Shown: positions 1 to 64,000, counted from the first letter of the stretch. The stretch is DNA of 64,000 nucleotides from Chloroflexota bacterium (GCA_013112575.1 JABFGG010000003.1:152898-216897), one strand, 5' to 3'. Translations and numbers: made by a program. Notes: generated from the sequence alone by a model not told the origin.

Positions 1-319
1 GTTGGGGGATGTCCTTGAGGCGTTTGGTGAAATGTCCCAGGTCCCAGGCAGCCAGGCCAGAGATCACACTCAGCGCCAGCAATAGAGGGTTTACATCCAA
101 AAAGCTGCCCAGCGCGGCTAGCAGAAAACATAGCGCGAAACCAAAATTCCCCGGCCAGGATTGAGGCAGTTGCTGAAGCGCCAGCCATACCAACCCAACG
201 CCGATAGCAAACCATATGCCAACATATATATCCACCAACCAGAAACCCACTGCAATGAAAAGCGTTGAAACAATGATGGCAAAGATAGCTAAATAACGCG
301 AGAGGGTCAGATCGTTCAT
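1..319 (-). CDS. multi-pass membrane protein, N-terminal part only (continues past window start); last visible gene of the MoxR/DUF58 operon
   Basis: Minus-strand frame is open from ATG 317-319 (MNDLTLSRYLAIFAIIVSTLFIAVGFWLV...) to position 1 with no stop. ATGA overlap with the DUF58 stop. Hydrophobic helices. Absent from the ORF track because there is no stop in the window. Confidence 0.5.
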   Translation of the reverse strand, partial: MNDLTLSRYLAIFAIIVSTLFIAVGFWLVDIYVGIWFAIGVGLVWLALQQLPQSWPGNFGFALCFLLAALGSFLDVNPLLLALSVISGLAAWDLGHFTKRLKDIPQ

Positions 320-1599
320 AACAAGCCCGCCGTTTGATACCAAAGTGGCACATTATTGAGGGCCGCGTGGGCGGCATTCTCGAAGGTGGTGTTGACATCC
401 CAGTCCATTACAAAGATGCCCGCCTGGCGCAACTTGTTTAATAAGAGGCCGCGCTCAACGCTTGCAATACGGGCGGCTAAGGCCACGTTCTCGTTGTCTT
501 CCAGTAGGGGACGTTCGAATGAGATCGGATTGGGGCTAACGACCAGGATTTGGTAACCGCGGGCGCGTAAGCCGAGCAGCATACCTTCGTCACCATCCAT
601 TAAAGGGCTGATGATGACTAATTGGGAATTGGAGGGGAAGAGGCGCGTGGGCAGGTTTTCCATGGAACCGAAAACAAGACTATTGCCCAGAGTGGCGCGT
701 GCGAGGGAGCGCATGATGCGTTCACGCTGGACTTTGCCATAGGCCGGATAGGTCCAATCCAACAAGCTTCCGTAGAGCAGTAAACCAACCCGGTTGCCTG
801 TACGCAGGAAGGTTTCAGCCAGGGATGCGGTTGCCATAACCCCATGCTCAAAAAGGGATTGGTCAGCATATTTGACATTGACACGAAAACGTGCATCCAG
901 GATCAGGCCCACGTCGACCACGCGTTCCTGCTCAAAGATCTTGGTGAACAAGATATTGCTGTGCCGGGCAGTTGTGTTCCAGTCGATCCAGCGCAAAGAG
1001 TCGCCAGTCTGATATTCACGCAGCCCGAAGAATTCGACGCCAGGGCCACCGATGCGCGCAGGAACCTGCCCGGAAAAAGTACGTGTGCGGTTGGGGCGAA
1101 TAGCGATACGTTTGAGTGGTGGTGTTTGGGGAATAAAGAAAACCCGCCCAGGAGCCGGTACACGTGTTTGGCGCTGGAACAAATCGAATGGGTCACGACT
1201 TGTCACAGTTATGTCGGGGAGGCCGTAATAGCCGCGTGCGCCTGTAACTGTGTGGTCGATTTCAATCGTTTTATCTCGTGGAAGAAAAAGAGCATATTCC
1301 TTTTCTCCTTCCAGTGCTTTAAGGCCATCCGGCAAAAAGCTGGTCAGGTGCAGGTCTTCCTGATCCGTCCCGTTATTGCGGAGGCTAAGTTGAATCGAAA
1401 CTTCTTCCCCAGGGGAGGCGCGATCGGTGTTGACCAAGCGGGATATTTGGAATTGGGGTTCAGCGGGGCTAAAGAATAAACCGGCAAGGATATAAACAAC
1501 AAGAGGGATTAGCAAGGTGAGCAATAGCCCATTGAGCAAACCAAGGCCAAGTAACAATCCTCCCCAGACCAGAACCCCCAAAAAAGTTATGCGGTTCAT
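316..1599 (-). CDS. DUF58 domain protein (VWA-like, MoxR partner)
   Basis: Two N-terminal TM helices. Signature FFGLREYQTGDSLRWIDWNTTAR matches the DUF58 motif. Start overlaps the MoxR stop. Confidence 0.85.
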   Translation of the reverse strand: MNRITFLGVLVWGGLLLGLGLLNGLLLTLLIPLVVYILAGLFFSPAEPQFQISRLVNTDRASPGEEVSIQLSLRNNGTDQEDLHLTSFLPDGLKALEGEKEYALFLPRDKTIEIDHTVTGARGYYGLPDITVTSRDPFDLFQRQTRVPAPGRVFFIPQTPPLKRIAIRPNRTRTFSGQVPARIGGPGVEFFGLREYQTGDSLRWIDWNTTARHSNILFTKIFEQERVVDVGLILDARFRVNVKYADQSLFEHGVMATASLAETFLRTGNRVGLLLYGSLLDWTYPAYGKVQRERIMRSLARATLGNSLVFGSMENLPTRLFPSNSQLVIISPLMDGDEGMLLGLRARGYQILVVSPNPISFERPLLEDNENVALAARIASVERGLLLNKLRQAGIFVMDWDVNTTFENAAHAALNNVPLWYQTAGLL

Positions 1600-2561
1600 G
1601 CACCTGACTCTATGACGGGAACTGGTTGGCTGTCAAGAATGGCAGTGATAATCTCTTCCGCGGCAAAACGTTTGAGCCACAGGTCCGGTTTGAGGATGAG
1701 GCGGTGGACGAGGGCCGGGATGGCAAAATCTTTGATGTCATCCGGGAGTACAAAACCGCGATCCGCTAAGGCCGCGGCGGCGCGGGAAAGTTTTAACAAG
1801 GCCAGCGAACCGCGCGGGCTGGCGCCCACGGAGACTTGTTTGTCCGCCCGCGTGCGACTGACGATGTCGATGATGTATTGGTTTAGGTCGGGATTGATAT
1901 GCACTTCTTCCACGGCAGCCCGCAGCTGAAGCAATTCTTCTCCATTTGTGATGCGCTTGATCTCCACGTCATCTGTGCGCCGGTCCCTGCGGCGTTCGAG
2001 CATCTCAAGTTCATCTTTGGCTGAAGGATAGCCGACCGAGACTTTCATAATGAAGCGATCAAGTTGGGCTTCGGGCAGGGGGAAGGTGCCCTCGTACTCA
2101 ATGGGGTTTTGTGTGGCAAGCACGATAAAAGGCTTCGGTAAGGGCTGGGTTTCGCCCTCCAGCGTGACCTGCCCCTCTTGCATGGCCTCCAGTAAAGCAG
2201 ATTGTGTTTTGGGTGAGGCGCGATTGATCTCGTCTGCAAGGATAATGTTGGCAAAGATAGGTCCCTTGCGCAGCTCAAATTTGCTTTGCGAACGGTCAAA
2301 AACGTAGCCACCAGTGATATCTCCGGGCAGGAGGTCGGGAGTAAACTGGATGCGGCGGAAATCTAAACCGAGCGCCGTTGCCAGGCTTTTTGCCATGAGG
2401 GTTTTGCCCAGCCCCGGGTAGTCTTCGATAAGGACGTGCCCACCAACCATGACCGCTGTAATGATCTGGTTGAGCAATTCCCGTTTGCCGATAATGGCCT
2501 TTTCCACTTCCTTAATGATCTCTTCGCCAAGTGCAGCAACGGTGCGAGGGTTATTGCTCAT
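1596..2561 (-). CDS. MoxR-family AAA+ ATPase
   Basis: Walker A YPGLGKT, ADEINRASPKTQSALLEAMQE (AAA_3 / sensor region), about 320 aa as typical for MoxR. Confidence 0.9.
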   Translation of the reverse strand: MSNNPRTVAALGEEIIKEVEKAIIGKRELLNQIITAVMVGGHVLIEDYPGLGKTLMAKSLATALGLDFRRIQFTPDLLPGDITGGYVFDRSQSKFELRKGPIFANIILADEINRASPKTQSALLEAMQEGQVTLEGETQPLPKPFIVLATQNPIEYEGTFPLPEAQLDRFIMKVSVGYPSAKDELEMLERRRDRRTDDVEIKRITNGEELLQLRAAVEEVHINPDLNQYIIDIVSRTRADKQVSVGASPRGSLALLKLSRAAAALADRGFVLPDDIKDFAIPALVHRLILKPDLWLKRFAAEEIITAILDSQPVPVIESGA

Positions 2562-3162
2562 TATCTAACTCCAATTCAGATTCGAGGTAATCAACGATGG
2601 GTTCGTAACCCAATTCCTGGAGTGAATGGGTCTTTCCTAGATTGAAGCGAGGCAGCACTTGTTGAAAGCGACGGTAGTTGACACGCGACAAACGCAGGTC
2701 CAGGAATTTGAGGATGTGATCGGGGGTCTTTGCTTTACCAGCACGAGCGCGTTCACGCACCTGTTCGATGCTCTCCACTTCTTTATGGGCGATGACAGCC
2801 AGGGTGAGGTCACCCAATTGGCGGGCCATGTGGAGTTGAAAATACTGGCCCTCCTGAGAAAGTTCGATCCAGCGCGCCCAGGTCTGCAGTCGACTACGAT
2901 CCTCTACCGGTTGTTCAATCTCTTCATGGCTGCGTTTGCGCCTGATGTAAAGGCTGCGAAAGGCAACCAAAATGCCCACACCTATGAGTGCAGCCCATTG
3001 CAAGCTTTGGGGGATGCTCAGATAGAGCAATTGTAGTAAAGAAAGGAAAAGATAAAAGGGCTGGACAATACTTTCCCGAAAGATTTCGCGAAGGAATAAA
3101 GCCGCAATAGCCAGGATAAGAACAAGGACAAAAGCTAATATCAGGGTGCGGGAACGGTTCAT
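2551..3162 (-). CDS. membrane protein of unknown function in the MoxR operon
   Basis: ORF track gives 2551..3201. The internal ATG at 3160-3162 forms an ATGA overlap with the upstream stop and precedes the TM helices (MNRSRTLILAFVLVLILAIAALF). Start choice is an inference. Confidence 0.5.
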   Translation of the reverse strand: MNRSRTLILAFVLVLILAIAALFLREIFRESIVQPFYLFLSLLQLLYLSIPQSLQWAALIGVGILVAFRSLYIRRKRSHEEIEQPVEDRSRLQTWARWIELSQEGQYFQLHMARQLGDLTLAVIAHKEVESIEQVRERARAGKAKTPDHILKFLDLRLSRVNYRRFQQVLPRFNLGKTHSLQELGYEPIVDYLESELELDNEQ

Positions 3163-4010
3163 GTGCTGGTTTGAGCGTGAAGCACGATGGCACTCAGGCA
3201 ATCAATGGCTTGTGTTTCTTGTTGTGGATCGGGCTGTTTATTCCCATAACGCACCTGCTCAAAAAGACGCGTCAATTGCTGGACCTCTTGATTAGGCAGT
3301 CCCAAAGCACCCAGCCTGCGTTCAAATTGCCGTGGGGTCATAGCCTCGTGACGTTGGATACCGCGCGTGGCATTGAGGGTGCGGCTCATGTCTACGTAAC
3401 AGCGTTTGATGGTGTCGCCGATATCGGCGCCTGCATAGAGATCGTCGAGGGCTTCCTGTGCGTCCTGGGCGATCTCCTGTAAAGGCGTGGTCCGGAAGAA
3501 GCGCATGTAAATGTATACACCTAGTCCAGTAAGGACCAGTAATATGAAAAAACTAACTGCGTAAACCAGCCACTCTGGAGGGCTATTTGGGGCCACAACA
3601 ACAGGGTCGCCCAATACCTCTTCACCCCCCGCATTGGGAGCAAGGAGTTGGTCTAAATTGACGCGCCGCGAAAAATTCAATATCAGATAATAGATCGTGA
3701 GCATCCAGAGCAGCAGAGTGAGATAACGCCGAAAGCCCTGGCGCATTTCTGGTCTGAAGATGAACAGGATGATAGACAAGGGAAACAGCACATAGCCGAG
3801 GATATATATGGCAATGATAATAAAGGCGCGGACGTCTGGACTTACAAATTCATCAAGGGGGCTATCGTTAAATTGGCTACGTTCTGGGAATAATTGGAAG
3901 CGTTGACTTGGTTGTAGATCCAAGTCAGGCAAACTGGCGGACAAGATCACGAGAGCAAGCAGCGCGATGGCTGCAAGGGCCAGGAACCAGGTTTTGTTGC
4001 CAGGGACCAT
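3159..4010 (-). CDS. membrane protein with DUF4129-like C-terminal domain
   Basis: Several TM helices. The C-terminus (MTPRQFERRLGALGLP...LTRLFEQVRYGNKQP) resembles DUF4129, which commonly accompanies MoxR/DUF58. Confidence 0.6.
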   Translation of the reverse strand: MVPGNKTWFLALAAIALLALVILSASLPDLDLQPSQRFQLFPERSQFNDSPLDEFVSPDVRAFIIIAIYILGYVLFPLSIILFIFRPEMRQGFRRYLTLLLWMLTIYYLILNFSRRVNLDQLLAPNAGGEEVLGDPVVVAPNSPPEWLVYAVSFFILLVLTGLGVYIYMRFFRTTPLQEIAQDAQEALDDLYAGADIGDTIKRCYVDMSRTLNATRGIQRHEAMTPRQFERRLGALGLPNQEVQQLTRLFEQVRYGNKQPDPQQETQAIDCLSAIVLHAQTST

Positions 4011-4139
4011 TATCCTCCTTAGCGATCTTGTGCTTAATCATTTGCACGTTGGCCCAGGCATTGCCGGACCAACGTGCAGTGATGCCCAATGCTGCCGGGC
4101 AGGTTTGAATTGTTAAGTGCTGTGTTCAGTCAGTGGCTG

Positions 4140-4973
4140 CTAATCTGTGAGGATAGCGCCATCCGTGACCTTAATGCCAGCAAACGCAGGTGAAAAGACC
4201 ACTTCGGTATTGCCATTCTTACCGACTGTGAGGAAACCTTCTACACGCTTGTTGTCATACACGAAGATGTACTGGTAACGACCAGCGACCATATCCAGGC
4301 GGTTAAGGCCGGGAGAGATGCTGAAGAAGAACGTGGTCGGGCCGATCAAGGTAACATCAAGTGTTTCGGAATAGTGATTGGCGATGCGGAAGCGTACTGG
4401 ATTGATAGAATCAAAGTCATCGTAAATGAGACGTTCACAACTCTTAATAGTGAACTTGGTGGTGCCATTCTTTTTGACATCCAACACGCCGGTAAACAAC
4501 TGTCCGTCACAGGTCTCGTAAGAATAGAAGTAGTCACCAGAAACGATGGCGCGGAATTTGTTGGTGCCCAATTCCAAGTTGAGTGTATAGGTCTCGGGGC
4601 CAACCAGTTCCATCGTTATGGCTTCATCAATATGGACATTGATGACGATCTTGGGTTCAACGACTTCTTCGTCACAAGGCGGAATAATCAATTCTTGATT
4701 ATTATCTTCCACCGTGATCTCCCCGGCAATTTCGATGTCACACTCATCCACCTCGATAAAATAATCGTAAGTGCCAGCATTAACAGTTTTGTTGATCTTA
4801 CCGGGTGAAAGGGCGAATTTAAAGTCCTTGGGACCTTCGAGTGTGATGGTGACACCATCTTCGGTGTTGTTATGGATGAAAAGCTCGTATTTTTCGTCCT
4901 GGAGGGCAGGGGCAAATGCTGTGGTGAAAAGAATCGCCAGCATTGAAACCAGGAAAGCAGATCGCTTAATCAT
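4140..4973 (-). CDS. secreted protein with three internal beta-rich repeats, unknown function
   Basis: Signal peptide MIKRSAFLVSMLAILFTTAFAPA. A recurring approx 80-aa pattern (G.Y.Y...G.LTV..NG.T). Confidence 0.55.
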   Translation of the reverse strand: MIKRSAFLVSMLAILFTTAFAPALQDEKYELFIHNNTEDGVTITLEGPKDFKFALSPGKINKTVNAGTYDYFIEVDECDIEIAGEITVEDNNQELIIPPCDEEVVEPKIVINVHIDEAITMELVGPETYTLNLELGTNKFRAIVSGDYFYSYETCDGQLFTGVLDVKKNGTTKFTIKSCERLIYDDFDSINPVRFRIANHYSETLDVTLIGPTTFFFSISPGLNRLDMVAGRYQYIFVYDNKRVEGFLTVGKNGNTEVVFSPAFAGIKVTDGAILTD

Positions 4974-5162
4974 AGAATACTCCGTTTCACAAATCGAACA
5001 ACCGTTTGGTTGCGGGGCAAGTGCCCCAAATTTCGAAGCGGGATTCTATCACATATCAAATAAAGAGAATAAGTCGTGGGTACTGGCATTTTCAGGTGTT
5101 TTTAATGTTTCTGTAAAACGGAATCCAATTAATTACGCCTGAGGGAGGAATGAGGTTCAAGC

Positions 5163-6083
5163 TTATTCCTCCAAAAATAAGCCATCCACGCTCAAATAAC
5201 GCTGGCCACTATCTGCCAGCGTGCAAACGATGGTCTTCCCAGCGTTTGCGGGGCGTTGGGCGATCTCCAGTGTAGCTTGCACAACCGCACCAGAAGAAAT
5301 GCCCACCAGCATGCCTTCGGTGCGGGCCAGGCGGCGGCACATGGCAAAGGCCTGTGCTTCGCTGACGAGATAAATCTCATCGATGATTTCCCGGTCAAGC
5401 ACTTCAGGAACAAAGCCGGGAGCGGTGCCCATCATGCGGTGGGGCTGGAATTTGCCTTGGGAGATGAAAGGAGCTTCTTCAGGTTCGATGGCGATAAGCT
5501 GCACAGCAGGGTTTTGTTCTTTGAGATAATGGCCTGCTCCGCCAATGGTGCCGCCTGTGCCCAGGGCCGAAACCAGAATATCGACCTTGCCATCCGTATC
5601 CTCCCAGATCTCAGGGCCGGTGTTTGTGTAATGAGCTTTGGGATTGGATGGATTGCTGTGCTGGCCGACGTAAAAATAGTCCGGGTTGGCTTCAAGCATC
5701 TCTTGCAATTTGCGACGTGCCCCGGCAGTACCTTCTGCGGCCGGAGTAAGCACCAGTTCAGCGCCAAAAGCGGCCAGGACCTGACGGCGTTCCATACTCT
5801 GGATCTCGGACATGACGAGGATGGCGCGGTAACCTCTGATGGCAGCAATGAAGGCCACGGCCATGCCGGTGTTGCCGCTGGTAGCTTCGATAAGGGTGCT
5901 GCCTGGCCCCAGACGTCCTTCCGCTTCAGCGTCATTGATGATCTGCAAGACGGGCCGATCTTTGATGCTGAGAGGATTAAGGAACTCACATTTGGCGAAA
6001 ACCTGATGATCGGGAGCCAGCCGCCCCAAACGCACCAGAGGTGTCTTGCCGATAAATTCAGTGATGTCATTAAAATATTGCAT
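5163..6083 (-). CDS. cysK: cysteine synthase (O-acetylserine sulfhydrylase), PLP-dependent
   Basis: NPLSIKDRP (PLP lysine), SGNTG, GTGGTIGG motifs; 306 aa. Confidence 0.85.
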   Translation of the reverse strand: MQYFNDITEFIGKTPLVRLGRLAPDHQVFAKCEFLNPLSIKDRPVLQIINDAEAEGRLGPGSTLIEATSGNTGMAVAFIAAIRGYRAILVMSEIQSMERRQVLAAFGAELVLTPAAEGTAGARRKLQEMLEANPDYFYVGQHSNPSNPKAHYTNTGPEIWEDTDGKVDILVSALGTGGTIGGAGHYLKEQNPAVQLIAIEPEEAPFISQGKFQPHRMMGTAPGFVPEVLDREIIDEIYLVSEAQAFAMCRRLARTEGMLVGISSGAVVQATLEIAQRPANAGKTIVCTLADSGQRYLSVDGLFLEE

Positions 6084-6156
6084 TGTGGCTCCCAGACTGT
6101 TGAAATCTCGTGAAGCTTATCACTGAATCAGCAGAAAAAACCGGGCATGGTGTAAT

Positions 6157-6174
6157 ATTACCCAAATGGGTAAT
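6157..6174. promoter_or_regulatory. 18-bp perfect palindrome ATTACCCA-AA-TGGGTAAT in the divergent cysK / PNPOx-family promoter region
   Basis: Read directly: the 8-bp arms are exact reverse complements. Located 74 bp from the cysK start and 33 bp from the 6207 start. Confidence 0.35.
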
Positions 6175-6206
6175 CACCCATATATCTAAACCTATTGGAG
6201 AGATAG

Positions 6207-6770
6207 ATGGCGAAGGATTATGCCCAGATGGGCTACACTGAAATGCGGCGCGAAGACCGGGCAGTTGAAGATGACGCCTGGATCAAGGCGTATTTAGGGG
6301 AAGCGGCGATGGGGGTACTGGCGACCTCTTACGAAGGCCAGCCTTTCATTAACAGCAACCTATTCGTGTACGACGAGGTGGAACACGCCATTTACATGCA
6401 TACGGCGCAGGTGGGCCGCACGCGGGCCAACCTTGATGCCAACCCCAGGGTGTGTTTCCATACCTTCAGCATGGGACGCTTGTTGCCTGCTGATGAAGCC
6501 CTGGAATTCAGTGTGGAATATGCTGGGGTGATGGTGTTTGGGGAAGTGGTTATCGTGGAGGAGAACGAAGAAAAGGAACGTGGTTTGCAGCTTTTGCTGG
6601 ATAAATACGCCCCACATCTGCGCCCTGACCGTGATTATCGCTCAATCACCCCAGAGGAATTAAAACGCACTGCAGTGTATAAGATCAGGATCGATGAATG
6701 GGTGGGGAAGAAAAAGGAAGTTGAAGAGGATTTTCCGGGTGCGTTCATATATAATGAAAATGGAAAGTAG
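6207..6770 (+). CDS. pyridoxamine 5'-phosphate oxidase family flavoprotein
   Basis: N-terminus MRREDRAVEDDAWIKAYL..MGVLAT is typical of the Pyridox_ox_2 family. RBS GGAGAG upstream. Confidence 0.75.
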   Translation: MAKDYAQMGYTEMRREDRAVEDDAWIKAYLGEAAMGVLATSYEGQPFINSNLFVYDEVEHAIYMHTAQVGRTRANLDANPRVCFHTFSMGRLLPADEALEFSVEYAGVMVFGEVVIVEENEEKERGLQLLLDKYAPHLRPDRDYRSITPEELKRTAVYKIRIDEWVGKKKEVEEDFPGAFIYNENGK

Positions 6771-6841
6771 AGGCTTATCGTTCCGCGACCAGCGATACAA
6801 TTTTGCGTATAAGCTAGTAGATAAACGAACGGAGAAATAAG

Positions 6842-7249
6842 ATGACTGAAGACAAGGACATTGTACAAGAAGTAGACGAAGAATTGGACGCGCTGGACCA
6901 AGAAATGGATAGTGGTGATTCGGCCTGGGATTGGGGCGGATCGAATTCATGGATCTGGGGTTTGGCCTTAATCGCGGTTGGCGGATTGCTGCTGTTAGGC
7001 AATTTCACTGATTTTAATTTCATTGATGTGAGTAACTGGTGGGCCATTTTTATCCTGGTGCCGGGCATCTCAATGCTGGCAAACGCATTTAGTGCCTCAC
7101 GGCGTGGTCGTTCCGGGGGTGGACAGGCCATTTGGGGTGGTTTCCTGGTGTTGCTGGCGCTGTCGTTCTTCCTCAATATCTCTTTCGCCCTGATCTGGCC
7201 GGTGTTCCTGATTCTGGCCGGGGCAGGCTTGTTGTTCCGGGCTTTCTAG
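6842..7249 (+). CDS. small membrane protein, LiaI/LiaF-like TM region
   Basis: Acidic N-terminus followed by four hydrophobic helices (WGLALIAVGGLLLLGNF...). Confidence 0.45.
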   Translation: MTEDKDIVQEVDEELDALDQEMDSGDSAWDWGGSNSWIWGLALIAVGGLLLLGNFTDFNFIDVSNWWAIFILVPGISMLANAFSASRRGRSGGGQAIWGGFLVLLALSFFLNISFALIWPVFLILAGAGLLFRAF

Positions 7250-7272
7250 TTCCGGCTTTAGACTGATAGTGA

Positions 7273-7303
7273 AGAAACCAACCTGTTCAGGTTGGTTTCT
7301 TTT
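7273..7303. terminator. bidirectional rho-independent terminator between convergent genes
   Basis: 12-bp perfect stem AGAAACCAACCT/AGGTTGGTTTCT, loop GTTC, T-run. Confidence 0.65.
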
Positions 7304-7343
7304 AATTATTCACGCAAAGTATGCCAAGGGCGCGAAGTTTAAT

Positions 7344-7874
7344 CTAGACGTGGCGGGCGGCTAGCTCCGTGACAAAGCTATTGACCTCGAGGTCGATCTT
7401 GCGGCTGGCATCTCTATAATTCTCGCTGGTGTATTCCAGGGGCGAAAAGACGCGGTCAAAATCTATCCCGAATAGACTGGCATCTGTCACAAATGAGCCA
7501 GAGCGTACCTGCAAACCAACGTCATCGGGCAGACGCAACTTTACGTTGGTGACGAAGCCCATATAACGGAGATGGGTTTCGCCTTCGGGTATGTCCGCGC
7601 TGGTGAGGTCCAGGTCAGCGTCACCAACGAAGAACGAGGTTTCTTCATCATTGACCTGCCAGTCGCCATAGCGGTCGATCTCGCCAATGAAACGAAAACG
7701 CACGTTGGTGCCATCGGGGGCGAAGTTGGGGCGCAGGATGATCCACAGACCACCAGCCATCAAAGCTAAGGGCCAAAAGATGGCCCAGGTGTCGAGGTTG
7801 AACAGTCGGGCGGTAAATAGCACCACACCAAGAAGGATAAGAGCAATGCCAAGGAAAGAGCCGGGATTACGCAT
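7344..7874 (-). CDS. LiaF-like (DUF2154) cell-envelope stress protein
   Basis: Two N-terminal TM helices. C-terminal GDADLDLTSADIPEGETHL...VKLRLPDDVGLQV matches the pattern of the LiaF C-terminal domain. Confidence 0.5.
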   Translation of the reverse strand: MRNPGSFLGIALILLGVVLFTARLFNLDTWAIFWPLALMAGGLWIILRPNFAPDGTNVRFRFIGEIDRYGDWQVNDEETSFFVGDADLDLTSADIPEGETHLRYMGFVTNVKLRLPDDVGLQVRSGSFVTDASLFGIDFDRVFSPLEYTSENYRDASRKIDLEVNSFVTELAARHV

Positions 7875-7959
7875 GGGGGAGACTCCAGAAGGTTAGTCGG
7901 ATTTAGTAGGAAGATACTTGTACTTATTGTATCCAATAAGAGGGTGCTTTGGAAATTTG

Positions 7960-8937
7960 TTAAGGGATGGGAAGGACCCCATCACTGACTTTGCATTGGA
8001 TGGCTTCAGTGGGAGTTGGGATTATTGTTTCATCAATAAAAGTATTACCGTGTTCATTCAAGGCTTCGAAAGGCCAAAGAGGTCTGACGAGCACTTCATA
8101 GGTTAGATTTCCTTGACTATAAATGCCGTTCTTGATTTCTTTTGCCAGCCAATCAGTAACAAAATCCCCTTCGATAATTATTGGATATGAATCAATAATT
8201 GGAATGCCCTCTATAAACTCTTCGACCTCTGGGTGTTGCTCTCTACGAATCTGAACTAATTGATCTAAAGACATTGTGTTAATGGGCCAGGCTTGGCTAT
8301 TTATTTCTCCATAAGGAGTTTGCAACCACAGAATCAATTTTTCAGGTTGGTAAGGCTCTAGACCTATGGGCGAGAAGGATGCAAGAAGCTTGTATGTATC
8401 CGCTATGGCAGGCAATACGACGGGGGGCGGAGAGGGCCAGAGCCATTCATCAAGATCAAAATCCCAAACAAACCTTTCAAGGGCTTGATTCCATGAGGTA
8501 TTTGATCGCCAGCTGTCTACGGCAATGTGGGTATATTGAGATCCCTCAAAGGGGGGACGATATGTAGTGTAGTCATAATCAAAATATCCAACTTGGTCAA
8601 TTGTGTTAAGCAATTTACAGGTTTCTTCTCTAGATAAGGCCTTAGTTAATGGTTTAAATGTAAACCATTCTGATTGCGGGTTGGAAATAATTAGTTGCTT
8701 GTCCCCAAATAAGATTAGTTCTGGAGGAAAGTCATAGGAGCCACCACCATCACCAGGAGATTTATCTACAAATATTTGAATTGATTGAGGCACCCATGTG
8801 TGATCTTGTAAAGGAGGCACGAGTGTACTTGTCGGTGAAGGTGTAAGTAGGCTATGTTTAAAAGCTTCGTTGGTCAACTCAAAAGGAAAAGGTGTTTTTG
8901 GAGTGGGAGTGTGACTTGGGATGCTGCCGGCATGCAC
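7960..8937 (-). CDS. hypothetical protein; probably the body of a frameshifted lipoprotein gene (see findings)
   Basis: 325-aa ORF with no signal peptide. Its frame stays open upstream to 9120 without a start codon. The adjacent 8874..9143 ORF supplies a lipoprotein signal in another frame. Confidence 0.45.
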   Translation of the reverse strand: MHAGSIPSHTPTPKTPFPFELTNEAFKHSLLTPSPTSTLVPPLQDHTWVPQSIQIFVDKSPGDGGGSYDFPPELILFGDKQLIISNPQSEWFTFKPLTKALSREETCKLLNTIDQVGYFDYDYTTYRPPFEGSQYTHIAVDSWRSNTSWNQALERFVWDFDLDEWLWPSPPPVVLPAIADTYKLLASFSPIGLEPYQPEKLILWLQTPYGEINSQAWPINTMSLDQLVQIRREQHPEVEEFIEGIPIIDSYPIIIEGDFVTDWLAKEIKNGIYSQGNLTYEVLVRPLWPFEALNEHGNTFIDETIIPTPTEAIQCKVSDGVLPIP

Positions 8938-9163
8938 GCCAACGATATACGGCCAATCTGTTGTACTCGAAGGGGTAAAGAGGGTCGATAGTAGAAGTTG
9001 GTGAGGGGATGGTTGTGGCTGAAGGGACCTGTGGGTGTATAAGTAAGCGTAAGGATTTGAGGACTTGGGGGTGAATTGGTACAGCCTGATTGAAAAACCA
9101 TGGTTGCGAAGACCCCCAGATTAATTATCTTCTTACAGGGCATATTCCTCCCAACGATAGGTC

Positions 9164-9769
9164 TTAGGAATCAATCCAGGGATGAGACCGTTCCCAATCA
9201 CCAAAATATACGAACTCGTTGAGGGCTTTGCGTTGACGGGGGGCGGTTTCGCGTTCGGCTAAGTCTTCATCAAGCTGATCGGGTGTGCCTAGATATCCTA
9301 AGGCTAACATGGTGACGGGGTCGTAGTCCTCAGGGATGTTGAAGGCTTCGTAGGCTTTCTGGCGGCTGAAGCCGGCCATGGGGTGGGCGTAGAGGTTCAT
9401 GGAGACAGCCTGGGTGAGCAGGTTGGAGATGGCCATACCGAGGTCGTGGCGGGCATGTGCGTTATCCCGATGTTTATAGTCAAAGAAGGTCTTGGCGATG
9501 GCGAGGATTAAAACAGGGGCGTCTTTGGCCCAGCGGCTGTTGCCTTCAGAGAGAAGGTCAAGCAGCTGCTGATATTCGTTCGGGTGGTCTTTGGTAGCAA
9601 CGATAAACACCCAGGGTTGCTCGTTGCGTGAGGAGGGCGCCCAGCGAGCAGCTTCAAAGAGTGAAAGCAGATTTTCATGGCTGACCGGTTTGTCTGCAAA
9701 GGCGCGAGGGCTCCAGCGCAGTTCGATGAGTTCGTGAATAGGGTGCTGGTTGTCTGCAGCTTTGGGCAT
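9164..9769 (-). CDS. nitroreductase family protein
   Basis: RWSPRAF motif, about 200 aa, typical NADH/FMN nitroreductase layout. Confidence 0.85.
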   Translation of the reverse strand: MPKAADNQHPIHELIELRWSPRAFADKPVSHENLLSLFEAARWAPSSRNEQPWVFIVATKDHPNEYQQLLDLLSEGNSRWAKDAPVLILAIAKTFFDYKHRDNAHARHDLGMAISNLLTQAVSMNLYAHPMAGFSRQKAYEAFNIPEDYDPVTMLALGYLGTPDQLDEDLAERETAPRQRKALNEFVYFGDWERSHPWIDS

Positions 9770-9783
9770 AGTAGCTCACTCGA

Positions 9784-10611
9784 TTATTCGGATGCAGCAG
9801 TTCCGGCTTCTAGTTCCTGCAAAAATGACAAGGTAGCTTCGACGATGGCAGCCTGCTGGGAATCGGCATCAATTGTGGGGGTGAAATCGTTACGCTGATT
9901 GCCATACCAAGCGTACTGGGCGTGGTTGCCCCCTTCTATTAAAACATACTCAGTACTGGCCGGGAGCAAGTATTTGTTGTCGGCAACTTCTTGCACGGTA
10001 ACGAGGCCATCTTGAGAAGCGTGGATAGAGATCACATCGATGGATTGGCTGGAAAGGTTTTGGTCTTCTGCCGGGTAGGCGGCCCATAAAACCAGTCCAT
10101 CCACGTCTTGAATATGCGTGTTGGTGAACTCGGCGGCGACCACGCCACCCAGCGAGTGCCCGCCCACGGCCCAGGTTTCGATATTGGGGAAAGCGGCAAT
10201 GACTGGTTCGGCGGCATTGGGTTGCCAATTGGCCAATGCAAAGCGCACAGGCAGCAGCACGACGAGATAGCCCTGCTCGGCAATATCCTGAGCGAGAGGG
10301 GCGTAAGCTCGCGGGTCAATACGTGCACCGGGGTAGAAGATCAGGCCGGTACGTGGTGTGCTGTTCGCTGGGGTAAAAACCACCCAGCGGTCGTCTTCAA
10401 CGGAAACCAGGTCACTTGATTCCAGGGCGGGTAGGGCCTCTGCAACGGGCTGACGGGCAAAATTGGCCCAACGATAAAACCGGTAGCCCGTTCGTGCCCC
10501 CAGATAGATGACGGGGATAAGGATGATTCCCAAGGCGATGAGTAGGAAACGTCTTCGTATAGACATAAGAACCTGTGTGACTGTTTCAGAAATTGGGCGC
10601 AATTCTAGCAT
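9784..10611 (-). CDS. membrane-anchored alpha/beta hydrolase
   Basis: N-terminal TM helix and the nucleophile elbow GGHSLGG. Confidence 0.75.
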   Translation of the reverse strand: MLELRPISETVTQVLMSIRRRFLLIALGIILIPVIYLGARTGYRFYRWANFARQPVAEALPALESSDLVSVEDDRWVVFTPANSTPRTGLIFYPGARIDPRAYAPLAQDIAEQGYLVVLLPVRFALANWQPNAAEPVIAAFPNIETWAVGGHSLGGVVAAEFTNTHIQDVDGLVLWAAYPAEDQNLSSQSIDVISIHASQDGLVTVQEVADNKYLLPASTEYVLIEGGNHAQYAWYGNQRNDFTPTIDADSQQAAIVEATLSFLQELEAGTAASE

Positions 10612-10759
10612 AGCCCTTTTTGGTGTTTATGAGCGACTCATGTGTAAATGGCAATAAGAATATGGGTATTGCAGGAATACCAGGGGATGGGCAAATGGAC
10701 CTATCCGCAATACAATGAAGCTGCAAAATGGATAGTGTGTGTAAGAGGAGAAGGAAGAA

Positions 10760-11677
10760 ATGAGAAAGGTTTTACTATTATTAGGTTTGAGTGTCTGGCT
10801 GCTGGCGGCCTGTAACTTTAGCGGGGGCCAGGCTGCTGATACATTAGATGTGAACGCGGCCAGTACACAAGTAGAGCTAACTGTAGCGGCCCAGTTTACC
10901 AGTGACCAGAGCGCGATTGAAACCATTGTAGCGGGGACTGCAGGGCCGGATGGGCAAGCGCCCCCTCCACCACCCCCGGATCAGAATCAGGATGAGCCAC
11001 CTCCACCCCCATCGCCTGAACCCACTGCCACCGAGACGGTTGCCGAAACGCCAACCGAAACAACAACACCGACCCCTCAACCAACCGCAACGCTCTCCGG
11101 GGATGACCCGAAAAAAGACCTGGGCGCGCCCAGTTGGACCGATAATTTTAGCAATAGTAATAACTGGTTTGGTTATGATGAAGGGGACTCAAAGGTCGAG
11201 GTCAAGGGAGGCAAGTTGGAATTCACCGTCAAGCCTGCCTCTTCTGGAACTTTATGGACTGTTGCCCTGCCGGATCTGAGTAACTTCTATATAGAAGTTA
11301 TTGCCAAGACACCTGCCGCGTGTAGTGGAAAGGATCGTTATGGTCTATTGTTGCGTGCGCCTGATCCCAGTAAAGGCATGATCTTTGAGTTCTCATGTGA
11401 TGGATCCTATCGCATCGCCAAATGGGATGGTGCCACCTGGAGTGAGATAAAAAGCTGGACAGCCAGCGGCAATATCAATGCCGGGCCAGACCAGACCAAT
11501 CGCATGGGCGTTAAGGCTGTGGGCAATACCTTCCAATTGTACGTAGATGGAGTTTTGTTAACCGAGGTGACGGACAACGAGTTCGGCTCCGGGCGTTTTG
11601 GGTTGGTGGCTGGCTCTGATGCGACGGCCAACCTGCTGATCGAGTTTGATGATATGGCCTATTGGAATTTGCCGTAG
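10760..11677 (+). CDS. lipoprotein with Pro-rich linker and C-terminal jelly-roll (DUF1080/LamG-like) domain, paralog 1
   Basis: Lipobox LLAAC, PPPPPPDQNQDEPPPPPSP linker. The C-terminal domain ends GRFGLVAGSD...FDDMAYWNLP, shared with the 13447, 14252 and 18766 genes. Confidence 0.7.
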   Translation: MRKVLLLLGLSVWLLAACNFSGGQAADTLDVNAASTQVELTVAAQFTSDQSAIETIVAGTAGPDGQAPPPPPPDQNQDEPPPPPSPEPTATETVAETPTETTTPTPQPTATLSGDDPKKDLGAPSWTDNFSNSNNWFGYDEGDSKVEVKGGKLEFTVKPASSGTLWTVALPDLSNFYIEVIAKTPAACSGKDRYGLLLRAPDPSKGMIFEFSCDGSYRIAKWDGATWSEIKSWTASGNINAGPDQTNRMGVKAVGNTFQLYVDGVLLTEVTDNEFGSGRFGLVAGSDATANLLIEFDDMAYWNLP

Positions 11678-11693
11678 ATATTCCTGAAATATA

Positions 11694-11723
11694 CAAAGAG
11701 ACCTGTCTTGACAGGTCTCTTTG
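11694..11723. terminator. bidirectional terminator between convergent genes
   Basis: 13-bp perfect stem CAAAGAGACCTGT/ACAGGTCTCTTTG, 4-nt loop, T-rich tail. Confidence 0.65.
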
Positions 11724-11726
11724 TTG

Positions 11727-13166
11727 TTAAGCGGTTGCCTGGGCGGCACGGCGCTCGTATTGCAGCCCGACAAAGCTGATAAACAAAGCGAGGCCGATCA
11801 GGGAGGCTGTTACAAGGAAGGTGTCTTGCATACCTCCCAGTTGGAAAACAGGGGAAGCGGTGGTGGCTCCGCCGGGTAAGGGGGCGTTGTTATAAGCTAG
11901 CGTACGAAAAGCCCAGAAAGCCCCGAGGAGGGCAATGCCGGTGGTTTGCCCCAGTGTGCGCGTGATGGAAAGCAGGCCCGAAGCGATGCCCAGGCGTTCA
12001 TTGGGGACGGCACCCATGATTGCGCTGTTATTAGGGGACTGGAAGATGCCCATGCCAATACCAATGGGTGCCATGCGCAGGAGATAACCGATTTCGCTAG
12101 TATCTGTGGAGAGGGTGGTCATGGCGAGATAGCCGGATGCGATAACCAGCAGTCCGGTAATGGTGATGGGGCGCGTGCCAAAGCGATCGGAAAGGGAACC
12201 GGAGATGGGTGCAGTGATGCCCATGGCAATGGGCACGATGGCGAACAGGATGCCAACTTTCTGGGTTGTGAATCCCAGAACATTCTCTAAATAAAAGGGT
12301 ACCAAAATGAGTGCCCCGGCAATACAGATAAATGTGAGCAGGCCGGTAGAGATATTGACGGTAAATAAGGTGGTGCGGAAGATGTGCAGGTCGATCATGG
12401 GCTGTTCGGCATGCATTTCTATATAAATGAAGATAAAGAGGAAAAGCACCCATACAGCCAGGAGAACCAGCACAAGCGGGTCGTTGAGGCCGAGATTTTG
12501 ACCGAGTGTCAGGCCTAGCAACAAAGCCAATAAACTGATGAATAGCGTGATCGCTCCAGCAAAATCAAAACGTTGGCCCCCTTCCGGGTGGAAGTCTGGA
12601 ATGAAACGCAGGGCCATGATCGTGCCGATAATGCCGATGGGCAGGTTAACAAAGAAGATCCAGTGCCAATTGAGGTTTTCAATGATGAAACCACCCAGCA
12701 CAGGACCAGTGACAATGCCAATAGAGACTAAGGAACCGTTGATGCCCAGGGCGCGGCCACGCTCCTGAGGGGGGAAGGATTCTGTGACGATGGCAAAGCC
12801 CAGGGCCAGGACCATGGAAGCTCCTACAGCCTGCACAACACGGAAGGCGATCAGCCAATGCACGGTGGGAGAGAAACCACATAATACGGAACCGATGGTG
12901 AAAACCACGAAGCCAGCAGTGAAGATCTGCTTTTTACCGATCATGTCTCCCAGGCGACCAACACTGAGCATGAGGGTGGTTTGGGTGAGGAGGTAAGCGA
13001 GGACAACCCATTGCACTGTGGGGAAGTCGGTTTGCAGCTCGCGCACGAGTGTGGGCAGGGACACGTTGACGATCGAACCATCGACCGTGGCAAGAAAAAG
13101 ACTCATGCCGACAGCTGCCATAACGTACCATTTGCGCGAATAATCCACTGCTTGGGAAGCTTGCAT
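11727..13166 (-). CDS. MFS transporter, DHA2 (EmrB/QacA-type, 14-TMS) drug:H+ antiporter family
   Basis: 479 aa, about 14 hydrophobic segments, GRLGDMIGKK motif in loop 2-3. Confidence 0.85.
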   Translation of the reverse strand: MQASQAVDYSRKWYVMAAVGMSLFLATVDGSIVNVSLPTLVRELQTDFPTVQWVVLAYLLTQTTLMLSVGRLGDMIGKKQIFTAGFVVFTIGSVLCGFSPTVHWLIAFRVVQAVGASMVLALGFAIVTESFPPQERGRALGINGSLVSIGIVTGPVLGGFIIENLNWHWIFFVNLPIGIIGTIMALRFIPDFHPEGGQRFDFAGAITLFISLLALLLGLTLGQNLGLNDPLVLVLLAVWVLFLFIFIYIEMHAEQPMIDLHIFRTTLFTVNISTGLLTFICIAGALILVPFYLENVLGFTTQKVGILFAIVPIAMGITAPISGSLSDRFGTRPITITGLLVIASGYLAMTTLSTDTSEIGYLLRMAPIGIGMGIFQSPNNSAIMGAVPNERLGIASGLLSITRTLGQTTGIALLGAFWAFRTLAYNNAPLPGGATTASPVFQLGGMQDTFLVTASLIGLALFISFVGLQYERRAAQATA

Positions 13167-13335
13167 ACCTGTCCTTAAAAAGAGAAGGGACGAACCGGGT
13201 CCGCCCCAACGAATATGGTAATTTTATCAGGGAAATAAACTGCTCAGGCTGAGCGGTGTATCTGCTGCTTCATTAACCTTGCTTAGTTACAAGCTGACGG
13301 CAAAATGTTCTGAGATTCACAGGCCATTTATAATT

Positions 13336-13371
13336 AAAATTGTGTAACCTTTTAGTACTAGTTTACGTTAT
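13336..13371 (+). promoter_or_regulatory. candidate ECF-type promoter AAAATTG-TGTAAC-N17-CGTTAT
   Basis: TGTAAC at 13343-13348 and CGTTAT at 13366-13371. Same architecture and flanks as the motifs upstream of the sigma fusion and both beta-helix genes. Confidence 0.4.
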
Positions 13372-13446
13372 TTGGGCATATATCTATTTTGGTGTGCAAT
13401 TGTTTCTGATACAATTGCGCCCAATTTTTAATTCGAGGAGGAAGAA

Positions 13447-14121
13447 GTGAAACCTTTGAAACAAACCCGTTTATTCTTTTTTGGTCTGGCGATATTGCTG
13501 GCCTCTGTAGCCTGTGGCCTGGGTGATGTAACCGGCTTGATCGGTGGAGGCGGGGCATCTGGCCCAGAAGGCTCTGTATACTATGATGACTTTTCGAGTA
13601 CGTCGAGTGGTTGGGCCCAGTATGATGACTTCGATGGCATCAATGACTACGCCGATGGCACTTACCGTATCCTGGTGAACGACACTGAGTATTTCTCCTG
13701 GAGCATCATCGACGAAACTTTCAGTGATGCCAGTATTGAAGTTCAGGTTGTGGGAATGGGCGGCCCCTTTGATGCCGAGGCTGGCATTATATGCCGCTAT
13801 GTGGACGATAATAATTTCTATTTAATGACCATCACTGCGGATGGGTTCTATGCCATTTCGAAGTTCGTCAATAATGAATTCACAGCGCTAACCGGTAATG
13901 GTGATTACGCTGAAAGCAGCCTTATCAATCAGGGTAATTCGAGCAATGCCTTGCGTGCGGACTGTGTTGGTTCAACTCTGAGCCTGTATGTGAATGGGAC
14001 ACTGGTGGACTCGGTAACTGACTCGTCTTTAACCAGTGGTGATGTTGGTCTGGTAGCCGGTACGTTCACCGAACCGGGGTCTGATATCATTTTCGACGAC
14101 TTTACTGTTTATAACCCCTAA
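13447..14121 (+). CDS. lipoprotein consisting of the jelly-roll domain alone, paralog 2
   Basis: GTG start after GAGGAGGAAGAA. Lipobox LASVAC. Ends GDVGLVAGTFTEPGSDIIFDDFTVYNP. Confidence 0.7.
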   Translation: MKPLKQTRLFFFGLAILLASVACGLGDVTGLIGGGGASGPEGSVYYDDFSSTSSGWAQYDDFDGINDYADGTYRILVNDTEYFSWSIIDETFSDASIEVQVVGMGGPFDAEAGIICRYVDDNNFYLMTITADGFYAISKFVNNEFTALTGNGDYAESSLINQGNSSNALRADCVGSTLSLYVNGTLVDSVTDSSLTSGDVGLVAGTFTEPGSDIIFDDFTVYNP

Positions 14122-14142
14122 GAAATAGAGTTCAAAAATAAT

Positions 14143-14170
14143 AAAACGCCCGGCATCGCCGGGCGTTTTT
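14143..14170 (+). terminator. rho-independent terminator
   Basis: AAAACGCCCGG-CATCG-CCGGGCGTTTTT, a GC-rich stem plus T5. Confidence 0.8.
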
Positions 14171-14251
14171 GCTTTTACAAGCTATTTCATTTAATATGCA
14201 GTCATATGCCGCCCGGATTGCACGAATTGGGTATGCGGTGTAAAGTGGGGC

Positions 14252-15532
14252 ATGATGTTCAAGCAATGTGTGACCTTGCATAAATCCTGGTTTTCTATCC
14301 TTCTGCTGGCATTTTTTATAGGTGCCTGTGCAGCCCCGCCTACCGCGGAAGAGGATAAATCCTTGCCGGTTTTGCCTACCCTGCCAACCGAAGAAGAAGA
14401 TGTGCTTGCGCCTCCCGCTTTGGTGGTTCCTGAGGAAGAAGTCAATCCCATAGAAGAAAGCAGCGGACAACAAAGCCCTCAAGAATTGCTGGAGGCCGGC
14501 AATGCTGCAGAAGTGGCAGGTGATCTCGAGTCTGCATTGGGCTATTATGACCTGGCAATCCAGACAGCTCCAGAATACCCGGAAGCGTATTACACGCGGG
14601 CGCGTTTGTTCGCCGATTTGGCCCAGCCCTTGCTGGCGATAGAAGACTATAACCGGGCTATCGAACTGCAGCCGCAATGGGCATTAGCTTTCTATGGGCG
14701 CGGCGTGGCTTATTTTAATGCGGGAGACGGACAGCAGGCTGTGCTGGACCTGTCGGAAGCGATCCGCATCGATCCCACTATTGCCGAGGCCTACCGCGAT
14801 CGCGCCATTGTGGAACGCGGTTTGTACCTGCCCGAGTCGGTGATCGCTGATTTGCAAGTGTATCTGGCGCTGGCCCCTGATGCAGAAGACCGGCCGGATA
14901 TTGAAGCCTTGATTGGTGAATTGGAAGATGAGATTCTGCGCCTTGAAGTTTCTACGGAAGGCTTACCCTTTTTTGACGATTTCAGTGACAACTTGGCAAG
15001 CTGGTTCGACTCTACCGTACCGGAGTTGGGTGAAGTGGGCGAGGGCAAGCTGGACAGCGGCGGCTATCGTATTACCGTTGATGATGATCGTTTTGCCATT
15101 TGGGCGCGTACCGGGGCAAGTTTTACTGATATAGCTATTAATGTAGATGCGACCAAAGTTGGGGGGGATGATGATAATTTTTATGGTGTGATCTGTCGCT
15201 ATCAGAATATTGAGAATTTTTATGCTCTACTGGTGAGCAGTGATGGCTTCTATGGCATCGCCAAACGCCTTGACGGGGGTTCATTGGAGGCTTTCCGCGG
15301 TGGTCTGGAGCCAAGTGATGTGATCAATAAGGGCAGCGGGACCAATCGCATTCGGGCAGTGTGTGCACAGAGTACGATCAAGCTGTACGTCAATGATGTG
15401 TTGTTGATGCAGGTCACGGATAGCTCGATTCCCTTTGGGGACGTGGCGATGATCGCGGGTACTTACGATGTGCCCGGTACGGATATCCTGTTTGACAATT
15501 GGCAGGTAGAAGCGGCTTTGCCAACAGATTGA
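14252..15532 (+). CDS. lipoprotein with TPR repeats and C-terminal jelly-roll domain, paralog 3
   Basis: Lipobox FIGAC. About 4 TPR units (AYYTRARLF..., AFYGRGVAYF..., AYRDRAIV). Ends GDVAMIAGTYDVPGTDILFDNWQVEAALP. Confidence 0.75.
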   Translation: MMFKQCVTLHKSWFSILLLAFFIGACAAPPTAEEDKSLPVLPTLPTEEEDVLAPPALVVPEEEVNPIEESSGQQSPQELLEAGNAAEVAGDLESALGYYDLAIQTAPEYPEAYYTRARLFADLAQPLLAIEDYNRAIELQPQWALAFYGRGVAYFNAGDGQQAVLDLSEAIRIDPTIAEAYRDRAIVERGLYLPESVIADLQVYLALAPDAEDRPDIEALIGELEDEILRLEVSTEGLPFFDDFSDNLASWFDSTVPELGEVGEGKLDSGGYRITVDDDRFAIWARTGASFTDIAINVDATKVGGDDDNFYGVICRYQNIENFYALLVSSDGFYGIAKRLDGGSLEAFRGGLEPSDVINKGSGTNRIRAVCAQSTIKLYVNDVLLMQVTDSSIPFGDVAMIAGTYDVPGTDILFDNWQVEAALPTD

Positions 15533-15571
15533 TTTGAGTAATTGGGTTTTACAGCTATTGATTTGATATAT

Positions 15572-15604
15572 AAAGACCAGCCCAACGGCTGGTCTTTCCT
15601 TTTG
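15572..15604 (+). terminator. rho-independent terminator
   Basis: AAAGACCAGCC-CAAC-GGCTGGTCTTT followed by CCTTTTG. Confidence 0.7.
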
Positions 15605-15702
15605 CTGACTCCTTACATAGACGACGGCAGTCCGCATCTACGCTAAATGTCTTTGAGGCATGGGTAACCACCAGGTTCACTTCTGTTGCTTCCAAACTGC
15701 CC

Positions 15703-15733
15703 TTGACTTTAACCCTACGTCAAACTCCATAAT
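15703..15733 (+). promoter_or_regulatory. MerR-type promoter/operator P1 (TTGACT-19 nt-CATAAT with TTGAC...GTCAA dyad)
   Basis: The 19-nt spacer and internal dyad are read directly. Near-identical to P2 at 15984. Confidence 0.55.
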
Positions 15734-15739
15734 GACGGA

Positions 15740-15881
15740 ATGCTTTGCAATCAGCATGGATATGATGGATAACCATGCCGTCACCTGGCTGCACGTAATA
15801 CCTGAGCGCAGTTACGGACGCCATTAGAAAAACCCGCTCCAAAGATAAAGCAGCCACTACCGTAAGGACGTGGCTGTTTTT
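15740..15881 (+). other. short transcript predicted from P1 to a terminator (possible sRNA or 23-codon ORF 15756..15827)
   Basis: Bounded by P1 and the hairpin at 15851-15881. The ATG at 15756 opens a 23-codon frame (MDMMDNHAVTWLHVIPERSYGRH) with no clear RBS. Confidence 0.3.
15851..15881 (+). terminator. rho-independent terminator
   Basis: CAGCCAC-loop-GTGGCTG followed by TTTTT. Confidence 0.6.
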
Positions 15882-15983
15882 GATTCTAATGAGTAAGGAC
15901 AGGTGGCGAGGCTTTACATCGCTTATACCTGCCCTAACCCTTTTAATCCTCTGGGTTCTAACGTAATATTTATAAATCGGGGG

Positions 15984-16014
15984 TTGACCTTAACACTGTG
16001 TCAAACTCTATAAT
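15984..16014 (+). promoter_or_regulatory. MerR-type promoter/operator P2 (TTGACC-19 nt-TATAAT with TTGAC...GTCAA dyad)
   Basis: The 19-nt spacer is the hallmark of MerR-activated promoters. Lies immediately upstream of the merR-like gene. Confidence 0.65.
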
Positions 16015-16042
16015 GAGCGCAGTTAATACAAAAGAGGTAAAC

Positions 16043-16909
16043 ATGTTCCAAATTGGTGAGTTCTCCAAAATCGCAAGAGTGACAACCCGCATGCTGCGGC
16101 ATTACGACAAGCTGGGGCTGTTGACGCCCGACAAGATTGATGAGCAGACAGGCTACCGCTACTACAGCGCCCAGCAATTGCCACGCTTGAACCGCATCAT
16201 TGCCCTCAAAGACCTGGGACTCACCCTGGACCAGATTGGGCGCTTGCTGGAAGAAAGCATTTCCGCCGACGAGATCCGCGGCATGTTGATGATGAAGAAA
16301 GCGGAGATCGAACAAACACTGGCGGATGAAGTGGAGCGTTTGCGTTCGGTGGAGTCACGTTTGGTGCAGGTGGAACAAGAAGGGGTGCTGCCGGACGTGG
16401 AAGTGATATTAAAGAGTGTGCCGAAGAAGCGACTCCTTGCGGTCAGGGAGATCTGCCACAATGGCCTCCCGGACGCCCTGGCACTGTTCAAGGAGATCAC
16501 TATGGCTTTGCCGGCCCACGTTGACCAGAACATATTGGGGCAGTTTGTGGCACTTTCGCATTCAGAGACGTTTTTGAGCAAAGACATTGACGTAGAAATT
16601 GGTGTCTTCATTGAAGACCAGGATTATGAGGGTGAAGTAAACCTACCCGGTGGGGAAACCATGGTGTTACGGGAATTGCCAGCCGTAGAACTGATGGCCA
16701 CAATGATCGCGGTGGGTGCGCCGGATAAACGCCATATCGGCTATGGCAACCTGGGGCTCTGGGCAGAGGCCAATGGCTATGCTATTGTGGGCAACGAACG
16801 CGAAATCATCATAGAGCCGCCGCTGCCCGGCAGAGAGGAAGAGGGGGTAGTCGAAATTCAATTACCGGTGAAGAAGATCGAGGAAGAATCCATTCGTTTA
16901 TTACCCTGA
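16043..16909 (+). CDS. MerR-family transcriptional regulator with GyrI-like (BmrR/TipA-type) effector domain
   Basis: MFQIGEFSKIARVTTRMLRHYDKLGLL HTH, coiled-coil, then a GyrI-like C-terminal half. The ATG at 16043 follows AAAGAGG. The track start at 15998 lies inside the promoter. Confidence 0.85.
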   Translation: MFQIGEFSKIARVTTRMLRHYDKLGLLTPDKIDEQTGYRYYSAQQLPRLNRIIALKDLGLTLDQIGRLLEESISADEIRGMLMMKKAEIEQTLADEVERLRSVESRLVQVEQEGVLPDVEVILKSVPKKRLLAVREICHNGLPDALALFKEITMALPAHVDQNILGQFVALSHSETFLSKDIDVEIGVFIEDQDYEGEVNLPGGETMVLRELPAVELMATMIAVGAPDKRHIGYGNLGLWAEANGYAIVGNEREIIIEPPLPGREEEGVVEIQLPVKKIEEESIRLLP

Positions 16910-16955
16910 AGCGCGCAACAGGGTGATCTTAAAAACCAATTACAGGAGCGAATTA

Positions 16956-17465
16956 ATGATGACCAATTTGTATTATGAAGCCAAAACCAGCGCCTCTCCT
17001 GAGAAGATCTGGGAGATCCTGGCAGACCTGGGTGGGGTAATGTACTTCCATCCTTACGTGGAGAATTCGTATTACATCTCCGAGGATAAGGAAGGGGTGG
17101 GCGCAGCGCGCATCTGTGAATTCTTCAATGGGATGAAGATTGAAGAGACGGCGGCAGACTGGCAGCCCGGAAAGTCCTACACAGTTAATGTAGCCATGTT
17201 GGCGGGGATGACGCCGCCCATCGATACGCCTACGGGCGAACTGGGTCTGGAAGCTGATAGTGATGGCACTTGCATCTATATGCGCATTACTTACACCCCC
17301 AGGTACGGGTTGCTCGGCAGGGTCATGGATCGTGTGATGATTCGCAGGCAGTATGAAAAGATGATCCCCAATATCCTGCGGGGCCTCAAGCACTACGCCG
17401 AGACCGGTGAAGTGGTGGACTACGAAGTGTTCAAAAAACTTGAAAGCATTCCAACGGCTGTATAG
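16956..17465 (+). CDS. SRPBCC (polyketide cyclase/dehydrase-like) ligand-binding protein
   Basis: About 170 aa, START/Bet v1-like pattern. AGGAG lies 8 nt before the ATG at 16956. Confidence 0.65.
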   Translation: MMTNLYYEAKTSASPEKIWEILADLGGVMYFHPYVENSYYISEDKEGVGAARICEFFNGMKIEETAADWQPGKSYTVNVAMLAGMTPPIDTPTGELGLEADSDGTCIYMRITYTPRYGLLGRVMDRVMIRRQYEKMIPNILRGLKHYAETGEVVDYEVFKKLESIPTAV

Positions 17466-17508
17466 CGATTGGAATTACAAATATGAATAGAAGGAATAGA
17501 GTGCAAAC

Positions 17509-18324
17509 ATGAACGATTTCAAACAAACCTACGGTCCCTGGGCCGTGGTGACTGGAGCATCCTCCGGTATCGGTGAAGAATTTGCCCGCCAACTGGCATC
17601 GAAAGGATTGAACCTGGTGTTAGTAGCGCGGCGAAAGGAAAAACTGGATGCGTTGGGAGAAGAACTGTGCATGCAGCATGGCATCGACTATCGCAGCGCC
17701 AAAGTTGACCTTGCGGATACCGGTATTTTGGACGCAATTGAAACTGCAACGCATGACCTGGATATTGGTTTGCTGGTTTCGAATGCCGGATATGCCAAGA
17801 TGGGCGAGTTCCTTACCTTGCCTGCCGAAGAGCTGGAAAAGATGCTGCGCCTGAACGTGGTCACGCATATGGAATTGAGCCACTACTTTGGCAACCGCAT
17901 GGTCTCTAAGGGACGCAAAGGCGGTTTGCTACTAGTGTCATCCATGGCTGCTTTCCAGGGTGTGCCCTACCTGGCGAATTATTCTGGGGCTAAATCCTAT
18001 ATCCTCAATTTAGGGGAATCATTGAACAATGAGTTGAAGGACAAGGGCATCGATGTCTCGGTGTTGGTTCCTGGACCAACAGATACTGAGATGATGACCA
18101 GTGTGGATGCCGATATGAGCAGTATGCCGATGCCAGCTATGCCAGCCTCGCAAGCTGTTAAAGAGGCTCTACAGGCTCTGGAGCGTAACAAGCCTTATCT
18201 TGTTCCGGGAACATTGAACCGCTTGATGGTGGGGCTGATGGGACGACGGTTGTTAACACGCGGTGCTAACGTAAAAATGTGGGGGACGATAATGAAGCGC
18301 ACCTTGCTTCCCGTGAGCCGTTAA
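17509..18324 (+). CDS. short-chain dehydrogenase/reductase (SDR)
   Basis: TGASSGIG cofactor motif and YSGAKSY catalytic YxxxK. Confidence 0.85.
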   Translation: MNDFKQTYGPWAVVTGASSGIGEEFARQLASKGLNLVLVARRKEKLDALGEELCMQHGIDYRSAKVDLADTGILDAIETATHDLDIGLLVSNAGYAKMGEFLTLPAEELEKMLRLNVVTHMELSHYFGNRMVSKGRKGGLLLVSSMAAFQGVPYLANYSGAKSYILNLGESLNNELKDKGIDVSVLVPGPTDTEMMTSVDADMSSMPMPAMPASQAVKEALQALERNKPYLVPGTLNRLMVGLMGRRLLTRGANVKMWGTIMKRTLLPVSR

Positions 18325-18342
18325 AGATGTGCAATTTGTAAT

Positions 18343-18374
18343 AAAAAGCTCCGACATATTGTCGGAGCTTTTTT
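18343..18374. terminator. bidirectional terminator (SDR gene / cold-shock gene)
   Basis: AAAAAGCTCCGAC-ATATT-GTCGGAGCTTTTT. Confidence 0.75.
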
Positions 18375-18391
18375 GATTCTTGGAAAGAGCT

Positions 18392-18610
18392 TTATTCTAT
18401 TCCCCGCACTTCATGGGCTTCCGGGCCATTCTCACCTACTGTGAGTTGAAACTCGACGCGCTGCTCCGCCAAGAGGGCACGTTGCTCTTCATCTCCAATG
18501 ATGGCATTGAAGCGCACGTAGACGTCACCACCACCATCATCACGGACAATGAAGCCGTAACCCATGGTGGTGTTGAACCATTTGACTGTGCCGGTGTAAA
18601 TCTCTGTCAT
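18392..18610 (-). CDS. cold-shock protein (CspA family)
   Basis: GTVKWFNTTMGYGFI (RNP1) and VYVRFNAI (RNP2-like); 72 aa. Confidence 0.9.
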   Translation of the reverse strand: MTEIYTGTVKWFNTTMGYGFIVRDDGGGDVYVRFNAIIGDEEQRALLAEQRVEFQLTVGENGPEAHEVRGIE

Positions 18611-18765
18611 GGTAAACCTAGTATTTTTAGAATTAGTATTGAATTTTCATGGTTGATGAGCTGTTTGTCAAGCTTACACATCACTAAGCTAATTGATATG
18701 GCTCATTGGCTAAGGTATAGTTAGACTGAGGTAGTTGGTTGGGAGGCCCATTGCAAGGAGCGGAT

Positions 18766-19569
18766 ATGAGATCTGATGATCGCTTGGTTTTGACCTGTTT
18801 CGCAATCGTACTTGGATGTGGAGTTCTGATGGCATGCCTGGTAACGATGGGGAGCATAGGAATGATCGGGTGGACAGGCACAGTTCTGCAAGAGACATCG
18901 CAAGCCTACCAGACTAAAGCGGTCGAAACCGAGCAAGCTTACCAGGTAGATATCAAAGAAGCAGAAATGCTGTTTGATGAAGCTAAAGATTGGGAAGTTG
19001 TATTTAGTGATAGTTTTGATACAAATGAGAATGGCTGGGAGGATGACGCGTTTTCTTATGACTTGGTAGAAGGGGAGGTTGAGGTTGCCGATGGCAAGTA
19101 TTATTGGGATATGGAAGCCATTGAAGGTTTTATCTATTACGATTACCCTGAAATTGATGTTTTGGATGATTTTTACGTTGAAGTGGAGGCTGAACAATCT
19201 CGCGGTCCGGTCAATGGACAATACGGCTTAATATTTCTATATGCCAGCGGCAATTACTATTACTACTTTACAATCACTGAAGATCGCCGTTTTCAAGTTT
19301 ATCTACTCAGAGTCGGAAAGTGGGAAAGTATCATTCCACTCACTTTTAGTGAAGCGATCCAACCGGGAGAAAAGAATAAGCTGGCAATCATAGCAATAGA
19401 GGAAGACCTTTACTTTTATATCAACGACGCCTTCGTGCAATACGTTGGTAGTTCGTTATTGCTTCGCGGTCGAGTGGGGCTACTCACTGGTTTAAGGTTG
19501 GAAGGCGACACAGCTGAATTCGCGTTTGACAATTTTGAAGTGCGCGTACCGCCAGACGCGGGGGAATAA
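18766..19569 (+). CDS. membrane-anchored protein with C-terminal jelly-roll domain, paralog 4
   Basis: ATG at 18766 after AAGGAG. TM anchor LVLTCFAIVLGCGVLMACLV. Ends GRVGLLTGLRLEGDTAEFAFDNFEVRVPP. Confidence 0.65.
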   Translation: MRSDDRLVLTCFAIVLGCGVLMACLVTMGSIGMIGWTGTVLQETSQAYQTKAVETEQAYQVDIKEAEMLFDEAKDWEVVFSDSFDTNENGWEDDAFSYDLVEGEVEVADGKYYWDMEAIEGFIYYDYPEIDVLDDFYVEVEAEQSRGPVNGQYGLIFLYASGNYYYYFTITEDRRFQVYLLRVGKWESIIPLTFSEAIQPGEKNKLAIIAIEEDLYFYINDAFVQYVGSSLLLRGRVGLLTGLRLEGDTAEFAFDNFEVRVPPDAGE

Positions 19570-19582
19570 GGTTGGAAATTTC

Positions 19583-20062
19583 TTAGGCTTTCTCAGCGAG
19601 TTGTTCTTCAAGGTTAAAGAACCACACGCGTTCACCACGAAATAGTTCCTGTTCTGCATTCCAGGGGAAGAAGATCAAAACGTCAAATTCGACCGCTTTC
19701 CCCGAAGCATTATGGTGAAGCCATTTGCCTTCATGCGTGCCTGTAACGTGAGCTTCTTCAAAAACGCCTTGAGGTCCGATCACGATGTTTTGTAAATCAA
19801 AATGTACATCTGGGAAAGCTGTCAGTAATTCTGTATAGAAGCGCTCTGCCCCAGCGTGGCCGCGCCATTCAATTTCAGATTGAGGGATGGCATACACACA
19901 ATCTTCGGTGAGGGTGGCAATTAGGCCAGGGATGTCGCGGGCATCCTCTGCAACCGAATGGTCTCTCCACAAGCGGCGAATCTTTGTGAATTCATCTTTG
20001 TCGAGACGACGTCGCAGTTGGCTTAGGATATTGCTGTGGGCTTCGAGGGCAGGTTCACTCAT
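19583..20062 (-). CDS. SnoaL-like / NTF2-fold protein (ester cyclase-like)
   Basis: About 160 aa with a pattern typical of the SnoaL_2 family. Weak sequence-only call. Confidence 0.5.
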   Translation of the reverse strand: MSEPALEAHSNILSQLRRRLDKDEFTKIRRLWRDHSVAEDARDIPGLIATLTEDCVYAIPQSEIEWRGHAGAERFYTELLTAFPDVHFDLQNIVIGPQGVFEEAHVTGTHEGKWLHHNASGKAVEFDVLIFFPWNAEQELFRGERVWFFNLEEQLAEKA

Positions 20063-20123
20063 GGGGACTCCTTCTGAGGGCAGAGAGGTAAATCAAGCTT
20101 TCATTTTAACAGAGCAGAAAACG

Positions 20124-20155
20124 AAAAACGGGCTGCCATTTGGCAGCCCGTTTTT
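20124..20155 (-). terminator. rho-independent terminator after beta-helix gene 1
   Basis: AAAAACGGGCTGCC-ATTT-GGCAGCCCGTTTTT, a 14-bp stem with T-runs on both strands. Confidence 0.8.
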
Positions 20156-20160
20156 ATGAC

Positions 20161-22317
20161 TTAGGGGCAGATCACTTGTTGTTGCTGATTGAGATAACAG
20201 GGGATGGGTGTGTCCTCCGGTGCGGGCCGGTCGGATGTGGGCTTTGGTGTGGGGGTGGGTGGCTGCGGGACAGTAATCAGGCGCATCTCACTGAATGGAA
20301 TGCTGGGCGTGACGTCATCGCTATCCAGCCAGCAGTTGGTGTTGGCTACGTTGGGGTGAGAAGCTACCAGCCAATCTTGATTGCCATTGCCGGTGAAACC
20401 AGCACCGATCAATTGCGTTGATACACCCGAAGCTAAATTGCTGACGAGGCCATATTGCGGCCCAGGGCCGTTGTAACAGGGTGTAGTTGTAATGATGGTT
20501 ACTGTGCTGGGGCCGCCGGGTGTGGGGGTGCCGATGACAATGTCTGGGTCTTCCAGGGTCAGGAGGCTGGCACCAGTTTCGTAAGCGCCCGCATCACAAC
20601 TTGCTCCAACCGGGCGGCCAAAAGTACGTTGATCTTCCCCTAAACAAGAGCCGACCACGATGTCTACGGCTTCACTATCTGGGTCCAGGGCCAGGGTCCA
20701 GGTTTCGCCGCCATTGTCAGCCAGTGGGCCAATGCGCAATTCGGCGGGGGTAAAAGTCTCCGGGAAACCGCAGGTAGCATCGGAATCAACATTAGTGCCC
20801 TGTAGCGGGAAAGGAATGGCGCTGGGGCCGCTGCTGATGTTGCAGTCATCTAGACCATTTTCGGCGGCTAAGATACTGCGCACGAGGCTGACAGTATTTC
20901 CCCCCCTGAAGGCGGAAAGGCCAGATTCCCCGTTACGGGCGAGGGTGACAAAGCGCATAGCCAGGTCGCCATCGACTGCAATAATGCCGCTGTTGGTGTT
21001 TCCGGTGCTGGTTGAATTCAGCATGGTCATGTCGCCACGGTTTTCGATGCCGTCAAGTTCATTGTCGGCGATAAGGCTGCGATTGATGTAGGCTCGGGCG
21101 AGCGTGCCATTGTAGATGCCAGCATTACCGCCGTCATTCGCTCTGATGGTAGAGTCGAGAACCACTAAGTCGCCCGTTTCTGTCTGGTTCAGGATGCCGC
21201 CATTATGGTTATTTTCGATCAAGGAAGAATAAACGCGCAGCCAGCCCCGGCTTCCAATGCCGCCACCCAGGCTGGTGCCAGCATAGAAAGAGGCATTGTC
21301 GCGAACGGTGACCTCTTCAAGTGTGGCTTCGCTGGTTTCATCAATGAGGATGCCTGTGCGCGGGTTACTGTAAACGTTTCCTCCATTCATGGTGAGAATG
21401 GCATCGTCACTTAGTACGATACCCTCTTCATTCTCGAAGACATCTGTGTTTGTCAGGGTCGCTAAGCCCCCATCGATCCACAGGCCGGGATGATTCATGC
21501 TAAGGATATTGCCGTGCCCGCTGATATCTACACCCGTCAGGTTAGCGGTACCACTACTATAGACACCATAGGTGCCATTGTCCCTGACGATAGTGCCATT
21601 CATGGCCAGCAGGCCAGCGCTGCTGACCCCTGACATATAGTTGTTGGCAACTTCGCCACCCTGAATGTCCAGGTTGCCGCCAGAAACCCCGGCCCCGAAA
21701 GAGCCCTCAAGCTGAGTGGTGCCTGTCACATTTACGTTGATGAGCGTAACTAGGCCGGAACTGGAACTGCGGATGCCGTTGCCAATGCTGTCGACTACAT
21801 TGACATCTTCAACTATCACATCGGCGTTACCGCGAATTTCAATACCACTGCCGGGAGAATTGCCTGAGGCATTCTGGACTGTGAGATCTTCGATACGCAC
21901 GCGGGCGTCACCTGAAGCATAAAAAACTCCATACAATCCGCCGCCATCAATGAAGGTGCTGTCGCGGCCAGCTCCGGTAATGATCAAATTGTAGTCAATG
22001 CCCAGGGCGCTGGAACCTTCACGGAAACCTGTTTCAGGATAGGTTCCGGCAGCAATGAAGATTTGATCGTCATCGTCTGAGCGGGAAACGGCCTCTTGTA
22101 CAGTCAGGCAGGGGTCGTCAATGAAGGCACAGGAATTGCTGTCATCACCATCTGTGGCAACATACCACAAAGATGACTCTCGTTCTTCAGAAATGCCCGG
22201 TGTAGGGGTGCTGGTAGGCAAATTGCCCAGGATGTCCCGGGCCAGGTCCAATGGGCCGCAGGCCAGGGCTGTGAGCGTCATGGCGAAGACGCTGATGATA
22301 AGCTTTTTCTTGTACAT
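20161..22317 (-). CDS. right-handed parallel beta-helix lipoprotein with choice-of-anchor-Q-like region and C-terminal SH3-like/PT-linker/Cys-loop module (H1)
   Basis: Lipobox LTALAC. Many beta-helix repeats (N.A..GGGI-like turns). LADNGGETWTLAL...GEDQRTFGRPVGASCDAGAYE. The C-terminal approx 105 aa is shared with H2 and the sigma fusion. Confidence 0.8.
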   Translation of the reverse strand: MYKKKLIISVFAMTLTALACGPLDLARDILGNLPTSTPTPGISEERESSLWYVATDGDDSNSCAFIDDPCLTVQEAVSRSDDDDQIFIAAGTYPETGFREGSSALGIDYNLIITGAGRDSTFIDGGGLYGVFYASGDARVRIEDLTVQNASGNSPGSGIEIRGNADVIVEDVNVVDSIGNGIRSSSSGLVTLINVNVTGTTQLEGSFGAGVSGGNLDIQGGEVANNYMSGVSSAGLLAMNGTIVRDNGTYGVYSSGTANLTGVDISGHGNILSMNHPGLWIDGGLATLTNTDVFENEEGIVLSDDAILTMNGGNVYSNPRTGILIDETSEATLEEVTVRDNASFYAGTSLGGGIGSRGWLRVYSSLIENNHNGGILNQTETGDLVVLDSTIRANDGGNAGIYNGTLARAYINRSLIADNELDGIENRGDMTMLNSTSTGNTNSGIIAVDGDLAMRFVTLARNGESGLSAFRGGNTVSLVRSILAAENGLDDCNISSGPSAIPFPLQGTNVDSDATCGFPETFTPAELRIGPLADNGGETWTLALDPDSEAVDIVVGSCLGEDQRTFGRPVGASCDAGAYETGASLLTLEDPDIVIGTPTPGGPSTVTIITTTPCYNGPGPQYGLVSNLASGVSTQLIGAGFTGNGNQDWLVASHPNVANTNCWLDSDDVTPSIPFSEMRLITVPQPPTPTPKPTSDRPAPEDTPIPCYLNQQQQVICP

Positions 22318-22351
22318 GGTTTAGATCCTCTCTCTCGTGAGTTCTACTTAA

Positions 22352-22380
22352 TAAACGTATTCAGGTCAAATTTGTTATCA
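22352..22380 (-). promoter_or_regulatory. candidate ECF-type promoter TGATAAC-N16-CGTTTA for H1
   Basis: The reverse complement of 22374-22380 is TGATAAC and of 22352-22357 is CGTTTA. Lies about 35 nt upstream of the ATG. Confidence 0.45.
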
Positions 22381-22422
22381 ATTTTCTGTGCAGTATTACG
22401 TGTAGATGATTGATCTACTTTG

Positions 22423-23196
22423 TTACTTCTTCGTGAAAATGTGCCCGCAAAGGGGAGTTGTTGCAGAACCGAAGGGTGGTGAACCCAACCAGATATCGCT
22501 CAAAATCAGACGGCCTTGATCATCGATCAGGTAGGTTCCGGTGCCGTCGATGTTCTCGGGGAGATAATTGACGCCATCAGCTTGAATTTTGATGGTCTCT
22601 GTATCAAAACTGTATTCTCCGACATAATCGATGTAGGCTTCAAAGGGCCGCCAGGTGACACTGAGGCTGCCGTCGGCAGAGAAGATGAGTTCGCCAATGG
22701 GTTCCTCTACTGAGGTTTCATCGTAAGTGTCACATGTTTGTTGGGCCTTCTCTGTCCAGATGCCGACGAGCGGGTTGCCATCTAAGGAATAAACGGTGAC
22801 CTTTTCTTCGAAGACCTGCTGGCCTGAGGAAACAGAGGCTTGTACAGTGAAAGTCGCTCCGTTACCGACTTCGTCATCGGCAGTTAACAAACCGGTTTGT
22901 GTATCGATCTCGACTCCCTTTGGGGCATCTGCCAGAGACCAGTCTGCACTGGCTTCCACTGTTTCCCAGAATACACAACATTCAAGGGTAGCAAGCCTTA
23001 ATTCCAGTTGTCCGCCTGCTTCGATTTGCAGATTGCCACTTACGGGTGGACCTTCGATCTTTTGGGGGACTATTGAGATGGCCTCTGCATTCTCAAGGGT
23101 CGGTTGGGCGACCTGGCCGACTGAAGAACATGCCAGGGTGGCTACCAACAGTGCCAAAATGCTGATCCAATACCTTTTTATATAGATTGCTTTCAT
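22423..23196 (-). CDS. lipoprotein of unknown function, downstream of H2
   Basis: ATG at 23194-23196 after GAGGAGA. Signal/lipobox LLVATLACSS. The track start at 23265 adds an unlikely 23-aa extension. Confidence 0.6.
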   Translation of the reverse strand: MKAIYIKRYWISILALLVATLACSSVGQVAQPTLENAEAISIVPQKIEGPPVSGNLQIEAGGQLELRLATLECCVFWETVEASADWSLADAPKGVEIDTQTGLLTADDEVGNGATFTVQASVSSGQQVFEEKVTVYSLDGNPLVGIWTEKAQQTCDTYDETSVEEPIGELIFSADGSLSVTWRPFEAYIDYVGEYSFDTETIKIQADGVNYLPENIDGTGTYLIDDQGRLILSDIWLGSPPFGSATTPLCGHIFTKK

Positions 23197-23268
23197 GTTT
23201 AAACTCTCCTCTGCTCTAAAGGTAAACCCTTTTAGGAAGAATTTGTAACAGTTCTTGAGGGCCATAGC

Positions 23269-25479
23269 CTAGCAGGTGGGCACGCCGTTGCCGTTCAAGG
23301 GACACGGAGTAGGATCTTTGGCCGGTTCACGCGTCTCGTCCGGGGTAGGGAGGGGCGTGGGTGTGGGGCGGGCGGGAACGGTTATCAAGCGCATTTCGCC
23401 CAGTGGGATGCCAGTCGTGACGTTGTCGCCGGGCAGCCAGCAATTGACATTTTCGGCTGTAGGATGCGTGCCTACTACCCAGGCCTGATTGCCATTGCCG
23501 GTAAAACCTGCGCCGACCAATTCCATGGTGGTGCCTGCCGAGAAGTTATTGACAAAGCCCCAATCCGGGCCGGGGCCTGTGTAGCAGGGGGTGTCGGGGA
23601 TAAGCACGGTAATAGTAGTGGCGCCTCCCGGCTCTTCTTCGGCTGCTGTTGCAGGCGCCGCAGCAACAGCACCAGTCTCGTAAGCACCTACATCGCAACC
23701 TGCACCTACAGGTCGACCAAAATCACGCTGGTCTATAGGAGGACAGCTTCCGGTAGCAGCGTCGATGGCAGGGCTACTGGCTAACAAAGCATGAGTCATG
23801 GTCAGGCCGCCATTATCTGCCAATCCACCAAGGAGCAGGGCTGTGGGGGAATAGGTGGCTTCTACGCCGCAAGAGCCATCTGTATCGATGTTGACGCCGG
23901 AAGTAGTGCTGCCCTCCAGGCTAAGGAGGTTGATGCAGTCACTGGGAGCGTTGCGGGCGATGATGGTGTTGTCGACGTTGATGCCGGAAGTCAAAATGCC
24001 GAACTGGGTGTTCTCGGCGATGGTGGAGTAGGAGATCGTGGAATTGCCCCATAAGTATGCTCCCAACCCATTATTGTTGCTGATGGTGGTGTTGAGAATC
24101 CGAATCTCTCCGTCGCCTTCTACGCCTGCCCTGAAGCCCTCACCCGCAGCACCCTCAAGGGAGTTGTGCGCGATGAGGCTGTTATCGATGTGGAGAATGC
24201 CACCCAAGTTATAGATGGCGGGATAAGGCTCTTCGGGGTATACACTAGAGTAAAGGACATTGGTATAGCTCATATCCACAGTGCCGGTGGAATCATTTCT
24301 GATGGCTCCATCGCGATTGCGGAGCAATTCACTGTGGGTTATGGTCAGTGCCCCAAAATTGCTGATCGTCCAATTGCGCGGGCCGAGGGTGCCATTGTTC
24401 TCGAAGGTAGTCCCTTCAACGGTTGCCGACCCAGTGTCGGAGATGGAAAGGGCGGTTCCTGGATGATCGCGAACCGTGCTATCGATTAAGGTCAGGCTGC
24501 CGCCGGGGGAGACGTGGATGCCCCTATCGTTCTCCCGGATATTGCTGTTGTCGATCTGCATGGTGCTGTGGGTATCGATGCCGTAAAGATTGGCAGGCGC
24601 AAGATGGTTGTGGTGAACTCCAACAAAACTCAATTGCGCCGTCCCCATGCGGTGTTCGAGCCCCGCGAACTGATTCTGGGTCAGGGTCGTGCCTGTCAGG
24701 CTGATATTGCCCCAATTGAATATGCCAGTCTTATCGTTAGCAGCGATCTCCCCTCCATCGACGGTCATATCACCGAAATTGAGGATGCCGTGCTCGTGCC
24801 AGGTGCTCTCTGCCGGGCCGAAGCCCAGACCGTGTGCCCCGCTGATGTTGACGTTGATCAGCTCAACAGGCCCACTGCCGCGGTTCTCCACACCATTGCC
24901 AACGCAATCCACGAGGTTGACATCGACAACGCGTATTTCTGCGGTGGAGGTTTCCCCAATGTCGATGCAGTCACGTGCATTTTGTAGGGTCAGGTCCCGA
25001 ATAATGATGCGGCCTGCGCCGTCTATGGGGAAACCATTACTAACTTCGCCATCCACTCTGCGGTTAATGATGGTTGAGTCTGTGCCGGCGCCCATGATGG
25101 TGATGTTTCCCTCAAGTGAGCGGTAATAACTGTCATCCATCGTGTAGGTGCCTGGGCCAATGCGGACCACATGGTGGTTACGGCCTTCGGGGTCTGTCAC
25201 CGACAGAGCCAGACTAAGCGCGCGACCAACCGTTGCGCAAGGTGCAGGTTGGCAGTTGTTGAGATCTGATCCATCCGTGGCAACATGCCATTCCTGGATG
25301 AACAAATCGATGCCACCAACCGGTTCAGGTGGCGGACCACTTACCAGGGTCGGCGGCACGTCGATGATTGGCAATGGCGTTGGGCCTCCCAAAGTGCGAG
25401 GCATGTTGCAGGCTGTGAGTACCAATAATGTCAGAATGGCAATAGCAAAACTAAATTTCTTCTTGTAGGCAGGGTTCAT
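23269..25479 (-). CDS. right-handed parallel beta-helix lipoprotein, paralog of H1 (H2)
   Basis: Lipobox LVLTAC, beta-helix repeats, LADNGGLTMTHAL...IDQRDFGRPVGAGCDVGAYE, and the same C-terminal module as H1. Confidence 0.8.
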   Translation of the reverse strand: MNPAYKKKFSFAIAILTLLVLTACNMPRTLGGPTPLPIIDVPPTLVSGPPPEPVGGIDLFIQEWHVATDGSDLNNCQPAPCATVGRALSLALSVTDPEGRNHHVVRIGPGTYTMDDSYYRSLEGNITIMGAGTDSTIINRRVDGEVSNGFPIDGAGRIIIRDLTLQNARDCIDIGETSTAEIRVVDVNLVDCVGNGVENRGSGPVELINVNISGAHGLGFGPAESTWHEHGILNFGDMTVDGGEIAANDKTGIFNWGNISLTGTTLTQNQFAGLEHRMGTAQLSFVGVHHNHLAPANLYGIDTHSTMQIDNSNIRENDRGIHVSPGGSLTLIDSTVRDHPGTALSISDTGSATVEGTTFENNGTLGPRNWTISNFGALTITHSELLRNRDGAIRNDSTGTVDMSYTNVLYSSVYPEEPYPAIYNLGGILHIDNSLIAHNSLEGAAGEGFRAGVEGDGEIRILNTTISNNNGLGAYLWGNSTISYSTIAENTQFGILTSGINVDNTIIARNAPSDCINLLSLEGSTTSGVNIDTDGSCGVEATYSPTALLLGGLADNGGLTMTHALLASSPAIDAATGSCPPIDQRDFGRPVGAGCDVGAYETGAVAAAPATAAEEEPGGATTITVLIPDTPCYTGPGPDWGFVNNFSAGTTMELVGAGFTGNGNQAWVVGTHPTAENVNCWLPGDNVTTGIPLGEMRLITVPARPTPTPLPTPDETREPAKDPTPCPLNGNGVPTC

Positions 25480-25514
25480 GGGTTAGATCCTCTCTCTCGT
25501 TAGGTTCTGAGTAA

Positions 25515-25543
25515 TAAACGTAATAAGGGCCAAATAGTTATCA
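25515..25543 (-). promoter_or_regulatory. candidate ECF-type promoter TGATAAC-N16-CGTTTA for H2
   Basis: Same motif and spacing as upstream of H1. The about 70-nt leaders of H1 and H2 are nearly identical. Confidence 0.45.
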
Positions 25544-25819
25544 TTTTTCTTGTTTCCTGACATCTTTGGGTGATTTGACAGTGATCTTGATCTCAATAGA
25601 TGTGTCCTCATTCTCGTTCTTCTCCACTACATGATGGCGAAAAGTGTAGTTTCCAGTTTGATTTGTTTGTTGTTCTAAAAAGTCCAAAAGTTCGTAAATA
25701 GAGGCAAAATTGTTTCGTTCCTCTTTCCCTGGCTCTTCCAGCGAGGCTCGCCAAACTAACTGACCTTGTTCTTCAAGCTGCCATAAGCGCAGCATATAAG
25801 CCAGATAATCAGGCGGCAC
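25541..25819 (-). CDS. small hypothetical protein (LRLWQ...WRASLE...FASIYELLDFLEQQ motif)
   Basis: 92-aa ORF with a GTG start and no clear RBS. The N-terminal motif recalls a small conserved-hypothetical family, from memory only. Confidence 0.35.
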   Translation of the reverse strand: MPPDYLAYMLRLWQLEEQGQLVWRASLEEPGKEERNNFASIYELLDFLEQQTNQTGNYTFRHHVVEKNENEDTSIEIKITVKSPKDVRKQEK

Positions 25820-25948
25820 TTGAGAATACCAACTTGCTGTTAATCAGTGCCGGGTTGCAAAATGCTACAATATGTTGGTTAGGCGATGCAATTCTCATAG
25901 TCATTTGGCCAAAATTGTTGCGTGAATTGCAGTATAAATACCAAAACA

Positions 25949-25991
25949 GCGTTTCCAAAGGATTGCCAGGGCGTTTCCAACGCGTTTAAAA
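25949..25991 (+). promoter_or_regulatory. three phased direct repeats GCGTTTCCAA / GCGTTTCCAA / GCGTTTAAAA (22-bp and 11-bp spacing)
   Basis: Repeat starts at 25949, 25971 and 25982, read directly. Lies immediately upstream of the SARP/BTAD regulator start. Confidence 0.4.
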
Positions 25992-26003
25992 CCGAATCAT
26001 TTT

Positions 26004-28043
26004 ATGGAAGAAAAAGCGATAAGCATCCGTTTACTGGGATCATTCCAGGCTGAGTTGGGCGAAGGGCAGAAAGCCACATTTCGTTCCGATAGTGAACGCG
26101 CCCTATTGGCATTTCTCCTGATGGAAAAAGATCGCCCGCATCGCAGAGAGAGCCTGGGGGCTTTACTGTGGCCAGAAGTTAGCGAAAAACAAGCGCGCAA
26201 CAATTTGAGGGTGGCTTTACACCGCATGCGCCAGACGATGGAGGCCAATGGGCGGGAAGTCGTAATTGCCAACAACCGCGAACTGCAATTTAATGAAGAT
26301 GCGGATGTATGGTTGGATGTGTGGGCTTTTGAAGATGCCTTGCAGTCCGTGGAGTCTCATGACCATAAGGGCCTGGAAAGTTGTGTCAAGTGCCAGGAAA
26401 AACTCAGTGAAGCTGTTGAGCTTTACCGTGGCCCCTTTTTGCAGGGCTTCATGCTGGAAGATAGCCAGCCTTTCCTTGAATGGGTAGTTTTAAAGCAAGA
26501 ATGGTTACACCGCCAGGCATTGGAAACACTGGCAATACTTGCTGATGTACACGTGGCTTTGGAAGATTATGAGAAGGCAGAAGCCTTTGCGCGACGCCAA
26601 CTGACTCTGGAGCCCTGGAGAGAAGAGGCACATCGCCAACTGATGCATGCTCTGGCTCTGCGAGGTGAACGCAGTGCGGCGTTGGCACAATATGAAAGCT
26701 GCCGGGCTGTTCTGGAAGAAGAGTTGGGCGCGCCGCCTTCCGATACGACTGAGAAGCTTGTAGAAAGAATCCGTAGTGGAGAAGGTTATAGTGAAGAGCA
26801 AAGGGGTAGTACGAGAGTTAAACGAAAAGTTGAATTGACTGCAAGCACACGAGGATTCGACCGCCGTTGGCTTGTTGGCATAGCAGGAGTTGTTTTGTTG
26901 GTTGTGTTGGGTATTGTTGGCTTCGGAAGCATTTGGAGTAATTCCAAAAATGAAAAAAGGGGAGGGATTGCCTGGGAGTTTGAAGATGCGGGCGATACAG
27001 AAGGTTGGGTGCCTTTATATGACCTTGGCCCTTTGACCGTAAGAAGAGGACAACTGCATATCAATTCAACGGGTGATGACCCTTATTTATATATCCCGGA
27101 AGGTGTGGCATTCGATGCTCGAGAGCATCCGTTAATAGAGATGCGGATGAAAGTGTCTGATGGATATGTGGCCCAGGTGTTTTTCCACAATGAAGGTGAA
27201 ATTGATTTTGTGGAGGACAAATCTCAAGTTTTCCCCATTGTCCCAGACGGGGAGTTTCACACTTATATGCTTGATATGTCTGCACAGGATGGGTGGCAGG
27301 GTATGATCAGTGGGCTGCGCCTTGACCCCACGGATACAGTGGCTTCCGTGGAAATTGACTATATCCGCATTGTTCCCAAGGTAGAGGCGGAGAGCGCAGG
27401 TTTAATTGGGGGAAACGTGTATGACAATTTCAACGAACTGGGCTTCGATGGAGCCTATGATTCGGGCAAGTGGATCGAGCCGGATTGGCCGGGGTTAAAA
27501 TGTGAGATCTTCCAGCAAGATGGTGTGTTGCGGGCCTCTAATCATGAATCATTGATGGGATCGGGATGCACTTTTCGAGCCAAGCGACCGCTGGCAGTTG
27601 CTGGCGGTGAATTGGGCGATTATGCGGCAGATCTTCAACTGCTTGATACTCACAATGGCGGCTTTGCAGGGACCGTGTTGCGCATAACGACTGAGTTTGA
27701 AGGCGGGGGCTGGGCGGCGAGTTGTGGAATATTGGCGGATTTTGATGCCCTGAACGTGCAGTTTGACGTCAGCGATGCGCGGCTTAGCGAAGACGATTTT
27801 TTGTATCAGGCGAACCTTCCGGCTGACTACAATACCTGGTACGAAGTTGTGCTGCAAATTGATGAAGGGGCAAAGCGAATTACGTGCATGGTGGATGGAC
27901 AGGTTGTTGGGGAATACCTGCCCGAGAATGCTACCGAACTGGCTTCCGCTCTGATGAATCGCGAACTCGGTGTGTGGCACGAAACAGATGCTATGGCCAC
28001 CACGCTAATCGATGATGTCGAAATCCAAGTGAATTCAAGATAG
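26004..28043 (+). CDS. membrane-anchored SARP/BTAD-family transcriptional regulator with extracytoplasmic LamG/jelly-roll-like sensor region
   Basis: OmpR-type winged helix (IRLLGSFQAELGEG...LRVALHRMRQ), BTAD (LYRGPFL...EEAHRQLMHALALRGERSAALAQYESCRAVLEEELG), one TM helix (WLVGIAGVVLLVVLGIVGF), then about 370 aa outside. Confidence 0.75.
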   Translation: MEEKAISIRLLGSFQAELGEGQKATFRSDSERALLAFLLMEKDRPHRRESLGALLWPEVSEKQARNNLRVALHRMRQTMEANGREVVIANNRELQFNEDADVWLDVWAFEDALQSVESHDHKGLESCVKCQEKLSEAVELYRGPFLQGFMLEDSQPFLEWVVLKQEWLHRQALETLAILADVHVALEDYEKAEAFARRQLTLEPWREEAHRQLMHALALRGERSAALAQYESCRAVLEEELGAPPSDTTEKLVERIRSGEGYSEEQRGSTRVKRKVELTASTRGFDRRWLVGIAGVVLLVVLGIVGFGSIWSNSKNEKRGGIAWEFEDAGDTEGWVPLYDLGPLTVRRGQLHINSTGDDPYLYIPEGVAFDAREHPLIEMRMKVSDGYVAQVFFHNEGEIDFVEDKSQVFPIVPDGEFHTYMLDMSAQDGWQGMISGLRLDPTDTVASVEIDYIRIVPKVEAESAGLIGGNVYDNFNELGFDGAYDSGKWIEPDWPGLKCEIFQQDGVLRASNHESLMGSGCTFRAKRPLAVAGGELGDYAADLQLLDTHNGGFAGTVLRITTEFEGGGWAASCGILADFDALNVQFDVSDARLSEDDFLYQANLPADYNTWYEVVLQIDEGAKRITCMVDGQVVGEYLPENATELASALMNRELGVWHETDAMATTLIDDVEIQVNSR

Positions 28044-28214
28044 CAAAAAAGAGCTAGCCCATCATTGAAAATATAAGTCCCCCTTTTGAGATAGAGTGAT
28101 TCTAAACTGGGTATTTGAGAGCTTCCTCGCTACGCTCGGAATGACAGCTTTAGGTTCTGCAAGAAGTTTGTACCCCAAATGGTAACGGGAGCAACTAGCT
28201 GGATAAGTTTAGTA

Positions 28215-29675
28215 TCAGGGGCAGTATTGCTGCTGGTCTATGGCACAATCCGTAGGTTGTGGATCGTCACCAGGTTGGCGGGGGTCGTCTGGGGTGACGG
28301 TGGGTGTAGTTGTGGGTTTGGGAGGAATGAAGATGTAAGGAAGAACAGGGTTATCTTCGTCCAGGCTGATATCCCCCGCAATCAGCCAGCAATTCACATT
28401 CTCGATGTCCGGATGCGGTCCAACGTAATAAGGAACGTTAAAGCCCTCCCCAACAATCTTGATCTGAGTGCCAGCGGTGAGAGTGTTGACAATACCCCAC
28501 TGTAAGCCGGGACCTGAATAGCAGGTTGTATCTTCTTCTGCGGTTCCCAAAACTTCATCATCATCATCTGCTGGTTCATCCCCACCATCTGGTGGGAGGG
28601 GCGGAGAAACGTTCTCTGAATTCTCTGGGGTGCCTTCGAGCGCGGCGGTTGACAACGGTGTTTCTGTAATGAAAAGGGCTTCGACAGCTTCTTCTTCCGT
28701 TTCCTCTGGGGCTTCTACAGGCGCCACCGGAGGGGGAGGTGGTGGAGGGTCAAATATGGCCGCGAAAAGATTACTTTGTAAGGCTGCAATAACGCCTAGC
28801 ACGATAGTGGATGCAACGATGGCTACGCCACCGCCAGCAAGGACCTTGGGGCGGGCATTGCGCCAGCGTTTTCTACGGCGAAGGCGCTGCGTAGTGCCTG
28901 TGCGTTTGAGGATGCGCGGGCCCAAGCCAGCGGGCGGGATGAGCGGGATGAAGGCACTGAAGATCGTGGATACCGAAAGAAGATTGCGCTGGCGTTCCTG
29001 GCAGTATTCACAATCTTTGACATGCTGGCGGACGAGACGATCCTGAGCGCTGTCGGCTTCATTGTCATGGATGACGCCGATAAGTTCGCCCATGGTGGAA
29101 CATTCGGTGGAGGTTTCTTCCAGCAGCAAGCGAATGCCATAGGCTTCCTGGAATTTGTTGCGAGCACGATGGAGCAGAACCTTGACGTAGTCAATGGTAG
29201 TCTCCATGATCTCGGCGATCTCGTTGTAAGCATATTTGTGAAACTCGCGCAACAATAAAACCTCACGATACTGGGGGGCCAGTTTCTCTAGGGTTTTGCG
29301 CACACGTGCGGCAATATCGCCTTGAGAGGCAGCGCGTTCCGGGTCATTGTTGGGATCGCGGATGTTTTCAATCTGGTCGGCGGAATCGATCATATCGCGG
29401 TTCTGTCGGGTCTCATCAATAAAGCGATTGTGAACGATGCGAAAGACCCAGGCGCGGAAATTGTAGGGTGGGCCAAGACGCTTAAGGTTAGCGTGGGCGC
29501 GTATGAAAGCATCTTGTGTAAGGTCTTCGGCCCAGTCCTGATCATAAGCGAGGGTAACCGCATAGTTATAAACCGCCTGGAAATGCTCTTCAAAGAGATC
29601 TGCAAAAGCTTGCGGATCGCCCTGGGCGGCTTGCTGCACGAGGCGAGCATTAAGGTCAGTATGTGAGTCGTTCAC
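28215..29675 (-). CDS. ECF sigma factor fused to zinc anti-sigma (HxxxCxxC), TM helix and extracytoplasmic SH3-like module
   Basis: Region 2 (DLTQDAFIRAH...WVFRIVHNRFID), region 4 (QYREVLLLREFHKYAYNEIAEIM), HVKDCEYC, TM VLAGGGVAIVASTIVLGVIAAL, PPPPPPP linker. The C-terminal module is homologous to the H1/H2 termini. GTG start. Confidence 0.8.
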   Translation of the reverse strand: MNDSHTDLNARLVQQAAQGDPQAFADLFEEHFQAVYNYAVTLAYDQDWAEDLTQDAFIRAHANLKRLGPPYNFRAWVFRIVHNRFIDETRQNRDMIDSADQIENIRDPNNDPERAASQGDIAARVRKTLEKLAPQYREVLLLREFHKYAYNEIAEIMETTIDYVKVLLHRARNKFQEAYGIRLLLEETSTECSTMGELIGVIHDNEADSAQDRLVRQHVKDCEYCQERQRNLLSVSTIFSAFIPLIPPAGLGPRILKRTGTTQRLRRRKRWRNARPKVLAGGGVAIVASTIVLGVIAALQSNLFAAIFDPPPPPPPVAPVEAPEETEEEAVEALFITETPLSTAALEGTPENSENVSPPLPPDGGDEPADDDDEVLGTAEEDTTCYSGPGLQWGIVNTLTAGTQIKIVGEGFNVPYYVGPHPDIENVNCWLIAGDISLDEDNPVLPYIFIPPKPTTTPTVTPDDPRQPGDDPQPTDCAIDQQQYCP

Positions 29676-29685
29676 GTTTATCTAA

Positions 29686-29715
29686 ATAACGGGGTTTAGT
29701 GGGGTTTTGTTATCA
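29686..29715 (-). promoter_or_regulatory. candidate autoregulatory ECF-type promoter TGATAAC-N17-CGTTAT
   Basis: The reverse complement of 29709-29715 is TGATAAC and of 29686-29691 is CGTTAT. It lies only about 10 nt before the GTG start, implying a very short leader. Confidence 0.4.
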
Positions 29716-29876
29716 ATTTATTAGAAATTGGTTTTATGTAGTTGGTGCTTGCTAAAAGGCACTAGTTTTGACTATTCAGACTGTACCGCATTTGAGAAAA
29801 GAACGCAATGAGAGGAGGGTTTTATAGGCATCTTTCGCAGATTAGCAAAAGTACAGAAAGGTATAATCTGGCGGCA

Positions 29877-31370
29877 ATGGACAAGCAGCGAAGAAAATGG
29901 CTATGGCCAACAACACTGGGTGCTATCGCTTTACTGGGATTCGGATTGGTGTGGGCCAGTACGATCTGGGGGGCGGGTTTGATATCCGATTCTTTCCAGT
30001 ATGTATCCACGGCGCGTAACCTGGCAGGCGGGTTGGGTTTCCAGTTTGAGGTTGGAAAGAGTTTATTGCCCCTGGTGCATTACCCGCCTTTGTTTCCTTC
30101 TGTACTGGCAGGTTTTGAGATTGCGGGAATCGATGCTTTATTGGGAGCAAGGTTGATCAATGCCCTGCTTTTTGGGGCCAACGCTGTTTTGGTGGGTGTG
30201 AGCATAGAGAAAATCACAGCGTCCAAAGTCTGGGGGAGTATAGGCGCTTTGTTGACAGCAATTGCGGCAGTATTGCTGGGAGTACATAGTTGGGCGTTGA
30301 GTGAGCCTTTGTACATTTTCCTTGGTTTAGTAGGGTGGTTGATTTTGTCACAGTATCTGGAAAATAATCAATTGCGATTGCTCGTAGCAGCCAGTGGATT
30401 ATTTGGATTGGCATTTTTGGCTCGTTATGCTGGGGTAGCGATCGTAGTAGCAGGCGCGTTGGCAGTATTGCTTTTCTCTACTCAGAACTGGCGGAAGCGC
30501 GGGATGGATGCCGCGCTGCTAGGCATCATCAGCGTGAGTGTGTCAGGTCTGTGGGCCGTGCGCATCACATTGCTGGCAGGTAGTTTTGGGGCGCGTGAAT
30601 TGCAATACATCCCGCTAACTGCCGGGAATATCGAATCCCTCTTGAACAATATCCTGACCTGGGTTGTGCCTTTCCCGCTGGTGAACGGGCGCGAGGCATG
30701 GATTTTATTTGGTTTATTTATCGGTCTAGTTGTTTTTGGCTTGTATGTGCGAGTGAGCGATTTGAAGGTAAAAGAGATAGTGTGGTCTGAAAAGACGTTG
30801 TTTCGATTGCATAGCCTGTATTTCTGGGTGTATCCGGTATCGGTTGTGGCGGCCAAGATGTTTTTGGATCGCGGCATAGGTTTGAATGACCGCATGCTCT
30901 CCCCGATGTTAGTGTCCCTGATGATCGTGGGCGTGAGTATTGTGGCACAAGTGTGGAAAATGGATCAACGGCGATGGGTACGTGTAGTATTGGTCAGCGG
31001 AGCGGTGCTGTTCACAGCCTTCTATGGGGTGGAAACAGGACTGGCCATGCGTAGTTTTCGTGGAGAGGGGTTGGGCCTGGCGCGGGCGGATTGGCACAGC
31101 GCAGAATCCATTCAAGCTTTTGCAGATTTTGAGGATGAGGAATTCTATTCCAATTCACCTTCATCGCTTTATTTGTGGAGTTACAAGCCTGCCAACAACT
31201 TAAATTCATTTGCGCGAATGGCGGCGAGTGCTGATCCGGACAGAGCTTATATCGTGGTGTTTGCTCACGTCCCCACCAATAAGAACATTGAAGAAATGGC
31301 TGAAGGAGTAGAATTGGTTGTGGGGGATGAGGTGGCTGAGGTGTATTTATTTGTGCCCGAGGGGGAGTAG
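29877..31370 (+). CDS. polytopic membrane protein, GT-C (ArnT/PMT-like) glycosyltransferase candidate
   Basis: About 12 TM helices. DS motif in the first extracytoplasmic loop (GLISDSFQYVSTARNL). Soluble C-terminal domain. The ATG at 29877 is preferred over the track start at 29808. Confidence 0.5.
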   Translation: MDKQRRKWLWPTTLGAIALLGFGLVWASTIWGAGLISDSFQYVSTARNLAGGLGFQFEVGKSLLPLVHYPPLFPSVLAGFEIAGIDALLGARLINALLFGANAVLVGVSIEKITASKVWGSIGALLTAIAAVLLGVHSWALSEPLYIFLGLVGWLILSQYLENNQLRLLVAASGLFGLAFLARYAGVAIVVAGALAVLLFSTQNWRKRGMDAALLGIISVSVSGLWAVRITLLAGSFGARELQYIPLTAGNIESLLNNILTWVVPFPLVNGREAWILFGLFIGLVVFGLYVRVSDLKVKEIVWSEKTLFRLHSLYFWVYPVSVVAAKMFLDRGIGLNDRMLSPMLVSLMIVGVSIVAQVWKMDQRRWVRVVLVSGAVLFTAFYGVETGLAMRSFRGEGLGLARADWHSAESIQAFADFEDEEFYSNSPSSLYLWSYKPANNLNSFARMAASADPDRAYIVVFAHVPTNKNIEEMAEGVELVVGDEVAEVYLFVPEGE

Positions 31371-31380
31371 CAGGCGGCGG

Positions 31381-32151
31381 TCAGGGTTTTGTGAAAGTCA
31401 GGGCATAGAACTGGCCTGAAGGAAGCAATTTGACTTGTGCGTCTGTGATGTAGTGGGGAGCCAATCGTGTGATGGTTTCTAGGGCAGTTTGGGGATCATT
31501 GGCATAGCGTGCGTGGGCAGGCATACGTTTGAGTGTGGTTGTTGCACGACTGGCTTCATCCAAAACGTGAACTTGAGCGCCGGGCTTAGCGACACGAGCC
31601 ATTTCGGAAACCGCTTTGAAAGGATCCCCGAAAAACTGGATACCCCCCATGCTGAAGACCAGGTCAAAGGTATCATCGTGGAAGGGCAGGAATTGAGCGT
31701 CGGCGTGGAATAATTCGGCCTGACGGTCCAAGGCAGCCAACTTGCGTTGGGCGCGAAGGAGCATTGCCAGGGAAATATCCACACCAAAGAAGCGAGCATG
31801 TTTAGGCAGGTATTCGAAATTGCTGGCCGTGCCCACGGCGGACTCCAAGACCCAGGCATCTTGCGGTATTTCCAGATCGACGATGTAATCTTTGCGAACC
31901 TGCTCTTCCGTCCCATAATTGATGTGCGACCCAAATCTAACCGTGGCATCATAGGCGAACGCGAAACGGTCATAGAGCCAACGGTAAAAGCGGTTGCGTC
32001 TGGGTTGGGCACTGGACTGCATTATTGAAGGGATGCCTTGAATGATAGGGAAGCGCTGACCGGATGAAATGCCCACGAGTTGATCTCCGGAGAGGCGTAG
32101 AAGCTCACCTGTATAGGGGTTGCAGATGCGTGTGAGGGTCTCTGCTTGCAT
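31381..32151 (-). CDS. class I SAM-dependent methyltransferase with N-terminal Trm112-like segment
   Basis: Motif I region VLESAVGTASN. FDLVFSMGGIQFF and AKPGAQVHVLDE are typical of Methyltransf_11. Confidence 0.7.
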   Translation of the reverse strand: MQAETLTRICNPYTGELLRLSGDQLVGISSGQRFPIIQGIPSIMQSSAQPRRNRFYRWLYDRFAFAYDATVRFGSHINYGTEEQVRKDYIVDLEIPQDAWVLESAVGTASNFEYLPKHARFFGVDISLAMLLRAQRKLAALDRQAELFHADAQFLPFHDDTFDLVFSMGGIQFFGDPFKAVSEMARVAKPGAQVHVLDEASRATTTLKRMPAHARYANDPQTALETITRLAPHYITDAQVKLLPSGQFYALTFTKP

Positions 32152-32311
32152 AGGTAAATTATACGGCGGAAATGAGGATAGACTTAAGTCCTATAGGCGC
32201 TTTTGAGGTGTGGGGTACAATATTTACCTTATCGGTGGGTTTGTTTTAATAAATTGATTCAGTTGTTATTAACTTGTTGCTTGTCTTCGGGCAGGCATCC
32301 TTTCTATATAA

Positions 32312-33829
32312 ATGCAGAACCGTCAACGGCTAACAAGTTATTTAAAGTGGTTTGCACCGCCCCAATTTGCGGATGCAGAGAAAATGCGGCGCGTGAGATT
32401 GCTAAATGTAATCTTGTGGATGGCGCTTGTCCTTACCATTTTTTCGGGGATATTTGATCTCGCTTTTGGTACAAATCCCTGGCGGACACTCTGGTTTTCA
32501 CTCGTGCTTCTCTTGATCGAAGGGATTGCTTTGCTGTTGATGTGGCAGGGTTACCTTGACTGGGCGGCATTATTTTTTGTGGGTATGGTCTGGGTGGTTT
32601 ATAGTGGGCTGATCCTGATCACCGGTGGAATTTATAGTCCCGACGTTTATGGACAAATGCTTGTAGTGTTGGGGGCGGGATTGTTGCTGGGCTGGCAGGC
32701 TGCCGGCGTGTTCGCCGTAGCGAGCATTTTTTGGGTCGTGGCCGTATCTTATGCTGGGCTGTGGGGCTTCCTGGACTTCAGCAGCGTGCTTGATAACACT
32801 TTCGGAAGCCGACTGGTGTCATACATTACCCAATTGGTCGCAGTCAGTGTGCTATTGGGGCTGGCGGACCAGAGTATCAAGAATGCCCTAAAGCAGGCCA
32901 GCGAGAATGCCCAGAAATCGAATAGTATTCAAGCCCAACTTGAGGCCACATTGGATGCCCTGCCGGATATGATGTTCGAGGTTGGGCCACGGGGGCGTAT
33001 CCTGGATTATCGCGCCCCGAAAAACAGTGGTATCAATTTAGCTCCCGAAAGTTTTTTGTATAAACGCTTCAGTGAGGTGCTGCCCGAAGATGCATCCGCA
33101 GTGATCGCGGATGCATTAAATGAGGCTTCAGCAAGTGGTCGTTCCAGAGGGGCAACCTACTCAATGGATGTGAATGGAGAAACGCGCTGGTTTGAATTGT
33201 CTGTATCTGTTAAGGGAACTGCAGATGGCAATTTGATCGCGCTGGTACGTGAAGTGACCCACCGCATTGAAAGTGAACGGCGTTTGAAAGGAGATTTAAA
33301 AGAGACAGCAGCCTTGGCGCGAACGGATGATTTAACGGGCTTATTGAACAGGCGCGCAATCCTGGAAATGGCCGAAGCCGAGTTTGACAGGGCCCAACGC
33401 CAGAAAAAATCGGTGAGTTTATTATTGATCGATATGTTCAGATTAAAAGAGATCAATGACACACACGGCCACCTGACCGGCGATGCTGCTTTGAAGTTGT
33501 TGGCGCAAGTCTTGCGAGAGAACCGCAGACGCTACGATTGGGTTGGGCGTTGGGGCGGGGATGAATTTGTGGTGGTTTTGCCAGGGGTGGGTGATGAGAA
33601 GGCCTTACAAATGGCCGAGCGTTTGCTTGAGCAAGTGCAAGATACTTATGTATCTTTGCCAGACGGAGGTCAGGAACGACTGCGGGTGAGTGTCGGGGTG
33701 AGCTGTTTTGAAGAAGATGAGCATGAAAATGTCACCCTGGAAACATTGCTGACACAGGCAGATAAGGCCATGTACCAGGCCAAAGAGACCGGGCCGAATA
33801 CGGCGGGAGTGTATCAGGTAAAGAAGTAA
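32312..33829 (+). CDS. membrane sensor diguanylate cyclase (TM region - PAS - GGDEF)
   Basis: Six hydrophobic helices, a PAS-like segment, DDLTGLLNRRA and RWGGDEFVVVLPG. Confidence 0.85.
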   Translation: MQNRQRLTSYLKWFAPPQFADAEKMRRVRLLNVILWMALVLTIFSGIFDLAFGTNPWRTLWFSLVLLLIEGIALLLMWQGYLDWAALFFVGMVWVVYSGLILITGGIYSPDVYGQMLVVLGAGLLLGWQAAGVFAVASIFWVVAVSYAGLWGFLDFSSVLDNTFGSRLVSYITQLVAVSVLLGLADQSIKNALKQASENAQKSNSIQAQLEATLDALPDMMFEVGPRGRILDYRAPKNSGINLAPESFLYKRFSEVLPEDASAVIADALNEASASGRSRGATYSMDVNGETRWFELSVSVKGTADGNLIALVREVTHRIESERRLKGDLKETAALARTDDLTGLLNRRAILEMAEAEFDRAQRQKKSVSLLLIDMFRLKEINDTHGHLTGDAALKLLAQVLRENRRRYDWVGRWGGDEFVVVLPGVGDEKALQMAERLLEQVQDTYVSLPDGGQERLRVSVGVSCFEEDEHENVTLETLLTQADKAMYQAKETGPNTAGVYQVKK

Positions 33830-33874
33830 AGATTCTTGGGGGTGTGTATTTAAAAGCTATGTTACTTTAAGTAC

Positions 33875-35191
33875 ATGAAAGCTGTCTCTATATTGCCCTT
33901 AGCCTTTAGTCTGTTGCTATGGGGGTGCAGCGCGCCTCCGGCAACTCAATTACCAAGTGTTACAGAGATGGAAGCGGTATCCAATGAACTAACTGCAACA
34001 GCTACAGAACTTGCCTCACTAGTAGAATCGGTACGCACTGCTACTGAAACGCTGGAAGTGCAGGTCCCAACTCCCACAACGACAGTGGTTGAGGATGATG
34101 AAGTAGTCCAAGCAGGGGTGAATGGGATCATCCTATTCATTGGTGACGGTATGGGAGTCGGGCAGCGGACAGCAGCACGTTGGCTGGCTGCGGGGCAGGA
34201 TGGCCTGCTAGCGATGGATCAGATGGAGGTGGCGGGTTTGGCGCAAACGGCTGCCTACCAACGGCCGGTCACAGATTCGGCGGCGGGGGCAACTGCCATG
34301 TCGAGCGGGGTGCAGACGCGTTATGGGGTCGTGGGCCTGGATAAAGATTACGAGCCGGTTATCACTATTTTGGAGCAAGCTGAAGCACTGGGCTGGTCGA
34401 CTGGGTTAGTCACTACAGTGCAAATGGCGCACGCGACCCCGGCGTCGTTTGCAGCACACGTTGCAGATCGCGCTAATATGCTGGAGATCGCTCGCCAATA
34501 TCTTGTTGCAGATGTGGATGTTCTCATGGGCGGCGGGGAAGATGAATTCCTGCCGGGTGGGGAAAGAGGCTGTTATCCGGAACCGGGTGAACGCGGCGAT
34601 GGGAGTAACCTTGTTGCCCAGGCCCAGGAGTTGGGTTATCGTTATATATGTACAGCAGAGGAGTTATCTTCTCTTGATGTTGCCAATACACCCAAACTAC
34701 TAGGGTTGTTCGGCGATGAAGAGATGGTACGCCCCTTCTCACCGAGTTTGACTGAGATGACGATCAAGGCGGTTGAGATACTTTCCCAAAACCCTAATGG
34801 GTTTTTCTTGATGGTAGAAGGTGGGCAAATTGATTGGGCGGGGCATGCCAACGATGCTGCTTGGGCCATGGAGACCACCCTGGGATTTGATTCAGCGGTG
34901 GCATATGGGCAGGCTTATGCGGCAATTGATGGGAATGTGTTGGTGATCGTAGCGGCAGACCATGAAACGGGTGGAATGAGCGTGGGCCTAACCCCAGATG
35001 GAACTTTCAGGCAGGAGGGTCCGTTTACAGGGGCAGATGGGCAAGAGTTTTACGTGGATTGGCAAACCGGATCTCATACCGCGGTGGACATTCCGATTAA
35101 TGCACAGGGGCCTTATGCAAATATGTTGGAAGGGACATATCATTTGGCGCATATTTATGAGGTTATGTATGCGGCCTTGATGGGGAAATGA
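33875..35191 (+). CDS. secreted alkaline phosphatase (PhoA family)
   Basis: Lipoprotein-type signal LLLWGC, FIGDGMG, active-site DSAAGATAMSSG, and the HETGG metal site. Confidence 0.85.
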   Translation: MKAVSILPLAFSLLLWGCSAPPATQLPSVTEMEAVSNELTATATELASLVESVRTATETLEVQVPTPTTTVVEDDEVVQAGVNGIILFIGDGMGVGQRTAARWLAAGQDGLLAMDQMEVAGLAQTAAYQRPVTDSAAGATAMSSGVQTRYGVVGLDKDYEPVITILEQAEALGWSTGLVTTVQMAHATPASFAAHVADRANMLEIARQYLVADVDVLMGGGEDEFLPGGERGCYPEPGERGDGSNLVAQAQELGYRYICTAEELSSLDVANTPKLLGLFGDEEMVRPFSPSLTEMTIKAVEILSQNPNGFFLMVEGGQIDWAGHANDAAWAMETTLGFDSAVAYGQAYAAIDGNVLVIVAADHETGGMSVGLTPDGTFRQEGPFTGADGQEFYVDWQTGSHTAVDIPINAQGPYANMLEGTYHLAHIYEVMYAALMGK

Positions 35192-35324
35192 TGCATAAAA
35201 ATAGCTTATCGATAATAAGATTTTGTAGGTTTCAATAACAGTTTGCAAAACTGTAAAGCGTTTCAGGTAAAAAAGAGTACCTTTGGTATATGACTTGGCA
35301 TAATATGAAAGCTAATATGAAAGT

Positions 35325-36419
35325 ATGGCAATAAAACCTGGAGTACAACGCAGCCATGAACGACAAGAAGATATGCTCCAAACCCTGAATACCTTTGTGG
35401 CAAAAGTGGTCGGCAAATTGCGCGCGCCATCTAATTCAACTCGATCAAATTCCGATTTGCAGAAGGCTTTAGAGGTGAGCGAAGAACGTTTTCGCTTGCT
35501 GGCTGACCACATTGATGAAGTGTTCTGGTTGATCTCGGCGGATGGCAGCGAGGTGCAGTTCGTGAGCAGCGCTTATAAAAAACTGACCGGGCGGTCAAGT
35601 GAGATGTTGTTTGCTGATGCCAATGATTGGGAACACAGCATGGACCCCCAACATCGCCCGCGTTTCCAGGAGATGATGGCTGCTGTGCAAGGTGGGAAAG
35701 AGCCTGTTGAAAATGAACAGGAATTTGGGATCATGCGTGAGGATGGCAGTGTGCGCTGGGCGCGTATCCAGATCCAACCCATGCGCGATGAAAAAGGAGA
35801 ACTAATGATGTTCCTGGGGGTGGCTGTTGATGTAACGGAAAACAAAAGACTAGAACAAGAACTAAAGAAATCGTTAGCGCGCATTGAAGCCGAGGCGATG
35901 ATCGACGAGTTAACCGGATTGCTAAATCGCAGAGCTGTGATCCAGAATGCCACTGCAGAGCTCAGTCGCGCCATGCGAGAAAAACGCCCGGTAAGTTTGA
36001 TGGTAATCGACATTGACAATTTGAAAGCTGTAAATGATGAATATGGCCATCTTGTAGGAGATAAGATCTTAAAAATGGCTTCGGCGATCATCGAACACAG
36101 CACAAGACCTTATGATTGGGTGGGGCGTTGGGGCGGTGACGAATTCATGGTCATTTTGCCGGGGGCCGACCTGCGGGTTGCGAAGAATGTAGCTGCACGC
36201 ATGCAGCGTATGACGCGCGATTCTGTGCTTGAACTGGACGACCAGAATGAATTAGAAATCCGCTTTAGTCTTGGACTTACAGTTTTCTTCGGGACAACGT
36301 TTACAGCCGAACAATCTGAAGAAGAGATACTGGAAAGATTATTTGGGGAAGCAGACCAGGCTTTGTATGAAGCGAAACAGGCGGGGCGTGACCAGGTGAG
36401 GATTTACGGAGAAGATTAG
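35325..36419 (+). CDS. cytoplasmic PAS-GGDEF diguanylate cyclase
   Basis: PAS (EERFRLLADHIDEVFWL), DELTGLLNRRA, RWGGDEFMVILPG. The GGDEF half is closely related to that of the 32312 gene. Confidence 0.85.
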   Translation: MAIKPGVQRSHERQEDMLQTLNTFVAKVVGKLRAPSNSTRSNSDLQKALEVSEERFRLLADHIDEVFWLISADGSEVQFVSSAYKKLTGRSSEMLFADANDWEHSMDPQHRPRFQEMMAAVQGGKEPVENEQEFGIMREDGSVRWARIQIQPMRDEKGELMMFLGVAVDVTENKRLEQELKKSLARIEAEAMIDELTGLLNRRAVIQNATAELSRAMREKRPVSLMVIDIDNLKAVNDEYGHLVGDKILKMASAIIEHSTRPYDWVGRWGGDEFMVILPGADLRVAKNVAARMQRMTRDSVLELDDQNELEIRFSLGLTVFFGTTFTAEQSEEEILERLFGEADQALYEAKQAGRDQVRIYGED

Positions 36420-36484
36420 TTATTGGTGATTACCAATTCGTAGTTTTATAGAGTGGGGAAGAAATGCTATGCTGAAAACCAAAG

Positions 36485-37522
36485 TCATTCTGAAAGATCA
36501 AAGGCCAGGAGAATAGTTGCTGCGAGGGCAATGCGTGTGGCACGGTGCATGTATTGTGCATCGAGACGGTTGGGGATGTCGTTGCCTGTGTGATTGACAT
36601 CACGATTTTCAAGGGCTTCTATAAGACGAACTGCCGGAAACCCCGCGGCGCTAAAGGGCACGTGATCGGAGTAGAAGCCAGGGCGGTCAATGGTGGGTTG
36701 AACGAGGATCTGCATTTCCGGCACGTATAATTCGGCCACTGACGGCAGCCATTGCGCTAGCTGTCGTCCTGGGTGATTGGGATCGGGATCGGCGAAAACG
36801 CGCAACTCGGAAGCTCCTTGCTCCACCGTAGGGTTGCCTAAAGTGTCGAGAACGAGGACGGCTTGAAATGAAAGGCCGCGTGACTGGGCATCGGCAAGGT
36901 AGGCGGTGGCTCCACCAGCATTGATCTCTTCGGCGCTAAAGGCAACTAAGACAATCGTATATTGGGGTGTCTGGTTGGTCAGTAGGCGAGCGATCTCCAG
37001 TAAAGCAGCTACACCTGTCCCATTGTCATTGGCGCCCGGAGCAGGTGAAGTAGCGTCACGGATATCTGTAGTGCGCGAATCGTAATGTGCGCCGACCAGG
37101 ACGATCTGATCGCTCTGGCCCGGCAAGGTTGCCAGGATATTGCGCTGAGTAGTGTTGACCCCATTGTAGCTATAGGGGAATTCCTGAAAGGACACTTGCC
37201 AGCCCCCGCCAACATCTGAAAAACGTTCAGCAATTAGATCGGCGGCGGTGTGAATGCCGGGGCTGTTAACGTGGCGGGAGTTAATATCGGATAGGGCGGT
37301 GACGTGATCAAAGAGAAGGGCGGTGTTGACAAGGTCCAGTGTATTCTGAACAAAGCTGGCATCTATGGGTGAATCAAGTCCTTGGCCTGGCGGCAAATCT
37401 TCAGGAGCCAGAAATTCATCGGGGACAGGTGTAAAGAAGGCAATCTGGGTGGGTTGAGAGCTAAGTAGATTACATGCCAAAATGGCAGGGATTATAAAAA
37501 GCAGTGTGAAACGTTTTTTCAT
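36485..37522 (-). CDS. M28-family aminopeptidase, lipoprotein
   Basis: Lipobox ILAC, GAHYDS, GANDNGTGVAALLEIARLL. Confidence 0.8.
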   Translation of the reverse strand: MKKRFTLLFIIPAILACNLLSSQPTQIAFFTPVPDEFLAPEDLPPGQGLDSPIDASFVQNTLDLVNTALLFDHVTALSDINSRHVNSPGIHTAADLIAERFSDVGGGWQVSFQEFPYSYNGVNTTQRNILATLPGQSDQIVLVGAHYDSRTTDIRDATSPAPGANDNGTGVAALLEIARLLTNQTPQYTIVLVAFSAEEINAGGATAYLADAQSRGLSFQAVLVLDTLGNPTVEQGASELRVFADPDPNHPGRQLAQWLPSVAELYVPEMQILVQPTIDRPGFYSDHVPFSAAGFPAVRLIEALENRDVNHTGNDIPNRLDAQYMHRATRIALAATILLAFDLSE

Positions 37523-37650
37523 ATTGGCCGTTGCTGATTATATATCAGCAGAATTCATGAAGCTAATTGGTTAGCTGGTGTAGCTTTTGGTAAATTGTAG
37601 TATTCTTGTCATAATTGTGGCCCGATGGAAGATATTGCAAAGAAGCCTAT

Positions 37651-38058
37651 ATGGTCGACCTGATCTGGAATTTCCTGCGGGAAATTCAGGAAGACAAAGA
37701 ATATATTCTGGTGGCAACTTCGGGCTTACAAGCGCCTCCATTAAATATGGCCATGTCTGATGAGATCATAGAACTAACGAATCAGGTTGTGGGGCAGTTG
37801 CGGGATGCCGATGGTTGTATGGGTTATGCATTGCATAATTCCTTTATGCCCTATTCGGAGTGGACCGTGTCTATTTGGGAATCGGATGATGCAGTCAACC
37901 AATTCTTTCGGACGGGTACCCACCTCGCTGTGATCAAGAAGCTTGGAGAATTAATCCAGGCTAATTTCAAGCATGCACGATGGTTGATGGATGGTAGTGA
38001 ACTACCCCCTGCCTGGGAACAAATCCTGGAAGAGCTGGATCAGAAAGATGCGTACTGA
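37651..38058 (+). CDS. small hypothetical protein (ABM/DUF3291-like, weak)
   Basis: 135 aa from the ATG at 37651. There is only a loose resemblance to monooxygenase-like dimeric alpha-beta barrels. Confidence 0.35.
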   Translation: MVDLIWNFLREIQEDKEYILVATSGLQAPPLNMAMSDEIIELTNQVVGQLRDADGCMGYALHNSFMPYSEWTVSIWESDDAVNQFFRTGTHLAVIKKLGELIQANFKHARWLMDGSELPPAWEQILEELDQKDAY

Positions 38059-38086
38059 ATGGTTGGCAAGATGGCAAATCCCCAGA

Positions 38087-38590
38087 TCAGGGGCCTACAA
38101 AAGTATTGATCGTTAAAAGACAAGCCTCACCATCTTGTTGGATGACGTTCGAAAAACCCTCTTCCGTAAAAGAAATCGTCGTGCTCATGCCCGGTTGGGG
38201 GGAATAGCCGTAGACATCGGCGGATAATTTTACAAGAGTGGCTGACGTAGGTTCGTCTCCGAGGCGCTCAAGGACGACCTGGTTGTCAGAAAAGGTAAAG
38301 CGGAAGCTGGCCGTACGCTTGAGATCAAAGACAGAAGTGCAGTTGAATTCGGTGGTCTCTGAATTGTATTGATGCTCTCCCAGATTGGCACACTCTGCAG
38401 CACTGAGGCCATCACAAGGGTCAGCAGGAGTGGCTTCCTCTATTGGCTCATTCGTTGGTGTTTGTGTGGGAGCGACTTCAACTTCGGGGGTTGGGGTTGC
38501 AGTAGAAATAGAGGCTGACTGACTATTGCAGGAAGCCAAGGTAAGTGCAAAGATGGAAAGCAAGGCCAGTATAAAATTGCGATTGGGCAT
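38087..38590 (-). CDS. lipoprotein of unknown function
   Basis: ATG at 38588-38590 after AAGGA. Lipobox LTLASC and a PT-rich linker. Confidence 0.5.
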   Translation of the reverse strand: MPNRNFILALLSIFALTLASCNSQSASISTATPTPEVEVAPTQTPTNEPIEEATPADPCDGLSAAECANLGEHQYNSETTEFNCTSVFDLKRTASFRFTFSDNQVVLERLGDEPTSATLVKLSADVYGYSPQPGMSTTISFTEEGFSNVIQQDGEACLLTINTFVGP

Positions 38591-38791
38591 GATCATCCTT
38601 CTGAAGGTTTTGGTGATTATAGTTGCTTTCAATGCTCACTCACATAATATCTTTGAAAGTTCCGCGTTTCACAAGGATTGATTGAATGTCACCGCCTGAT
38701 AAGACAAATCTCCTATTTGCGAGGTTGTGAAGTTTTGTAAGAATGGTTATCCTACTGTTGGCCTTATAAGATCAAATATTTCGGAGGCAAT

Positions 38792-40396
38792 ATGAAAACT
38801 AATGTAAGAAGACAACTATTGATTACCGTCGCAGCACTTTTTCTAATCCAGGGATTGTGTGTAAATAGCGCTGCCCCTGATGATGAATTACCTGCGGATA
38901 ACAGCAATGTCGGGGGTGGAGAAGAAGTAGTAGTAGAAGAAGCAAATATTCAAGAACCTGAAGTGATTGGCGAAGATACGCAACCTTCAAATGGAAATGA
39001 AGAGAGTTATTTGATCGGTGACTTTGTTTGGGAAGATTTAAACGAGAATGGTGTCCAGGATGAAGGTGAACCGGGATTGGCAAACGTGCAAGTTGTGTTG
39101 TTGAGTACGAGCGGAGAGGTTTTGGCGGATACGCTCACGGATGAAGACGGAGCCTTCAGTTTTTCAGTCAGTGGTGAGGATGTCCAGTACCAGATACGTG
39201 TTGTAAGCCCAGAAGGATATTCTGTCACTTCTCTCGAGCAAGGCGGGGATGAAACGAAAGATAATAATGCCAATGCGGATGAATTGACCGAGCTGTTTTC
39301 GGCTGCTTCGTTAAGTGACCTAGGTAGTGTGGATATTGGCTTTGTGCCTGCACAAGTTGCAGCAGAACTATGCCCATTAACGGGTGAGGTGGTTGCAGAA
39401 GGGGAGTTGGGCTTAGCGCCCTTAGCGATTTCTCTTTCCCATTTCCCGCCACTGGCTACGCGCCCGCCGACCGGACTAACCTGGGCTCCGTGGGTGTTCG
39501 AGTTGTACACAGGGGAGGGCCAAACGCGTTTGCTCTCGCTATTTTATTGTGGCTTTGGAGAAATGGAAGAAGCCATTGAGACGCAGCAGGTTGATACCGG
39601 GCTAACTGTAAATGATGTGCGCATTGAGGGCGTGCGCTCTGGACGTGTGATCTACGGCAATATCGCCAAGTATTTTGCAGCAGCGATCATCCAGGGTGGC
39701 TCAGACCAGACGAACGTGGCGCCAGCTATTCAGGAACTGGTGTGCGCAAATGCGTACGGCAGCGACCCGGATGACATTGGCTCTGGAGGGATGAGCATTG
39801 AGCGTTTGTTGCGTCTGGCTGAAGAATGTAGAGACTTGATCGGAGAGCGCAACCTGGCCAGTTATCTGTTTGATGCGTCCCCACCGAGTGGTGGGCAAGA
39901 AGCCAGTGAGTTGTTGATGTTCTACAATATCGGCAACCAAACACAATGGGTGTACGACGCCGACCTGGGCGGCTACGTGCGATACCAGAATGGTGCTAAC
40001 AGCCAGGCTGAGTTCGAGACTTTTACGGTCAGCACGGATCGATTGACGGATGACGCTATCGTGCGGGAGAACGTGATCGTGATGGGTGTGGAGCATATAG
40101 CACTAAATGGTGATGAGACGATCTTCGACCTGGTGAACTTTGATTTCAGTATTGGGCCGGCGAAACTATTCCGTAATGGAATTGTCTATGATATTTGCTG
40201 GAATACGCTGAATACGGAGCCCAACCAGAAAGAGTTGCAGCCGGTGCGTTTCACCGATTGCAATGGAAACAGTATTGCACTAGCTCCGGGAAGTACTTGG
40301 GTGAATGTGGTCAATCTGGGCGACCAGTTCTTGCAGGAAGTGTCACCAGGTGTGTGGAAGGCGAGATTCAGTGCGCCGAGTTTCCAGGCGAACTAA
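38792..40396 (+). CDS. secreted protein with SdrD B-like (Cna-B type) domain and DUF3048-like region
   Basis: Signal peptide. GDFVWEDLNENGVQDEGEPGLANVQVVLL...TDEDGAFSF is a textbook SdrD_B repeat. The following region (ATRPPTGLTWAPWVFELYTGEGQTRLLSLFY) resembles the DUF3048 N-terminal domain. Confidence 0.65.
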   Translation: MKTNVRRQLLITVAALFLIQGLCVNSAAPDDELPADNSNVGGGEEVVVEEANIQEPEVIGEDTQPSNGNEESYLIGDFVWEDLNENGVQDEGEPGLANVQVVLLSTSGEVLADTLTDEDGAFSFSVSGEDVQYQIRVVSPEGYSVTSLEQGGDETKDNNANADELTELFSAASLSDLGSVDIGFVPAQVAAELCPLTGEVVAEGELGLAPLAISLSHFPPLATRPPTGLTWAPWVFELYTGEGQTRLLSLFYCGFGEMEEAIETQQVDTGLTVNDVRIEGVRSGRVIYGNIAKYFAAAIIQGGSDQTNVAPAIQELVCANAYGSDPDDIGSGGMSIERLLRLAEECRDLIGERNLASYLFDASPPSGGQEASELLMFYNIGNQTQWVYDADLGGYVRYQNGANSQAEFETFTVSTDRLTDDAIVRENVIVMGVEHIALNGDETIFDLVNFDFSIGPAKLFRNGIVYDICWNTLNTEPNQKELQPVRFTDCNGNSIALAPGSTWVNVVNLGDQFLQEVSPGVWKARFSAPSFQAN

Positions 40397-40416
40397 GAAA
40401 AGTTAGTGATTTTGAG

Positions 40417-40448
40417 AAGAGCCTCATTTCAATCGAGGCTCTTTTTTT
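40417..40448 (+). terminator. rho-independent terminator
   Basis: AAGAGCCTC-loop-GAGGCTCTT followed by a T-run. Confidence 0.7.
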
Positions 40449-40513
40449 GTTTAATCACGAATGACACTAATTACACGAATGTGATAGCCAATTTGTGGAT
40501 AGTCTTTGAATAT

Positions 40514-41563
40514 TTACTTCATTCCAGTAGTGGCGATGCCAGTGGTGATGTATTTCTGGAGAAAGGCGAAAACGACGGTAATCGGCAAGAGAGAGACGAC
40601 TGTGATAGCAAGGAGGAGATGCCACTGCACGTTCAGCTCTCCCTGGAAGGAGTTGAGGCCGATCTGGAGGGTAAAAAGCTCGCTGCGGCTGAGGACGATG
40701 AGGGGCCAGAGAAAATCGTTCCAGCGCCACATGACCGAAAAAATGGTGAGGACGGCCAAGGCGGGACGCGCCAAAGGCAGAATGATCTGGGCATAGATAC
40801 GCCACTCTGATGCACCTTCAATGCGGGCAGCTTCGATCAGTTCATCGGGGATGGTGAGCATGTACTGACGCAGAAGGAAGACACCCGTGGGGGTGGCAGC
40901 AGCAGGAATGATGACACCCAGTAAGTTATTGTTCCAGCCAATTTGAGTGATGACCAGGAAGACCGGCACAAGAATCACGGAAAGAGGGACCATCAAGGTG
41001 CTGAGCATTACGAGGAAGATAGATTGACGAGCGCGGAACTGGTATTTGCTGAGGGCAAAAGCAGCGAGACTGTTTACGAAGAGAGTGAGCAAGGTGGCCG
41101 CTACAGTGACAATTACACTGTTGAAGAAATAAAGAGGGAAGTTAAATGATTGTACACCTTCTACATAATTATCAAAGCGGAAAGAAATGGTTTCAACCGG
41201 AATGCGGTCTTCGACGCGGACTGAATAAGTGTTAGAAGGATTGGTGGGTTCAATCATTGTGGCCGTAGCGCCGTCCAGGTCGATCTGGACAAGTTGCCGA
41301 GACAGGCCATCTATTTGAACGTCAAAGAGGGGGAGAGGGTCAGCGTAACCATCGACATCTACCATGACTTGTTGGTAGGGCAGGAAGCGAGGTGGAAACT
41401 TGATGATCTCTGCACTGCTCTTGAATGAAGAAAGCACCAACCAGAGCATGGGGCCAAACATGAGAATAGTACCCAGGATGAGATACAGGTAGCTGAACAG
41501 GTCTGTGGAGTGTAGACGATTGACGCCGCGAGTACGACCGAGGAATTGTGAGATTGTGGCCAT
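40514..41563 (-). CDS. carbohydrate ABC transporter permease (MalG-like)
   Basis: The ATG at 41561-41563 lies 1 nt after the upstream stop. EAA-loop region IDGASEWRIYAQIILPLARPAL. The track start at 41800 overlaps the upstream gene and is rejected. Confidence 0.85.
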   Translation of the reverse strand: MATISQFLGRTRGVNRLHSTDLFSYLYLILGTILMFGPMLWLVLSSFKSSAEIIKFPPRFLPYQQVMVDVDGYADPLPLFDVQIDGLSRQLVQIDLDGATATMIEPTNPSNTYSVRVEDRIPVETISFRFDNYVEGVQSFNFPLYFFNSVIVTVAATLLTLFVNSLAAFALSKYQFRARQSIFLVMLSTLMVPLSVILVPVFLVITQIGWNNNLLGVIIPAAATPTGVFLLRQYMLTIPDELIEAARIEGASEWRIYAQIILPLARPALAVLTIFSVMWRWNDFLWPLIVLSRSELFTLQIGLNSFQGELNVQWHLLLAITVVSLLPITVVFAFLQKYITTGIATTGMK

Positions 41564-41564
41564 A

Positions 41565-42590
41565 TTACTCGTTATCCTCACGTTGGAGAACAAGCTGAAC
41601 GATAGTGAAGATGATGAGAACACCGGCCATAAGAATCGATGCAGTGGTGGCGATACCATATTGCCGTGTGGGGCTGGCAAAGCCATTGTCGTAAATGAAT
41701 TGGACGAGGTACTGCGTAGCTGTGCCGGGGCCACCACCAGTGAAGGCGAAAACAATGTCAAAGATCTGCACAGCGCGAATGAAGGAAAGCACGAGAACAA
41801 CGAGCATGGTAGGCATCAACAGAGGAAGCGTGACGCGAAAGAAAGATTGCAACTCATTAGCCCCGTCGATCTTGGCGGCTTCATACAGTTCTGAGGGGAT
41901 GCCTTGAAGACCAGCTAAGAGAATCAGGGTGTAAAAACCCATGTAAGCCCAGACACTGATCATGACGACCCAAAATTGGGCCCAGTTGGCATTAGCTAAA
42001 AAAGAAACGCTTTCAAAGCCGATTGCGGTGATAAGGCCGTTGAGGACGCCATTCTCCTGCAAGATCCATTTCCAGATGAGGGCAACAACGATAGGAGAGA
42101 GCAAGACGGGGTAAAAGAAAACGCTGCGGAAAAAGCCCCTGGCCTTGATACGGCGGTTGAGGATCACGGCTGTGAGGAGGGAGACCAGGACCATGAGAGC
42201 AACCTGGGCAATGACGTAGCCTGAAGTGTTAAAAACGGCGCGCCAAAACAGGTCCTGGGAACAGGTATTGGGATCGAAGTAGTTGGTGCAATTGAGCAGT
42301 TTGCTGAAATTGTCGAAGCCAACCCAACGGCGTTCAGTGGGGATGAAATTGCTGCCGCCCGTAAAGGCATAAGCAAAGTTGAGTAGCATGGGAAAAAGGA
42401 TAAAAATGCCAAAGATCAGCAGATTGGGAATAACAAAGATATAGGGCATGCGCCGCATGCCCATCCAGCGTTGCAGGTAACGGAAGGGAACATCAAAGAT
42501 GCTAACGATGAACTCGAGAGAGCGATTCCAAAAACGCTCAATAATGGTCTTTGGTGATTGGTCGGGGATGTCTTGAGAACGTGTGGTCAT
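41565..42590 (-). CDS. carbohydrate ABC transporter permease (MalF-like)
   Basis: Six TM helices. EAA loop EAAKIDGANELQSFFRVTLPLLMP. Confidence 0.85.
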   Translation of the reverse strand: MTTRSQDIPDQSPKTIIERFWNRSLEFIVSIFDVPFRYLQRWMGMRRMPYIFVIPNLLIFGIFILFPMLLNFAYAFTGGSNFIPTERRWVGFDNFSKLLNCTNYFDPNTCSQDLFWRAVFNTSGYVIAQVALMVLVSLLTAVILNRRIKARGFFRSVFFYPVLLSPIVVALIWKWILQENGVLNGLITAIGFESVSFLANANWAQFWVVMISVWAYMGFYTLILLAGLQGIPSELYEAAKIDGANELQSFFRVTLPLLMPTMLVVLVLSFIRAVQIFDIVFAFTGGGPGTATQYLVQFIYDNGFASPTRQYGIATTASILMAGVLIIFTIVQLVLQREDNE

Positions 42591-42623
42591 GTAGCTCGTT
42601 AGCGGTCTTGAATGAAGAAAAGA

Positions 42624-42650
42624 AAGGGGCGTGAATAACTCACGCCCCTT
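42624..42650 (-). other. intercistronic stem-loop between the SBP and permease genes
   Basis: AAGGGGCGTGA-ATAAC-TCACGCCCCTT. On the minus strand it is followed by TCTTTTCTTC. Such hairpins commonly stabilise SBP transcripts. Confidence 0.45.
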
Positions 42651-42672
42651 GTGCTATGGGATAACGAGGTGT

Positions 42673-43959
42673 TTACCCGGAGGCTTCTGCTATAGCGTCG
42701 TCAATGTCTTGCTGCAAACGCTCCAGGGCTTCATCCAGGGTGAGTTCGCCGGTGAGATATTGCGATATGCGGTCGGCACTATTGCGATAATAGGCGAAAG
42801 CAAAGGGATGGACATTCAGACCAACGGCCTGGTCTTGCAATTTGGGGATCTCGGCTGTGAAGACTGTGAGGGCGTCAAGAATGTTCTGGTCATCCGTGGC
42901 AAAGTCCACGCCTTGCGTGGCTACATCTGTTTGGGCAGGGAGGAACAGGGTCTGGGCGGACCACTGGCTATAGTTCTCTGCTTGAATGAGAAATTCCATG
43001 ACTTTGGCAACTTCTTCAGGATGTTCGGTGTCTGCAAAGGCAACCACACCAGCTCCACCAGCAACACCTGTAGAACCACCATCTCCGGAGGGGTTGGGTA
43101 CAACGACCCAATCAAAGGTGTCACCAACGTCGGTGGCAGTACCATTGATCTGCCAACTGCCAGTCATGCACATAACGAGTTCGCCGGATTTGAAGGCGTC
43201 AATACAGGAATTCACGCTGTCGCCGACCAACCAAACCTCTTCAGGGGTAAGGCCGTCTGTATGCCAGCCGTTGATTGTTTCGGCGAAGGCTCGGAAACCT
43301 GGAGTATCGACGGTGAAGTTGCCATCGGAATCGATGAGAGTGGCTCCCATGCTCATGGCAGGCCCAGCAAAACGGTGACCTGTGCGATCTACCGAGATAG
43401 CATACTGAGCGCCAGAGGCTTCAACCACTGCAGCAGTAGCAGCTGTCCAATCTGCCCAGGAGGCATCCGGACCAGGCATTTCAACGCCAGCCTGATCAAA
43501 GAGAGTCTTGTTCACAAAGGGGCCGGTCACTGTGAGGCCATCGGGATAGCCGTACAAACCATTTGTGTCACCATCCGGGCGCATGGCTGCCAAAACCGGC
43601 TCGGGGAAATTGTTGGTGAAATAATCATCGTCCTCGAGGAGGGGGAGGAGATCAAGAAGTTGGCCGCGATACGCGCCAAAGTTCGTAATGCGGGCAATGT
43701 CGGGGCCTTCACCAGTCTCAACCTGAACAGGAAGTTGTTCGTCGATTGTCTGGTAGGGGACTTCGTCGAGAACGACGGTGATGTCGGGGTTGGCTGCTTC
43801 GAACTGGTCGAGCAAGCCGCGCATGACCTCGGCTTCATTGCCATCGCTATAAATCGTAAAGCGGATTTCAACAGGGCCATCGCTGCCACCACAAGCCGTG
43901 ATAAGCAGGGCTGTGATGACGAGCACACTAAGCAATATTAGTAGTCGTTGGGGTTTCAT
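42673..43959 (-). CDS. ABC transporter extracellular solute-binding lipoprotein (family 1, sugar)
   Basis: Lipobox LLITAC, 428 aa, SBP_bac_1-like pattern. Confidence 0.85.
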   Translation of the reverse strand: MKPQRLLILLSVLVITALLITACGGSDGPVEIRFTIYSDGNEAEVMRGLLDQFEAANPDITVVLDEVPYQTIDEQLPVQVETGEGPDIARITNFGAYRGQLLDLLPLLEDDDYFTNNFPEPVLAAMRPDGDTNGLYGYPDGLTVTGPFVNKTLFDQAGVEMPGPDASWADWTAATAAVVEASGAQYAISVDRTGHRFAGPAMSMGATLIDSDGNFTVDTPGFRAFAETINGWHTDGLTPEEVWLVGDSVNSCIDAFKSGELVMCMTGSWQINGTATDVGDTFDWVVVPNPSGDGGSTGVAGGAGVVAFADTEHPEEVAKVMEFLIQAENYSQWSAQTLFLPAQTDVATQGVDFATDDQNILDALTVFTAEIPKLQDQAVGLNVHPFAFAYYRNSADRISQYLTGELTLDEALERLQQDIDDAIAEASG

Positions 43960-44075
43960 GAGGCTCCTTCTCTCAGGAATGGGAATTCAGCAAAGTAACT
44001 GCTGTAACTAATTTCACTAATCTTAACACAGTGTGAATTTTCGGGGGTGGGAGGGAAACGATATGTTACATTGGC

Positions 44076-44104
44076 TTGACTGAAATCGTATACGATTATA
44101 CACT
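44076..44104 (+). promoter_or_regulatory. promoter with embedded GntR-type operator (palindrome ATCGTATACGAT, 44085-44096)
   Basis: TTGACT at 44076-44081, a 12-bp perfect palindrome containing the GT-N-AC core, then TATACA/TACACT. Lies in the divergent region between the ABC operon and the gntR-like gene. Confidence 0.45.
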
Positions 44105-44110
44105 TGGGTA

Positions 44111-44758
44111 GTGGCTGAGTTAGAACTATCACGGGCAGGGGGCAGTACGGCTGACGCTGTGGCCGATGCCATACGCGAGTCGATACTGAAAGGGGATTTT
44201 AAAAGGGGAGTGGCTTTAAAGCAGGATGAACTGGCTGCTAAAGCGGGTGTTAGCAAAATCCCTGTGCGAGAGGCGCTGGTGAAACTGGAGGCGGAGGGAT
44301 TGGTGCAATTTTCACCGAATCGCGGGGCGGTAGTGGTTGATCTGTCTGTTGATGAAGTGCAGGAAATCACGCTGATGCGTATTGCGTTGGAGACTGTGCT
44401 CTTGAGGGAGGCCATTCCGTATTTGAAGATGCCAGAATATTCCCTAGCGGCAGGCCTGCTGAATGGTATTGCTAATGAACCAGATGCCTTTGAATGGGTG
44501 AAGCTTGATTGGGCGTTTCATGAAGCGCTTTATAAGGCGGCAAATTTGCCTAAGATTCTGAAAATGGCCCGGCAGCTCTACAACAACATGGCGCGATATA
44601 TGGTTGAGTTCCGATTAATTGCGACAGGGTTAAATTCCCAGCGGCAACACCGAGCTATCTTGAGGGCGAGCCGGAGAAAGAATGTTGGCCCAGCGAGCAG
44701 TTTTTTGGAGAACCATATACTAGATACAGGCAAGGCGATCATCGGGGCGATGAAATAG
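44111..44758 (+). CDS. GntR-family regulator, FadR subfamily (FCD domain)
   Basis: LKQDELAAKAGVSKIPVREALVKLEAEGLV HTH with an all-helical C-terminal domain. GTG start. Confidence 0.85.
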   Translation: MAELELSRAGGSTADAVADAIRESILKGDFKRGVALKQDELAAKAGVSKIPVREALVKLEAEGLVQFSPNRGAVVVDLSVDEVQEITLMRIALETVLLREAIPYLKMPEYSLAAGLLNGIANEPDAFEWVKLDWAFHEALYKAANLPKILKMARQLYNNMARYMVEFRLIATGLNSQRQHRAILRASRRKNVGPASSFLENHILDTGKAIIGAMK

Positions 44759-44762
44759 GATT

Positions 44763-44815
44763 TTGTAAAGGTCTTGACAGATACTTGATTAAATAGAACG
44801 TTTGTGCATAATTAA
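44763..44815 (+). promoter_or_regulatory. 53-bp promoter element, copy 1 (TTGACA ... TTGATT-16 nt-TGCATAAT)
   Basis: 49/53 identical to 59400-59452. TTGATT at 44785-44790, CATAAT at 44807-44812, preceded by TG. Confidence 0.55.
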
Positions 44816-44887
44816 TGATGCTGGGGAAGTTGTAAATCGTATTGGTGGTGGGGGAAATAGAGGATGAATTCATAAAGAGAAAGACAA

Positions 44888-46531
44888 TTGAAGATAAGTG
44901 ATGTGAAAGCAGCACAAGTGAATCAACCAACGCGTAAGCTGGATAAATGGGTCGAAGATGGGCCAAAGGCGTTTGGGCGATTTTATGCGGAAGTATTTGG
45001 GCGGGAATGCCCGCGGCACGCCATGGAAGAATGGATCAAACCATTGTATGCGGCGCGAGGCCTAGATAAAGGCTTGGTGATCGAGGCTTTCCGTGGGTCA
45101 AGCAAAACGACTACGGTGACGATCGGGTGGCTGGCATTTCAGATTGGGCTGAAGCCGCATAAGAGCTATATGCTGGTGCAGGTAGGGGATGAACTGGCAA
45201 AAGATACGGTGCAGGAAATTGCTGACCTGATCGAGTACAACCCCGGATGGCAAAGGGTTTTCCCGGATGTGGCAGCTGACCGTAAGGCAGGGTGGAGTAC
45301 GCGAGGGTATGAGGTCAAGCGGGTGGACATGGACTATGAGGATTGGCGACAATTGTGTGCCAATGAGAAAGGCAAAGACCCGAGCCTGGTGGGAATGGGA
45401 TACAAGTCGCGGGCGATCATTGGGAGACACCCAACAGGTGCGCTGATATTAGATGACATACATGATGAAAATAATACGCGGTCTGGGCGAGAATTAGCGA
45501 CGGTGATCAAGATCGTGCAAGGAACGATCTTGCCGACGGTGACGCCGGATACCTGGAAGGTGGCAGTCGGAACGCCGTGGCGAAGGGATGACGTGCTGGC
45601 ATATTTAAAGGGGACAGGGGAGTTCGAGAGTGTAAAGACGCCAGCGATAAGAGTCAAGGAAGCAGGAAGCAGGGATAAGGAATTAGGGTTGGGGGAGGGG
45701 AGCAAGGGGGCTATGGGAGCAGGGGAGCAAGGGGATAAAAGGAAAACGAAGAAAAAATGCAAAGAGTCTAAAGTCCCACAAAATTTTGAGGAGAGTATCT
45801 GGAAGGCAACGTGGTTTGAAGGCTTGCCATTAAAGGACGTGGAGAAGCAGCGGCGAGTGCTGGGTGAGGTGGAGTTCGCGCGAATGTATTTGCTGGACCT
45901 TGAGGCGGCAAGTGGTGTGCATTTGCGGTCAGGGTGGTTGCAGCGTTACCCGTACGAGGAAATCGGGAAGGATTGGCCGGTGGTGATGGGGGTGGACTAT
46001 GCTTCGGTGGCCGACCAGTTGAAGGCGAGTACGCGGGATTATTTCGCGGTGGCGATTGGGCGAGGTATCCCCGGTGGCGGTGTTGTATTGGTGGATGGCT
46101 TCCGGGGGAAAGTGTCGCAAGGCCAGGCTCAGCAGAAGCTGCAATCCATCGCCAGACAATATCCCACCTTGCAAACGATCGGGGTGGAGGCGGTGGGGAA
46201 GGGGGAGGAATTCTTCCATTTGATGCTGCGGACAAGCTGGCTGCCAGTGACACCGATGCAACCGGGGAGGAAAAGCAAGGGGTATCGCTTTGAGAAGGTG
46301 TTAGCGCCGATGTTCGAGTATGGGCGGGTAAAGGTTAGCTCGGCAGAGACACCATTCTTGCAGGCGTTTCGTGATGAGTGGGTGCGTTGGCCGTATGGTG
46401 AGCATGACGATACTTTGGATGCGGTGTATTGGATGTTGCAAGTGGCGAAACACCATATGGTGGTTGAAGAGGAGGGGGAGAGCCAGAAGCGAGAAAAAGT
46501 GAACCCGTTTGCGGAATTGGGGAGGGGATAA
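44888..46531 (+). CDS. terL: phage terminase large subunit
   Basis: Walker A-like FRGSSKTT, Walker B LILDDIHDE, nuclease motifs MGVDYA and HDDTLDAVYWML. TTG start is uncertain. Carries a low-complexity insert (see findings). Confidence 0.85.
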   Translation: MKISDVKAAQVNQPTRKLDKWVEDGPKAFGRFYAEVFGRECPRHAMEEWIKPLYAARGLDKGLVIEAFRGSSKTTTVTIGWLAFQIGLKPHKSYMLVQVGDELAKDTVQEIADLIEYNPGWQRVFPDVAADRKAGWSTRGYEVKRVDMDYEDWRQLCANEKGKDPSLVGMGYKSRAIIGRHPTGALILDDIHDENNTRSGRELATVIKIVQGTILPTVTPDTWKVAVGTPWRRDDVLAYLKGTGEFESVKTPAIRVKEAGSRDKELGLGEGSKGAMGAGEQGDKRKTKKKCKESKVPQNFEESIWKATWFEGLPLKDVEKQRRVLGEVEFARMYLLDLEAASGVHLRSGWLQRYPYEEIGKDWPVVMGVDYASVADQLKASTRDYFAVAIGRGIPGGGVVLVDGFRGKVSQGQAQQKLQSIARQYPTLQTIGVEAVGKGEEFFHLMLRTSWLPVTPMQPGRKSKGYRFEKVLAPMFEYGRVKVSSAETPFLQAFRDEWVRWPYGEHDDTLDAVYWMLQVAKHHMVVEEEGESQKREKVNPFAELGRG

Positions 46532-46638
46532 GGGCTAAATCCAGGATTTGGCTTCAGAGAACGTACCGCATTCTCTACTACGAGCAATGGAGCCTGGGAC
46601 GAAGAGGGCAAATATAAATATCGAGGTGAGAATTCATT

Positions 46639-48672
46639 ATGGGTAAAAAACAGGATCTGAGCAAAAGACGAATGGAAGCTTTGAGGCGCGGGGACCTCGA
46701 AACGGCGGATAAGCTCTTACGGGAGTTGATGCCGCGGCAGCGCAGAGATCAGGAGGCGCATGATCTGGAAAAAGAGGCATTACGGGCAAGACGCAGTAAA
46801 AAGCTGCGGGACAGGAACACCTATGATGTGGTGGCCGGGGACAGCTTCTTTTCGGTGGCAAGTGAGGTGTTAGGGGATGCGCGGCTGGCGGGGGCATTAC
46901 TTGAGGCGAACCCGAATGTTTACGTGCTGCGTCCGGGGATGGTGTTGGACCTGCCGGAATTGGACACTGAAGCAGAAGAACCACCGTTGTTCTCGGAGGA
47001 GGCTTACCGCGATGCGCTGATCTCACAGGAGTTGGTGGATGCGATTGGAGGCGATCCGAGTGGGGCGCGTGTGGGGGATGAAGACGTGGAGATAGAAGCG
47101 GATGAGGAATTTGTGCAGGACAGCCAGGAGGCCTTGGCGGGTCTGGGAATGGAGGAAGAAGCCCTGGCAGAAGCGGTGGCAGACCTGCTGATAAACCTGG
47201 GGTATACCGATGTGCCAGTACCCAAAGTGATGGAGAAGCCTGCCGCACAAGTAGAAGAGGATATTGACGAAGAAACGTTTGAGGGGCCAGCCCTTGAGAC
47301 CGAAGAGTACCTAGGGGCAGATGTAAGTTTGGAGGATGGGCCGCAACAAGATGAAACCCCACCGTCACCAGATGACGAAGGAAAGCGCGGAACTAGGAAG
47401 GTAGAAGGTAAGGGGACGTCAGAACCGGAACCGGCGGTTGTTCCGACAGAGGAAGTAGAGCCGACCGAAGTTGTCAACGAGCCCCTGCCCAGCTATGAGG
47501 AACTGGTGATCGCTGAGGAGACGAACTGGCCGCAATGGGAGAATGCCTTAGAGAACTCAGGCATCGAATTGAGGGATAATGAGGGTGAACTGAATCTTGA
47601 GGAGATCAGCACTTTTATTGCGGAAGATATTGAAGTAAATAAAGAACGTTATGCCCAGGAATTGGGAATGACAGTTGATGAGTTGGCAGAGGTTTCAAAA
47701 GAAAGAGTAGAGATTTGGCTGGAGGCAGCTGAATTGCATGGCCAGTTAGATGTTTTTAACACCTCATTATTACTGAAGCAGAATGATCAAGATATTTTTG
47801 GAGTCAATATTGATGTCATGGTTGATGGGGCCCCGATGGGTTTGGATGCTTACATCGAAACTCAGAACGATGCAGATATTGAATCGACTCGGCTGAATTT
47901 TTCAATAGCGTTGGTAAATATGGGTTTTGCTTTGTCAGGTGTTTCTCCTGATTATGATGATCCGGGAGAGGTATTTCGGGATGTATTCGGTGATGTAACA
48001 ATCAAATTTGACAGCAAATATAGTCAGGGTTGGGGGTGCAAGACTAACTCGAGTCGAGAGGTCGTGTGTGGGAGTGGTGGGTTGAGTTACAGTATTCCGC
48101 AATATGGATATTTTGGTTTATATCCCGAAGTAATCATCCATGAATTGGGCCATGTTTTGCATAGTAGAATAGCGAGAAACTTGGCAATAGGTTTAGGACG
48201 AACCCCGAATAACGAAGATAAAGAACTGGAACAGATCTACAAGGACAAATTAAGCTTATTTGACCCCTATATTCGTCTCGGTAGCACGAGTTTATACTTA
48301 GACGAAGATTACACAGATGGTGAAGGAATTGTTTTCGCTGGGCCAGGAATTGCTGAGCGGAGTGAGTTAGGATGGCAGTATACGGATAGGGATGGTTACC
48401 TGTCAGATTTACCTTATCAGATACATGGTTATGAATTATTTCCGCTACCTAAAACTCCTGAAGAACGAGAAGATTATGATGATCCTAATAGCCCGAATGA
48501 AAGATTTGCAGATATGTTTTTAAACTGGGTACTAGACTCATTTGACTACACTGACTCTGCTCAAGGAGCTGGCCAAGCCATGTATGATTGGGTTGATGAA
48601 AATGCTGCTGATTTTGTGTATTTTGCATCTCACACGTATTCAGAAGAATGGGACAATAGAATTGAGAATTGA
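46639..48672 (+). CDS. LysM-domain protein with acidic linker and C-terminal HExxH metallopeptidase-like domain
   Basis: Basic N-terminus. LysM (YDVVAGDSFFSVASEVLGD...LRPGMVLDLP). A long Asp/Glu-rich middle. VIIHELGHVLH near the C-terminus. No signal peptide. Confidence 0.7.
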   Translation: MGKKQDLSKRRMEALRRGDLETADKLLRELMPRQRRDQEAHDLEKEALRARRSKKLRDRNTYDVVAGDSFFSVASEVLGDARLAGALLEANPNVYVLRPGMVLDLPELDTEAEEPPLFSEEAYRDALISQELVDAIGGDPSGARVGDEDVEIEADEEFVQDSQEALAGLGMEEEALAEAVADLLINLGYTDVPVPKVMEKPAAQVEEDIDEETFEGPALETEEYLGADVSLEDGPQQDETPPSPDDEGKRGTRKVEGKGTSEPEPAVVPTEEVEPTEVVNEPLPSYEELVIAEETNWPQWENALENSGIELRDNEGELNLEEISTFIAEDIEVNKERYAQELGMTVDELAEVSKERVEIWLEAAELHGQLDVFNTSLLLKQNDQDIFGVNIDVMVDGAPMGLDAYIETQNDADIESTRLNFSIALVNMGFALSGVSPDYDDPGEVFRDVFGDVTIKFDSKYSQGWGCKTNSSREVVCGSGGLSYSIPQYGYFGLYPEVIIHELGHVLHSRIARNLAIGLGRTPNNEDKELEQIYKDKLSLFDPYIRLGSTSLYLDEDYTDGEGIVFAGPGIAERSELGWQYTDRDGYLSDLPYQIHGYELFPLPKTPEEREDYDDPNSPNERFADMFLNWVLDSFDYTDSAQGAGQAMYDWVDENAADFVYFASHTYSEEWDNRIEN

Positions 48673-48694
48673 ATTGGTAAGTTTTGGATAAAAC

Positions 48695-49672
48695 ATGAGA
48701 AATGACAAGGGTCTTTTTCAACGAATTGGAGGAACAGTTATCGGAAGTTTAGTAAAGGTGCTGTTGCTTATCTTTTTTTTACTAGTCGTAATCTCCTTCG
48801 TGAGTTGTTCACCGACGAATAGATACGATCCAAGATTGCTCATAGAGAATGGTCTCCAAATGAGTTGGTCACCTTCTGGGAAGGAAATTGCATATGTTGC
48901 AGATCGTGAGGGCTCTGACACTCATGATCTCTATCTATATGATACTCAGACAGGAAATATTAGCCAGGTTACTGAATTAGATGGCCCTTATGCACCTGCG
49001 TTTCCTAGTTGGTCCCCAAATGGTCAAAAGCTTTCATTTGTCCTTTATTCTGAGGGTTTAGATATTGTCTTATTAGATTTTGGTAAGTTTGACGGAACCC
49101 CACTAGACAGCATTGAATTAAGAGAATTAATTGCAAAAGGGGTCCCACCGACTCAAACTGGAGAGATATATGCCTGGAACGACGACCCCCATTGGTCACC
49201 AGACGGTACAAAGATAGCGTTCATTTCCTGGCTGGAGGAGAATGTTGAAATCTACATAATGGATGAGGAAGGAGACAATGCAATCAAAATTGGAGAACAG
49301 GTTGGAAAAAATTATGAGCCTACTTGGTCACCGGATGGAAATTCGCTTGCTTTTGTATCAGACCGAGACGGAAACCTCGAAATCTATACAGTGAACCTCA
49401 TTAGTTTGGAAGTATCAAGAATAACTAATAGTTCAGAAATAGACCAGTCTCCTGATTGGTCTCCTGATGGGAAATGGCTCGTATTCGAATCGATGAGAAC
49501 AGGGAACTGGGATCTGTTTGCGTTTCACCTAGAGAGTGGGGAGTTGGTGCAACTGACTTTTGATGAGGCGGATGACTATACTGCTGATTGGTCGCCAGAT
49601 GGAAGCTTGATCGGGTTTACGTCTTTGCGATTAGGTGAAGCGGCTTTGTATGTGATCGATGCGCCGGAGTAG
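48695..49672 (+). CDS. TolB-like PD40 beta-propeller lipoprotein 1
   Basis: Lipobox FVSC. Repeated WSPDG/WSPNG blades. Confidence 0.8.
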   Translation: MRNDKGLFQRIGGTVIGSLVKVLLLIFFLLVVISFVSCSPTNRYDPRLLIENGLQMSWSPSGKEIAYVADREGSDTHDLYLYDTQTGNISQVTELDGPYAPAFPSWSPNGQKLSFVLYSEGLDIVLLDFGKFDGTPLDSIELRELIAKGVPPTQTGEIYAWNDDPHWSPDGTKIAFISWLEENVEIYIMDEEGDNAIKIGEQVGKNYEPTWSPDGNSLAFVSDRDGNLEIYTVNLISLEVSRITNSSEIDQSPDWSPDGKWLVFESMRTGNWDLFAFHLESGELVQLTFDEADDYTADWSPDGSLIGFTSLRLGEAALYVIDAPE

Positions 49673-49712
49673 TGTTTAGCAAAGTCGGATTTTCGTCAAA
49701 GGGGTTCTTTAG

Positions 49713-50666
49713 ATGAAATCAATATGGATAGTATTCTTTTGCTTGCTTGTTGTAAGTGGAACCGGATGTGGTTCTAACAACAGAATTCAAGACCGCATTC
49801 GGCTGACAAATAACCTTAGCATAGATATTTTGCCAGACTGGGCACCGGATGGAACACAAATCGCATTTGTACGTAGAGAGGAAGATAATAACAATGCTCA
49901 CCAAGTTTTTGCAGTTCATGTATTGAATCAGATCGAAGAGGAACTCCTCAATAATGAAACCAGTTACAGAATAGATGGACTTGGCTGGTTGCCTGACGGA
50001 GAAGAGATTGCTTTTTTAATATTTGGTGGAGACGTTGGCCCTGCAGTCGGCATACTATCTTATATTCAGGGGGAAATACCACCTCCGAGCATTTTAAAGA
50101 TGGAGGTATTACGCGGTTTGGGCGACCGAGCATTTGTATGGAACTTTGAATGGTCATCAAGTGGGGAAGAAATTGCAATCATACGAAACTATGATGATAG
50201 CATTGCTCCTGGCTTATACACCGTGAAAAGAGATAATACTGAGTTGCAACAAATAACGCAGGGTTACGGAGCCTGGGGGCCAAGTTGGTCTCCAGATGGG
50301 AATAGGATTGTGTTCGAGCATATTGGGGAAATCGATCCGAATGATACTGTGTTTATGTCTGATGAAAATGGAGAAATATACACCATCAAAGTAGATGGAA
50401 CAGAACTTTTCCAAGTGACTAATCACATCGCGAATGACTCTGAGCCTGAATGGTCACCAGCAGGAGATTGGATAGCATTTGTTTCTGAGAGAGATGGAAA
50501 CAAGGAGTTGTATGTAATTCGACCTGATGGTAGGGAACTCACACGACTAACTGAGGAAGAGGCAGACGACTATTCGCCAACCTGGTCGCCAGATGGAACA
50601 CAGATCGCGTTTGTGTCTGAACGGGATGGGAACCCTGAGCTATATATTATGGATGTGCCGGAGTAG
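49713..50666 (+). CDS. TolB-like PD40 beta-propeller lipoprotein 2
   Basis: Lipobox SGTGC. Repeated WSPDG/WAPDG blades. Confidence 0.8.
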   Translation: MKSIWIVFFCLLVVSGTGCGSNNRIQDRIRLTNNLSIDILPDWAPDGTQIAFVRREEDNNNAHQVFAVHVLNQIEEELLNNETSYRIDGLGWLPDGEEIAFLIFGGDVGPAVGILSYIQGEIPPPSILKMEVLRGLGDRAFVWNFEWSSSGEEIAIIRNYDDSIAPGLYTVKRDNTELQQITQGYGAWGPSWSPDGNRIVFEHIGEIDPNDTVFMSDENGEIYTIKVDGTELFQVTNHIANDSEPEWSPAGDWIAFVSERDGNKELYVIRPDGRELTRLTEEEADDYSPTWSPDGTQIAFVSERDGNPELYIMDVPE

Positions 50667-50856
50667 AAGATAGAAGGAGCTAGGGGGCAGAAGAAACAAA
50701 AGGTCCAGAAGGGCCAAAGGAGTTAAAAGCGTAGAGGTTTGACAATAGGGGCGTAGGGAAAACAAGAAGCAAGACTTGCTCAAGTAATTTTGAATAGCGG
50801 GGGGGGTGTGAGGGGAAATTGAACATTGTCCATTTTTCTATTTAAAGGAGTTAGCG

Positions 50857-52761
50857 GTGAAGAGTTTGAATTATTACCAGGGTTTGGCGAATGAGATGGT
50901 GCAGGCTGACCGGGGGCGAGATGCGATGCTGAGGGCGATGGATGATATGTGGCATAACCGGTGGAGTTTGCCAAAAGGGATAAGCAATTTGCGGTGGGTG
51001 CACAAGGTGGTGAGCACGGACCCGCACGATGCACTACGAGCAGGTACGCGGGTACTGAGTAGTGTGGAACCGCGCATCAAGCTGCAGCCGCTGGCACCCA
51101 ATGAGGCGACACGCGAAAAAACGGATGGCATTGAACGAGCACTGGGATGGCATTTCCGAAATGCGAGCAGGCGGCGGCGGGCGAATGTGCTGCGAGACGT
51201 GGTATTGAGCACATTGTTATATGATGAGGTGGTGGCGCAGGTAGTGTATCTACCGGAGCAGATCGAGGCGATGAAGGCGTTCAAGGGAGACACGCGACGC
51301 CTGGAGGCAGCACGACGATATGGGCCATTTTCGATCCTAGTGAGGAACCCGCGGCAGGTGCACGTGCGGTATTCGGACTGGATGCCGGAAAGTGTGTTGT
51401 TAAAGAAGGTGATGCGGGTGGGGGAGGTGGTCGATTTTTGGGGGACAAAGGCCAGGGGCTTAAAAAATAAGCTGAAGGAGCAGGGGAGTAAGGGAGTGGG
51501 GGGGAAGAAGGATTGGGAATATTGCACGGTGTATGACTACATGGACCTGGATGTGCGGGTGGTGTGGGCTGTGCCGCATGCCGGGGGAAGCATGGTGAGC
51601 GATCCTTTAGGGGATGCGGAGGGCACAGGCGGGGTGCAAATCTTGCGAGAGAAACATGATCTGGGTTTCTTGCCGTGGGTGGCTAAGGTGGGGGGCACGA
51701 CACTGGAAGATGAGGCGGCTTTCCAGCGGATGCCGTTGTTGGCTTCGATCTACCAGAGCGGACAGTGGGATACGCAAAACATCGTGGATACCTTGATGGC
51801 GAGCGAAGTGATCGCATATGCGGCTGCGCCTCGCTTGAAGGTGTCCGGGCCGACGGACCAGGTGGAAGTGGATTATGGCGAGCCGGGACGGCCAGCGTAC
51901 GTGCCACCGGGGCATGAATTGAGTGCGATGACGCCTCCGGGGCTGGACCAGAGTCTGGCGGTGCTGGCAGAGCGGATCGGAAGCCGGATGGCAAAAAGCA
52001 CAGTGCCGCGAGTGTTGCAGAGCGGGGATTTCCCATCGGGGACGGCGTTTTCGACGCTGAACCTGGCGACGCAGAGCGGGATCAAGTCATTGGCGCCGTA
52101 TAAAGAACTGGCTGAAGAGGCGCTGGTGGATGTGTTCACGCAGATGTTGTATTGGGTGAAATATGCCAATGAGCCTGTGCTGGCATTTGGAAAGAAACGC
52201 GATGATCCAGGCAGCCAGTACACGATCTACCCGAAGGATATTGACCTGGAGAGTGTTTACATGGAGGTTGAATTGACGGCGGATGTGCCGACAGACCGGA
52301 TGGCGCGCATCAACGCAGCCTCGATGGCGGTGCGGGACCTGAATTACTCAAAATCGCGGGCACTGGAACAGGTGGGCGAATCCGACCCGGGCTTCATCAT
52401 GGAGCAAGCGCGTGAGGAAACGCTGGATGAAGTTGACCTGGAAATTGAAAAACAACGTAAGCTGGCATTGGGGAAGCTGGAGATCGAGAAGATGGTGAAA
52501 GAGATACAGGAAGGGGAAGAGGAGGCGAAAGCGCCAGAGGAAGCAGAAGTATCAGAGGGGCCAGTGGCAGTAGCCGGGCAGCCCCAAAATATCCAAGAGC
52601 TATTAAAGCAGCCGAAGTTCCGGGAGCGTGTGCATGAGGTCATGGGGCAGGGGTTTAACCCGGCGGCGGGTGGCAGCCCTCCAGTGCAGGCAGACCCTGA
52701 ACTCAGCAATCGTAAAAAGCCAGCAACTACAAAGACAGGTGAAGAGGTCGCAGAGGTATAG
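50857..52761 (+). CDS. phage portal protein (candidate)
   Basis: 634 aa, lies between the terminase and capsid genes, acidic C-terminal tail, GTG start after AGGAG. The call rests on size and synteny, not on a recognised motif. Confidence 0.6.
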   Translation: MKSLNYYQGLANEMVQADRGRDAMLRAMDDMWHNRWSLPKGISNLRWVHKVVSTDPHDALRAGTRVLSSVEPRIKLQPLAPNEATREKTDGIERALGWHFRNASRRRRANVLRDVVLSTLLYDEVVAQVVYLPEQIEAMKAFKGDTRRLEAARRYGPFSILVRNPRQVHVRYSDWMPESVLLKKVMRVGEVVDFWGTKARGLKNKLKEQGSKGVGGKKDWEYCTVYDYMDLDVRVVWAVPHAGGSMVSDPLGDAEGTGGVQILREKHDLGFLPWVAKVGGTTLEDEAAFQRMPLLASIYQSGQWDTQNIVDTLMASEVIAYAAAPRLKVSGPTDQVEVDYGEPGRPAYVPPGHELSAMTPPGLDQSLAVLAERIGSRMAKSTVPRVLQSGDFPSGTAFSTLNLATQSGIKSLAPYKELAEEALVDVFTQMLYWVKYANEPVLAFGKKRDDPGSQYTIYPKDIDLESVYMEVELTADVPTDRMARINAASMAVRDLNYSKSRALEQVGESDPGFIMEQAREETLDEVDLEIEKQRKLALGKLEIEKMVKEIQEGEEEAKAPEEAEVSEGPVAVAGQPQNIQELLKQPKFRERVHEVMGQGFNPAAGGSPPVQADPELSNRKKPATTKTGEEVAEV

Positions 52762-52763
52762 TC

Positions 52764-54389
52764 ATGGGTGATAAGAATCGAGAGATCGCAGAGTATTACA
52801 AGAAACGAAGAAGAGGGGAACGGGATGATGAAATGCTGGACCGGATCGTGGGGGGAGGGAGGCGACAGCGAAGGGCCAAGGCTGAGGAGAGGGAGGCCAA
52901 ACGGGAGTATCGAAAAAAGCGTAGCCTGTTACAAAATGCGTACACGGTGCAGCTGGGCGATAGCTGGTTCAGCATTGCGGGGAGCGAAATGGGAGACCAG
53001 CGCTATGCAGGAGACCTGGCGAGGGCAAACCCGGGGTTTGACGTATTGAAGCCGGGGACGGTAATCATGCTGCCGCCTGCGGGGGGAGAGGAGACACCTA
53101 TCCTGACATACGAAGATTATGAGATGTTGGAGGGTATTCAGGAAAAGGTGGAAGAGGCACAAGAGCCGCCGGTGACAGCAGCAAACAGCCCAGTCTATGG
53201 TGATCCTGCAGGAATAGAAGCGGAACACGACATGATACAAGCCTATTTGGATAGGCAAGAAGCGGATGAGACTCCTGTAGATGAAGAGGCGAATGGACTG
53301 GAGGAGGAATTCAATGTGGCGGATTATGAGGCGGAGGCGCAAGCGATAGCACAGATGTTGTTGGAGATGCAAGCTTTGCGTGAGCAGGAGGAAGAGGGGT
53401 CAATAAAGGTGGCGGCCCTTGCGCAGGATGTTGTTTTGCAGGAAGAAACGCAAGAGCAAAAAGAAGCAAATGAATTGTTGGATACCTGGTTTCAGACCCA
53501 AGTAGCAGATATGAAAATCCTGGGGCAGGATAATTACCGTGCAATTCATAATGAGTACAAGGCATTACAAAATGGAATTAGCCAGGGTAGCGTTACGCGT
53601 AATGAAATGTTTAGAAGGGTATATGGAACGGAATATGTGCCGACCCCCACACCAACGCCTACAGAGGGATTGCCCCCACCTATTGTAGAAGTACGGCCAT
53701 TAGAAACTGATACACCTGAGCCTATTCTCACACCAGAGCCTATTCGAATACCTACTGCAGAACCTACAGCAGCAAATTGGGTAGAGGTCTTGGAGTCGTA
53801 TGCTCCAATGAATGGGGATGGATTTTTTGTTTCAGGAAATCGTCATGGGACAGAAATACTTAAAGGATTGCATGTGGGTGTTGACATTGCCGCAGATGAC
53901 CGTATTGTTGAGGCCAATGTGGCGGGGAAAGTGTACTTCTTCCAGACCCTCAAGGGTGCTGGAGGAATAATCGAAACAAGAGCCTTTGACCCTGCATTGG
54001 AATACCCTGAAAATGATGATAGTTATGAGGACTTTGGGAATTATGTAGTGCTCGTAAGTGAATTCAACGGTGAGACTTACTATCAAGTCTTTGCTCATTT
54101 AGAGTCATTCAGTCATGATTTTCAGAATGGTGATGAAGTGCCCGCTGGAACTTTATTAGGGGAAATGGGGAAAACAGGCGCTACTGAAGAGTATCATGTC
54201 CATTGGGAGATTCGAACAGAGGACGGAGTCAATATAGATGAAAATGGGGTGATTCGATTTGATATTTTTGAACGGGTTTTAGCGGACGGCACATATCCTA
54301 CCTATTATGCGCAATCAGAGGAAGAGTTAGAGCAGTTTACAATTAACCCATATGATTTCACTAATCTGCTGAATTCTATTGACAATTAA
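52764..54389 (+). CDS. LysM-domain protein with acidic linker and C-terminal M23 peptidase domain
   Basis: Start lies 2 nt after the portal stop. Basic N-terminus. LysM (YTVQLGDSWFSIAGSEMGD...LKPGTVIMLPP). M23 motifs HVGVDIAA and YHVHWEIR. Confidence 0.75.
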   Translation: MGDKNREIAEYYKKRRRGERDDEMLDRIVGGGRRQRRAKAEEREAKREYRKKRSLLQNAYTVQLGDSWFSIAGSEMGDQRYAGDLARANPGFDVLKPGTVIMLPPAGGEETPILTYEDYEMLEGIQEKVEEAQEPPVTAANSPVYGDPAGIEAEHDMIQAYLDRQEADETPVDEEANGLEEEFNVADYEAEAQAIAQMLLEMQALREQEEEGSIKVAALAQDVVLQEETQEQKEANELLDTWFQTQVADMKILGQDNYRAIHNEYKALQNGISQGSVTRNEMFRRVYGTEYVPTPTPTPTEGLPPPIVEVRPLETDTPEPILTPEPIRIPTAEPTAANWVEVLESYAPMNGDGFFVSGNRHGTEILKGLHVGVDIAADDRIVEANVAGKVYFFQTLKGAGGIIETRAFDPALEYPENDDSYEDFGNYVVLVSEFNGETYYQVFAHLESFSHDFQNGDEVPAGTLLGEMGKTGATEEYHVHWEIRTEDGVNIDENGVIRFDIFERVLADGTYPTYYAQSEEELEQFTINPYDFTNLLNSIDN

Positions 54390-54485
54390 TAAATGTGTGG
54401 TTAAAAACTCGAGCAAGTGAGGAAATCTTGGTAACATGAAAAGGACGTTCGTTCCTGAAAGGCGAAAAAGCGGTCGAGGTGTTTC

Positions 54486-55136
54486 ATGAATAATATAATC
54501 AAACGTAGAAAAAAGACTGTGGTAATTGTGAGTTTCGCAATACTCATATTGACCGGGTGTCAAAGTGGAATACTCACTGTCCCTACCCAAACTCAGGAGG
54601 TGAAGCCAATATTTGCCCCTGAGCCAACTCTTGAAGGCTCGTGGGCAGGTTTGCCATTCGGCGAGAACTGGGAGCTCAGAGTCGTTGGGGCGGATGAGGA
54701 GCGGGAAAACCCCTGGTTGTATGCTTACTTTGAAGGGCAGGAAGTCCTGGCGAATAGAGATTATGAGGGCTGCGAGTTGACCTATTGGTTTGGTTCTGGG
54801 GAAGGAATAGATGAGTTTGGGGAATTCCCTGAATTCTTTTCTTATATCTCTTTTGAGCAAAAGATAGGAGGAAATGATTTTGGTGTTATTCTCCATCTTT
54901 TAGAAGGAGAACTCGATTATATTAAATATGTCTTTGACTCAAAGATATACGGGGCATCCAACGTATATGAAAATGGATATGTTGGTACTTTGCGTCTTCG
55001 ATTGATCGATACCGAGATCGATCCATGCATCCAAGAAACGAAGTGGCTATTAGCGGAGATAGACCCAAGTGGGATGTATGCGATGCGAGATCCATTCATG
55101 GAATGGAATAATGTGAGGCGATTTGGGGATGAATAA
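54486..55136 (+). CDS. lipoprotein of unknown function, paralog A
   Basis: Lipobox ILTGC. About 90 percent DNA identity to 58398-58952. Confidence 0.6.
   Translation: MNNIIKRRKKTVVIVSFAILILTGCQSGILTVPTQTQEVKPIFAPEPTLEGSWAGLPFGENWELRVVGADEERENPWLYAYFEGQEVLANRDYEGCELTYWFGSGEGIDEFGEFPEFFSYISFEQKIGGNDFGVILHLLEGELDYIKYVFDSKIYGASNVYENGYVGTLRLRLIDTEIDPCIQETKWLLAEIDPSGMYAMRDPFMEWNNVRRFGDE
54618..55136 (+). repeat. direct repeat copy A (about 0.52 kb)
   Basis: Aligns with 58398-58952 at a 3780-bp offset. For example, CCTGAGCCAACTCTTGAAGGCTCGTGGGCAGGTTTGCCA is identical in both. Confidence 0.8.
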
Positions 55137-55175
55137 GGGGGGATTGATGAATAAGCAAGGGATTTTGTAGTTGCG

Positions 55176-56126
55176 ATGAGAACATTGTGGATTCCTGTGA
55201 TTTATTTGCTTTTTGTTGTGGGGTGTAAAGGCTTTTGGGAAGAGCCGCGGCTAGAAGGTCACATAGCGTTCATGATGGAAGTGGAAGGGAATCATGATAT
55301 TTACATCATGGAACCCAATGGGGACAATGTCAGAAGATTAACGGACCACGCTGCTTATGATATGGAACCGGCCCTCTCCCCTGATGGGCAAAAAGTCGTT
55401 TTCGTTTCAGATCGCGATAAGAATTGGGATATCTACATGGTGGATGTGGACGGTAGTAATGTAACCCAGCTTACATTTTCCTCTATGGCGAATGAGAGCT
55501 TTGAAGAGTTTTCAAAAGCACTTGATTGGGGAACACACTGGTCTCCGGATGGGAGATGGATCGCATTCCAGTCGCAGCGAGACGGCAATGCTGAGATATA
55601 CGTAATGCGCTCGGATGGGAGCAATCAAAAAAGATTGACCTTTCACCCAGCGGATGATGCTCTGCCGACATGGTCGCCAGACGGTACACAAATAGGTTTC
55701 ATGTCTGCGAGGCCAAGTCCAGTAGACATCCCTGTGCGGAACTTTGATACCTATCTGTTGGACACAGAAAGTGGTGTAGTCAGTAGAGTAACTGAATATG
55801 TTGGCCTGGATGGGCCTCCTGTATGGTCACCAGATGGAGATCTGATAGCCATCGCCTCGGAACGAGAAGGGGGACAAAGAATATTCATTGTAGATGTCAG
55901 TAGTGGTGAATGGCGATTATTGACGGAGGCGTATGATGAGGGAAATGAAGAGTTTAATGGAGAGCTAGATGGAGAGATACGTGAGGGTTCTGAAAGTTGG
56001 TCACCAGATGGTAATTGGCTGGTGTTAACCTACGGAGCCAAGATCTGTACGATACATAAAGAGGGACATAGTTTGAATTGTATTGAAGGAATAAGTCGTG
56101 CAGCACAGCCTGATTGGGGACCGTGA
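55176..56126 (+). CDS. TolB-like PD40 beta-propeller lipoprotein 3
   Basis: Lipobox VVGC. Repeated SPDG blades. Confidence 0.8.
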   Translation: MRTLWIPVIYLLFVVGCKGFWEEPRLEGHIAFMMEVEGNHDIYIMEPNGDNVRRLTDHAAYDMEPALSPDGQKVVFVSDRDKNWDIYMVDVDGSNVTQLTFSSMANESFEEFSKALDWGTHWSPDGRWIAFQSQRDGNAEIYVMRSDGSNQKRLTFHPADDALPTWSPDGTQIGFMSARPSPVDIPVRNFDTYLLDTESGVVSRVTEYVGLDGPPVWSPDGDLIAIASEREGGQRIFIVDVSSGEWRLLTEAYDEGNEEFNGELDGEIREGSESWSPDGNWLVLTYGAKICTIHKEGHSLNCIEGISRAAQPDWGP

Positions 56127-56219
56127 TTCTTGGGGAAGGAATAGCTAAAGAGACCTTCAAAACTCTTGCAAAATAAGTTTAGATGGCTCTTGAAGCGCGA
56201 AGTGAAAGCAGAGTGATTG

Positions 56220-57149
56220 ATGAGTAATGGGATTTTGATCTATCTAGCGAAACTTTGGTTTTCATTAGTTTTATCTGGTTTGTTTGTGGCTAGCTGTACT
56301 TTCCTTGAATCGACAACAAAACCGGAGGGTCAATTACTATTTGTTGGAGAATCTGAAGATGGGTTAGATTCTGAAGCTTTTGTTTACAATTTAGAAAAAG
56401 AAATCACAAACCAATTGACAGATAATGAAATCACTGATTATTATGCAAAATTTTCGGCTGATGGCAAGCAAATTGCGGTGGCTGCGGGGTTACCAATGCC
56501 GGGAATAGTATTAGTAGATATAGAAACTCAAGACCTTTATCAATTGACTAATGAGGAAACTTTAGTTGGTTATTTATCCTGGTCATCTGATGGGGAGTGG
56601 ATTGCCTTTTCCAAAGATATGGATTCAGGTTCTGTCAATTCAGATATTTATAGAGTAAATATTGACAATAGTACAGTCTCTAAATTCTTTGGCACGGACG
56701 GCAATGACATTCGTGTATTATGGTCACCTGATGGAAACCAAGTAGCATTCAGTTCAAATTTTGAGGCTATTGAATTTAACGACTATGATGTATATGTTTA
56801 CGAGATTGATGATGCTAGTATTGTTAGATTGACATTTGAAGATTCGGATGATGCACCGCTATCCTGGTCTCCAGATGGGAAATACTTAATTGTGTCTTCT
56901 GGAACTGGACTAGATAATCAGGATAAGCGGTTTTTCTTGTTAGAGGTTGATACAGGCAACAAAGAACCTCTAATCGAAGATAAAAATTATTCAACAGGAA
57001 AAAATGAGAATTCTGCAATTTGGTCACCTGATGGGAATTGGATCGCTATAGATGTGGATGGCAGGATTTGTATTATGGATCTGAAGGGTGAACTCTACGA
57101 TTGCTATACGGAAGGATATAAATATATATTGACTGATTGGGGGCCGTGA
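56220..57149 (+). CDS. TolB-like PD40 beta-propeller lipoprotein 4
   Basis: Lipobox FVASC. WSSDG/WSPDG blades. ATG at 56220 (the track uses TTG at 56217). Confidence 0.75.
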   Translation: MSNGILIYLAKLWFSLVLSGLFVASCTFLESTTKPEGQLLFVGESEDGLDSEAFVYNLEKEITNQLTDNEITDYYAKFSADGKQIAVAAGLPMPGIVLVDIETQDLYQLTNEETLVGYLSWSSDGEWIAFSKDMDSGSVNSDIYRVNIDNSTVSKFFGTDGNDIRVLWSPDGNQVAFSSNFEAIEFNDYDVYVYEIDDASIVRLTFEDSDDAPLSWSPDGKYLIVSSGTGLDNQDKRFFLLEVDTGNKEPLIEDKNYSTGKNENSAIWSPDGNWIAIDVDGRICIMDLKGELYDCYTEGYKYILTDWGP

Positions 57150-57182
57150 AATTTGAGTGTCGGGAATGATGAAGTAATAAAA

Positions 57183-58091
57183 ATGGTGAGGCAAATATAT
57201 CTTCTAATACTAGTTTCGTTGATGATGATTGGATGCAGTCGAATTGAAGAGCAGCAAATTGCTTTTCATACGGGTACGGTAATGATCGACGCGCAAATCT
57301 ACGTAGTGGATCTGAATGGACAAAACCTAACACAGCTAACTGACAGCCGCGGCTCCAATTCGGCTCCGACCTGGTCGCCTGATGGCAGCCAGATTGCTTT
57401 TGTGTCCACACGGGACACGAATTTTGAAATCTATATCATGAACGCAGATGGGAGTGGACAATACAATTTCACAGAGAGCCGGGCCCACGATAGGAACCCA
57501 ACGTGGTCTCCTGATGGGAAATGGATCCTCTTTGAATCACGAGTCAATGACACAGAATATCGCGATCTCTATCGTAAGAATGTGGAGACTGGTGAATTAG
57601 TCCAACTGACGGACACTCCAGAACTGGCTGAGTTCCACCCAGCATGGTCAACAGATGGAAGTCAAATCGCATTCTCAGTCCTTAATAAGGACGCTGCTTT
57701 GGATATCTACATCATGGACAAAGATGGAGGTAACGTAGAGCGAATCACTGGGGAGATAAGAAACGTTGACTATCCGATATGGGGAAGATCTGGAGATAAA
57801 ATCTATTTTGTCACATTTGGGTGGTTTGAAGTAGGCAAGCGTGAGATTGTTGCATATGATCTGGAAACAGGTGAATTGAGCCAAATAAGTTTTGATGGTC
57901 AGCCCAAGGGGGAATTTGTGATTACGCCGGATGGTTCAAATATCCTGTTTGAATCCTCCGTGGAGATAGGTCAAAATGAGGATGGGATCAGATTAACGCG
58001 TGGAGCAATCTTTGTCATGAATATTGACGGGACAGGATTGGAATTGCTGCCTATTTATATCAGTGCCAGTGGTGTTGCGTGGAGGCCGTGA
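57183..58091 (+). CDS. TolB-like PD40 beta-propeller lipoprotein 5
   Basis: Lipobox MMIGC. WSPDG/WSTDG blades. The ATG at 57183 is preferred over the TTG at 57153. Confidence 0.75.
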   Translation: MVRQIYLLILVSLMMIGCSRIEEQQIAFHTGTVMIDAQIYVVDLNGQNLTQLTDSRGSNSAPTWSPDGSQIAFVSTRDTNFEIYIMNADGSGQYNFTESRAHDRNPTWSPDGKWILFESRVNDTEYRDLYRKNVETGELVQLTDTPELAEFHPAWSTDGSQIAFSVLNKDAALDIYIMDKDGGNVERITGEIRNVDYPIWGRSGDKIYFVTFGWFEVGKREIVAYDLETGELSQISFDGQPKGEFVITPDGSNILFESSVEIGQNEDGIRLTRGAIFVMNIDGTGLELLPIYISASGVAWRP

Positions 58092-58140
58092 ATAATCTCT
58101 CTGGTTTTTGAAAAACTCGTTAAATTGGTTTAGCTATGAT

Positions 58141-58176
58141 AATTGAGCCTGCATTTACTGATGTAGGCTCAATTTT
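58141..58176 (+). terminator. terminator-like hairpin after PD40 gene 5
   Basis: 10-bp stem AATTGAGCCT/AGGCTCAATT, 14-nt loop, followed by TTAT. A TGgTAAAAT extended -10 follows at 58185-58193. Confidence 0.45.
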
Positions 58177-58244
58177 ATGCCAAATGGTAAAATCTGCCGC
58201 CAAGGTTTGAGAAGAAGAGGGATGGATATTTGTAGGAGCCCTTG

Positions 58245-58952
58245 ATGCTGACTAATTGTTTAAGCGTATTTCGTTCGTATTGCTTCCTTTTTAGCTGCTT
58301 GATATTTGTTGGTGCCTGTAGTTCTGTAGGGAATAGCGGAGAAGAGGGATTAGTTCCTGCTGCTATTCAAACTGAGGAAGCGAAGACAGTATTCGTCCCT
58401 GAGCCAACTCTTGAAGGCTCGTGGGCAGGTTTGCCATACGGTGAAAACTGGGAGCTCAGGGTTGTTGAAGAGGATGAGGAGCGGGTAGACCACGAGTTGT
58501 ATACTTACTTTGGGGAGCGGGCAGACCGCTGGTTGTATGCTTACTTTGAAGGGCAAGAAGTCCTTGTGAATAGAAATCATGATGGCTGCGAGTTGACCTA
58601 TTGGTTTGGTTCGGGGGAAAGAGGAGAAGAGTTTGGGGAAGGCCCTGAATTTCTTTCTACTATCTCTTTTGAGCAAAATTTAGGAGGGAATGATTTTGAT
58701 GTTATTCTCAATCTTGTGGCCGGAAAACTCGATTACATTAAATATATCTTTGACTCAAAGATATACGGAGCATCCAACGTATATGAAAATGGGTATCTTG
58801 GTACTTTGCGACTTCGATTGATCGATACCGAGATCAATCCATGCATCCAAGAAACGAAGTGGCTATTAGCGGAGATAGATCCGAGTGGGATGTATGCGAT
58901 GCGAGATCCATTCATGGAATGGAATAATGTGAGGCGATTTGGGGTTCCATAG
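58245..58952 (+). CDS. lipoprotein of unknown function, paralog B
   Basis: ATG after AGGAG. Lipobox FVGAC. Carries a 15-codon internal duplication relative to paralog A. Confidence 0.6.
   Translation: MLTNCLSVFRSYCFLFSCLIFVGACSSVGNSGEEGLVPAAIQTEEAKTVFVPEPTLEGSWAGLPYGENWELRVVEEDEERVDHELYTYFGERADRWLYAYFEGQEVLVNRNHDGCELTYWFGSGERGEEFGEGPEFLSTISFEQNLGGNDFDVILNLVAGKLDYIKYIFDSKIYGASNVYENGYLGTLRLRLIDTEINPCIQETKWLLAEIDPSGMYAMRDPFMEWNNVRRFGVP
58398..58952 (+). repeat. direct repeat copy B (about 0.55 kb)
   Basis: See copy A. Confidence 0.8.
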
Positions 58953-58962
58953 ATGGGTACAG

Positions 58963-58989
58963 AAAAGGACACCCATGGGTGTCCTTTTT
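58963..58989. terminator. bidirectional terminator between lipoprotein B and rpsU
   Basis: AAAAGGACACCC/GGGTGTCCTTTT palindromic stem with A/T runs on both sides. Confidence 0.75.
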
Positions 58990-59009
58990 ATGTGTTGAAT
59001 TTGGGGTGA

Positions 59010-59213
59010 TCAGCGGCGGCGGTTACGTTGGGAAACACGACGGCGGGCGCGGCGGATGGCTTTCTTCTTTTGAATGCGGCGCTCTTCGGATTTGGAGACG
59101 AACCAGCGTTTGCGGCGGATGTCACCGAGGACCCCGCTGCGGGTAACGGTCTTGCGGAAGCGGCTATAAAGCTGCTGCTGCGACTCGTTGGAGCGTAATT
59201 CTACTTTTGGCAC
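59010..59213 (-). CDS. rpsU: 30S ribosomal protein bS21
   Basis: VPKVELRSNESQQQLYSRFRKTVTRSGVLGDIRRKRWFVSKSEERRIQKKKAIRRARRR fits the S21 pattern. GTG at 59211-59213 lies 7 nt after AAAGGAGGTGA. Confidence 0.85.
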   Translation of the reverse strand: MPKVELRSNESQQQLYSRFRKTVTRSGVLGDIRRKRWFVSKSEERRIQKKKAIRRARRRVSQRNRRR

Positions 59214-59399
59214 TGGAGGTTCACCTCCTTTCATATAAAGCGTAATCGCTTTGTTTTTGGCCTATGAACTGACCGAGCGGGATTATACCTTGGGGAGGGG
59301 AAGTGTACAAGGGCGCGACAATGTGGGGGGAAGATGAAGGTTCGGACACGGACGAGGCATGCCTCGCCCCTACAAAATCTCCAACAATTCCGCGTAGGC

Positions 59400-59452
59400 T
59401 TGTAAAGGTCTTGACAAAGGCTTGATTAAATAGAACATTTGTGCATAATTAA
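59400..59452 (+). promoter_or_regulatory. 53-bp promoter element, copy 2
   Basis: TTGACA at 59411-59416, TTGATT at 59422-59427, CATAAT at 59444-59449. 4 mismatches to copy 1. Confidence 0.55.
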
Positions 59453-59510
59453 GGGCACAAGCAAACCCGAGCTGGGGGCTAGAGAACGGATGACCTCAAA
59501 GGAGCAGGAA

Positions 59511-60116
59511 ATGACAGAAGCACTGGAGAGCGGCGCTAAACGCGAGGAAGCTGGTGAAAACAGCCAGGTTTCGACAGCACAGCGTGACGAGCAAACTTCA
59601 GGTGAAGTTGAACGGCCAAATTCCCCACTGGAAAAGCAGATCGAGGAGCACATTGCTTCGGAGGTGGAGCGACGGTTCCAGAGTGCAAAAGATAAACGGT
59701 GGGCGCAACTTGAGCGGCAGTATGGGGCTTTGAGTGAGTTACAAAAGGCAATGGACGGGCAGGATGAAATTCAAGCCACTGATGACAACTGGGTGATCGA
59801 TAAAGCCCAGGGGTTGTTAAAAATGGCGGGATTGGAAAACGATCCGGAAGTAAGCGCGTTGTTGAGAGAGAAGCCCTATGGTGCGGATAATGATGGCTAC
59901 GTGGCCCTATTGAGTGATCTGACCGAGGTGGTTTTGCGACGCAATAGTCGTGGGCCCACAAATGGGGCGGCGGTGGCCCAGCCAAGTGGTGGCCTGCCTG
60001 TGAATGACCTGAGAGAGGATTATGAGTTACGAAAACGCCAACTCGTTGCGGGGGATGTGAATGCGCTAATGGCTTTGAAACGAGAGTTCCGGGCGAAGGG
60101 TTTGGATATTTTTTAG
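59511..60116 (+). CDS. scaffolding-like protein (acidic, helical), immediately upstream of the capsid gene
   Basis: ATG at 59511 lies 6 nt after AAGGAG. The track start at 59439 lies inside the promoter. Charged helical composition and position support the call. Confidence 0.45.
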   Translation: MTEALESGAKREEAGENSQVSTAQRDEQTSGEVERPNSPLEKQIEEHIASEVERRFQSAKDKRWAQLERQYGALSELQKAMDGQDEIQATDDNWVIDKAQGLLKMAGLENDPEVSALLREKPYGADNDGYVALLSDLTEVVLRRNSRGPTNGAAVAQPSGGLPVNDLREDYELRKRQLVAGDVNALMALKREFRAKGLDIF

Positions 60117-60200
60117 CAGTGAGCCTTTAGCTGTGAGTAGATAATTATTAGAAATTTCCTCACGGTGAATGGGCATTAGTGGTTTATCAGGAGAAGGTAA

Positions 60201-61331
60201 ATGGCAGTTTTGGAGCAACCAAAGACAAGTTATAGCGACACGACCTCCCAGGCAAGGGTGATCAGTGACGTGATCCAGATGGTGGATCCGCGTGATACTC
60301 CCTTGATCGCAAAACTGGGATTGGACGGGGCGCGCGAGAAGTTCAAGATCCAGTTGAATGGTCATAAAGTGGAATTGCTGGAAGATGAATTGGACCCGCT
60401 GGAAGATGCGCTGGATGGGGCACTGGATAATTCGGCGACGAGCAGCATCGGTGTGGATGATGCTACCAAATTCCAGGACGGACATATCATCTTGATCGAT
60501 AATGAGAAGATGGTGGTGAAGTCCGCTGACTCGACGGGGAATACTGTGGACGTGTACGGACGTGGTTTTGGGAGCACGACGGCGGTATCCCATACGGACA
60601 ACAGCACAATCACGATCATCGGTATGGCGCGTTTGGAAGGCGATGACGCAGATTACGGGCCAATCGTAGATCTGTCAGCACCGTTTAACTACACAAGCAT
60701 TTTCCAGAAGGCGGTACAGGTATCTGGCACCCAACAGGTGATTTCCCAATATGGGATCGATGATGAATTCATGTACCAGGCCAATAAGGCCGTGCCTCAT
60801 CTGTTACGCCTGGTAGAGCGACAGGCATTCTATGGTGAACGTGAAGTAGGTTCCGGCTCGGCGCCCCGTTCCATGGGTGGGCTGAGTACGTTCATCACGG
60901 ATAACTCGGTGGATGCCGGTGGTGGGATTGCCAAGTCTGACGTGGACGCTTTGATGGAAGAGATCACGATGGATGGGGGGTATCCTGATTTGCTAGTGAT
61001 GAACCCTCGGATCGCGAACGACTTACGTGGTTTGTTGGATAGCTCGAGTTTTGTGCGTGTGTCCCAGGATGAGAACAAACTGGGTGTGGATGCTATTGAG
61101 CGTGTGATGACGCAATATGGTGAGTTGGAACTGGTGATGGATCGTTGGTGCCCGGAAGATACGGCCTACATTTTGCAATCCGACAAAGTGGGTTTCTACA
61201 CACTGCGTCCGTTTGCCAGCCACGAACTGGCCCGCTCTGGCGACAGTTTGAAGGGGGAAGTAATCGGCGAGGTGAGCGTGCTGGTGGCCAATGATAAGGC
61301 GCATGGAAAGATCACGGGAATCACAACCTAA
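60201..61331 (+). CDS. phage major capsid protein (HK97-fold, SU10/DUF5309-like by recollection)
   Basis: 376 aa. N-terminal ISDVIQMVDPRDTPLIAKLG...HKVELLEDELDP pattern. Strong RBS GGAGAAGG. Followed by a strong hairpin. Confidence 0.7.
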   Translation: MAVLEQPKTSYSDTTSQARVISDVIQMVDPRDTPLIAKLGLDGAREKFKIQLNGHKVELLEDELDPLEDALDGALDNSATSSIGVDDATKFQDGHIILIDNEKMVVKSADSTGNTVDVYGRGFGSTTAVSHTDNSTITIIGMARLEGDDADYGPIVDLSAPFNYTSIFQKAVQVSGTQQVISQYGIDDEFMYQANKAVPHLLRLVERQAFYGEREVGSGSAPRSMGGLSTFITDNSVDAGGGIAKSDVDALMEEITMDGGYPDLLVMNPRIANDLRGLLDSSSFVRVSQDENKLGVDAIERVMTQYGELELVMDRWCPEDTAYILQSDKVGFYTLRPFASHELARSGDSLKGEVIGEVSVLVANDKAHGKITGITT

Positions 61332-61383
61332 GCCTGAGTTATAGCCTGGGGGTGACTGTGCTAGTCACTCCTATATAACAAAA

Positions 61384-61448
61384 GGCGGAGCGGGCAGGCG
61401 GCGCAACAATTATTGGTGAATAAACGACTGGCCCGCTCCGCCAGCGGG
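61384..61448 (+). other. GC-rich stem structures downstream of the capsid gene
   Basis: GGCGGAGCGGGC (61384-61395) pairs with GCCCGCTCCGCC (61431-61442). An overlapping local hairpin CCCGC...GCGGG is followed by GATTTTA. Confidence 0.4.
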
Positions 61449-61508
61449 GATTTTAGAAAGAAAGTTTGATTTATTGGTACGCAGTGTGGCAGGTTTGAGA
61501 GGGTATTA

Positions 61509-62360
61509 ATGGCTTTTACTTTTAGCGATCTTTTACAAGCAGTGTATGCTGAATTGGGGCAATTGCAGACAGGAACAATAAGCAGTGGTTCAACAACAAC
61601 GGTGATAGATGGAGAGATAAGCGGCTGGCATAAAGATGGGGATTGGAAAAACGGGGCAATCTTTATCATTGATGTCGGTGGAGCAGCTCCTGAAGGTGAA
61701 TTTTCCCGAATTAGTGGATACGATGACAGTGCAGGTCAATTTGACTTAGCAACCGCATTAAGTGCGGCAGTGAGCGTGGGGGATAATTATGGATTTGTGT
61801 CGGCATATTATTCACTCGGAACTATGATCGAGTTGGTGAATGCCGGATTACGCACATTGGGTGACATTGCACTCGTAAATACGACAACTCTGGATAGTTC
61901 TGCTGGTCAAAGCGAATATACGGCAACGGTGAATTGGAAACGCCGACGGCCGATGGCGATAGATTATCAGGGTCAACCCGGAGTGAGTGGTAACAACCAA
62001 TGGGTGCGAGTGTACGATTGGGAATACGTGCCCAGCCTGCCGGGTGAAGACGGGCTGATCATATTCAATGAAGAATTACCGGCCGGCCGAGACGTGCGTA
62101 TCTGGTACGTTGACCGGCATCCACGGTTGAGCCAATTTGATGATGTTGTATCAGAGACAATAGCACTGGAGTTAGCTGTGGCGGCAGGGGTAGAGCGTGC
62201 GTTGCGATACCAGAACTCGAGATTGGCAGGGAGTGAACCCTTTCTGGTGCAGAGATGGAATGATGCCAAAGTTGAACTGGCACGGGCACAGGTCAGTTTT
62301 CCCGTGTGGACGCCGCGGCGTGTGGCTAATTTGATGCAAGTGCGGGCAGGGAGCGTATAA
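61509..62360 (+). CDS. phage structural protein of unknown role (head-completion/adaptor position)
   Basis: 283-aa ORF directly after the capsid gene. No recognisable motif. Confidence 0.4.
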   Translation: MAFTFSDLLQAVYAELGQLQTGTISSGSTTTVIDGEISGWHKDGDWKNGAIFIIDVGGAAPEGEFSRISGYDDSAGQFDLATALSAAVSVGDNYGFVSAYYSLGTMIELVNAGLRTLGDIALVNTTTLDSSAGQSEYTATVNWKRRRPMAIDYQGQPGVSGNNQWVRVYDWEYVPSLPGEDGLIIFNEELPAGRDVRIWYVDRHPRLSQFDDVVSETIALELAVAAGVERALRYQNSRLAGSEPFLVQRWNDAKVELARAQVSFPVWTPRRVANLMQVRAGSV

Positions 62361-62362
62361 AA

Positions 62363-64000
62363 ATGGCAATCATTGTTCATCCTGGCGCGCCAAACCCAAC
62401 CCATGAGATCAGTTTGAGCGATGGGGTGCAAACCTGGGGACTTAAATTGGATGGAGGTCCCGGCGCTTTGCAGGAAATCCCCATGACGCCATCTACGCTG
62501 CAATTCACTGGTGGTGGTAGCAAATTTGGAGACTGGGAACCGGGGATGTCCCACATTGAACAGCGTACGTGGGAAGGCGGGCGCGGCCTGGAAGATTTTG
62601 CGGAGGACAGTACGCGTTATTACGACAGCATGAATGCCTGGACGCTGACTCCTGGACGGGTGATGCCAGCGCCGCAATGGCGATTTGCGAAAGGCTTGAG
62701 AGAGAGTTATGAGGAGTTGCCTGGGAATGTGAGTTGGCGAGCTTTGCTAGGGAATGAAAAATATGTTTCAGCAGCTATCACAGTAGGGGAATCTGGTTTT
62801 GATGTACAAGCTGCTTATATCTGGCTAAGACGCAAGGGCTCCCCTGGGGTTTTGACCGCTGCAATATACAGCGATAGTGGCGGAGAACCTGACGAGGCTT
62901 TGCCTAATTCGAGCCAGAGTGTGTCAATTGCAGATGTGGAGGATGTTGTGAGTGTGTTCCAGGTCTTTGATGTTTCTCAAAGCGCTGACCTTGCAGCAGA
63001 TACTGTTTATCACTTAGTAGTCTACGCTAGCGCAAATGATAACGCGGCGAACCATTGGGAAGTAGGTGTTTACACATTTGGGGAAGGGGCGCGAATTTCT
63101 GTAGATGGCATAAGTTGGAGCCAGGCAACATATAGCCTGTATCACCGGATTGTGGATGCCGGTATTAAGCGGCGCATGCATATGTTCGAATTAGAGGGGG
63201 CCTTGTATGCTGTGGATGAGCGTGAGGATGGCTCAGCGGCAAAGCTTTACATGAATGGGGATCGCGGCGTTCAAAATGACTCTGTGAGCGGCAGCCAAAG
63301 TGTCAGCAACCTAGTAGATGAGGATAAAAGTTGGGTAGCAGATAGGTGGGCTGGGGCCTGGGTCAGGATCGTGTCCGGGTCGGGAGAAGGTCAGCAACGA
63401 CTGCTTGAAAGTAACACTGCTGATACGCTGGTGCTTGGCGCTGATTGGGACGTCACACCTGACAACACTACTAATTATGTAATCTATGCAACGGATGAGT
63501 GGGCGGATATCACGCCTGACAGTGGCGATCAATTTTCGGCTCCGGTAAGTTCTGTTGTGGTTTTCAATGATATTGTCGCATTTGCCCAAGGACAAGCTGC
63601 AAATGTTTTGAAAATGAGGTTCAACGCAGCGGCCTCCCCCCCGGCACATGATTTCGATGCAGACTCAAATAAGGCTGACTTACTCTATGTGTTTTATGAT
63701 CCGGATGATGGGGCGCAAGTGTGGCGGGCAAGCAATGATGTAAAAACTGTATCGAGATCCAATCCTACTCTTTGGGGAATAAACTTATCCTTTGCTACAG
63801 CCATTGAGATCGGTGAAGATAGTGCGCCAATTACGCGGCTGGTCGATTACAACTACCAGCTATGGATACTGAAAACTGATAGCGCCTGGGTTATCGATAA
63901 GGATGCGAACGATAATGACATTGCACGAAAGCTGAATCTGGGACTAAGCGCGCTGAGAGATGTGCGGAATGGGCTGGCGGCGACAGTGCAGAAAGGCTTT
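62363..64000 (+). CDS. large phage structural protein, N-terminal 546 codons (continues past window end)
   Basis: I translated the frame from the ATG at 62363 (MAIIVHPGAPNPTHEISLSDG...) to 64000 and found no stop. Not in the ORF track because it is open-ended. Start lies 2 nt after the upstream stop. Confidence 0.55.
   Translation, partial: MAIIVHPGAPNPTHEISLSDGVQTWGLKLDGGPGALQEIPMTPSTLQFTGGGSKFGDWEPGMSHIEQRTWEGGRGLEDFAEDSTRYYDSMNAWTLTPGRVMPAPQWRFAKGLRESYEELPGNVSWRALLGNEKYVSAAITVGESGFDVQAAYIWLRRKGSPGVLTAAIYSDSGGEPDEALPNSSQSVSIADVEDVVSVFQVFDVSQSADLAADTVYHLVVYASANDNAANHWEVGVYTFGEGARISVDGISWSQATYSLYHRIVDAGIKRRMHMFELEGALYAVDEREDGSAAKLYMNGDRGVQNDSVSGSQSVSNLVDEDKSWVADRWAGAWVRIVSGSGEGQQRLLESNTADTLVLGADWDVTPDNTTNYVIYATDEWADITPDSGDQFSAPVSSVVVFNDIVAFAQGQAANVLKMRFNAAASPPAHDFDADSNKADLLYVFYDPDDGAQVWRASNDVKTVSRSNPTLWGINLSFATAIEIGEDSAPITRLVDYNYQLWILKTDSAWVIDKDANDNDIARKLNLGLSALRDVRNGLAATVQKGF

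Follow-up and report, generated by a model that had tools for sequence, protein, structure and literature searches.

The window analysed here is a 64,000-nucleotide stretch of DNA from a Chloroflexota bacterium, whose minus strand carries at 59010-59213 (stop codon included) an open reading frame of 67 amino acids. The product matches the Ribosomal_S21 family of Pfam (PF01165) with an E-value of 7.9e-12 and a score of 45.1 bits against a cut-off of 27, covering profile positions 2-55 of 55, and it also matches PHROG 21469, "ribosomal protein S21". Residues 1-67 are collinear with residues 1-67 of the 71-residue E. coli-type bS21 chain from solved ribosomes, and 23 PDB sequences match the product at E ≤ 1e-3. 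The protein has the size (about 55-75 residues expected) and the basic C-terminus of bS21, with 18 arginines among its 67 residues. The frame is a genuine bS21 gene, correctly delimited, as a preliminary description of this DNA had proposed when it placed a clear rpsU on the opposite strand. The protein is deposited as KAA3643428.1 (locus tags DWQ07) on a 1.05-Mb contig. The features of the locus are collected in Table 1, and related loci are referred to below by number where they have to be told apart.

Table 1. Features of the rpsU locus and of the phage-derived gene cluster surrounding it.
Feature	Position	Strand	Evidence or remarks
53-nt repeat, copy 1	44763..44815	+	73 nt upstream of TerL
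TerL, large terminase subunit, 547 aa	44888..46531	+	PHROG 38, E 2.6e-54; Pfam Terminase_6C
677-aa protein	46639..48672	+	Conserved in L032 (56% identical stretch)
Two PD40 (TolB-like beta-propeller) lipoprotein genes	48695..50666	+	Pfam PD40, E 1e-38 to 4e-42
Portal protein, 634 aa	50857..52761	+	AlphaFold model and Foldseek
541-aa protein, C-terminal M23 peptidase domain	52764..54389	+	Pfam Peptidase_M23, E 3.3e-14
Low-GC cassette: lipoprotein A, three PD40 lipoproteins, lipoprotein B	54486..58952	+	GC3 0.30-0.45
Bidirectional intrinsic terminator	about 58962..58989		Perfect inverted repeat AAAAGGACACCC/GGGUGUCCUUUU with flanking A and T runs
rpsU (bS21), 67 aa	59010..59213	-	
rpsU translation initiation region	59214..59231	-	SD AAAGGAGGTGA and 5-bp hairpin GGAGG-UGAA-CCUCC
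Predicted rpsU promoter, sigma-70 type	59282..59309	-	TGTACA-16 nt-TATAAT, 10/12; consensus match only
53-nt repeat, copy 2; putative promoter/operator of scaffold-capsid operon	59400..59452	+	Core TAGAACATTTGTGCATAAT
Scaffold-like protein, 201 aa from ATG	59511..60116	+	Alternative start TTG 59439
Major capsid protein (MCP), SU10 type, 376 aa	60201..61331	+	Pfam SU10_MCP, E 1.6e-59; PHROG 1328, E 4.5e-52
283-aa structural-module protein	61509..62360	+	Homologues after capsid gene in 13 distinct loci
864-aa conserved protein, 5' part; continues past window end	62363..64000	+	tblastn homologues in related loci

The GTG start codon is the reverse complement of 59211-59213 and follows, at a distance of 7 nt, the Shine-Dalgarno (SD) sequence AAAGGAGGTGA, the reverse complement of 59221-59231. 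An alternative in-frame ATG at 59234 would lengthen the protein to 74 residues. Twelve Anaerolineales rpsU genes have in common the arrangement GAAAGGAGGTGA-N5-7-(T/G)TG, followed by CCnAArGT, and the N-terminus (V/L)PKVxLR, and the extension from ATG 59234 is not conserved among them. This conserved start region rules out the ATG and supports the strong ribosome-binding site and GTG start of the preliminary description. The GGAGG of the SD pairs with a CCUCC directly before the GTG (59214-59228, minus strand), an arrangement seen only in the window and in L032, a locus from a related species. The leader folds with -18.4 kcal/mol (z -2.8), and the predicted hairpin could mask the rpsU SD, which is of interest because bS21 itself acts on SD-anti-SD pairing. 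A search of Rfam gives no match to any RNA family, either across the window or for the rpsU leader. In L006, L012, L017, L034, L038, and L039, a GC-rich hairpin with a U-run lies 30-45 nt upstream of the rpsU SD; this leader element of many Anaerolineales rpsU genes could serve to terminate transcription arriving from upstream or to attenuate it within the leader. At the place equivalent to the predicted rpsU promoter of the window, L032 carries TTTACA-17-TATAAT. Downstream, the perfect terminator hairpin separates rpsU from the convergent lipoprotein gene (stop at 58952) and folds on both strands (-19.2 and -16.6 kcal/mol, z -3.6 and -3.2), bearing out the bidirectional terminator that had been described on this side of the gene.

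The first 44.8 kb of the window are ordinary host chromosome, with genes for MoxR/DUF58, a PALP enzyme, MFS, MerR, an ECF sigma factor, and GGDEF proteins, as well as for alkaline phosphatase, an ABC sugar transporter, and GntR. From 44888 rightward, every gene but rpsU is read from the plus strand; together they form a cluster of about 24 kb, of which lipoprotein cassettes make up about 6.5 kb. TerL and a portal confirmed by its fold lie to the left of rpsU and the SU10-type capsid gene to its right, so that phage genes do stand on both sides, as previously noted. The AlphaFold model of the portal, built from a 28-sequence alignment, has a pLDDT of 71, and its best Foldseek matches, with E-values down to 4e-12, are the portals of Pan3, N4, SU10, and T7. 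Searches of PDB sequences with the portal, 677-aa, and 864-aa proteins return no match, the portal being identified by fold search only; in L013 and L014 its homologue immediately precedes scaffold-MCP. The 677-aa protein also has no Pfam match, its only similarity being a weak endolysin-type match at residues 50-110. Homologues of the scaffold-like protein, 37-80% identical, precede the capsid gene in 17 loci, and this position suggests the scaffold function, the protein having no family match. L002, a metagenome contig from the same organism, carries eight further genes after that for the 864-aa protein, including those for a LamG-domain protein and a GH25 lysozyme that matches a PHROG endolysin; the cluster ends there about 5 kb beyond the window and gives way to PadR and other non-phage genes.

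Both lipoprotein cassettes interrupt the head module and have a GC3 of 0.30-0.45 against about 0.55 elsewhere; the first, at 48695-50666, is a low-GC insert with a GC3 of 0.38. Lipoproteins A and B are paralogues that bracket the second cassette (300 nt at 88%), and short-read assemblies break at this repeat, 95 nt past rpsU. In L024, PD40 genes stand next to the scaffold gene, and in L032 they separate the portal gene from that for the 677-aa protein, so that they may travel with the element.

No integrase, excisionase, recombinase, repressor, replication, or lysogeny gene was found in the 64-kb window, in the 5 kb beyond it, or among a small number of genes following the cluster, and the window contains no att-like repeat and no tRNA. 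Over this span, the cluster lacks the integrase, att repeats, and lysogeny and replication modules of an intact prophage. Its content, namely TerL, portal, scaffold, MCP, tail-side proteins, and GH25 without autonomous functions, is that expected of a domesticated, GTA-like element.

The side of rpsU opposite the terminator is bounded by the second copy of a 53-nt repeat, the duplicated phage promoter of the preliminary description. The two copies are 92% identical, with 0 such matches expected by chance, and in the window they precede TerL as well as the scaffold gene. The core of the repeat corresponds to a motif, (A/T)AGAAC-N4-GT(G/A)C-TATAnT, found in 12 distinct related loci (L010, L012, L013, L019-L024, L027, L029, and L033), each with a single copy that invariably precedes the scaffold gene; in its strict form it is found nowhere else in the approximately 400 kb of DNA examined. 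The window and L032 have a variant of it (CATAAT). An exact 15-mer from the centre of the repeat is present only in same-species contigs, the shorter core motif being the conserved part. We take the motif to resemble the LexA (Cheo) box GAAC-N4-GTTC of Gram-positives and Dehalococcoides, with one base changed and fused to an extended -10 element; judged from this likeness, it could make the capsid operon damage-inducible. A reading of the 53-nt direct repeats as att sites was rejected, since each copy lies 59-73 nt before the first gene of an operon and L032 retains one of them at its scaffold gene.

Relatives of the capsid protein (57-78% identity) were found at 19 loci, in 8 reference genomes and 11 metagenome contigs. 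The protein is at most 32% identical to that of any sequenced phage and has only one distant match (31%) in IMG/VR. The TerL and portal families comprise 325 and 281 homologues, respectively; among the 120 matches listed for each, those with a named source come from Anaerolineales/Chloroflexi MAGs, except for one MAG named "bacterium". Many members of both families lie on contigs of 0.4-4.4 Mb, with TerL and portal usually 2-13 genes apart by locus tag. The genes are distributed in relatives over separate islands of three kinds: TerL-portal, portal-scaffold-MCP, and scaffold-MCP-tail genes. In L033, host genes are followed by rpsU, by a seven-gene module (scaffold, capsid, 283-aa, and 864-aa genes and three small genes), and by host genes again. 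L012, L010, and L017 are built similarly, and the host genes beyond rpsU are TldD/PmbA and FTHFS in L012, a P-type ATPase in L010, and TPR and pentapeptide genes in L017, with glyoxalase, CAT, and Tat genes also among those beyond rpsU in these four loci. L013 has portal, scaffold, and capsid genes only, between FeoB/CN-hydrolase and permease genes, and L040, a genome of 4.43 Mb, has TerL, two GGDEF genes, portal, and an MFS transporter gene, with no capsid gene within 10 kb. L032 has the gene order of the window and shares its right-flank gene. Comparison of the window with L032 shows a saturated dS and a dN of 0.05-0.2, for a dN/dS of about 0.03. The cluster thus combines conservation across the host clade with intact genes under purifying selection, as in GTA-like elements.

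Three more distant contigs (L015, L025, and L026; capsid identity 58-59%) look like real phages, and none of them contains an S21 gene. Just upstream of the scaffold gene, L015 encodes a protein of 2004 aa (2969-8983) and L025 one of 2176 aa (1911-8441), the former with a portal gene upstream of the giant gene. These proteins of 2000-2176 aa recall the giant virion proteins of N4-like phages, and the Anaerolineales chromosomal clusters are without them.

For S21, TerL, and portal of L033 (GCA_020444145.1, locus tags KQH61), NCBI lists pairs of accessions whose numbers differ by exactly 507 in each case, the contigs concerned measuring 569 kb and 749 kb. The two accessions of its S21 (P0059) were rejected as evidence for two rpsU copies in one MAG; because all three genes show the same offset, the whole region is present twice, as either a real duplication or redundant MAG contigs.

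The preliminary description did not foresee that the neighbourhood of rpsU and the capsid operon recurs in several lineages. In the window, L032, L012, and L033, rpsU is divergent from the scaffold gene, with 180-520 bp between them. In L010 it lies within about 2 kb of the scaffold gene, inverted and with an amine oxidase gene between, and in L017 it lies at a similar distance with an ADP-ribosylglycohydrolase gene between. The adjacency is therefore present in five independent lineages (window/L032, L012, L033, L010, and L017), which are scattered over the capsid tree and differ in all other flanks. Look-ups with S21, which are unbiased in this respect, recovered it in 2 of 7 independent cases (P0011 and P0059), and look-ups with the capsid protein found it as well. 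No adjacent S21 was found in five other informative ingroup loci (L013, L014, L016, L020, and L022), which make up half of those informative. The capsid and S21 trees agree in outline, the window group going with the L010/L033 group and L012 and L017 standing apart. Ancestral synteny kept by several lineages, presumably without function, is the reading we prefer for the rpsU-scaffold adjacency. The adjacency appears to persist more than would be expected from neutral synteny, despite local inversion or gene insertion. In L036, a 415-aa neighbour of rpsU has weak tape-measure matches; it was set aside as unrelated to the M23 protein of the window.

Whose S21 this is can be judged from the other copies. 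The best S21 homologues listed all come from Anaerolineales/Chloroflexi, with 70-83% identity, and the closest outside the window's own clade (83%) is that of L005, which lies in a plain host context. Plain host neighbourhoods also surround S21 in L006-8 and L036, an rpsU-infA-pyrD-PFOR arrangement is found in L034/35 and L038/39, and the position of rpsU varies across Anaerolineales rather than being conserved. In the identity matrix and neighbor-joining tree, which have little resolution at 67 aa, capsid-adjacent and host-context copies interleave: one group unites L012 (adjacent), L006 (host), and L017 (near), another L033 (adjacent), L010 (near), and L036 (host), and a third the window, L032, and L005 (host). 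The capsid-adjacent S21 of L012 is closest to the host-context S21 of L006, at 88% identity in the core. Across the 12 genes compared, capsid-adjacent and host-context rpsU have the same initiation region of SD and TTG/GTG. S21 of the window's type was found neither in INPHARED (50,697 phage genomes) nor in IMG/VR (2.9 million contigs). Among the best 120 S21 matches listed, 20 of whose NCBI entries were checked by name and accession, no second rpsU from the window's assembly appears, which is weak negative evidence. The gene is presumably the only rpsU of its genome.

These comparisons do not favour a virus-encoded bS21, a possibility that the preliminary description had raised and for which it had suggested an S21 phylogeny. 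[quoted passage not shown] Its product is nevertheless a typical Anaerolineales S21 with no clade apart from host bS21, as far as a low-resolution tree of 67 aa can tell, and no viral contig carries its type. Only in the window and L032 do phage-derived genes flank rpsU to left and right, the far side being plain host DNA in four other lineages, and the hallmark genes on the two sides do not form one mobile replicating unit. The housekeeping rpsU-infA copies (L034, L035, L038, and L039), which are 72-76% identical to the window S21 in the core, share with it the family, length, basic C-terminus, SD, and TTG/GTG start; the window gene differs in that no infA follows it and in standing alone between the lipoprotein cassette and the capsid operon.

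Codon usage was a further comparison suggested at the outset. In rpsU, 18 of 18 Arg codons are CGC or CGT, and CGY makes up 81% of Arg codons in host minus-strand genes, 56% in host plus-strand genes, and 29% in phage-like genes, so that rpsU is indeed host-like. A positive plus-strand GC skew runs across the whole window, whatever the gene orientation, and confounds comparison between strands: G3/(G3+C3) is 0.60 in plus-strand and 0.31 in minus-strand genes. Since this strand-linked skew largely accounts for the contrast between rpsU and the phage-like genes, Arg codon usage was dropped as a decisive discriminator and kept only as consistent with a host origin. Synonymous divergence between the window and L032 is 0.25 for rpsU and 0.66-0.81 for neighbouring genes. 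Such low divergence is as expected of a highly expressed gene, and it points to strong constraint at the level of codons or RNA, or to rpsU having been exchanged more recently.

Taken together, these results make it probable, in our judgement, that 59010-59213 is the host's own rpsU beside a fragmented, probably domesticated podovirus-type set of head genes. The other option of the preliminary description, in which the host's copy stands amid the phage genes of a fragmented or domesticated element, fits a cluster without an integration, replication, or lysogeny module whose relatives are separate islands. The absence of mobility genes, the scattered islands in relatives, and purifying selection make the phage-derived set look like a long-resident, non-autonomous, and probably domesticated element rather than a prophage, and one that may well have been inherited vertically. 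Under this reading, rpsU would be a stand-alone monocistronic gene with its own sigma-70-type promoter, translated from a strong SD and GTG, its transcription ending at the hairpin that it would share with the convergent lipoprotein gene. The product would serve as an exchangeable 30S platform protein that aids mRNA-16S pairing at initiation. The gene would sit in a gap of the phage-derived set, with TerL, portal, and the M23 protein to its left and scaffold, SU10-type capsid, the 283-aa and 864-aa proteins, and GH25 to its right. The set itself would be an old resident of Anaerolineales chromosomes that cannot excise and is maintained by purifying selection. It would consist of several modules, broken up by low-GC lipoprotein cassettes and host genes, and a conserved promoter would drive it. 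Some points would fit less well. The 29% CGY among Arg codons of the phage-like genes, against 56% in host genes of the same strand, sits awkwardly with a very long residence. By analogy, moreover, a reverse-strand rpsU in a TerL/portal/capsid region has the exact geometry of bS21 phages (PMC9723584).

Were the cluster instead a live 24-kb temperate prophage, its S21 would be a moron taking over host translation in lytic growth. The genes for TerL, portal, scaffold, capsid, tail-like proteins, and GH25 are without exception intact and point the same way, the codon usage of the phage-like genes is unlike that of host genes, and the related species of L032 has the same gene order. Such a phage would have to do without integrase, excisionase, repressor, and replication genes and without att-like ends, in a window that has no tRNA, and its sole long direct repeat, the promoter, would bracket just half of its genes. 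The scattered islands of relatives could not excise together, the lipoprotein cassettes (about 6.5 kb) interrupt the head module, and the capsid has the remoteness from sequenced phages and IMG/VR contigs described above; we consider an active phage very improbable. Repeated integration of related phages beside rpsU, with the present clusters as independent decayed remnants, would explain the recurrent adjacency amid otherwise unrelated flanks, conserved housekeeping genes being common phage attachment targets. However, no locus contains an integrase or att repeats, and the junction falls at the 5' side of rpsU and at the promoter of the scaffold gene, a point midway within the head module where attP is not normally located. 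Independent decay, moreover, would not leave the same intact genes at a dN/dS of about 0.03, and the broad outlines of the S21 and capsid trees coincide, all of which makes an integration hot spot highly unlikely.

Harder to set aside, though still unlikely in our view, is a bS21 gene that came from a bS21-carrying ancestral phage or by early capture and is functionally part of the phage-derived element. Its adjacency would then have been kept because bS21 biases ribosomes to the SD-led late mRNAs of the element during particle making, and the gene may be an extra copy or a replacement of the original host rpsU. The recurrence in five lineages, obtained from both S21 and capsid look-ups, and the back-to-back promoter region of just 180-520 bp speak for this explanation, and it has precedents. 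In bS21 phages of Bacteroidetes, the gene is encoded in reverse orientation amid those for TerL, portal, and capsid, and its expression is late; phage bS21 clusters apart from bacterial bS21 and sits in complete viral genomes among phage protein families (Chen et al. 2022, PMC9723584). Pelagiphage HTVC008M encodes bS21, and phage bS21 enters ribosomes (Mizuno et al. 2019, PMC6375957). In Francisella tularensis, bS21 paralogues are reported to alter which mRNAs get translated (PMC9578407, PMC13374519), which is the mechanism that an element-linked bS21 needs. Here, however, nothing points to a second copy or to divergence of the capsid-adjacent one; in contrast to the phage proteins, the window S21 is indistinguishable from host-context copies, down to the initiation region of its gene, forms no separate clade, and has no counterpart of its type on viral contigs in INPHARED or IMG/VR, and the element around it is not a virus genome. 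S21 is also missing from the five ingroup loci named above and from all three phage-like outgroups, and the predicted housekeeping-type rpsU promoter, about 100 bp from the capsid promoter, is without the conserved AGAAC motif. A more far-reaching version, which we hold to be quite improbable, would have a bS21-carrying podovirus domesticated early in Anaerolineales, with bS21 and the scaffold-capsid operon inherited as a unit and the phage-derived bS21 being, or having replaced, the rpsU of the cell. The back-to-back promoters would then couple ribosome composition to the making of GTA-like particles by a multi-locus element under the AGAAC-N4-GTGC operator, possibly bound by LexA.

Among known systems, the element around rpsU can be compared with two. 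GTAs of the RcGTA type and other domesticated head-tail clusters have genes for structure, packaging, and lysis alone, all oriented alike and without replication or integration genes, and these clusters occupy more than one locus in several genomes, are conserved across the host clade, and are under purifying selection. The window element matches them in gene content, orientation, splitting, and conservation. Unlike the siphovirus-like RcGTA, it is podovirus-like, with a portal and capsid of the SU10/N4/T7 type, and its codon usage is not host-like. Its likeness to SU10/N4-like podoviruses consists of the SU10_MCP match of the capsid and the matches of the portal model to Pan3, N4, and SU10, whereas it is without the giant protein and any early or replication genes. 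A full-text literature search returned nothing specific on GTA in Chloroflexota.

Taken alone, the rpsU of the window is an ordinary rpsU, and its genomic context is the more interesting part. Flanked by phage hallmarks, a ribosomal protein gene is readily mistaken for an auxiliary gene of a virus, and this one would fall within the calls of prophage finders. The podovirus-type head genes found across Anaerolineales would be a candidate domesticated element in a phylum without any described, and the linkage of rpsU to the capsid operon bears on whether a bS21-capsid linkage, known from real phages, outlives the virus itself.
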